From contig PHBW01000013.1 of assembly GCA_002840715.1 (NCBI GenBank), positions 203,445 through 235,444 of the forward strand: a stretch of DNA of 32,000 nt, read 5' to 3'. Position 1 is the first letter of the stretch. The number at the start of each line of letters is the position of its first letter. This DNA comes from Chloroflexi bacterium HGW-Chloroflexi-4. Its GTDB lineage: Bacteria; Chloroflexota; Anaerolineae; Anaerolineales; Anaerolineaceae. Positions 1-32,000 of this stretch are shown piece by piece. The notes under the pieces are model-generated. The model worked only from the letters and a program-made list of their open reading frames with translations. It did not search any database and had not been told where the DNA came from. The translations under genes were made by a program, and so were the position numbers.

Positions 1-2
1 TT

Positions 3-170
3 GGCGGCGCCGTTTCGGCGGAACACGGCATCGGCAAAATCAAAAGTCATTTCTTGCCTCTCATGTTCACCCCTGCCCAAATTCAGCAAATGCGCAGTGT
101 CAAACAAGCCCTCGACCCTCAGGGATTGCTGAACCCCAATGACATCTTCTCCGCAGAGGTGTACCCATGA
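3..170 (+). CDS. FAD-linked oxidase, GlcD / D-lactate dehydrogenase family (C-terminal 55 aa only; 5' end outside window)
   Basis: Frame 3 reads GGAVSAEHGIGKIKSHFLPLMFTPAQIQQMRSVKQALDPQGLLNPNDIFSAEVYP*. This matches the conserved C-terminal SAEHGIG...K.A.DP.G.LNP block of FAD-linked oxidases. Its TGA overlaps the etfB ATG (ATGA at 167-170). Confidence 0.75.
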   Translation, partial: GGAVSAEHGIGKIKSHFLPLMFTPAQIQQMRSVKQALDPQGLLNPNDIFSAEVYP

Positions 171-967
171 AAATAGTTGTCTGCATCAAACAGGTTCCAG
201 AAGTCACCAATGTGCAGGTGGACCCCGAAACTGGCACTCTGATTCGTGAAGGTGTGAAATCCATCCTTAATCCGTTCTGCGAATATGCGCTGGATCATGC
301 CGTGCGTCTCAAGCAGGAATTTGAAGATGTCTCAATATCAGTCATCACCATGGGGCCGCCACAGGCAAAAGATGCACTGCTGCGCTGCCTCGAGCTTGGT
401 GCGGATGATGGCATTCTGGTCACAGACCGCAAATTCGCCGGCGCGGATTCATGGGTGACCGCGCTCACCCTGGCCGAAGCCATCCGATTCACCGTGCCTG
501 ATTACGATCTGATTCTGGTAGGCAAACAAGCCATTGACGGCGATACCGCCCAGGTGGGGCCAGAAATCGCAGAAATCCTTTCGCTGCCCCAGATCACATA
601 CGGCATCGAGGTCGGATTGAGCAGTTCAAAGAAACAGGTCAGAGTGAAACAGGAAGTCGAACGCGGATACGAAGTGGTTAAAGCCACCTTGCCTGCCCTT
701 GTCACTTGCAGCAAGGGTGAAGTGGTTCGGCGTGCGCCTTCCTTTGAAGAGGTGCTCACCGCCCGCAAGAAACCCATCCGCAGCGTCACCGCGGATGACC
801 TGGGCATCCCCGTTGAAGAATTAGGGCTAAAAGGATCGTTCACCCAGGTGGTGAAGGTCTTCCCCCCTCCCGAGAAGAAATGCGGAAAGCTGCTGCAAAA
901 CCTTGAACCAGACCAGGCAGCAGTTGAGATTTTCAACTATCTCAAAGACAAACGTTTTATAGAATGA
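167..967 (+). CDS. etfB: Electron transfer flavoprotein beta subunit (bifurcating-type signature)
   Basis: 266-aa ORF. MKIVVCIKQVPE at the N-terminus and LILVGKQAIDGDTAQVGPEIAEIL are ETF-beta hallmarks. I associate the DGDTAQVGP form with FAD-binding (bifurcating) EtfB rather than AMP-binding mitochondrial-type ETF. Translationally coupled to the upstream oxidase gene. Confidence 0.9.
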   Translation: MKIVVCIKQVPEVTNVQVDPETGTLIREGVKSILNPFCEYALDHAVRLKQEFEDVSISVITMGPPQAKDALLRCLELGADDGILVTDRKFAGADSWVTALTLAEAIRFTVPDYDLILVGKQAIDGDTAQVGPEIAEILSLPQITYGIEVGLSSSKKQVRVKQEVERGYEVVKATLPALVTCSKGEVVRRAPSFEEVLTARKKPIRSVTADDLGIPVEELGLKGSFTQVVKVFPPPEKKCGKLLQNLEPDQAAVEIFNYLKDKRFIE

Positions 968-992
968 TTGGCCGAAAAGGAAGAGACGACTG

Positions 993-2186
993 ATGTTAAT
1001 CATTGATCATGAACGCTGCACATTGTGTAAACTTTGCATCCGTAGCTGCCCTTTTGGCGCATTTTTCGTTGAAGAAGATCTGCTCAAGGTGAATGAAAGC
1101 TGCACCCTGTGCGGCACCTGCACAAACGTTTGCCGATTCAACGCATTAACCATAGAAAGAAAATTAGCCTCCAGCGAAGAACTAGCCAAGTATAAGGGCG
1201 TCATGGTCTGGATCGAACTGGACGATGCCGCAGCACTCCCTAAAACCAAAAAAGTATCTCTCGAGTTGCTCGGCAAAGGAAGGCAGCTCGCTGATGACCT
1301 GGGCGAAGAACTTATCGCCGTGGTGCTGACAGATTCAGAAGAGGTTGACTTGCCATCACTTGGTTACTTCGGTGCGGATCGTGTCATCCTGTGCCGTCAT
1401 GATCTGCTCAGGACCTATTCCACCGATGGATTCACAAGCGTGTTGTGTGCAGTTATCTCATCCAATAAACCGGCAGTCGTGCTCTACGGCGCCACCCCGC
1501 ACGGACGTGATCTCGCCCCGCGCGTGGCCGCCCGCCTCAAACTTGGTCTGACAGCCGATTGCACCGCACTCGAAATCGATGATCAAAGGCAACTGGTTCA
1601 AACCCGCCCGGCTTTCGGCGGCAACATCATGGCTTCCATTATTACACCCTATAACCGACCACAAACTTCCACCGTGCGCCCCAACGTCTTCCCCATTCCA
1701 TTGAGAAATGAAAATCATCAAGCTGTGATTGAGATCTTCAGCGTAACCTTAAACAAAGCCGCCATTCGCACCAGGGTGGTTGAAAAGAATTATATTGAAG
1801 AGGGCTGTGAAGAAAGCATTGAAAATGCCCGTGTGTTGGTCGCAGCCGGCAGGGGCTGCCAGAAAGCCTCAAACCTTGAACTCTTGCGCACACTCGCCTG
1901 TCAGTTGGGCGGCGGATTGGCCGGTTCACGTGCCGTTGTCGAACAGGGCTGGATTCCACACACGCAACAGGTGGGGCAATCAGGCACCACCGTAGGCCCT
2001 GACCTCTATATCGCCGCCGGTATCAGCGGCGCCATTCAGCACCAGGTAGGCATGAGCTCCTCAAAGACTATCATTGCCATCAACAAAGACCCTGAAGCAG
2101 CGATTTTCAAGTTGGCGGATCTGGGCGTGGTGGGTGATGCGATTGAAATACTGCCTAGATTATCGAAACTAATTGATAATCAATGA
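993..2186 (+). CDS. etfA: Electron transfer flavoprotein alpha subunit with N-terminal 2x[4Fe-4S]-type ferredoxin domain
   Basis: 397-aa ORF. Cys clusters CTLCKLCIRSCP and CTLCGTCTNVC lie in the first ~50 aa. They are followed by an ETF-alpha core and the C-terminal FAD block GQSGTTVGPDLYIAAGISGAIQHQVGM. A purine-rich RBS (AAGGAAGAG) lies upstream. Confidence 0.9.
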   Translation: MLIIDHERCTLCKLCIRSCPFGAFFVEEDLLKVNESCTLCGTCTNVCRFNALTIERKLASSEELAKYKGVMVWIELDDAAALPKTKKVSLELLGKGRQLADDLGEELIAVVLTDSEEVDLPSLGYFGADRVILCRHDLLRTYSTDGFTSVLCAVISSNKPAVVLYGATPHGRDLAPRVAARLKLGLTADCTALEIDDQRQLVQTRPAFGGNIMASIITPYNRPQTSTVRPNVFPIPLRNENHQAVIEIFSVTLNKAAIRTRVVEKNYIEEGCEESIENARVLVAAGRGCQKASNLELLRTLACQLGGGLAGSRAVVEQGWIPHTQQVGQSGTTVGPDLYIAAGISGAIQHQVGMSSSKTIIAINKDPEAAIFKLADLGVVGDAIEILPRLSKLIDNQ

Positions 2187-2188
2187 AC

Positions 2189-2222
2189 AATAAGGGATGA
2201 TTAAACAAAATCATCCCTTATT
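2189..2222. terminator. Hairpin between convergent etfA and protease genes
   Basis: aataagggatgat (2189-2201) pairs perfectly with atcatcccttatt (2210-2222) around an 8-nt loop. The flanks are T/A-rich, but the T-tract is weak. Confidence 0.6.
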
Positions 2223-2311
2223 GCTTTAAATTTCTTTACTAGATATATATTTCCAGATCTCTTTGTGCTTGCTTTCAAAGAAACAAAAAACTGTCTTTGC
2301 GTCGTACTTCG

Positions 2312-5300
2312 CTAGTAACCTTTCGGCGCGGTAAATTTTATAGCACTTGAATATGGACTGCAACGGTTATCAACACAAGATTGCACGAAATAATAGTATG
2401 TTTTTGAATACGCCACGGTATCAATGAGACTATTGGTTATTGGTAATCCTACAATAACTTTTGATCCACGCGATGATGTTGACCGAGATAATATGTATGA
2501 TGTTGCACCATCTTGGATTGGCCAGGTTACAGCAGCATAAGTCATACCGGGCTCCACCGACAACAAATCAGTAGTTGCATTCACAGTCAATCCAGATAGT
2601 TTTGCAAGTCCCTTCCATCCTGTATCTGTTCCATATAAGGCACCACAATTTCCATTGTTACAGGCAGTCACCCAGTAATAGTAAATGTATCCCGCTGCAA
2701 TTCCAGCATCGCTAAAACTTGTTTTCGAAGTAGAACCGATAATAACCTTTTCATCGTCAATCGAAGAAGCACGATAAACATTATATTGCGTAGCATTCCT
2801 CACTTTTGGCCAACTGAGTTGAACATAATTTGTATACTTGCCATCACTAGCAGTCATTGTTGCAGGTGATGTCAATAATCTGAAACCAGGTTCCGAAGTA
2901 CTGTAATTGCTGCAATTCTTGTCAACACAACTCGATACCCAATAATAATAAATTGGACCGGCTGCAGCCCCATAATCAATGTAACTTGTATTACTTGTTG
3001 TGTTTATGAGGGATTTTTTTCCTGTCAAACTTGTGGATCTATACACTTTATAGTATGAAGCATCAGTTGCAACATCCCAGATCAAATCAATTGATGACGT
3101 CGAAGTACCATCACTGGCTATCAAATTTACAGGAACACTAAGACTTCTCCAGCCAGTTGTTGCGGAACTGAAAATTGAACAATTCTGTTCAACACAAGCT
3201 TTGAGCCAATAGGTATAGGTTACACCAGGTAAAGCAGAATTATCTTCATAACTCAAACTTTCTTCTACAGTTCCAATTAACTCTTTTGTACCGCTTGTAC
3301 CGATTGCGCGATATACCTCATAATTTGATGCGCCAAAGACTGGCGGCCATGAAACCAAGATCATATCCAAAGAGGAATTATCGGTTGCATTCAATTTGCC
3401 TGGTTTTGATAACCCCTTCCAACCTACCGTCGTTTTTCCATCCAAAGAACTACAAATAGAGTTCCGACAAGCTCTAACCCAATAATAATAGTTCTTGCCG
3501 GGAAGCCCCGTTTTATCTTTGTATGATGTTGGAATACTGGATCTGGTCTTTGTGATTATCGCTAGGGCAGAATTAGATAACGGATTGACATCAATACTTT
3601 CGGTGCGATAGATTTCATAGTAGACGGTATTTGAGATGGATGTCCAACTCAGAATGACTGCATCCAACGCCGATCCGAGACTTGCCGTGACCGTTGGTGA
3701 TTCAAGAATTCTAAAACCTGAATCAGAATTACTGAGATCGCTGCAGACTTCTCCTGAACATGCAGCCACCCAATAGACAAACATATCACCACTTGTTGCC
3801 CTTGAATCCAAATATGTATTCTCTGAAACCATTCCCAGAAGTATTTTTGTACCAGTTAATGATGTTGCTCTGTAAATCTGGTAATTATCAACACCCGGCA
3901 CGGTATCCCAATTAAGATCAATTCCTGCTGATGACGTGCCATCTGTTGCTGAGAAGTTCGATGGAGTTGGAATCTTCATCGTAACTTTCAAATTTAATCG
4001 AGCGCTGCCAATCAGACTATATGAGGCTACTTCAACATAATAGGTTTGATCACGAACCACTGCTAAATTGTTAATTTTGGAAGCAACAGAAGATGGGTAT
4101 GAGTAATCATCGTTACATGCTAGAGAGGTCAAACTACCTCTGGCCCCAGTCCAAACTCCCAACACGGTATCATAATTCGAATCTGTCGTGTCAATATTTA
4201 ACAGACCATCAAATAAGGGTTGATAAATAAACCAGACTGTTTTATATCCCATTCCGTTTGTGCAAGAAAAAATGGGGTCATCATAAGCTCTTGAAGCATT
4301 ACTGACATCAACAGTGGTTGTAAAGGAAAGCGAAGATGGCAAAATTATTTGTAGTGGAGTATCAATGTTGTCATTCGCGACCGGGACAGCAGTGGCCGTC
4401 GGCGTCGGTGTGGCAGTTTGAGTAGCCGTATTGGATGGCGTTGGAGTTATGGTAATTGTTGGCGACGGACCACTGGTCGGAGTATTCGTTATACTGGGTG
4501 TTACTGTTGCACTTGTGGTTGGTGTGGCAATATTTTCAGGCGCATATACAACATAATTCGCTGCATATCCGACATTCGAGATTCCCCACCTTATCCTCAT
4601 ATATCCGCTTTCGCCCCAACCTGTTCCCCACGAGTTACGCAAGACCCATGATTGAGTAGCATCATCCCAACCGGTTAAGAGGATTGCGTGATTAATTCCA
4701 CCATTGCAAGAACTTTTTTCATCTGTCGTAAAAACTCCACTTCTATAAGATGAAAAACCGGGTCCAACACATATTGCTGCTGCAACCGGTCCATAAGTTG
4801 AAATCACTGTTTTTATCTGATCGACAGATGGAATTGCCCAATCACCAGCAATTGAAAACCAGTTTGCCAATTTATACGGATGGTTGTAAGGTACTGAACA
4901 TGAACCATTGCTCGCTGTATATGGAAAAGCACTTTCTAGAACCGCCCCAGCTTGGGTTTGCGGATTGATGAATTTATTAAAGTGATAATTATTGGCAAAC
5001 CAACCACCATTGCAAGAATACCCATCATTATTACAACTAACCAGATATTGTTCGGATAAGTCCACATTTCCGCCACCTTGAATCTTAATTGCAGACTCAA
5101 AAACACCAACGGTAGCAAATGCCCAGCAACTTCCACAAGAACCCTGATTTCTTACCGGCGTTAGCCAGTTTGTACTATCTTCACTTCTCCAATCAAAAGT
5201 GGGTGGCAAAGTGCCCATTGATTGAGTATCTGGTGGAACAACCTCAAGGCCACTTCCGGTCGTTGATGTTGATTGAGAAGAATCAACAGGTTCAGTAAAA

Positions 5301-6328
5301 TCTAGAACCTCACTTGTCAAATTAGAACCAGCATTAATAGTGATATGTGTTGTTGCAGATTGCGACAACCAAGGTCTTCCATAAAAGAGCGAGATTGTCG
5401 TGGGTCCGTTGTTCAAACCTAAGAATTGTATGGTCTGCACACTTGGGGCGCCAACCAAATTGTACTTTTGATCAAATTCAGTTGTCGTCAGAAGTTGAAG
5501 TTTTGACGCATCATAGTTTTCTACGTCCCATATAAAACCAGTTGAGGGATTTGATTCCAGCAACAGTGGAAAGACTTGCCCTGCTATCACGTCTCCTGAA
5601 ATATCAAGGATAACAGCCCCACCCAACATGTCTATTTGTTCATTTAAGTCGCCAAACATAGTCTGACGAAATTGTTCCAAACCATCTTCGCCTGCCACCA
5701 TAACCTTAAAATTAACAAATCCACTAGTCTGTGACGCCATCGCGACGTCGGTAGTAATTTCTTCATCCTGAATAGTTGAATTTAATTCCGCTTCCACATT
5801 ATTGGATGTACTTGTAATTCCGCCTTCTGAACTGACTTCCTGGTTTGAAACTGGCAAAAGAATTTCAACACTCCAAGCTACTTCATCAGAACCAATTTCA
5901 GAAGTTTGTGTGCCGAATGGGTCTAAAGTTCCAGTCAATGTAGGGGTCGTAGTTAACGTTGTTGTTGAAGTAACCGTCGGTGTATCTGTATCCGTCATGG
6001 TCACCAACGGTGTTTCGGTCGTCAAATTATCAGCTGTTGCAGTTAATTCAAATCCAGAATCGATTGTTTCTGTTACAGTCATGGTCATCGTGGGTGTGAT
6101 CGATTCTCCTGATGACGTTGGTTCAATTTCATCACCTGTAATGGGTAACGCTAATGTTAAAACCGGGTATAAAGCTGGTGTCTTTTGAATGTTAGAAGAA
6201 GAAAAAAGCAATGAAGGCTGCTTGTTTGAAAATGAAAAATAAACACTAAAAACAAGGCTGATGGCCAAGGTATAAGCCGATATCAAAAGTATTATTTTTG
6301 GTGATAATTTTTTCATCGTTTCCTTCAC
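2312..6328 (-). CDS. Secreted or membrane-anchored multidomain papain-family (C1A) cysteine peptidase: signal anchor, Thr-rich region, chagasin-like I42 domain, C1A catalytic domain, Thr/Pro linker, PPC-like domain, six FN3-like repeats
   Basis: 1338-aa ORF with an N-terminal hydrophobic segment (aa ~10-33). C1A motifs are NQGSCGSCWAF (Q395, C401), NHAILLTGW (H547) and LRNSWGTGWGESGYMRI (N565). The chagasin triad is NPSTGFIW, LVGAPS and YGRPW. The RBS GAAGGA lies upstream. Confidence 0.88.
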   Translation of the reverse strand: MKETMKKLSPKIILLISAYTLAISLVFSVYFSFSNKQPSLLFSSSNIQKTPALYPVLTLALPITGDEIEPTSSGESITPTMTMTVTETIDSGFELTATADNLTTETPLVTMTDTDTPTVTSTTTLTTTPTLTGTLDPFGTQTSEIGSDEVAWSVEILLPVSNQEVSSEGGITSTSNNVEAELNSTIQDEEITTDVAMASQTSGFVNFKVMVAGEDGLEQFRQTMFGDLNEQIDMLGGAVILDISGDVIAGQVFPLLLESNPSTGFIWDVENYDASKLQLLTTTEFDQKYNLVGAPSVQTIQFLGLNNGPTTISLFYGRPWLSQSATTHITINAGSNLTSEVLDFTEPVDSSQSTSTTGSGLEVVPPDTQSMGTLPPTFDWRSEDSTNWLTPVRNQGSCGSCWAFATVGVFESAIKIQGGGNVDLSEQYLVSCNNDGYSCNGGWFANNYHFNKFINPQTQAGAVLESAFPYTASNGSCSVPYNHPYKLANWFSIAGDWAIPSVDQIKTVISTYGPVAAAICVGPGFSSYRSGVFTTDEKSSCNGGINHAILLTGWDDATQSWVLRNSWGTGWGESGYMRIRWGISNVGYAANYVVYAPENIATPTTSATVTPSITNTPTSGPSPTITITPTPSNTATQTATPTPTATAVPVANDNIDTPLQIILPSSLSFTTTVDVSNASRAYDDPIFSCTNGMGYKTVWFIYQPLFDGLLNIDTTDSNYDTVLGVWTGARGSLTSLACNDDYSYPSSVASKINNLAVVRDQTYYVEVASYSLIGSARLNLKVTMKIPTPSNFSATDGTSSAGIDLNWDTVPGVDNYQIYRATSLTGTKILLGMVSENTYLDSRATSGDMFVYWVAACSGEVCSDLSNSDSGFRILESPTVTASLGSALDAVILSWTSISNTVYYEIYRTESIDVNPLSNSALAIITKTRSSIPTSYKDKTGLPGKNYYYWVRACRNSICSSLDGKTTVGWKGLSKPGKLNATDNSSLDMILVSWPPVFGASNYEVYRAIGTSGTKELIGTVEESLSYEDNSALPGVTYTYWLKACVEQNCSIFSSATTGWRSLSVPVNLIASDGTSTSSIDLIWDVATDASYYKVYRSTSLTGKKSLINTTSNTSYIDYGAAAGPIYYYWVSSCVDKNCSNYSTSEPGFRLLTSPATMTASDGKYTNYVQLSWPKVRNATQYNVYRASSIDDEKVIIGSTSKTSFSDAGIAAGYIYYYWVTACNNGNCGALYGTDTGWKGLAKLSGLTVNATTDLLSVEPGMTYAAVTWPIQDGATSYILSRSTSSRGSKVIVGLPITNSLIDTVAYSKTYYYFVQSCVDNRCSPYSSAIKFTAPKGY
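2315..3973 (-). other. Six tandem ~90-aa FN3-like protein repeats, each with a conserved Cys pair, aa ~786-1338
   Basis: Recurrent pattern: W..V.GA..Y.(V/I)YR ... G..YYYWV.AC....CS....... G(W/F)(K/R). It is seen at YQIYR, YEIYR, YEVYR, YKVYR, YNVYR and YILSR. The repeats are divergent at DNA level. Confidence 0.7.
3980..4366 (-). other. PPC-like (pre-peptidase C-terminal type) beta-sandwich domain, aa ~655-783
   Basis: The pattern ...YKTVWFIYQP...DTTDSNYDTVLGVWTG...LACNDD...QTYYVEVASY resembles the SVWY..F.P / YDTVL.VY / CNDD / TYYI.V layout of PPC-type domains. Confidence 0.55.
4385..4528 (-). other. Thr/Pro/Ser-rich low-complexity linker, aa ~601-648
   Basis: Translation reads ATPTTSATVTPSITNTPTSGPSPTITITPTPSNTATQTATPTPTATAV. 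Confidence 0.9.
4538..5206 (-). other. Segment encoding the papain-like C1A catalytic domain, aa ~375-597
   Basis: The catalytic Cys codon TGC at 5126-5128 sits within SCGSCW, checked on the DNA. The His and Asn motifs lie downstream. Confidence 0.88.
5363..5623 (-). other. Segment encoding the chagasin-like (peptidase inhibitor I42) domain, aa ~236-322 (approximate bounds)
   Basis: All three I42 signature loops occur in order: NPSTG (nt 5537-5551), VGAPS, and RPW (nt 5369-5377, checked on the DNA as AGA CCT TGG). Confidence 0.75.
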
Positions 6329-6555
6329 TCTAGACTACTAATAAAGTTCTATCTATTTTTATTATAGTAATTATCGGCAGTTCTATCCTTACAACTAGTT
6401 AATAAAAATAATATTTTTGTAAACTTAAAGTTTAAGTAAATTGATGAAAAATAACTAAAAAGATTGAGATTAAACTATGGTTAGTAATGAATCACTTTAT
6501 TTGATTTGACCGTTATAATAAGCCTGTACATCAAACTCCAGTAGAGGCTATGTTA

Positions 6556-8115
6556 ATGTCAGAGTCAACCCCGTCAGAAGCAAATTCCACAAAAACAGTG
6601 CTTTTCTTAAACCCTGCCAAGGGGCTTGTTACTTTTCTAGTGGTTGTTTTGCTCTTATTAGGTTTTGCGGTAAGGTTTATAGATTTCACCGACCTGCCAC
6701 TTGATTTTGCCGCAACCCGCCAACTGCACTCGCTTATCATGGCCAGAGGCATCTACTACCAGATGGATAGCCCGGATACGCTTTCAATGCCGCAAGATAA
6801 ACGTGCATACGGCATTAACACCGGCAACGCCGAAACAAGAATTGAACCCCCCATCATGGAGTATCTTTCAGCAATTACCTATCGTTTGATTGGGAAAGAA
6901 AACATTCTGGTGCCGCGGCTGTATTCGATGCTCTTCTGGGTGCTTGGCGGGATCCCCCTGTTTCTGTTAGCTCGCAAACTTATTAATATCAACGGTGCTT
7001 TGGCATCACTTGCCGCTTATCTTTTTATTCCGTTTGGGGTTTTTGCCAGCCGAAGTTTTCAACCTGATCCATTGATGGTCTTGTGCATTATCTGGGCTTT
7101 ATATTTTCAAATAAGCTGGTCCAAAAGTTCAACCCTCAAAAACGCAATTTTAGCCGGACTTTTTACCGGCATCGCACTTTTCGTGAAAGCGCCATCTGCA
7201 TTTTTTGTGGGTCTTCCTTTTGTTGGTTTGGTTCTTTCAAAAGGGTTCAAAACCTGGATTAAAAATCCGCAAATCTATATCATGGCTGCACTGGCCTTGC
7301 TTCCTGCAATACTTTTTAATGCTTTAAGTGCCACAGTTGGTGGCAATGCTGGTTCCATATTTGGCGCCAGGTTTTTCCCGGATTTATTTATTGACCCGAA
7401 TTGGTATTCCGATTGGCTGCAAACTGCCAAATCCGTCACAGGGTATTTTCCATTGATTCTTGGTGTGCTGGCTATCTTTTTGATTAGGGTGAAAAAGGAT
7501 CGGATTTTCTTTATATGTCTCTGGTTGGGATATGTGCTTTACGGCTTTACATTTGCTTACCACATTTACACGCATAATTATTACCACCTCCCGTTAATTC
7601 CTATCATCGCGTTGGGATTCGGTTACTTTTTTGCAGTCATTTTTGAAAAACTTGAAGGAATAAATACCCAATGGATTTCACGCACTTTCATTGTGTCAGT
7701 CTTTTTAGTTTCACTTGGCATCTGCGTTCAAGTCACCCGTGGAACCTTGATCACTAAAGAATATCGTCATGAAGCCAAATATTGGTCTGACCTTGGTGAA
7801 AAAATTGGTGGCAACGCTTCTGTAATCGCCCTGACCCATGACAATGGTTATCGTATTAGTTATTGGGGATTTGTGAGTCCGAGTCTTTGGCCGACTGCCG
7901 GAGATAGAACTATAAAATCTTTGGTTGGCGCTACAGATCCAGAATTTGTTCAATTATTCAAAGAATTAGCTTCAGGCAAAGACTACTTTTTGGTAACCCT
8001 GGTTGGTGAGTTCGAAGCACAACCTGATCTTCACGATTACTTATTTGCCACTTATCCGTACCACCAAGGGGATGGTTATTACCTTTTTGACCTTCGCCAA
8101 AAACTTTCACAATAG
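6556..8115 (+). CDS. Polytopic membrane glycosyltransferase, GT-C fold (family 39/83-like, ArnT / PMT_2 type)
   Basis: About 11-13 hydrophobic helices precede a soluble ~120-aa C-terminal domain. The layout and N-terminal loop resemble ArnT/PMT-type enzymes. The start is placed at the second in-frame ATG (6556, AGAGG 8 nt upstream); the ORF track starts at 6550. The family call rests on architecture, not on a strict catalytic motif. Confidence 0.6.
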   Translation: MSESTPSEANSTKTVLFLNPAKGLVTFLVVVLLLLGFAVRFIDFTDLPLDFAATRQLHSLIMARGIYYQMDSPDTLSMPQDKRAYGINTGNAETRIEPPIMEYLSAITYRLIGKENILVPRLYSMLFWVLGGIPLFLLARKLININGALASLAAYLFIPFGVFASRSFQPDPLMVLCIIWALYFQISWSKSSTLKNAILAGLFTGIALFVKAPSAFFVGLPFVGLVLSKGFKTWIKNPQIYIMAALALLPAILFNALSATVGGNAGSIFGARFFPDLFIDPNWYSDWLQTAKSVTGYFPLILGVLAIFLIRVKKDRIFFICLWLGYVLYGFTFAYHIYTHNYYHLPLIPIIALGFGYFFAVIFEKLEGINTQWISRTFIVSVFLVSLGICVQVTRGTLITKEYRHEAKYWSDLGEKIGGNASVIALTHDNGYRISYWGFVSPSLWPTAGDRTIKSLVGATDPEFVQLFKELASGKDYFLVTLVGEFEAQPDLHDYLFATYPYHQGDGYYLFDLRQKLSQ

Positions 8116-8164
8116 ATAGTGCTCTTCAGTATGTAAACTGCGACAAAATATGACTAATATTAGA

Positions 8165-8197
8165 AACAAAGTTGGTGACATAATCACCAACTTTGTT
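8165..8197. terminator. Bidirectional hairpin between convergent GT-C and EamA genes
   Basis: aacaaagttggtga (8165-8178) pairs perfectly with tcaccaactttgtt (8184-8197) around a 5-nt loop. The flanks are A/T-rich. Confidence 0.7.
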
Positions 8198-8199
8198 AT

Positions 8200-9180
8200 T
8201 TAATCCAACTCGTGCTCGAAGTTACCAATCTCTTCTTCCAGGCTGACTTTCTCTGGCTTGCGTTCTTTTTGTCCCAACAGCAGTGAATACATACTGCTGC
8301 CCATGGTTAATGCTGCCCCAATCAAAGTCAACCATGAGGGGAACTGCCCCCACAACAGAAAACCCCAGGTTGTATTGATTGGCAGCGACATATATTCAAA
8401 AGGCGCAACAACGGATGCGCTCGCCAGGCTGTATGCCTTGGCGATAAAGAACATGCCGCCAGCCCAGATGAGCGCCAGACCAAAGATGACTAATAAATCC
8501 AGCCAGTTCGGCATCGTCCAGGCATGAAAGAGGAAGGCAATGCTTGGATCAGCATTTGGCATCGGCCCAATGGCGATCACAATGGGCGCCAGAACGCCTG
8601 AGAAACCCAGGTAAACAAAGGTGCTGAAATAACCCATGGTGGCGCTGCTGTCTGTGGTTTGCAGCTTGCGCGTGACCAAGATCGACATCACATAAAACAA
8701 CACGTTCAGCAAAACAAAAATGGATCCAAGGTTGAAATGAGCCGAATCCGGTCGAATGATGATCAAAACACCAATAAAGCCAACCACCAACGCAATCCAT
8801 TTTTTAAGCGCAACTCTTTCGCCTAAAATCATGACAGATAGAAGAGTGATCATCAGTGGAGTTGAGAACTTGATTGCCGAAATCTCGGCTAATGGCAGCG
8901 ACGCCAGCCCCATGAAGTAGGTCGTGTACGACAGAAAAAGAAATGCCCCTCTCAGTATTTCAAGTTTAGGCTGAGTAGTTTTGGGCAGCCCTCGCTGCCC
9001 TTCCATGCGGTAAAAGATCAAAGTGATGGGAATCGCGATCAACGTTCGCAAAATCACAATTTCCAAAATGGGATAGCTGCCGCCCATCTTTTTAACAGTA
9101 ATATCCTGTAAGGAGAAGATCAAAATCCCCAAAACCAGTGCACCGACCCCTAAAATATTCTTATTGAATTTATTCATCAA
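8200..9180 (-). CDS. EamA/DMT-family transporter (10-TM drug/metabolite exporter type)
   Basis: 326 aa with two ~5-TM halves typical of EamA-domain proteins. It starts 3 nt after the AKR stop codon, implying the same operon. Confidence 0.8.
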   Translation of the reverse strand: MMNKFNKNILGVGALVLGILIFSLQDITVKKMGGSYPILEIVILRTLIAIPITLIFYRMEGQRGLPKTTQPKLEILRGAFLFLSYTTYFMGLASLPLAEISAIKFSTPLMITLLSVMILGERVALKKWIALVVGFIGVLIIIRPDSAHFNLGSIFVLLNVLFYVMSILVTRKLQTTDSSATMGYFSTFVYLGFSGVLAPIVIAIGPMPNADPSIAFLFHAWTMPNWLDLLVIFGLALIWAGGMFFIAKAYSLASASVVAPFEYMSLPINTTWGFLLWGQFPSWLTLIGAALTMGSSMYSLLLGQKERKPEKVSLEEEIGNFEHELD

Positions 9181-9183
9181 ACC

Positions 9184-10549
<1,366 letters not shown>

Positions 10550-10568
10550 ATTTTTTTCCTCCATCAAT

Positions 10569-10599
10569 ACTATAACACCTGGAGTTAGCTCAAAGTCAA
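10569..10599 (-). promoter_or_regulatory. MerR-type promoter with 19-bp spacer for the merR-AKR-EamA operon
   Basis: The minus strand reads TTGACT (10599-10594), a 19-nt spacer ttgagctaactccaggtgt, then TATAGT (10574-10569). An imperfect dyad CTTTGAG-n4-CTCCAGG spans the spacer. An over-long spacer is the hallmark of MerR-activated promoters. Confidence 0.5.
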
Positions 10600-10744
10600 G
10601 GGGTTAATCTTAAAATTATGTGCGGTTTTGTATTTACTATTTCCGAAGTAACTTGCGAATTATTGAGCGAAAGGACTTTCAATAGCCCCTAAAACATGAA
10701 ATCGTCATTGCAAGCGAAACGGTTTTCTATGTCACTGATAAAGA

Positions 10745-10774
10745 TTCACAATAGCTTAACGAAAGACGTATAAT
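10745..10774 (+). promoter_or_regulatory. Sigma-70-like promoter giving a leaderless (or 1-2 nt leader) transcript for the response-regulator operon
   Basis: TTCACA (10745-10750), an 18-nt spacer, then TATAAT (10769-10774). The ATG at 10783 lies 8 nt after the -10 box, and no Shine-Dalgarno sequence is present. Confidence 0.45.
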
Positions 10775-10782
10775 ACTGGCTA

Positions 10783-11472
10783 ATGAAAAAGATTTTAGTA
10801 ATAGATGATGACACATTAATGCGGCGAAGCATGGCTTTCAATCTCGAACAAGCCGGCTATAAAGCTTTTACGGCAGCCAATGCGGAAGATGGGCTTGAAA
10901 TCGTCCGAAAAACCCCGCCCGATCTGGTCTTGCTCGATATCGGTCTGCCAGAGATGGATGGTCTTGATGCCATAAAGCAGATCAAATCCATTTCGCCGAT
11001 TCCGGTCATTTTCGTCACCGCCCGTCGCCGCGAGTTGGACGAAGTGGTAGGTCTCGAACTTGGCGCCGACGATTACATCACCAAACCTTTTGACAACGAC
11101 GTGTTGCTTGCCCATATTAAAGCCGTACTGCGCCGTTCGATACCGGCAGCCGAGATTACAACTTCAAATCCTATTCAAGCGGGTGCCCTGTATATGGACC
11201 CCATCACCCATACCGCCAAATTGGCAGATAAAAACCTCGAGTTGAGTCCTCGCGAATTTGACCTGCTCTACCTGCTCGCCCGAGACCGCAATCAGGTGAA
11301 GTCAACCACAGAGATTCTTGCCCAGGTTTGGGGTGCGGAGTATTATGGTGAACCACAGGTGGTTTATGTGCACATCCGTTGGTTGCGCCAAAAACTTGAG
11401 CTTGATCCAAATCACCCAAAATTGATTCTCACCGTACGCGGCGTGGGGTATAAATTTTCTGGAGGCGAATAA
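10783..11472 (+). CDS. OmpR/PhoB-family response regulator (receiver + winged-helix DNA-binding domain)
   Basis: MKKILVIDDD, LVLLDIGLPEMDG and ITKPF form the receiver. SPREFDLLYLL...VRGVGYKF forms the winged helix. Confidence 0.9.
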   Translation: MKKILVIDDDTLMRRSMAFNLEQAGYKAFTAANAEDGLEIVRKTPPDLVLLDIGLPEMDGLDAIKQIKSISPIPVIFVTARRRELDEVVGLELGADDYITKPFDNDVLLAHIKAVLRRSIPAAEITTSNPIQAGALYMDPITHTAKLADKNLELSPREFDLLYLLARDRNQVKSTTEILAQVWGAEYYGEPQVVYVHIRWLRQKLELDPNHPKLILTVRGVGYKFSGGE

Positions 11473-12905
11473 TGTTTCGCACCATTCAGCGCAGAATGCT
11501 TTTTGGTCAGATCATCGTTTTATTGCTCGTCATGCCGTTAATGGGCGTTCTTTTGATCTTTGGCATTGAGAGCAGCTTCTTGATTCCCAAATTTGCCAAT
11601 ACACTGCTGGGGGATGCCAGACTGCTGGCTGAGATCAGCAGTGCCGAATATGAATTGTGGGGCAATCCCTTCCTCATCGAAAAGTTGATCTCCCGTGTTC
11701 AACTGGATCCCTCAATAAAAGTCATGTTTCTAGATTCTGCCGGCAGACCTCTATACTCCACCGATCCCGCGGATTACACAAATAACATAACAATCAATTC
11801 AACTGGCATCATAAGTGCACAAAGCGGGCAGGAAATAGCCCTGACCTCCTATTCCATCATCCGCATCAAAGACACCTATGTAGATGTTTACGAACCGGTT
11901 TTGGATTCAAGTTTTTCAGTCATCGGCATTGTCAGATTGACCTACCGCGTGGAATCACTGTATCAAATTTTTGATGAATTGCGTTGGCAGATCGCTGTCA
12001 TTGTATTAATCGGACTCATCCTCAGTGGTTTCATCAGCGCCTGGTTGGCCATGCGCATTAGCCGGCCGATCACCAAAGTGACCAACGCCATTTATGATCT
12101 GGCTGTTGGCAGAAGTCACATACCACTTGAAGAAACCGGTCCCGAAGAATTGCAATCTCAGGCGCAAGCTGTCAATTTTCTGGTAGCCCAGTTGGATACA
12201 CACGAAAAATCGAGACGCCAGTTGCTGGCAAACCTGGTACACGAGTTGGGTCGCCCGCTGGGTTCCATCCGTTCTGCCATCCATGCGCTTGAAACTGGCG
12301 CTGACAAAGATCCAGCGTTATACAAAGACCTCACCACCGGTATGGATGCCGAAACCATGCGCCTTCAACGCCTGCTAAACGATCTTTCGCACCTTTATGA
12401 CCAATCAGTAGGTGCGCTGGAACTTGACGTTCAACCCGTCAATATTCACAAGTGGCTGCCGGGAGTATTGCGGCCGTGGCAGGTTTTAGCCCAGGATAAA
12501 GAGCTCACCTGGATTGAAAACCTTGTTCCCGACAGTTCATTGGTCAAAATGGATCCCAACCGCATGGCTCAGGTGGTGGGCAATTTGTTAAGCAACGCCG
12601 TAAAATATACCAAACCAGGCGGCAGCATCAATGTTTCAACGTTAATAATGGAGGACAAATTCCATCTCACCATTCAAGACAATGGCGTTGGCATTCAACC
12701 TGATGAAATTAAAAAAGTATTCCTTCCCTTCTTCAGGGGTGAACAGGGCCGCCGCATCAAACAAGGCATGGGGCTTGGACTTTCCATTGCCAGAGATTTG
12801 ACCAAAGCCCATGGCGGCACGCTTGATGTCACCTCTCAACCAAACGGCGGCAGCACCTTCACTGTTCGATTGCCAATCGACTTAGAGGAGCCAGGAAACG
12901 AATAA
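11472..12905 (+). CDS. Membrane sensor histidine kinase (2 TM, extracytoplasmic domain, HAMP, HisKA, HATPase_c)
   Basis: TAATG overlap with the regulator gene. Motifs present: H-box LVHELGRPL, N-box LLSNAVKYT, G1 DNGVGI and G2 GMGLGLSI. Confidence 0.88.
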   Translation: MFRTIQRRMLFGQIIVLLLVMPLMGVLLIFGIESSFLIPKFANTLLGDARLLAEISSAEYELWGNPFLIEKLISRVQLDPSIKVMFLDSAGRPLYSTDPADYTNNITINSTGIISAQSGQEIALTSYSIIRIKDTYVDVYEPVLDSSFSVIGIVRLTYRVESLYQIFDELRWQIAVIVLIGLILSGFISAWLAMRISRPITKVTNAIYDLAVGRSHIPLEETGPEELQSQAQAVNFLVAQLDTHEKSRRQLLANLVHELGRPLGSIRSAIHALETGADKDPALYKDLTTGMDAETMRLQRLLNDLSHLYDQSVGALELDVQPVNIHKWLPGVLRPWQVLAQDKELTWIENLVPDSSLVKMDPNRMAQVVGNLLSNAVKYTKPGGSINVSTLIMEDKFHLTIQDNGVGIQPDEIKKVFLPFFRGEQGRRIKQGMGLGLSIARDLTKAHGGTLDVTSQPNGGSTFTVRLPIDLEEPGNE

Positions 12906-12944
12906 CTCCTTTCAAAGAATAGACCCTTAATTCCAAAGTTTTGC

Positions 12945-12978
12945 AAAAGAACCTTCTCACCACTAAGGTTCTTTTTTT
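12945..12978 (+). terminator. Rho-independent terminator after the kinase gene
   Basis: The stem gaacctt (12949-12955) pairs with aaggttc (12965-12971) and is extended by A/T pairs. A T7 run at 12972-12978 follows. Confidence 0.6.
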
Positions 12979-12981
12979 ACG

Positions 12982-13001
12982 CCTTAAGGTCACCTTAAGG
13001 T
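12982..13001 (+). promoter_or_regulatory. Tandem direct repeat CCTTAAGGT-n2-CCTTAAGGT overlapping the putative -35 of htrA (candidate response-regulator binding site)
   Basis: CCTTAAGGT occurs at 12982-12990 and 12993-13001, 11 bp apart. A third TAAGGT half-site lies at 12964-12969, 21 bp upstream. The candidate -10 TATGAT at 13013-13018 has a poor -35 (TCACCT) 17 nt upstream. Confidence 0.4.
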
Positions 13002-13045
13002 TGCTATAACCTTATGATAAAGACAAACCAACATGCAAATGGTAT

Positions 13046-13068
13046 CCTCCAATCAACATTATTGGAGG
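13046..13068 (+). promoter_or_regulatory. SD-sequestering hairpin in the htrA 5' UTR (RNA-thermometer-like)
   Basis: CCUCCAAU (13046-13053) pairs perfectly with AUUGGAGG (13061-13068) around a 7-nt loop. The 3' arm contains the only Shine-Dalgarno (GGAGG), 7 nt before ATG 13076. Confidence 0.45.
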
Positions 13069-13075
13069 TATAAAC

Positions 13076-14746
13076 ATGTCCACACGAAAAAAAACTTCAC
13101 TTTCCATCATTCTCATTTTGGCGTTTTCGCTTTCTGCTTGCGGCATCATAACGCCTGATGCCACCCAGGCTGTTCCGCCCCAGGTTGAACAGACCGAATT
13201 GCCACAAGAAGAAACTACAACAACGAACAATTCGGCACCTGTGCTTGAATCGCTTTCAGCTTACCAGGCAGCACTCGAAGAAATCTACAACAAGGTCAAT
13301 CCTTCGGTTGTCAACATTCAAGTGATGCAAAGAGTTCAAATCTCAAATAACACTAACCTTGAGAACCCTTTTGCCAATATCCCTGGTTTTGATTTCTATT
13401 TTGGTTCTCCATCCACACCTGACCAGCAAGAATCAACTCAGGTTAAACAAGCCCTCGGTTCAGGTTTTGTTTGGGACGAAGAAGGTTACATCGTGACAAA
13501 TAACCATGTTGTCGCAAACGCTGACAGGATACAAGTCAAATTCTCGGATGGCACGATTGCCAATGCCAAAGTTGTTGGCACAGACGTTAACAGTGATTTG
13601 GCTGTCATCCAATTGGTTGATTTTTCTGGAGAGCTTAATCCTATTACATCATCCGATTCGACCGAGGTTAGAGTTGGGCAAGTGGCGATCGCCATTGGTA
13701 ACCCCTACGGACTGGAAAACACAATGACTGTCGGAATTGTCAGTGCTGTAGGTCGATCGCTGCCGACAGATCAAACCTCTGCAACCTCTTATACCATCCC
13801 GGATATCATCCAGACCGATGCCCCCATCAACCCAGGTAATTCTGGCGGTGTGCTGGTCAATGATCAAGGTGAACTAATTGGTGTAACGGCAGCCATCGAA
13901 TCCTCCACCGGTTCAAATGCCGGCATCGGCTTTGCCATTCCATCCAGTACGGTCAACAAGGTGATACCCGCTTTGATTAAAACAGGCAAATATGAACACC
14001 CATACCTCGGCCTCACCGGCACTACATTGACCCCTGACCTGACAGCGACCATGGATCTGGAATCCGATTTGCGTGGTGTTTTGGTGATCGCAGTTGCGAA
14101 CGGTGGCCCTGCAGATAAAGCCGGATTGATAGGCAACAGCAAAGAAGTCAACCTCAATGGCATTACAACTAATGTCGGTGGAGACATCATCACTGCCATC
14201 GATGAACAATCGCTCAATTCAATGGAAGATTTGATCTCTTATCTAGCAAGTCATACCGAAGTCGGGGATTCAGTTAAACTCACCATCCTGCGTGATGGCG
14301 TTGAAAAAACCCTTGAAGCTACTGTGATTGCCCGCCCAGGCAGCATTGAGCAGCCTGCCATCAAGAGCAATCCATCATCACAAGACGATGTTTCATCTTT
14401 AGCATGGATGGGAATCTCCGTTACTCCACTTACCTCTGCTCTTGCACAAGAAATGGGATTACCCCAAGAACAAAAAGGCCTTCTGTTGCAGCAAGTTGTC
14501 TCAGGCGGACCGGCTGATCAGGCTGGATTAATCGGCAGTTATAAACCAGTCATTATTAATGGTAAACGCGTCTTAATTGGCGGTGATATTATTACAGCCA
14601 TTGAAGACCAAGCAGTCGCTGCTATCGAAGATCTACAGGCAGTGATTTCCACCAGGTTGTCCGGCGACACCGTGTCATTGACACTTATCCGCAACGGCCA
14701 GGAATTATCAATAGCGGTTACTCTGGCAGAAAAACCGGCCAGTTAA
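13076..14746 (+). CDS. htrA: HtrA/DegP-family serine endopeptidase (S1C) lipoprotein with two PDZ domains
   Basis: Lipobox LSACG. Triad contexts are TNNHVV (His), DLAVIQ (Asp) and GNSGGVL (Ser). Two PDZ-like segments are present (GVLVIAV..GGPADKAGL and GLLLQQV..GGPADQAGL). Confidence 0.92.
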   Translation: MSTRKKTSLSIILILAFSLSACGIITPDATQAVPPQVEQTELPQEETTTTNNSAPVLESLSAYQAALEEIYNKVNPSVVNIQVMQRVQISNNTNLENPFANIPGFDFYFGSPSTPDQQESTQVKQALGSGFVWDEEGYIVTNNHVVANADRIQVKFSDGTIANAKVVGTDVNSDLAVIQLVDFSGELNPITSSDSTEVRVGQVAIAIGNPYGLENTMTVGIVSAVGRSLPTDQTSATSYTIPDIIQTDAPINPGNSGGVLVNDQGELIGVTAAIESSTGSNAGIGFAIPSSTVNKVIPALIKTGKYEHPYLGLTGTTLTPDLTATMDLESDLRGVLVIAVANGGPADKAGLIGNSKEVNLNGITTNVGGDIITAIDEQSLNSMEDLISYLASHTEVGDSVKLTILRDGVEKTLEATVIARPGSIEQPAIKSNPSSQDDVSSLAWMGISVTPLTSALAQEMGLPQEQKGLLLQQVVSGGPADQAGLIGSYKPVIINGKRVLIGGDIITAIEDQAVAAIEDLQAVISTRLSGDTVSLTLIRNGQELSIAVTLAEKPAS

Positions 14747-14770
14747 CATTTCCTCCTCCCTATAGCAATA

Positions 14771-14808
14771 AAACAAAAACAGGTCCACCGATGGACCTGT
14801 TTTTGTTT
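14771..14808. terminator. Bidirectional rho-independent terminator between htrA and the FTR1 gene
   Basis: A perfect 38-nt palindrome, aaacaaaaacaggtcca-ccga-tggacctgtttttgttt, with A/T tracts on both sides. Confidence 0.85.
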
Positions 14809-14824
14809 GCTAAGCATTTGGATA

Positions 14825-15640
14825 TCAATTTATTGGTTTTTTGGGTAATCGTTTGATCAAAAACATCATTATCAACACCAGATAGTACCCAAAATAGGCG
14901 ATAACCATTGTTAGTGAAGGTTCACTCTTGTATCCAACCATGGCTTTAAGCAGTTGTCCCAGAGTGGATTGCTCTGACAGGATGGGATTAAGATTCCAAA
15001 CAGGCTCAATCACTGCCGGAACCCAGCCCAATTCATTCAACTCATGGACTGCCATGCCAACCAGTCCAGCCGCAAACAATGCCAAAAGAATATTTGTTAT
15101 TTGAAAGAAGCGGTTAAGACTTAATTTCCTTGTCGAGGAAAAAACAAGCATCCCCACCACAATGGCGGTGATAATACCCAAAAAAGCTCCCAAATAAGTT
15201 TGTCCTGGGTCTATTTCAAGCCTGATTGCCAGTAAAAATAAAGCCAGTTCAATCCCCTCACGCACCACGGCTAAAAATGCCAAACCGAATAATGCTCCTG
15301 AGCTCTGTCTTGCAAGTGACTGTTTTACATTCTGCTCTATCCGATCATTCATCGCGCCAGATTGTTTGCGCACCCAAAAAACCATCCAGGTTAAGATTCC
15401 CGCTGCCAGCAGCATGGCCGCTGCTTCAAAAATCTCTTCACCTCGACCTTCAAATTCCAATCCAATCTGATTAAGAACAAGTGCCGCGATAAAACTTACC
15501 AGTGCACCACAAAAAACTCCCAACCAGACATTCCGACCAAGTTGTTTCTGATCGATTTTTACCAATACACCGAGAACTATTCCTATTACAAGCGCTGCTT
15601 CCAATCCCTCACGTAACGCTAATAAAAAACCAGGCAACAT
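14825..15640 (-). CDS. FTR1/EfeU-family high-affinity iron permease
   Basis: Two REXXE motifs are present (REGLE aa 10-14, REGIE aa 127-131) with ~7 TM segments. AGGAG lies 10 nt upstream of the ATG. Confidence 0.85.
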   Translation of the reverse strand: MLPGFLLALREGLEAALVIGIVLGVLVKIDQKQLGRNVWLGVFCGALVSFIAALVLNQIGLEFEGRGEEIFEAAAMLLAAGILTWMVFWVRKQSGAMNDRIEQNVKQSLARQSSGALFGLAFLAVVREGIELALFLLAIRLEIDPGQTYLGAFLGIITAIVVGMLVFSSTRKLSLNRFFQITNILLALFAAGLVGMAVHELNELGWVPAVIEPVWNLNPILSEQSTLGQLLKAMVGYKSEPSLTMVIAYFGYYLVLIMMFLIKRLPKKPIN

Positions 15641-15911
15641 AATTATTTCGCTCCTAATTAAGACAATATTTATCTTATTTTATCATATTATTGATTTCAT
15701 TAATTAATGCAGACAAGGCAATTTAAAAATCAAACGCATTCATCGAAATTTAACTTCAAGTTTATTGACAGACGATGGATTTTGAACCAATAATAATAAT
15801 ATTAATGTTTTTAAGAATTACTGTTACCTTCATTTAGACACCATCGAATAATGGTAATTCCTATTTATATGCAGCTATTGAGAAATTGTGTTGTTTATCA
15901 GGTAGGTCTTT

Positions 15912-16967
15912 ATGAAGAAAAAGATGGTGATAAGGTTCTTGATCATATTAATTTTTCTCTCCGGTTTTCTGGGTGCCTGCCAAACACCAGCCGCTCCCAC
16001 CCCCAAATCTTCATTAACAAAAATTGTATTCATTCCCAAGTTAACTGGTGTTGGTTTTTTCGAATCTGGCGGTAAAGGTGCACTGGAAATGGGTGAACAA
16101 TTGGGCATCACTGTAACTTATGATGGCCCGAACGCTCCCAGTGTGAATGGCCAGATTGAATACATACAAAAATATATGGACGCCGATTACGATGCCATCG
16201 TGATCTCGTCTTTATCTCCAGATGGTTTGTGCGAAATATTGACCGAAGCCATGGAAAATGGGACGGTGGTTCTAACATGGGATTCAGATGTAAACCCGGA
16301 GTGCCGTTTATATTATATTAATCAAGGTACTCCCGTTCAGTTGGGAAGAATGTTGGTCGGAATGGTCGCAGACCAAATGAACAACCCCAAATCATCACAG
16401 AATGTTGCCTTCTTTTACTCAAGCCCAACAGTTACTGACCAGAATCAATGGGTAAGTGTAGCAAAAGCAATCATTGCAACAGAGTATCCTTCATGGAATA
16501 TCGTGACCACCCAGTATGGATACCAGAATGTCGAAAAATCACTTGAAACAGCCACGAATATTTTTACAGCATACCCCGATTTGGATGCCATCATTTGCCC
16601 TGATGCCAATGCTCTCCCTGCCGCTGCTGAGGCTGCCGAAAAACTTGGCATTGATGAAAAAGTGATAATTACCGGGTTTTCAACACCCAACGTTATGCGC
16701 CCGTTTGTAAAAAATGGAACCGTCAATCGTTTTGGTTTATGGGATGTGGTTGAACAAGGAAAACTCTCCATCTTTATCGCGAATGAGCTGATTAATGGTC
16801 GCAAGTTTTCCATTGGCGAAAAAGTTGAAGTCTCTGGAATAGGAACTGTTGTAATTTCATCCAACAAAGTACAAGGCTATGAATATGAAAGCGTTGGAAA
16901 TGGAATAATTTTGCTGCCTGACCGTGTCATTTTTAACAATAGCAATATTGATGATTTTGATTTCTAA
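15912..16967 (+). CDS. lsrB: LsrB-family periplasmic-binding-fold lipoprotein (autoinducer-2 / furanosyl-signal binding protein type)
   Basis: Lipobox LSGFLGAC. Long colinear motif agreement with enterobacterial LsrB as I recall it: [137 protein letters not shown]. Confidence 0.85.
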
Positions 16968-16976
16968 CGAGAGTTT

Positions 16977-18824
16977 ATGATTAAAAGACTAAAAGAACAG
17001 CAATATAACCTAACGATTATTTTTGGCAATTTCATCATGCTGGTGCTTTTAGTATTGGTGGCGATTTCCGGTATTGCAGGGGTGAAACAAGTTGCCTATA
17101 GTAATTCCATTGCGCTGGAAAGCCGGCGTGAGATGGCAGATATTCGTACCATGCAACTCCTGATCAAGAACATGTCCAACAGTCAGATAAACTACATTTA
17201 TAATGGCGATCTTGTCGATGCCCAGGCATTCAAAAATTCGATAGCCGCATTATTTGAACTGAGATCACAAATTAGAAAAACCATAGAAACAGAAAATGAC
17301 CGTTTGAATTTTAATATTATCAATAGTCAAACCGACCAATATATTACGAATTTCACCACAAAAATCATTCCCGCTCGTGAAAATAATAATGACGAACTGC
17401 TTATGTCTTTAAAAGAAGAATCAGATGAGTTAATTAATCAAATCGATCCGTTTATTCAAAACATGCTTGCAGACTACGAAAATAGAGCTCTGGACGCATA
17501 TCAAAATGCATTGGAAGCCAAGAATCAAACCATCGCACTTGGGATTTCATTATCACTGATACTGGGTTTGCTTGGCGGAGTAACTGCAATCGTAATCTCT
17601 CAAAATTTGGCAAAATACACCAGACAAATACTACATACAACAGAACAATTAAAAAAATCGGAATCAGCTCTGAAAGAAAACGAACGATTCTTGAACAACA
17701 TCGTTGAAAATTTACCAAATATGGTATTCGTTAAAGATGCACCTGATTTACGTTACATCATGTTTAATCGTACCGGTGAAGAGATACTGGGTTTTAAACC
17801 TGGATATGCCAATGGAAAGACGGATTTCGATTTCTTTCCAAAAAAGCTGGCAGAGTTTTATCGCACCAAAGATCTTGAAGTTCTTGCGTTAAAACAATTA
17901 TTGGATATTCCCGAGGAATTCGTTAAAACTAAAGATAATAAAATTAGAACATTTCACACCAAAAAAATTCCGATCCTGAATGAACAAGGAAATCCACAAT
18001 TCTTATTGGGAATTTCTGAGGATATCACTGAAAGAAAATTGGCTGAAGATAAAATCCGATTGATGAATTCTGAACTCGAAATGCGCGTTGAACAACGAAC
18101 AGCCCAATTGGAATCTAGTAACAAAGAACTTGAAGCTTTTTCGTATTCCATTTCTCATGACCTGCGGGCACCATTGCGGGCAATCAATGGTTATGCTCAA
18201 CTGATCAAAGAAGATCATGCTGAGAGTCTTTCACCCATTGCTGTAAATTACTTTGATTTAATCCGCAAAAATGCCATCATTATGGGCCAATTAGTGGATG
18301 ATTTGCTCAATTTTTCGCGTTTGGGAAGGCTTGCACTTACAAAAACTAGGGTTGATCCAGTTTCAATGGTCAAAAGTATTATTGAAAGTATCCAACCGGA
18401 ATTGGTAAATAGAAAGGTAAAGTTTATCATTGGTGAATTACCAGAATGTGATGCTGACCCTGCTTTTCTTAAGCAGGTATTTGTAAATCTGATTTCGAAC
18501 GGTGTTAAATTTTCAAAGAAACGCGATGAATCTATTGTTGAAATTGGTTTTGCTCAATCCGATCAAGGCATCTCCCAGCAAAATATATCCCCACAACCTG
18601 TAACTTACTTTGTTCGAGACAACGGTATTGGCTTTGATATGAAATATTACGATAAGCTGTTTGGCGTGTTTCAAAGATTGCATACAGATAATTCTTATGA
18701 AGGCACAGGGGTTGGACTGGCAATCGTTTCACGTATTGTCACCAAGCACGGCGGCCGAATTTGGGCTGAGTCATCACTTGACAACGGTTCTACATTTTTC
18801 TTCACGCTGGAAAGTGAATCTTAA
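16977..18824 (+). CDS. Orphan membrane sensor histidine kinase: TM, ~150-aa helical extracytoplasmic domain, TM, PAS, HisKA, HATPase_c (no receiver domain)
   Basis: The gene starts 9 nt after the lsrB-like stop. TM1 spans aa ~13-35 and TM2 aa ~185-207. The PAS core is NIVENLPNMVFVKD...LLGISEDITERK. The H-box is FSYSISHDLRAPL (H394), the N-box NLISNGVKFS, and the G boxes DNGIGF and GTGVGLAI. Confidence 0.88.
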   Translation: MIKRLKEQQYNLTIIFGNFIMLVLLVLVAISGIAGVKQVAYSNSIALESRREMADIRTMQLLIKNMSNSQINYIYNGDLVDAQAFKNSIAALFELRSQIRKTIETENDRLNFNIINSQTDQYITNFTTKIIPARENNNDELLMSLKEESDELINQIDPFIQNMLADYENRALDAYQNALEAKNQTIALGISLSLILGLLGGVTAIVISQNLAKYTRQILHTTEQLKKSESALKENERFLNNIVENLPNMVFVKDAPDLRYIMFNRTGEEILGFKPGYANGKTDFDFFPKKLAEFYRTKDLEVLALKQLLDIPEEFVKTKDNKIRTFHTKKIPILNEQGNPQFLLGISEDITERKLAEDKIRLMNSELEMRVEQRTAQLESSNKELEAFSYSISHDLRAPLRAINGYAQLIKEDHAESLSPIAVNYFDLIRKNAIIMGQLVDDLLNFSRLGRLALTKTRVDPVSMVKSIIESIQPELVNRKVKFIIGELPECDADPAFLKQVFVNLISNGVKFSKKRDESIVEIGFAQSDQGISQQNISPQPVTYFVRDNGIGFDMKYYDKLFGVFQRLHTDNSYEGTGVGLAIVSRIVTKHGGRIWAESSLDNGSTFFFTLESES

Positions 18825-18880
18825 GCATACTATTTTAGATATTTCCGACTTAGTTGATTTATATTGGTTTTTTCAAATAA

Positions 18881-18919
18881 ACACTCTGGGTTCATGAGCA
18901 TGAGAGTGTATTTTTTTTT
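18881..18919 (+). terminator. Rho-independent terminator after the kinase gene
   Basis: acactct (18881-18887) pairs with agagtgt (18903-18909), followed by a T9 run at 18911-18919. Confidence 0.7.
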
Positions 18920-18959
18920 CAATTAAGGTATGATTTACCTATATTGGAAGGAGCATCAA

Positions 18960-19817
18960 ATGATTAACAAAGATGCAATTCGAAAAGTCACCAATTCCAT
19001 TGAACCCACACAAGTTATGGAAGGAGCCGGTGTCAGGCTGCGCCGTTCAATTGCCACCCGCCAATTGGATTATCTCGATCCTTTCCTGCTCTTCGACCAC
19101 TTCGGTTCACACGACCCGGAGGACTACATGGCCGGCTTTCCAATGCATCCTCACCGCGGAATTGAAACAGTCACCTATATGCAAGCTGGGTCAGTGCGCC
19201 ACACCGACAGCCTGGGTAATTCGGGCGTCATCTCAACCGGCGACATTCAGTGGATGACCGCTGGCGGCGGCATCATGCACGAAGAGATGCCCCAGCAGGG
19301 TGCGGATGGTCACATGGAAGGGTTTCAACTCTGGGTGAATCTGCCCGCAAAATTAAAAATGAGCCCTCCGCGCTATCAAGAAATCCTGGCTGGCACAATT
19401 CCAGAAGCTGCACCGCAGCCGGGCATTCGTGTGAAAGTGATTGCCGGTGAATATGCCGGTCTGCACGGACCCGTTACAGAAATCGCTGCCGACCCCACAT
19501 ATCTTGATGTCGCCCTTGAACCCGGGGTCACATTTACAACTGTGATAACTTCCGATCACACCGCTTTTGCCTATCTTTACTTCGGCGATGGCGATTTTGG
19601 CGGCGTTTTTGCATCATCACCCAGGCTTCTTATCTTTGGTGAAGGCAATAGCATTCAAATTAAAGCCGATAAAATTGGAGCTAAATTTTTATTGATATCT
19701 GGCAAGCCATTGGGTGAACCCATTGCGCGATACGGTCCATTTGTCATGAACACCCAGCAAGAAATCATGGAAGCCCTTAAGGATCTTCGCGAAGGCACCT
19801 TTATTAAACACAGCTAA
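18960..19817 (+). CDS. Pirin-family (bicupin) protein
   Basis: LDPFLLFDHFG, GFPMHPHRGIETVTYM and GDIQWMTAGGGIMHEE are present. The start is set at ATG 18960 with GGAAGGAG upstream; the ORF track starts at 18930. Confidence 0.9.
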   Translation: MINKDAIRKVTNSIEPTQVMEGAGVRLRRSIATRQLDYLDPFLLFDHFGSHDPEDYMAGFPMHPHRGIETVTYMQAGSVRHTDSLGNSGVISTGDIQWMTAGGGIMHEEMPQQGADGHMEGFQLWVNLPAKLKMSPPRYQEILAGTIPEAAPQPGIRVKVIAGEYAGLHGPVTEIAADPTYLDVALEPGVTFTTVITSDHTAFAYLYFGDGDFGGVFASSPRLLIFGEGNSIQIKADKIGAKFLLISGKPLGEPIARYGPFVMNTQQEIMEALKDLREGTFIKHS

Positions 19818-19820
19818 TAA

Positions 19821-19855
19821 AAAAAACCGGTTTCTGAGGAAACCGGTTTTTTTTT
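19821..19855. terminator. Bidirectional terminator between pirin and MFS genes
   Basis: ccggtttc (19827-19834) pairs with gaaaccgg (19839-19846) around the loop tgag. It is flanked by an A6 run and a T9 run. Confidence 0.85.
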
Positions 19856-19875
19856 AAACGTTTACTTATGATGCA

Positions 19876-21102
19876 TTAAATAAGAACCTTTTCCATTTCA
19901 TTAATTTCAATCACTGTTTTACGCTTGGCGTTCAAAAATATAACAAGTACGATCGAAATCAAAGCGGATCCCGCCCACAATAAAAATGGCGCCCCCGCCC
20001 AAATGGATGCCAGGCTGTTGCCCAGTGCAGGCTCCACGCTCATGCCGATGCCGCCAATGCTGTTGATAATTCCCATCGCAGTACCGGCATAGACATGGCC
20101 GATCCCTTCAGTCTCAATCACTGAAGTGAATAACATGGCCATAAATCCATCCCGCATGAACCCAGCCAACAAAACAAACACCCAAACCCAGTTGCCCTTC
20201 GCGATGCTCAGTAATCCAAAACCTATAACAGTCATTATGCCTGCAATGACCATGATTTTCTTACGCGACCCCATCCGATCTGACATTAACGCAAGCGGCA
20301 GCACAAAAACCATACTCACCAGGTTGTAAGTCGAAAGAGCGCTGTCTGCCCGCAGACCTTCCCAGCCAATCTCCCTAAGGTAAAGCGGCAAATATCCCAT
20401 CACACCCTGAATCGCCCCAGTCATACAGAACATGACCAATCCAATCACCCAGATATTCTTCACTTTGACCACATGTTGAATACTTTTGCCCATCGAAACA
20501 GATTGCCCGGTTGAAGATTTTGGGATCGGCGCCGATCGCGTGAAAAACCACGGTATACATAACAATGCCCCGATCAGTCCGTAGAAAATGAACACATTAC
20601 GCCAGCCTCCCAGCCATGGTGACAACACCGATGCGCTGAGGATCGAACCCAGAAAAAATCCAAGCGCCATTGCCATGGTCACAAATCCATTCGCCAATCC
20701 CAATTGAGCGTTTGGGAACCACTGTCCGATCGTTTTGATGCCATTTAGAAACACAAAAGGCATGAATGCGCCCACCAAAACCACAGAAACCAGCAATAAA
20801 CCAAAGTTTGGGGCAAAACCTCTGGCCGCTGCCAACAATCCAACCCCCAAGGTACTGACAATCAACACTTTTTTCGGACCAAACTTGTCACCTAAAGACC
20901 CACCAAAAAGGCTGGTAACAATTGCCGGCAGCGAACCAATTCCCCATAAAATGCCAATTTGCACCACATTTAGATTTAACTCGTGCGCAATTTCATTTGA
21001 TAACACTGACATGGCCATCGAAGGCATGGCCAGGATGACCATATTTGTAATTAAGATGAGGGTTAATAGATACCACTTGTACTTGCTGTTGTGTGTTTCC
21101 AT
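19876..21102 (-). CDS. MFS transporter (12 TM)
   Basis: 408 aa with twelve hydrophobic segments and an MFS-like loop GDKFGPKK between TM2 and TM3. There is no SD sequence; see the uORF finding. Confidence 0.8.
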   Translation of the reverse strand: METHNSKYKWYLLTLILITNMVILAMPSMAMSVLSNEIAHELNLNVVQIGILWGIGSLPAIVTSLFGGSLGDKFGPKKVLIVSTLGVGLLAAARGFAPNFGLLLVSVVLVGAFMPFVFLNGIKTIGQWFPNAQLGLANGFVTMAMALGFFLGSILSASVLSPWLGGWRNVFIFYGLIGALLCIPWFFTRSAPIPKSSTGQSVSMGKSIQHVVKVKNIWVIGLVMFCMTGAIQGVMGYLPLYLREIGWEGLRADSALSTYNLVSMVFVLPLALMSDRMGSRKKIMVIAGIMTVIGFGLLSIAKGNWVWVFVLLAGFMRDGFMAMLFTSVIETEGIGHVYAGTAMGIINSIGGIGMSVEPALGNSLASIWAGAPFLLWAGSALISIVLVIFLNAKRKTVIEINEMEKVLI

Positions 21103-21332
21103 TTAATCTTTCTGTTTTTGCGGGGTTGATCCATTAATTTCGTCAATAATATCATGTTTAGACATCTTTGATGTTACTCCCTCTATCAACCAATCATCAG
21201 ATCCGAGTTTTAAGTTGCACACCCGCCTTTCATTAGAATTTTATTGAGCCTATTGAAAAATAATTAAATACCCTTAAAATGATATTAATTGTCTATATTA
21301 TGCCTTGATTCACGACTTATATGGAGGTGGAT

Positions 21333-22472
21333 ATGAAACAATTATCAAAGAAAATTTTTGTGGCTGTCATAATTTTTGCTTTTGCACTTACATCCTGCAA
21401 CCTTCCCAAACCCAACGCTGCTATCAATACACCCAATGCTGATGTTATTCAATCCGCAATTGCCACTGAAGCTCCAATTATTGCAGAAACTGCTGCTCCG
21501 ATCCAAGCCACCGAAGCGCCCACTGCTGAAGTTGTGCCGACGGAACCCCCTCAAAATATTGAAACAGTGGTTCCGATTGTTCATCTGATAAACCCATCAG
21601 ATACGGTCTGGAACCCGGATCAAATCACCACAGACTGCAACACAGGCGTCCGGATGCCGGCAGGCACAACGCAAGTGATCATTTCAGGTTGTGATTACTG
21701 GAACCGCGAAATGATTGAACGCCCGGCTGACAGTGCCACCGGCACCTATGTGCCATCGCTGGATATTATTTGGTCACAGGCTGGCAAACTCGAACCTTGG
21801 ATATTTTTGAAAATAAATGTAACCAATCTGGCAGACGCCCCCAAAACCCTCAAAGCGGGTTTTGAATTGGACCCCGATCTCGACAGCCGCGGCGAATTTC
21901 TGCTGACCTCAAATCTGCCCACTTCAACCACCTGGAGCACAGACGGCGTCCAAGTATGGCAGGATACCAATCAGGATAACGGTGGCACAACCGCTTTCCG
22001 ATATGATCAAAACACGGGTGATGGCTACGAAACGCTGCTCTTTGACAGCGGCGTAGGGGATGATGCCGACCTGGCCTGGAGCCGCATATCGCCTAAAAAC
22101 GCAAATAATATTGAGTTCGCGTTTAAAGCTGCCGTGCTGCCGAATCAAAAGGTGTTTGGTTGGTGGTCATGGGTTGGGCTGCAAGAGCTCACTGCCGATA
22201 AATTCGAGCTCGTGGATCGTGCAGACGAAAGCCAAACCTGGAATATCGATAATTCCTGCTCGTGGATCTTTGGCACCAAACCAAAACCGGACCAGTTGAT
22301 AAATCTATGCGCAGTTGCAGAACCGACGCCTACACCTGCTCCGACCACGCCAGCAGGATCTCCCTGCGTCGTTAAACCCTGCCGTTTCCTGCAGTACTTT
22401 GATACAGAAACTTGTTCTTGTAAACCCTTCATCATCTTTATCCCGACGCCAACACCAATCATCATTTATTAG
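21333..22472 (+). CDS. Secreted lipoprotein of unknown function with a Thr/Pro- and Cys-rich C-terminus
   Basis: Signal peptide plus lipobox (FALTSC). GGAGG lies 5 nt upstream of ATG 21333. I recognise no family motif. Confidence 0.6.
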   Translation: MKQLSKKIFVAVIIFAFALTSCNLPKPNAAINTPNADVIQSAIATEAPIIAETAAPIQATEAPTAEVVPTEPPQNIETVVPIVHLINPSDTVWNPDQITTDCNTGVRMPAGTTQVIISGCDYWNREMIERPADSATGTYVPSLDIIWSQAGKLEPWIFLKINVTNLADAPKTLKAGFELDPDLDSRGEFLLTSNLPTSTTWSTDGVQVWQDTNQDNGGTTAFRYDQNTGDGYETLLFDSGVGDDADLAWSRISPKNANNIEFAFKAAVLPNQKVFGWWSWVGLQELTADKFELVDRADESQTWNIDNSCSWIFGTKPKPDQLINLCAVAEPTPTPAPTTPAGSPCVVKPCRFLQYFDTETCSCKPFIIFIPTPTPIIIY

Positions 22473-22482
22473 TCACCAACAA

Positions 22483-22520
22483 AAGAGACTGCCTGAATAT
22501 CAGGCAGTCTCTTGTTTAAT
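22483..22520 (+). terminator. Rho-independent terminator
   Basis: aagagactgcctg (22483-22495) pairs perfectly with caggcagtctctt (22501-22513). A T-rich tail follows. Confidence 0.75.
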
Positions 22521-22712
22521 TTTGGATTATGACATCTTCAATCTGTATCCTACTCCCGGCTCAGTGTGGATCGTTTTTCAATGCTAGTTCAATTTTTGCT
22601 CAGAACAATAATAATCCAATAGTAAAAAATCAAAAGCTTCGGAGGGTGAACGCTGATTATTTCAAAGTTAAAGGTTAAAATAAACAACACCAAAAAAATC
22701 AAGAGAGAAAAA

Positions 22713-23279
22713 ATGGACGCCAAAGAAGAAATCAAACAACTGCTCCAACACTTTCAAGACGGATACACCCAACGCGATTTATCAAAGGTGGATAGCTTTA
22801 TGGCGCTCTTCGCCGATGAGTCAGAAGTGATTGGCACCAACGGGCAAAAACCCGGCACAGGCGAATGGTATATGGACAGGGCCGCCGCCCGCGAACTCGT
22901 TGAAGGTGATTGGGAAGACTGGGGCGACCTGCGCCTTGATCTGGACTCAGCATCAATCAATGTGCGTGGCGAAGTCGGCTGGGTTGCTGCATCTGCCACC
23001 GTCACCCGAACCATAGGTGACGAAAACTATCAATCCTATTTGAAATTCATCAAGGACTACATTGATAATTCTCCGCTGCCCGCTGAGCAAAAACTGCATT
23101 TCATCTTACGAGGTGGCACCAATACTGTTTACGAACTGCGACGCGGCGAGAAATTTGTCTGGGCACTGCGCTTCACTGCCGTCGTGGTTTACGAAACTGA
23201 AGGTTGGAAGTTCGCCCAAATGAACTTCTCCTTCCCCACCATCTTTTTTCCGGATGTCAGACTTTTCGAGAACCAATAA
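22713..23279 (+). CDS. NTF2/SnoaL-like fold protein (tentative)
   Basis: 188 aa. The N-terminal pattern IKQLLQHFQDGYTQRDLSKVDSFMALFADE and the later GEVGWVAASATV resemble SnoaL/DUF4440-type proteins. This rests on pattern recognition only. Confidence 0.45.
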   Translation: MDAKEEIKQLLQHFQDGYTQRDLSKVDSFMALFADESEVIGTNGQKPGTGEWYMDRAAARELVEGDWEDWGDLRLDLDSASINVRGEVGWVAASATVTRTIGDENYQSYLKFIKDYIDNSPLPAEQKLHFILRGGTNTVYELRRGEKFVWALRFTAVVVYETEGWKFAQMNFSFPTIFFPDVRLFENQ

Positions 23280-23282
23280 CTA

Positions 23283-23314
23283 TTCGAATGCACACTTCAC
23301 CATTCGAAGTTTTT
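23283..23314 (+). terminator. Rho-independent terminator
   Basis: ttcgaatg (23283-23290) pairs with cattcgaa (23301-23308), followed by gttttt. Confidence 0.6.
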
Positions 23315-23678
23315 GACACCTGAAATATAATTTATTATTAGAACATATTTTCTTTTTCTGCTTCTGATTCGAATTCTTTGTTTCCAAATTCTTGCGGAAA
23401 CAAAAACGAATCGTAAATGCTTATTTAGAAACTGTTGCAAAGTAGGTTTACCCCTAGTCCTTTTTTTCGCGCGAACTTGGCGCCCCTTATGATCACCGTT
23501 TTATGAGGGCGAGCGCAGCGAGTGGGGATTTGTTTCTAACCGTTTATTCGTGGTTTTTAGCTCATGGCATGTTCTTCTCGTTTTAGAAATTTTCGCGAGT
23601 TTAATGGTTGATTATTACATCATGGTTAACCAAAAAGGGCTAAAATAATCTAAACTATATCATTCCAGGAGGCCTCTC

Positions 23679-24782
23679 ATGTCTGATCCCAGGCTCGTCA
23701 AATACGCGGATGTTCTCGTCAACTATTCGGTCAAGGCTCAACCCGGTGACTGGGTCTTTATTTCCGCCGGCCACCTCGCCGTTCCATTGGTGCGTGAACT
23801 GGTGGATCAAATCGTCAAAGCCGGTGCCCATCCCAGTTACAATCTTACTTCCGATACGATTTCTGATGCCATGTTCAAGCATGCCACTGCCGAACAATTA
23901 AACTGGTGTGCGCCCACCGACATGCAGATGATCAAACAGGCCAACGCCGCCATTTTCATCCAGGCCCCTGAGAATTCCCGCGCCCTTAATGCCGTGGATC
24001 CTACCCTCCAGCAAGCCCGCCAGAAAGGCTGGCGCAAATGGTACGAAGTCTACATGAAGCGCTCCGCCGACCGCAGCTTGCGCTGGACCATGGCAAACTA
24101 CCCATCCACTTCCCTTGCTCAGGATGCCGATATGAGTCTGGCTGATTATGAAGATTTCGTCTTTAAAGCCACTTTCGTGGATCAGCCCGATCCGGTCAAA
24201 GCCTGGCTAAAAGTGCATGATGATCAGCAGAAGTTGGTTGACTATCTGATGGGCAAAAAGGAATTCCGTATCAAAGGTCCGAATGCGGATATCGTCATGA
24301 GCATTGAAGGCCGTCCCTTCATCAACTCGGATGGCGATCAAAACATGCCCAGCGGCGAGGTCTTCACCAGCCCGGTCGAGAATTCCGCCACTGGCTGGGT
24401 AAACTTCACCTTCCCCGCCGTCCACCTGGGTCGCGAAGTCGAAGGGGTGCACATGGAATTCAAGAACAGCAAAGTCGTAAAAGCCAATGCCGCCAAGAAT
24501 GAAGATTTCCTCAACAAGATGCTGGATGTCGATAAAGGCTCGCGCACCCTGGGTGAGTTGGGTCTGGGGACAAACTACGGCATTGACCGTTTCACCAAGG
24601 ACATCCTCTTTGATGAAAAGATCGGAGGCTCCTTCCATCTGGCAGTTGGCGCCGGTTTCGAAGAATGCGGCGGCAAGAACGTTTCAAGCTTGCATTGGGA
24701 TTTCATCTGCGATGCCCGACAAGACACCGAGATGTTCGCCGACGGTAAACTCATCTATCAAAATGGTAAGTTTATTGTTTGA
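23679..24782 (+). CDS. Aminopeptidase, family M29 (AmpS/PepS/aminopeptidase T type)
   Basis: N-terminal KYADVLVNYSVKAQPGDWVFI is present, and C-terminal GELGLGTNYGI...LFDEKIGGSFHLAVG...HWDF matches the M29 layout. AGGAGG lies 6 nt upstream. Confidence 0.8.
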   Translation: MSDPRLVKYADVLVNYSVKAQPGDWVFISAGHLAVPLVRELVDQIVKAGAHPSYNLTSDTISDAMFKHATAEQLNWCAPTDMQMIKQANAAIFIQAPENSRALNAVDPTLQQARQKGWRKWYEVYMKRSADRSLRWTMANYPSTSLAQDADMSLADYEDFVFKATFVDQPDPVKAWLKVHDDQQKLVDYLMGKKEFRIKGPNADIVMSIEGRPFINSDGDQNMPSGEVFTSPVENSATGWVNFTFPAVHLGREVEGVHMEFKNSKVVKANAAKNEDFLNKMLDVDKGSRTLGELGLGTNYGIDRFTKDILFDEKIGGSFHLAVGAGFEECGGKNVSSLHWDFICDARQDTEMFADGKLIYQNGKFIV

Positions 24783-24800
24783 CTTATTACAGGAGTAAAA

Positions 24801-25310
24801 ATGAAACCTGCCCTGCTGGTGATCGATATACAAAATCAATTCTTCAAAGAAGACCCCGACACTGCCAAATCGCTTGAAAGTGCGGTCAATTACTTTATCC
24901 TCCCAACCATAACGCTTTTTCACGAGAAAAAGCTCCCTGTTGTGTTTGTCCAACACATGGAAAAAGACGAAGGTATCGTTCCCGGGGTAGAAGGTTTCGA
25001 AATGCCAGATTCCTTCGATGTTCAACCCGACGATTTACGCATCACCAAGACCTACAACAACGCGTTTATCAAAACTGATTTGCACGCACAGCTTCAAGCT
25101 CTTGGCGTGGATACTTTGATCGTTACCGGTTATTGCGCCGAATGGTGTATCCTCTCCACTCTCCGCGGCGCCTGGGATCTTGATTACAAGGCTATTGTAC
25201 TATTGGGCGCAATCGCCAGTGGGTCCAAGGAAGGTATCTCGTTTGTTGAGAATTATCACGCCTCAATTTCCTTGGGAGCTTTGCAAACCTTTATCAAAGC
25301 CTTGCCCTGA
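24801..25310 (+). CDS. Isochorismatase-family cysteine hydrolase
   Basis: ALLVIDIQNQF supplies the Asp, ITKTYNNAF the Lys, and LIVTGYCAEWCILST the nucleophile Cys context. The gene starts 18 nt after the aminopeptidase gene. Confidence 0.85.
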   Translation: MKPALLVIDIQNQFFKEDPDTAKSLESAVNYFILPTITLFHEKKLPVVFVQHMEKDEGIVPGVEGFEMPDSFDVQPDDLRITKTYNNAFIKTDLHAQLQALGVDTLIVTGYCAEWCILSTLRGAWDLDYKAIVLLGAIASGSKEGISFVENYHASISLGALQTFIKALP

Positions 25311-25315
25311 TCTGC

Positions 25316-25360
25316 AAAAAATGATTCGAATCTCAAAACAATCGATTCGAAACATTTTTT
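25316..25360. terminator. Long A/T-flanked hairpin terminator
   Basis: aaaaaatgattcgaatc (25316-25332) pairs 16/17 with gattcgaaacatttttt (25344-25360). Confidence 0.7.
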
Positions 25361-25418
25361 AAATTTGTTTTGAGGCATTAGTGTTCAGTCAAAAACATCA
25401 CTTCTCATGTCCAAAAAG

Positions 25419-25447
25419 TTGACCTTTTGTCCATTTTTACGTAATAT
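25419..25447 (+). promoter_or_regulatory. Sigma-70-like promoter for the VOC gene
   Basis: TTGACC (25419-25424), a 17-nt spacer, then TAATAT (25442-25447). Confidence 0.4.
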
Positions 25448-25494
25448 ATTTATAATTTATATCTTATTTATATTATTTTAAATAGGAGTAAAAA

Positions 25495-32000: not shown

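Follow-up and report, generated by a model that had tools for sequence, protein, structure and literature searches.

A very long secreted papain-type cysteine protease with a chagasin-type inhibitor domain in the usual propeptide position

Introduction

Chagasin, ICP and amoebiasin (MEROPS I42, PF09394) are free-standing inhibitors of C1 proteases. We analysed a protein that combines an I42 domain with a C1 protease domain, encoded in a 32,000-nucleotide stretch of DNA (the window) from an uncultured Anaerolineae bacterium. The protein is a very long secreted papain-type cysteine protease that carries a chagasin-type inhibitor domain in the usual propeptide position. We consider it probable that this is the zymogen of an extracellular C1A endopeptidase, plugged in cis by its I42 domain.

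Results and Discussion

A single long gene encodes the protease

The original prediction described a single 1338-aa open reading frame at 2312-6328, and one uninterrupted frame of 1338 codons with a GTG start is indeed found there. Its strand, which is the minus strand, had been left unstated. Codon 5 is an ATG (6314-6316) preceded by AAGGA, and is likely to be the true start, giving a protein of 1334 aa. Public gene calls also start at this ATG (1334-aa product, window 2315..6316, minus strand). Residue numbering throughout is that of the original prediction, counted from the GTG. With a terminator-like hairpin between its 3' end and that of the convergent ETF-alpha gene, the gene looks monocistronic.

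Table 1. Coordinates in the window of the protease gene, the regions of its product and the adjacent hairpin.
Feature	Residues	Window position	Strand	Basis
Whole ORF	1-1338	2312..6328	-	1338 codons from GTG; stop codon 2312-2314
Hydrophobic segment	12-34	6227..6295	-	Follows Lys-rich start; sole segment with Kyte-Doolittle value >1.8
Thr-rich low-complexity spacer	46-150	5879..6193	-	30% Thr
Conserved pro-region N-domain	~151-228	5645..5878	-	AlphaFold2 pLDDT 93-97; weak ferredoxin-like structure matches
Chagasin-family (I42) Ig-like domain	236-333	5330..5623	-	Pfam, alignment to solved chains, AlphaFold2, structure search
I42-to-protease linker	334-373	5210..5329	-	Ser/Thr-rich; constrained length; conserved short motif
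C1A catalytic domain	374-596	4541..5209	-	Pfam, structure search, relatives' alignment
Thr/Pro-rich linker	597-652	4373..4540	-	Composition
PPC / galactose-binding-like beta-sandwich module	653-785	3974..4372	-	Relatives' Pfam matches
Six FN3-like repeats	786-1338	2315..3973	-	Pfam GH85_C, repeat alignment
Bidirectional terminator-like hairpin		2186..2225	.	Between 3' ends of protease gene and convergent ETF-alpha gene

The catalytic domain is complete

Pfam Peptidase_C1 (PF00112) matches aa 374-593 with a score that exceeds its cut-off (E=2.7e-50, 171.9 bits), and Q395, C401, H547 and N565 can be read directly in the sequence, in agreement with the complete C1A domain and the four residues originally predicted. 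Q395, C401 and H547 do not vary across 66 fused relatives, of which 65 also have N565. Cysteine pairs matching papain C22-C63 and C56-C95 are present, together with a family-conserved pair, C520/C541. In a structure search, mature-enzyme chains, among them those of ervatamin and cathepsins K and S, matched the domain with TM scores of 0.82-0.90 (by target length).

The pro-region has a chagasin-type domain and a ferredoxin-like domain

Immediately upstream of the linker that leads to the catalytic domain, Pfam Inhibitor_I42 (PF09394) matches aa 249-328 (E=6.6e-15, 55.6 bits, cut-off 27.2). The three signature loops, L2 (N260-P-S-T-G264...W267), L4 (L291-V-G293-A-P-S) and L6 (Y316-G-R-P-W320), fall at the same alignment positions as those of solved chagasin, ICP and amoebiasin chains (3m86, 2cio_B, 2wgn_B, 2nqd_A), with NPSTGFIW, LVGAPS and YGRPW aligning residue by residue with the NPTTG, LVGAGG and RPW loops of the amoebiasin-2, ICP and chagasin chains. 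Searching PDB with phmmer, the domain matched amoebiasin-2 (3.2e-9), ICP (1e-7 and 5e-7) and chagasin (8e-4). AlphaFold2 modelled aa 239-332 as all-beta (pLDDT 94), and the top structure match of the pro-region model was amoebiasin-1 (6cjz; probability 1.00, TM 0.60 by target length, E-value 3.9e-3). Profile search and fold check therefore agree for aa 236-322, where a domain with three chagasin-type loops had been predicted, and place it in the same Pfam family and Ig-like beta-sandwich fold as the free inhibitors.

The loops also vary very little in the aligned set of 66 fused relatives. All have G264, W267, G293 and Y316, 59 have N260 and 63 have R318, and residue 320 is Trp in 61 and Phe in the other 5. 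The window L4 is a variant, with G-A-P where free chagasins have G-x-G-G, which may affect affinity. Tight-binding inhibition of C1 peptidases is predicted for the fused I42 domain, with indirect support from its modelled packing on C1 (pTM 0.91).

A search for Inhibitor_I29 (PF08246) gave no Pfam match in the protein even at E<=1, as expected from the original claim that an I29-type propeptide is absent. That claim had the I42 domain standing in place of the classical propeptide, and what fills the I29 position is I42 together with a second domain ahead of it.

This second domain (aa ~151-228) has a beta-alpha-alpha-beta-beta-alpha topology and is ferredoxin-like. It had been overlooked by the original prediction. 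In an alignment of 12 proteins, G213, G216 and Q219 are invariant and W152 is nearly so, and AlphaFold2 packs the domain rigidly on I42 (pTM 0.87). The two-part pro-region, with a conserved ferredoxin-like domain followed by I42, is a new point of this analysis.

Such a pro-region might serve mainly as an intramolecular chaperone for folding of the catalytic domain, with chagasin-like loops that are weak or incidental inhibitors. Subtilisin (I9) and cathepsin (I29) propeptides are foldases as well as inhibitors, and in broad fold class the ferredoxin-like domain resembles I9 propeptides, with weak matches only. However, the two roles are not exclusive, and the residues that are near-invariant are exactly those of the three protease-contacting loops, which argues for binding in the cleft. 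We regard a predominantly chaperone role as improbable.

The linker is constrained and the I42 domain is predicted to pack on the protease

The Ser/Thr linker predicted between I42 and C1A is present, and it carries a short motif (family consensus D-L-S-N-P-x-P; D343-F-T-E-P347 in the window). In the AlphaFold2 model, the linker has pLDDT 63-87, with residues 342-344 in a short strand. In 65 of the 66 fused relatives, W320 and C401 lie 66-90 residues apart, and the constrained length of this linker, as judged from the alignment, is also new here.

AlphaFold2 modelling of I42 and C1 together (aa 225-605) gave pLDDT 92.3 and pTM 0.91. Since the C1 domain alone accounts for only ~60% of this construct, the pTM value implies that I42 is packed on C1 and held in a fixed frame with it in the model. 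V292, which precedes the invariant L4 glycine, forms an isolated beta-bridge when C1 is modelled too and has no partner when C1 is left out; G441-G442, the equivalents of papain Gly65-Gly66, are also marked as bridge residues. From the models we infer that the I42 loops are docked in the active-site cleft. The near-invariance of the loops, the constrained spacing, the AlphaFold2 packing and the V292 bridge lend indirect support to I42 as a built-in latency module.

A fixed inter-domain frame (pTM 0.91) and a ferredoxin-like domain rigid on I42 (pTM 0.87) would also suit an I42 domain that is kept in the mature enzyme as a permanent modulator or exclusion domain, conferring specificity or low activity, rather than a latency module that is removed. 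The linker is partly ordered and has a conserved motif, no cleavage site or release trigger is evident in the protein, and the catalytic domain has cathepsin C chains among its top sequence matches. Cathepsin C (dipeptidyl peptidase I) likewise has an N-terminal all-beta exclusion domain, in the same polypeptide, that partly fills the C1A cleft, although with a non-I42 fold. In cathepsin C the domain stays on the mature enzyme and obstructs the cleft only beyond S2, making the enzyme an exopeptidase. To our knowledge, the chagasin L2 loop covers the catalytic Cys and His in all solved complexes. With L2 and L6 residues conserved, permanent docking of I42 should abolish activity, not tune it, and the strictly conserved catalytic residues argue for use in an uninhibited state. 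Retention of I42 in the mature enzyme is therefore unlikely.

The only hydrophobic anchor is N-terminal

As predicted, a signal anchor-like hydrophobic segment (Kyte-Doolittle maximum 2.23, 19-residue window) is followed by a Thr-rich region. A Kyte-Doolittle scan of the whole protein showed no second transmembrane-like segment. The hydrophobic segment could act as a signal anchor or be a long signal peptide. Because the sole anchor is N-terminal, the FN3-like array cannot be a membrane stalk; the original prediction had proposed for it a role as a stalk or as a substrate- and cell-wall-binding region. The stalk would instead be the Thr-rich N-terminal segment, a spacer that also occurs in the orthologue at locus L001. 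For the same reason, a cut between I42 and C1, within the linker, would detach the enzyme from its anchor.

The predicted Thr/Pro linker follows the catalytic domain (33% Thr and 18% Pro over aa 600-660). Beyond it, the PPC-like domain of the original prediction was supported only through relatives. The region from aa ~653 to 785, which has C689, C738 and the motif NYDTVLGVW...LACNDD, has no Pfam match of its own, but 6 of 7 sampled relatives match PF04151 PPC and/or PF23759 GBD_T9SS_assoc, four of them at aligned coordinates, and relative P0133 matches PPC at E=3.6e-11. In all, 8198 representative proteins match this region of the protein. The six FN3-like repeats with a Cys pair were recovered as described: they align with pairwise identities of 21-47%, each ends in YYYWV..C-x4-C, and they match the FN3-like Pfam family GH85_C (PF21910) at E=2e-19 to 1e-21, with 5 stretches at E=9.9e-22. 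The repeats gave no Pfam match to the classical fn3 model (PF00041).

The I42-C1 fusion is widespread

The combination of domains had been thought unusual, which did not hold. Both I42 and C1 are present in 115 of the 120 best database matches, and of 80 genome loci, 58 (five phyla) reach into the I42 domain. Very long forms are found repeatedly, and I42-C1-PPC combinations recur among the relatives, including a 1684-aa I42-C1-C11-PPC protein of Levilinea saccharolytica with a second protease (C11) on its C-terminal side, and L001 encodes a full-length orthologue of 1401 aa (49% identical). The protein analysed here is itself in the public record with both Pfam domains, and public domain annotations already list the architecture. 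We found no paper on the I42-C1 arrangement in the literature, and the fusion has apparently never been studied at the bench.

These uncharacterised fusions occur in Anaerolineae, Desulfobacterota, Pseudomonadota, Myxococcota and Calditrichota, and are labelled by NCBI as 'protease inhibitor I42 family protein' or 'C1 family peptidase'. They share the N-domain, I42, linker and catalytic domain with the window protein (38-72% identity). Most are 420-900 aa long with C-terminal CBM-like, BACON, Flg_new_2 or CE2_N domains, whereas the PPC-like module with Cys-paired FN3 repeats was seen only in the window and L001 among the loci examined. At locus L024, a close C1A relative (catalytic domain 57% identical) lacks I42 and has a different short segment in its place.

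The distribution also bears on whether I42 acts in trans, shed or displayed on the cell, against papain-like proteases of competitors, grazers or hosts, in which case the protein would have both protease and inhibitor functions and would not be a zymogen. Once the linker is cut, the pro-region would be left at the cell surface by its N-terminal anchor, and free bacterial chagasin-like proteins, such as Pseudomonas Cip1 and Cpi1, do act on foreign proteases (PMC5014320; bioRxiv 10.64898/2026.06.02.729523). However, this leaves unexplained the strict linkage of I42 to C1A in hundreds of genomes, the constrained linker length and the confident intramolecular packing. While trans inhibition could be a secondary role alongside the cis-plugged zymogen, we think it quite unlikely to be the main one.

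A model for latency and release

In the zymogen model, the N-terminal hydrophobic segment would export the protein and may tether it, while the Thr-rich spacer would keep it off the membrane. In the pro-region, the ferredoxin-like domain would pack against the chagasin-type Ig-like domain, and the NPSTG, LVGAP and GRPW loops of the latter would plug the active-site cleft of their own polypeptide, the way free chagasin acts in trans, silencing the enzyme throughout folding and export. Active enzyme would arise once the ~40-residue linker is cut and the pro-region is lost or destroyed; since the only anchor is N-terminal, the cut would also release the enzyme from the cell. The PPC-like module and six FN3-like repeats may then target the enzyme to insoluble substrates or the cell envelope. 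Free chagasins bind in the pM-nM range, so a copy in cis should be very hard to release. Inhibition by the packed I42 domain, the release route of the pro-region and the substrates of the enzyme are parts of the model that we infer.

Compared with free chagasins, the window I42 is fused in cis, N-terminal to C1A, and is preceded by the ferredoxin-like domain and followed by the conserved ~40-residue linker. I29 (ERFNIN) zymogens, such as procathepsins L, K and S and propapain, also place an N-terminal inhibitory pro-region directly before C1A, and the window catalytic domain shares their Q/C/H/N residues and two papain disulfides. The window pro-region, however, is a beta-sandwich plus an alpha/beta domain, unrelated to the helical I29, and it would presumably block the enzyme by wedging in three loops, where I29 uses a reverse-running peptide. 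Unlike for I29 zymogens, we know of no acid-triggered release for I42-C1 pro-regions. The staphostatin-staphopain system likewise supplies a dedicated beta-rich inhibitor with its own cysteine protease against premature activity, but from separate genes, in the cytoplasm, in trans and with other families (I57 and C47).

More tentatively, and with somewhat less than even confidence, I42-C1 fusions may represent a second, structurally unrelated zymogen design of the papain family, found across bacteria, in which a chagasin fold braced by a ferredoxin-like domain replaces I29. Release would be non-classical, by inhibitor destruction or a helper protease, and in the present protein the cleavage involved would also separate the enzyme from the N-terminal anchor. 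As a corollary, free chagasins could be escaped prodomains, by analogy with the CTLA-2 and BCPI inhibitors, which are related to I29.

The idea of prodomains as inhibitors is old, and the finding is therefore incremental. If the cis plug is real, papain-family latency would have evolved at least twice, with unrelated folds, and the biochemical question would become how an enzyme escapes a covalently tethered inhibitor from a pM-nM family. It would also give a natural context to bacterial chagasins, few of whose endogenous targets are known, and hundreds of environmental 'I42 family' proteins could be annotated as protease zymogens instead of inhibitors. Anaerolineae are abundant in digesters and sediments, and the fusions would be candidates for their extracellular protein-degrading enzymes.

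Gene and domain organization

Read from the window, the protease gene is one ORF with GTG as its first codon, at the location originally predicted, and it lies on the minus strand. An AAGGA Shine-Dalgarno-like sequence precedes an ATG at codon 5, the start used by public gene calls, which gives a 1334-aa product. An exact-product look-up recovered this product and no identical database record for the GTG-start form. The 1334-aa product is on public record from a 792-kb JGI metagenome contig (sample 3300038334) and from an ENA contig, and both records already list the Pfam domains Inhibitor_I42 and Peptidase_C1. Since the upstream neighbour is divergent, the protease gene looks monocistronic.

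Features of the protease and of its surroundings (nucleotide positions in the window; residues numbered from GTG)
Feature	Window position	Residues	Strand	Remark
ETF-beta and ferredoxin-domain ETF-alpha genes	167-2186		plus	
Terminator-like hairpin	2186-2225			between protease gene and convergent ETF genes
Protease ORF	2312-6328		minus	1338 codons
Hydrophobic segment		12-34		the only one in the protein
Pre-I42 domain		~151-228		from alignment of full-length relatives
Inhibitor_I42		249-328		Pfam, E=6.6e-15, 55.6 bits (cut-off 27.2)
Peptidase_C1		374-593		Pfam, E=2.7e-50
PPC-like module	3974-4372	653-785	minus	
GH85_C (FN3-like domain)				Pfam, several stretches of the protein
PMT_2-family (GT-C) glycosyltransferase gene	6550-8115		plus	divergent from protease gene
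OmpR-type response regulator and HAMP histidine kinase, then HtrA-like protease (two PDZ)	10783-14746		plus	
ORF, 383 aa	21321-22472		plus	no Pfam match at E<=1e-4
ORF, 464 aa	27290-28684		minus	no Pfam match at E<=1e-4

The predicted chagasin-type (I42) domain with its three loops was confirmed both by Pfam and by alignment to solved chains. A PDB search with the I42 segment alone returned amoebiasin-2, two ICP chains and chagasin, and NPSTG, LVGAPS and GRPW align on the NPTTG, LVGAGG and RPW loops of these chains. The inhibitor unit is therefore I42 by profile, loops and fold. The catalytic unit is standard C1A, with Q395, C401, H547 and N565 at the expected positions. Cysteine pairs matching papain C22-C63 and C56-C95 are present in the catalytic domain, as is a further pair (C520/C541) conserved in the family, a pattern that fits an extracellular enzyme. 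As anticipated, the protein has no Inhibitor_I29 match in Pfam even at E<=1, and a classical I29-type zymogen was ruled out on this ground. An NCBIfam scan of the whole protein returned zero families.

The six predicted C-terminal repeats were confirmed: they share 21-47% mutual identity, carry the C-x4-C pair in every copy, and are FN3-like through GH85_C. The PPC-like domain was recovered in part. The protein has no Pfam PPC match even at E<=1, and the module alone gave zero matches in Pfam and in a word-indexed homologue search. A full HMMER search with it found 8198 representative proteins, in many of which the module is repeated in tandem up to ~20 times; relatives with about 20 copies are proteins of 3000-5700 aa. 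Six of seven sampled relatives match PF04151 PPC and/or PF23759 GBD_T9SS_assoc, at aligned coordinates in four of the seven, so the PPC label would hold by transitive homology only. This repeat family is very large and poorly annotated, and Pfam detects only some of its members.

The I42-C1 fusion is widespread

With aa 197-600 as query, 2718 proteins were found at E<=1e-5, and PF00112 and PF09394 occur together in 115 of the best 120. Some of the fused proteins are named 'protease inhibitor I42 family protein' or 'C1 family peptidase' by NCBI. The I42 domain alone gave zero matches in the word-indexed homologue search. In species-representative genomes, at least 591 stretches encode relatives, and 58 of the best 80 of these loci reach into the I42 domain. 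These loci are mostly from Chloroflexota, including the cultured Levilinea saccharolytica KIBI-1, and otherwise from Desulfobacterota and 'delta proteobacteria', Myxococcota, Pseudomonadota and Calditrichota. The closest among the genome matches listed is an uncultured Anaerolinea MAG (72% over aa 225-605), followed by Chloroflexia and Anaerolineae MAGs.

The original prediction regarded the giant combination as unusual, a view that these data do not support. The best 120 protein matches are all <=707 aa and omit the 1334-aa product itself, which is in that collection, so the rarity of long forms was judged from the genome loci. Complete fused ORFs there range from 416 to 1684 aa (median ~650). 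Locus L001 encodes a 1401-aa orthologue that is 49% identical over its whole length with its parts in the same order, L. saccharolytica KIBI-1 encodes a 1684-aa protein (L016:5656-10707; I42-C1-Flg_new_2-C11(clostripain)-PPC), and a Sterolibacterium MAG encodes a 1242-aa I42-C1-BACON-PPC protein. PPC combinations thus recur, and this variety indicates a constant I42+C1 core with freely swapped C-terminal modules. The giant form lies at the upper end of a continuous size range and has a full-length orthologue.

In the L. saccharolytica protein, which comes from a cultured Anaerolineae isolate, a single I42 pro-region precedes two cysteine protease domains of the same chain. Four other loci (L005, L012, L021 and L044) each hold two I42-C1 genes, so the entire zymogen gene may have been duplicated locally.

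A two-part pro-region with a constrained linker

Alignment of full-length relatives revealed a conserved domain of ~80 residues directly before I42, a feature absent from the original prediction. In a set of 12 sequences G213, G216 and Q219 never vary, and W152 almost never does. AlphaFold2 modelled aa 145-335 with pLDDT 94.3 and pTM 0.87; in this model the domain has beta-alpha-alpha-beta-beta-alpha topology and packs on the I42 sandwich. The best structure-search match to the I42 half was amoebiasin-1 (prob 1.00, TM 0.60 by target length), and the N-terminal half gave only weak ferredoxin-like matches (PII-like SbtB, SnoaB and designed ferredoxin folds). With a conserved, modelled domain before I42, the pro-region has two parts. 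That such a pro-region serves mainly as a folding chaperone is an unlikely reading.

The linker between I42 and C1 is also more than a plain spacer. In 66 fused proteins the distance from the W of RPW to the catalytic Cys is 66-90 residues (median 78; a single protein falls outside, at 105). The linker also carries a conserved D-L-S-N-P-x-P motif, and P347 is found in 58 of the 66.

Evidence for a proposed inhibition in cis

In the best-supported reading, which we regard as fairly probable, the protein is a zymogen and its active-site cleft is plugged by the chagasin-type domain of the same chain. I42 sits in the propeptide position of a C1A protein; in L024, a locus encoding a close C1A relative without I42 (catalytic domain 57% identical), a different short segment occupies that position. 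Across the 66 fused relatives G264, W267, G293 and Y316 are invariant. N260 is kept in 59 and R318 in 63; position 320 is Trp in 61 and Phe in the remaining five. The most conserved residues of the fused family are the protease-contacting residues of free chagasins. As the catalytic Q, C and H do not vary either, both partners appear to be kept functional. A domain acting in trans on foreign proteases is a reading that we consider improbable; the constrained spacing between W320 and the catalytic Cys was counted as support for the plug in cis. Action in trans and a chaperone role could both coexist with it.

One subgroup (P0001 and P0008, from L002 and relatives) reads N-L-S-T-G in place of N-P-S-T-G and R-Q-P/V-F in place of R-R-P-W, with the catalytic residues intact. 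These proteins may have a weaker plug, or one tuned differently.

Domain packing was judged from pTM and from secondary-structure differences between models with and without C1, rather than from coordinates. AlphaFold2 gave pLDDT 92.3 and pTM 0.91 for aa 225-605 (I42+C1), and because C1 makes up only ~60% of this segment, such a pTM needs I42 to be confidently placed relative to C1. V292, before the invariant L4 glycine and presumably the equivalent of chagasin's S2-binding Leu in published complexes, is paired as an isolated beta-bridge when C1 is included and unpaired when C1 is left out. In the C1-containing model G441-G442 (papain Gly65-Gly66 equivalents) are marked as bridge residues. These bridges fit a substrate-like interaction in which L4 pairs with the Gly-Gly strand, if the two are partners. 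In the proposed arrangement the loops would sit in the cleft. Loop pLDDT is the same in both models and hence uninformative. A structure search with the I42+C1 model returned single-domain C1 matches only (TM by query length <=0.52), and no solved chain spanning both domains was among the matches listed.

Proposed activation and release

Free chagasins bind very tightly, so release of the tethered copy would probably require its destruction, or its removal by another protease. Its affinity may instead be lower, since L4 reads G-A-P here. Retention of I42 in the mature enzyme as a modulating or exclusion-type domain is doubtful, though slightly less so than a chaperone or trans-inhibitor role. 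If the plug is released by a cut in the linker, this one step would both activate the enzyme and free it, because the only anchor is N-terminal. With the anchor at that end, the FN3-like array, originally proposed as a stalk or as a substrate- and cell-wall-binding region, cannot serve as a membrane stalk but may bind substrate or the cell envelope.

Genome neighbourhood

O-glycosylation could occur on the long Thr/Ser/Pro-rich linkers of the protease. The adjacency of the protease and PMT_2 genes is kept in the source contig (L081) and absent beside the L001 orthologue, where the neighbours are unrelated; a functional link was rejected for want of synteny support. The other genes in the window are ordinary chromosomal ones (ETF, GT-C glycosyltransferase, EamA, aldo-keto reductase, MerR, a two-component system, HtrA, FTR1, M29 peptidase and others). 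In the source contig the ETF genes adjoin a FAD_binding_4/FAD-oxidase_C gene (L081:7131-10005), and the set looks like an electron-bifurcating dehydrogenase/ETF cluster unrelated to the protease. The response regulator, histidine kinase and HtrA-like genes could form an envelope-stress unit.

Place among known proteins

The I42-C1 architecture is common and already catalogued, this very protein included. A full-text literature search found no published description or test of a cis I42-C1 protein, although an earlier mention is possible. Given the catalogued, common architecture and the full-length orthologue, this protein is one more of an experimentally unstudied kind. Its main interest lies in the two-part pro-region, the constrained linker and the route by which a tethered, tight-binding inhibitor would be released.

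Follow-up and report, generated by a model that had tools for sequence, protein, structure and literature searches.

Two open reading frames lie on the + strand of the window (the whole 32-kb stretch of DNA that was analysed) at 15912-16967 and 16977-18824, 9 nt apart, as the original prediction had it. They share the same reading frame. The first encodes an LsrB-type protein that is identical to PKN99176.1 of Chloroflexi bacterium HGW-Chloroflexi-4, and the second encodes a kinase, PKN99177.1, which carries the database label "hypothetical protein". The features of the locus are as follows.

15765..15794, + strand: candidate sigma-70-like promoter (TTGACA, 18-nt spacer, AATAAT; 11 of 12 consensus matches)
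15912..16967, + strand: lsrB, by sequence an LsrB-type AI-2 (R-THMF) binding protein, 351 aa (NF011937 at 527 bits, matches to LsrB in the PDB, contact residues)
15912..15980, + strand: lipoprotein signal peptide of LsrB, ending in the lipobox L20-G21-A22-C23 (read from the translation)
16968..16976, + strand: 9-nt spacer from the lsrB stop codon to the kinase ATG, CGAGAGTTT
16977..18824, + strand: orphan membrane sensor histidine kinase, 615 aa, PKN99177.1
17010..17084, + strand: TM1 of the kinase, aa ~12-36, hydrophobic stretch LTIIFGNFIMLVLLVLVAISGIAGV within a continuous model helix (12-76)
17085..17528, + strand: predicted extracytoplasmic four-helix-bundle sensor, aa 37-184, the proposed LsrB docking module (AlphaFold, Foldseek, profile search)
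17529..17597, + strand: TM2 of the kinase, aa ~185-207, hydrophobic stretch TIALGISLSLILGLLGGVTAIVI within model helix 139-234
17688..18038, + strand: cytoplasmic PAS domain, aa 238-354 (Pfam PAS_4 1.2e-16 for 243-354; PAS 5e-07)
18132..18326, + strand: HisKA dimerisation and phospho-acceptor domain, aa 386-450, with H394 (Pfam HisKA 7.3e-13)
18456..18815, + strand: HATPase_c catalytic domain, aa 494-613 (Pfam 1.7e-21)
18881..18919, + strand: hairpin resembling an intrinsic terminator, 7-bp stem ACACTCT/AGAGTGT followed by T9 (RNA fold)

The short spacer implies co-transcription of the two genes and possibly coupled translation. The promoter candidate is found in the 271-nt AT-rich intergenic region 5' of lsrB, where such sites are as frequent as expected from shuffled sequence. 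At the other end, the unit had been described as closed by a strong terminator. The hairpin and its T9 tract are indeed present, but "strong" is an overstatement, since the stem (18881-18909) is moderate (dG -10.3 kcal/mol, z -1.75) and the element does not appear in the output of the consensus terminator scan. That lsrB and the kinase form a single operon is part of the probable sensor-kinase reading set out below.

The binding protein and the kinase

The first protein is lipobox-anchored and colinear with LsrB over its whole length, in agreement with the original prediction: LsrB structures in the PDB match the full mature protein with E-values from 1e-124 to 1e-134 (3EJW at 6e-134, 5GTA, and 1TJY at 1e-131). 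A Cys after a small residue occupies the lipobox position in all LsrB homologues of the related loci L001-L005. The LsrB equivalog model of NCBIfam, NF011937, gives 527.1 bits, above its cut-off of 384. LsrB belongs to the sugar-binding Peripla_BP_4 family; the next-best matches are rhamnose-binding proteins, and XylFII (5xsj_X) is detectable as a homologue (E 4.7e-06). A rhamnose-binding protein was also considered as an assignment and rejected, the RhaS model giving 217 bits, below its cut-off of 342.

Functional LsrB proteins were defined by Pereira et al. 2009, as these criteria are given in PMC6166536, by six contact residues (K35, D116, D166, Q167, P220 and A222 in Salmonella numbering), by at least 60% identity to S. 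Typhimurium LsrB and by the occurrence in the same genome of orthologues of lsrA, C, D, K, R, F and G. With the residue offset taken from the full-length chain 5GTA, the six positions correspond to K43, D124, D176, Q177, P230 and A232 of the window protein. The structure-guided scoring bears out that all six are kept; of the two candidates first named for the second residue, D124 and D126, only D124 is the contact. Identity to Salmonella LsrB (1TJY) is 61.5% over 314 aligned residues, just over the threshold. The same six residues occur in every LsrB copy from loci L001-L005 and in 25/25 kinase-linked LsrBs, with one A-to-S change. By its sequence, then, the window protein agrees with LsrB on each sequence criterion testable in this analysis, and its ligand would presumably be AI-2.

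The genetic surroundings are of another kind. Neither tblastn with Serratia probes nor Pfam scans of all large ORFs detected lsrA/C/D/K/R/F/G in the 32-kb window, as predicted, and none of them was found within ±10 kb of any kinase-linked lsrB locus, so that the co-occurring lsr genes named by Pereira et al. 2009 have no counterpart over these distances. A transporter for the window LsrB may be encoded elsewhere in the genome.

For the kinase, Pfam and AlphaFold agree on the layout first read from the sequence, namely TM1, a helical domain at ~37-184, TM2, PAS, HisKA with H394 and HATPase_c. H394 lies in the motif SHDLRAPL and is invariant among 17 members of the kinase family, in whose alignment the PAS domain is also well conserved. 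Against the NCBIfam LuxQ model the protein reaches 81 bits where 1200 are required, and the match is confined to the kinase core. A Pfam scan of the protein found no receiver domain, and no response regulator adjoins the gene among the window ORFs, both as anticipated. The only response regulator in the window (10783-11472), an OmpR-type protein encoded 4.4 kb upstream, directly precedes a HAMP kinase of its own and is missing from L002, L003 and L004; none was seen adjacent to the kinase in any kinase-linked locus examined.

The AlphaFold model of the kinase (pLDDT 86.7) places four antiparallel helices, about 150 aa in all, at 37-76, 79-102, 106-135 and 139-184, followed by TM2, with pLDDT mostly 91-97 over the sensor stretch (aa 37-184). 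The best Foldseek match of the sensor is 5xsj_L, the LytS sensor of XylFII-LytS, with a target-normalised TM score of 0.88 and an rmsd of 1.6. The LytS, Vc1313, Adeh_2942 and HK9 sensors give target-normalised TM scores of 0.78-0.88, and Tar is likewise among the fold matches; the Foldseek E-values (0.013) are weak, which is common with helical bundles. In sequence, the nearest relatives are chemoreceptors carrying 4HB_MCP_1/TarH, which the sensor family profile matches at E 1e-36 to 1e-17. The window sensor itself stays below the Pfam gathering scores (4HB_MCP_1, E 4.5, 7.2 vs 27 bits; HBM, E 0.007, 16 vs 29.8 bits), and precomputed PF12729 matches exist in six relatives of the kinase. The initial guess of a 4HB_MCP/TarH-like domain is therefore borne out by fold prediction and profile homology, with the Pfam model below threshold, and we are confident that the sensor, as modelled, belongs to the chemoreceptor/TarH type of four-helix bundle. 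The family alignment shows the invariant motifs GD(P)V..Q.F, N.NII..Q and Q.DPFI.NM.A. Sensors of this level of similarity were found only with LsrB; at the distant chemoreceptor relatives, no adjacent LsrB was seen. The case suggests how a four-helix bundle of the chemoreceptor type could come to serve a binding protein as its docking platform.

Conservation of the gene pair

Besides the window, nine distinct Chloroflexi/Anaerolineae loci show lsrB followed by the kinase, which makes ten in all (L001/L006, L002, L003, L004/L005, L007, L042, L044, L045 and one 51-kb ENA contig, plus the window). For eight further pairs of kinase and LsrB identifiers, the longest contigs are identical in size. 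The gap between the genes is 9 nt in the window, L001, L003, L007, L044 and L045, and also in L002 if an upstream in-frame ATG is used, while it is 11 nt in L004; in one measured set that includes the window it is 9 nt in 6/7 loci, to which L045 can be added.

Across the paired loci the kinases diverge to 34-46% identity. For example, the sensor of L042 shares 47% identity with that of the window and the whole kinase 34%, and the P0007 kinase has an extra PocR domain. What stays constant is the combination of LsrB and the sensor; the cytoplasmic parts vary. The flanking genes are wholly different in L002, L003 and L004. Because the unit is kept in nine further loci with divergent kinases and unrelated flanks, the pairing is no chance adjacency.

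The proposed survey of how often LsrB homologues are followed by a kinase gave a clear division. The kinase-linked LsrBs form a single clade of 25 sequences, and all 33 LsrB loci examined outside it lie in full lsr operons. These comprise 30/30 proteobacterial loci carrying lsrKR-ACD-B-FG and the three next-nearest LsrB loci, at least one of them in a cluster from Chloroflexota, which have full lsr operons with their own lsrB at 60-64% identity. No more than five clade-specific positions separate the kinase-linked LsrBs from the transporter-linked ones; the permease-docking surface of the former has thus not visibly been lost and may be intact. For the kinase-linked clade, the automatically assigned name "AI-2 ABC transporter substrate-binding protein" probably misleads.

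The base composition of the kinase gene had been taken as a hint of acquisition. The gene is AT-rich as described (G+C 0.373 against 0.45 for the window, the lowest among the 24 large ORFs computed), and the 56-64% identity of the window LsrB to proteobacterial LsrB across phyla suggests that lsrB was transferred at some ancient point. A recent horizontal acquisition of the pair by this genome is nevertheless highly improbable: the G+C of the pair follows each host genome, from 0.37 to 0.50, synteny at the locus extends over four related genomes (the window, L001, L007 and L044), and other genes of the window are similarly AT-rich (0.41 for 2312-6328 and 0.43 for 6550-8115). The composition thus stands as an observation, and the hint drawn from it does not.

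The proposed sensing pathway and its alternatives

With a probability of roughly 0.6, we consider that the two-gene operon encodes a binding-protein-dependent sensor kinase for non-borated AI-2, R-THMF. The position of LsrB next to a kinase, and not an import pump, suggests that AI-2 is sensed at the cell surface rather than imported. The pair has the features by which binding-protein-dependent kinases of the LuxPQ, TorTS and XylFII-LytS type are recognised, a conserved link between the binding-protein and signalling genes and an extracytoplasmic domain between two TM helices. LsrB would be exported and lipid-anchored on the outer face of the cytoplasmic membrane, where it would bind AI-2 in a pocket equal to that of enterobacterial LsrB. 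The closed, liganded form would dock on the four-helix-bundle domain of the kinase dimer and move TM2 and the helical linker, and the signal, passing via the PAS domain, would change autophosphorylation at H394, from which the phosphoryl group would be handed to a response regulator encoded elsewhere. Against this scheme, the real input to the kinase could be the PAS domain. AI-2 as the ligand, the physical contact between LsrB and the sensor, the direction of regulation and the identity of the regulator and its regulon are parts of this scheme that we infer.

One alternative is that LsrB has a dual role and also feeds an Lsr-type ABC importer encoded elsewhere, the kinase inducing genes for uptake or catabolism, so that the system serves scavenging and not quorum sensing. 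Models for such a role exist: ChvE works with a sugar transporter as well as with VirA, and XylFII-LytS-YesN induces xylFGH. The mere five distinguishing positions, with a permease-docking surface that may be intact, and the occurrence of complete lsr operons in Chloroflexota are consistent with it, and known binding-protein kinases often regulate transport genes (Table 3, PMC8050422). On the other hand, the ±10 kb around the kinase-linked loci are free of lsr genes, and the lsr operons seen in Chloroflexota own a clearly distinct lsrB. We regard the dual role as unlikely, though a serious contender, and it overlaps with the preferred reading at the sensing step. It is improbable that the ligand is instead a related furanose or pentose-derived molecule, making the pair a nutrient sensor like XylFII-LytS: the whole clade retains all six AI-2 contact residues, identity to Salmonella LsrB exceeds 60%, and the LsrB equivalog cut-off is passed where the RhaS model fails its own, even if the sugar-binding family, its rhamnose-binding next-best matches, the five substitutions specific to the kinase-linked clade and a pocket plasticity of LsrB in Clostridia, as announced in the title of Torcato 2019, would fit such a ligand.

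The kinase might also sense something else through its four-helix bundle or PAS domain, with LsrB as a merely co-transcribed neighbour. The 4HB domains of many chemoreceptors, such as Tar and Vc1313 among the fold matches, bind small ligands directly, the PAS domain is well conserved, and the distant chemoreceptor relatives of the sensor lack an adjacent LsrB. This is very improbable, however, as the pairing has outlasted complete turnover of the flanks and the replacement or expansion of cytoplasmic modules, sensors of this similarity occur only with LsrB, and the 9-nt spacing is conserved.

If the sensor-kinase reading is true, LsrB wired to a histidine kinase would be a direct signal-transduction route for R-THMF, and a defined ligand would be added to the short list of binding-protein-dependent kinases. 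Outside Vibrio, whether AI-2 is a signal or merely an imported metabolite is still debated. Current reviews present LsrB, the one well-established receptor outside Vibrio, as a component of an importer (PMC12834153). More tentatively, and somewhat short of an even chance, the pair may be a dedicated cell-surface receptor for non-borated AI-2 in Anaerolineae that lack the Lsr importer. It would then be a second quorum-sensing input on the lines of LuxPQ, put together independently from the other family of AI-2 receptors and a docking domain derived from chemoreceptors, and uncultured Chloroflexi from digesters and groundwater would respond to the AI-2 of their neighbours as a signal and not scavenge it. 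The system is tractable, as it consists of only two proteins with easily expressed soluble domains and a known ligand.

Comparison with known systems

By sequence, pocket residues and identity, the window protein is a bona fide LsrB of the canonical Lsr system (lsrKR / lsrACDBFG). That system includes LsrA/C/D, LsrK, LsrR and LsrF/G, in contrast to the kinase-linked loci, where none is encoded in the window or over the ±10 kb searched. The original prediction had called the pair uncharacterised, which holds for experiments: in the searchable literature, no experimental characterisation of an lsrB-kinase case from Treponema or Chloroflexi was found. The idea of a binding-protein-dependent AI-2 kinase, however, is not wholly new, as a passage of a 2021 review (PMC8050422), citing Torcato et al. 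2019, places lsrB, apart from the transporter, beside kinase/regulator pairs in Treponema primitia and T. azotonutricium and reads this as signalling, not transport. The Treponema loci, as that passage describes them, belong to another phylum and include a response regulator, which is absent at the window locus.

LsrB can also act on a receptor without a two-component kinase. E. coli lsrB is part of the lsr transport operon and serves both transport and chemotaxis. When loaded with R-THMF, the protein signals through Tsr, whose receptor domain is a four-helix bundle of the TarH type (PMC8050422). The output there is a chemoreceptor, as opposed to a two-component kinase here, and the LsrB-Tsr contact is itself presumed.

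The pair had first been compared with LuxP-LuxQ of Vibrio, in which adjacent genes likewise provide an AI-2-binding Peripla_BP_4 protein (AI-2 binding being predicted for the window protein) for a membrane histidine kinase that signals without import. LuxP binds borated S-THMF and belongs to a subfamily other than LsrB, and LuxQ, as a hybrid kinase, carries a receiver domain. The window kinase differs from LuxQ in its all-helical sensor, the lack of a receiver and a LuxQ equivalog score below the cut-off. The LuxQ sensor has a dCache-like tandem PAS fold and not a four-helix bundle (PMC8050422), which makes XylFII-LytS(-YesN) of Clostridium beijerinckii (PDB 5XSJ) the nearer mechanistic precedent. 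The comparison with LuxPQ stands for the reading as a binding-protein-dependent kinase, with XylFII-LytS as the closest known system and LuxPQ further removed.

In XylFII-LytS, too, a Peripla_BP_4 gene lies beside a sensor kinase and not a transporter, and LytS, the best structural match of the window sensor, resembles the window kinase in its two TM helices and four-helix-bundle extracytoplasmic domain. The two systems differ in ligand, D-xylose as opposed to the presumed AI-2, and sensor identity to LytS is only 13%; the window kinase also has a PAS-HisKA transmitter and no adjacent regulator. XylFII docks sideways on the 4HB of LytS, with the ligand driving formation of a 2:2 complex, and a review table lists, for XylFII-LytS, control of the xylFGH operon, which encodes a transporter (PMC8050422).

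Architecture of the gene pair

The binding-protein gene and the kinase gene of the window are read in the same frame and separated by 9 nt. Their coordinates are exactly those of the original prediction.

15765-15794, candidate sigma-70-like promoter with a good consensus match, in a 271-nt AT-rich intergenic region upstream of lsrB
15912-16967 (+), lsrB, 351 aa (PKN99176.1)
16977-18824 (+), sensor histidine kinase gene, 615 aa (PKN99177.1)
18881-18919, terminator-like hairpin with a 7-bp stem and nine T (dG -10.3 kcal/mol, z -1.75)

The hairpin had been described as a strong terminator. Direct folding supports the hairpin and its T run but gives them moderate stability, and a consensus terminator scan did not list the site; a terminator here is plausible. 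No known RNA family was detected upstream of or within the pair (15500-19100; Rfam, E<=1).

By every sequence test applied, the binding protein is classed as LsrB, in agreement with its public label, [quoted passage not shown]. It begins with a lipoprotein signal peptide (lipobox L20-G21-A22-C23), passes the NCBI LsrB equivalog model (527 bits against a cut-off of 384) and fails the rhamnose-binding model (217 bits against 342). Its full length is also matched by solved LsrB structures (Sinorhizobium, Salmonella/E. coli, Yersinia and Bacillus; E 1e-124 to 1e-134), that of Salmonella (1TJY) being 61.5% identical. AI-2-binding LsrB proteins have been defined by K35, D116, D166, Q167, P220 and A222 (Pereira et al. 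2009, as quoted in PMC6166536), and the alignment places K43, D124, D176, Q177, P230 and A232 at these positions, all six being kept as proposed. Where D124 and D126 had both been considered for the second residue, alignment to the Salmonella positions selects D124 and dismisses D126.

The kinase, publicly labelled "hypothetical protein", carries PAS_4 (243-354), HisKA (386-450) and HATPase_c (494-613) domains by Pfam and lacks a receiver domain, as had been read from the DNA. H394, within the motif SHDLRAPL, is invariant across the kinase family. A model of the N-terminal 235 residues, built on an alignment of 17 family members (pLDDT 86.7), has a hydrophobic helix at 12-36, helices at 37-76, 79-102, 106-135 and 139-184, and then a second hydrophobic helix. 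The model thus predicts a two-TM kinase with an extracytoplasmic four-helix-bundle sensor of ~150 aa.

In a Foldseek search of the PDB, the best match to this sensor was that of LytS in its complex with XylFII (5xsj_L; target-normalised TM 0.88, rmsd 1.6 Å), followed by the Vc1313 chemoreceptor domain, the Adeh_2942 and HK9 kinase sensors, and Tar; the E-values were weak (0.013 and above), which is normal for helical bundles. Pfam 4HB_MCP_1 and HBM match the window sensor below threshold only. A sensor-only profile found 93 relatives at E<=1e-3 among 1.84 billion representative proteins, and those just beyond the kinase clade are methyl-accepting chemotaxis proteins with 4HB_MCP_1/TarH, HAMP and MCPsignal domains. 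The guess that the sensor is 4HB_MCP/TarH-like is borne out for its fold and for profile homology. Many polar residues of the sensor are invariant, and they fall in three motifs: G77-D78-(P)-V80..Q83.F85, N111.N113-I-I..Q118 and Q155.D157-P-F-I.N162-M.A165.

Two of the chemoreceptor relatives, P0258 and P0259, are encoded in che clusters with CheW, CheA, CheD, CheY, CheB and CheR. No LsrB gene is visible beside either, both contigs ending near the upstream side, so a general link of the wider sensor family to LsrB is unsupported.

Conservation of the pair and competing explanations

About 20 full-length relatives of the kinase were found, at 46-100% identity and on Anaerolineae-type contigs, and in every readable neighbourhood a Peripla_BP_4 gene of 349-359 aa lies directly upstream of the kinase gene.

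Kinase-linked LsrB loci compared with the window
L001/L006: kinase 70% identical; locus syntenic with the window
L007: kinase 70% identical
L044: kinase variant, PocR domain inserted
L002: kinase 57% identical; flanks unrelated
L003 and a 51-kb ENA contig: kinase 52% identical; flanks unrelated
L045: kinase 52% identical
L004/L005: kinase 46% identical; flanks unrelated
L042: kinase 34% identical overall, 47% in the sensor; the fragment upstream encodes the C-terminus of an LsrB

Of seven loci whose gaps were measured as one set, the window among them, six have 9 nt between the lsrB stop and the kinase start, L002 by its upstream in-frame ATG. L045 has this spacing too, and L004 has 11 nt. For eight further pairs of kinase and LsrB identifiers the longest contigs were equally long, and a metagenome scan with the sensor-only alignment returned two loci, one of them already known. 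In the JGI contig L002 the called kinase start is probably too late: translation from an in-frame ATG that follows the lsrB stop by 9 nt (L002 9935-10000) restores both the N-terminus MFKN... and the conserved spacing.

Two of the linked kinases stand out. P0007 (L044 6001-8469) is an 822-aa protein with an extra PocR domain between PAS and HisKA that keeps the sensor and the 9-nt gap, while P0257 (L042 1-2133) is the most divergent LsrB-linked kinase, its sensor being better conserved than its transmitter.

The unit that stays constant across the family is LsrB plus the four-helix bundle, and the cytoplasmic part varies, as in the PocR insertion and the strongly diverged transmitter of L042. 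This pattern is expected if the extracytoplasmic bundle works with LsrB. The kinase-linked LsrBs share 72-87% identity, whereas their kinases share 34-79%, the LsrBs being the more conserved, and all 25 retain the six ligand residues, with one A-to-S change. Only five LsrB positions are specific to the kinase-linked clade (A75, K87, E212, N216 and A220), and they are candidate contact sites. At 75, 87, 212 and 220 other LsrBs carry strongly conserved E, N, Q and T, and at 216 they vary more (A in 59%).

In the loci examined outside this clade, LsrB is linked to a transporter. All 30 proteobacterial LsrB loci retrieved from species-representative genomes have lsrK, lsrR, lsrA, lsrC and lsrD around lsrB, with lsrG also present and lsrF in all but three. 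The LsrBs next closest to that of the window (60-64% identity) lie in complete lsrF-A-C-D-B-K-cupin-R operons, and at least one of their clusters is named Chloroflexota; canonical lsr operons are thus also kept within this phylum. A neighbour-joining tree of 130 LsrBs groups the 25 kinase-linked proteins in one clade that contains no transporter-linked LsrB, so LsrB was rewired once, within or near Chloroflexota.

The operons that hold the closest LsrBs outside the clade (L038, L039 and L040) comprise an lsrF-like DeoC gene, lsrA, lsrC, lsrD, lsrB, lsrK, a small cupin gene at the position of enterobacterial lsrG, and lsrR. Gene calling in L038 and L040 gives an lsrA product of 827-828 aa with an N-terminal Sugar-bind (LsrR-like) domain, either because the genes are fused or because two were called as one.

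The adjacency of LsrB and kinase, whose recurrence had been proposed as a check, is found across loci, including those with unrelated flanks, and the pairing is meaningful. That the two proteins are independent neighbours is disfavoured by the conservation of the pair through complete turnover of its flanks, and the intact AI-2 pocket argues against a different ligand. The kinase gene is, as had been noticed, AT-richer than its neighbours, with the lowest G+C of the large ORFs (0.373 against 0.45 for the window), which had hinted at recent horizontal acquisition. However, the G+C of the pair varies with that of each host, between 0.37 and 0.50, and four genomes share the locus in synteny; recent acquisition is not supported, and we reject it on composition and synteny.

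Another possibility is that a transporter encoded elsewhere also uses the window LsrB, as with ChvE. The small number of clade-specific changes in the kinase-linked LsrBs would fit such a dual role, and the lsr gene search covered the window; we consider it possible but less likely than the reading proposed below. The narrower claim that the Anaerolineae pair is a dedicated, transporter-independent, LsrB-based AI-2 two-component receptor is one we would advance only tentatively.

Genes surrounding the pair

The expectation that the window holds no lsrA, C, D, K, R, F or G was upheld by Pfam on all large ORFs and by tblastn, with all lsr genes of Serratia fonticola as previously validated probes. 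Other genes are of separate interest.

993-2186 (+), ETF alpha subunit with an N-terminal 4Fe-4S Fer4 domain (aa 3-24) before the ETF domains
2312-6328 (-), 1338-aa protein with Inhibitor_I42 (chagasin-type, aa 249-328) immediately ahead of Peptidase_C1 (papain-family, aa 374-593) and a GH85_C-like region
10783-14746 (+), OmpR-type response regulator (10783-11472), HAMP kinase (11472-12905) and HtrA-like PDZ serine protease
21321-22472 (+), 383-aa product without a Pfam family, with a lipoprotein-like N-terminus and Cys-rich C-terminus
27290-28684 (-), 464-aa product without a Pfam family

The OmpR-type protein is the only response regulator in the window. It was rejected as a partner of the LsrB-linked kinase because it abuts a kinase of its own and is missing from the non-syntenic loci. 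The row it belongs to, also upstream of the pair in L001 and L044 and absent from L002, L003 and L004, looks like a separate envelope-stress module. The fusion of a cysteine protease to an inhibitor of its own family (2312-6328) is unusual, and at the position equivalent to 21321-22472, L001 has a 384-aa gene, also without a Pfam match.

Proposed signalling and known systems

We propose that the pair is an LsrB-dependent AI-2 sensor kinase system, a reading to which we give a probability of roughly 0.6. Lipid-anchored LsrB would bind R-THMF outside the cell and dock on the four-helix bundle of the dimeric kinase. Docking would change the activity of the enzyme, as kinase or as phosphatase, by way of TM2, the helical linker, PAS and the DHp domain with H394, and the signal would pass to a response regulator whose gene lies at another site. 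The analysis establishes the families of both proteins, the conserved pocket, the topology and fold, and the conserved operon pairing specific to the clade; which ligand is bound, that LsrB touches the kinase, whether regulation is positive or negative, and which genes are controlled we infer. The public labels "ABC transporter substrate-binding protein" and "hypothetical protein" hide the likely link between LsrB and kinase in this clade.

A search of the literature on LsrB with Chloroflexi, Anaerolinea or an orphan kinase found no description of the pair, and in the literature searched we found no published account of the Chloroflexi LsrB clade or the kinase sensor family, nor an experimental test. 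A 2026 review of AI-2 presents LsrB as a transporter component only (PMC12834153). Nevertheless, lsrB beside a two-component system in Treponema primitia and T. azotonutricium has been read as signalling rather than transport (Torcato et al. 2019, as reported in PMC8050422), and because this idea is already published, we rate the pair as real and conserved but not entirely unanticipated.

Nor is it a new category. Binding-protein-dependent kinases are an established kind, which includes LuxPQ, TorTS, XylFII-LytS, HptAS and ChvE-VirA (PMC8050422). LsrB signalling via a four-helix-bundle receptor has a parallel in E. coli LsrB-Tsr, itself an inferred case. The best-documented analogue of the window pair is XylFII-LytS, in which a transporter-less Peripla_BP_4 protein binds a four-helix-bundle sensor sideways, assembly of the 2:2 complex being driven by ligand (PMC8050422).
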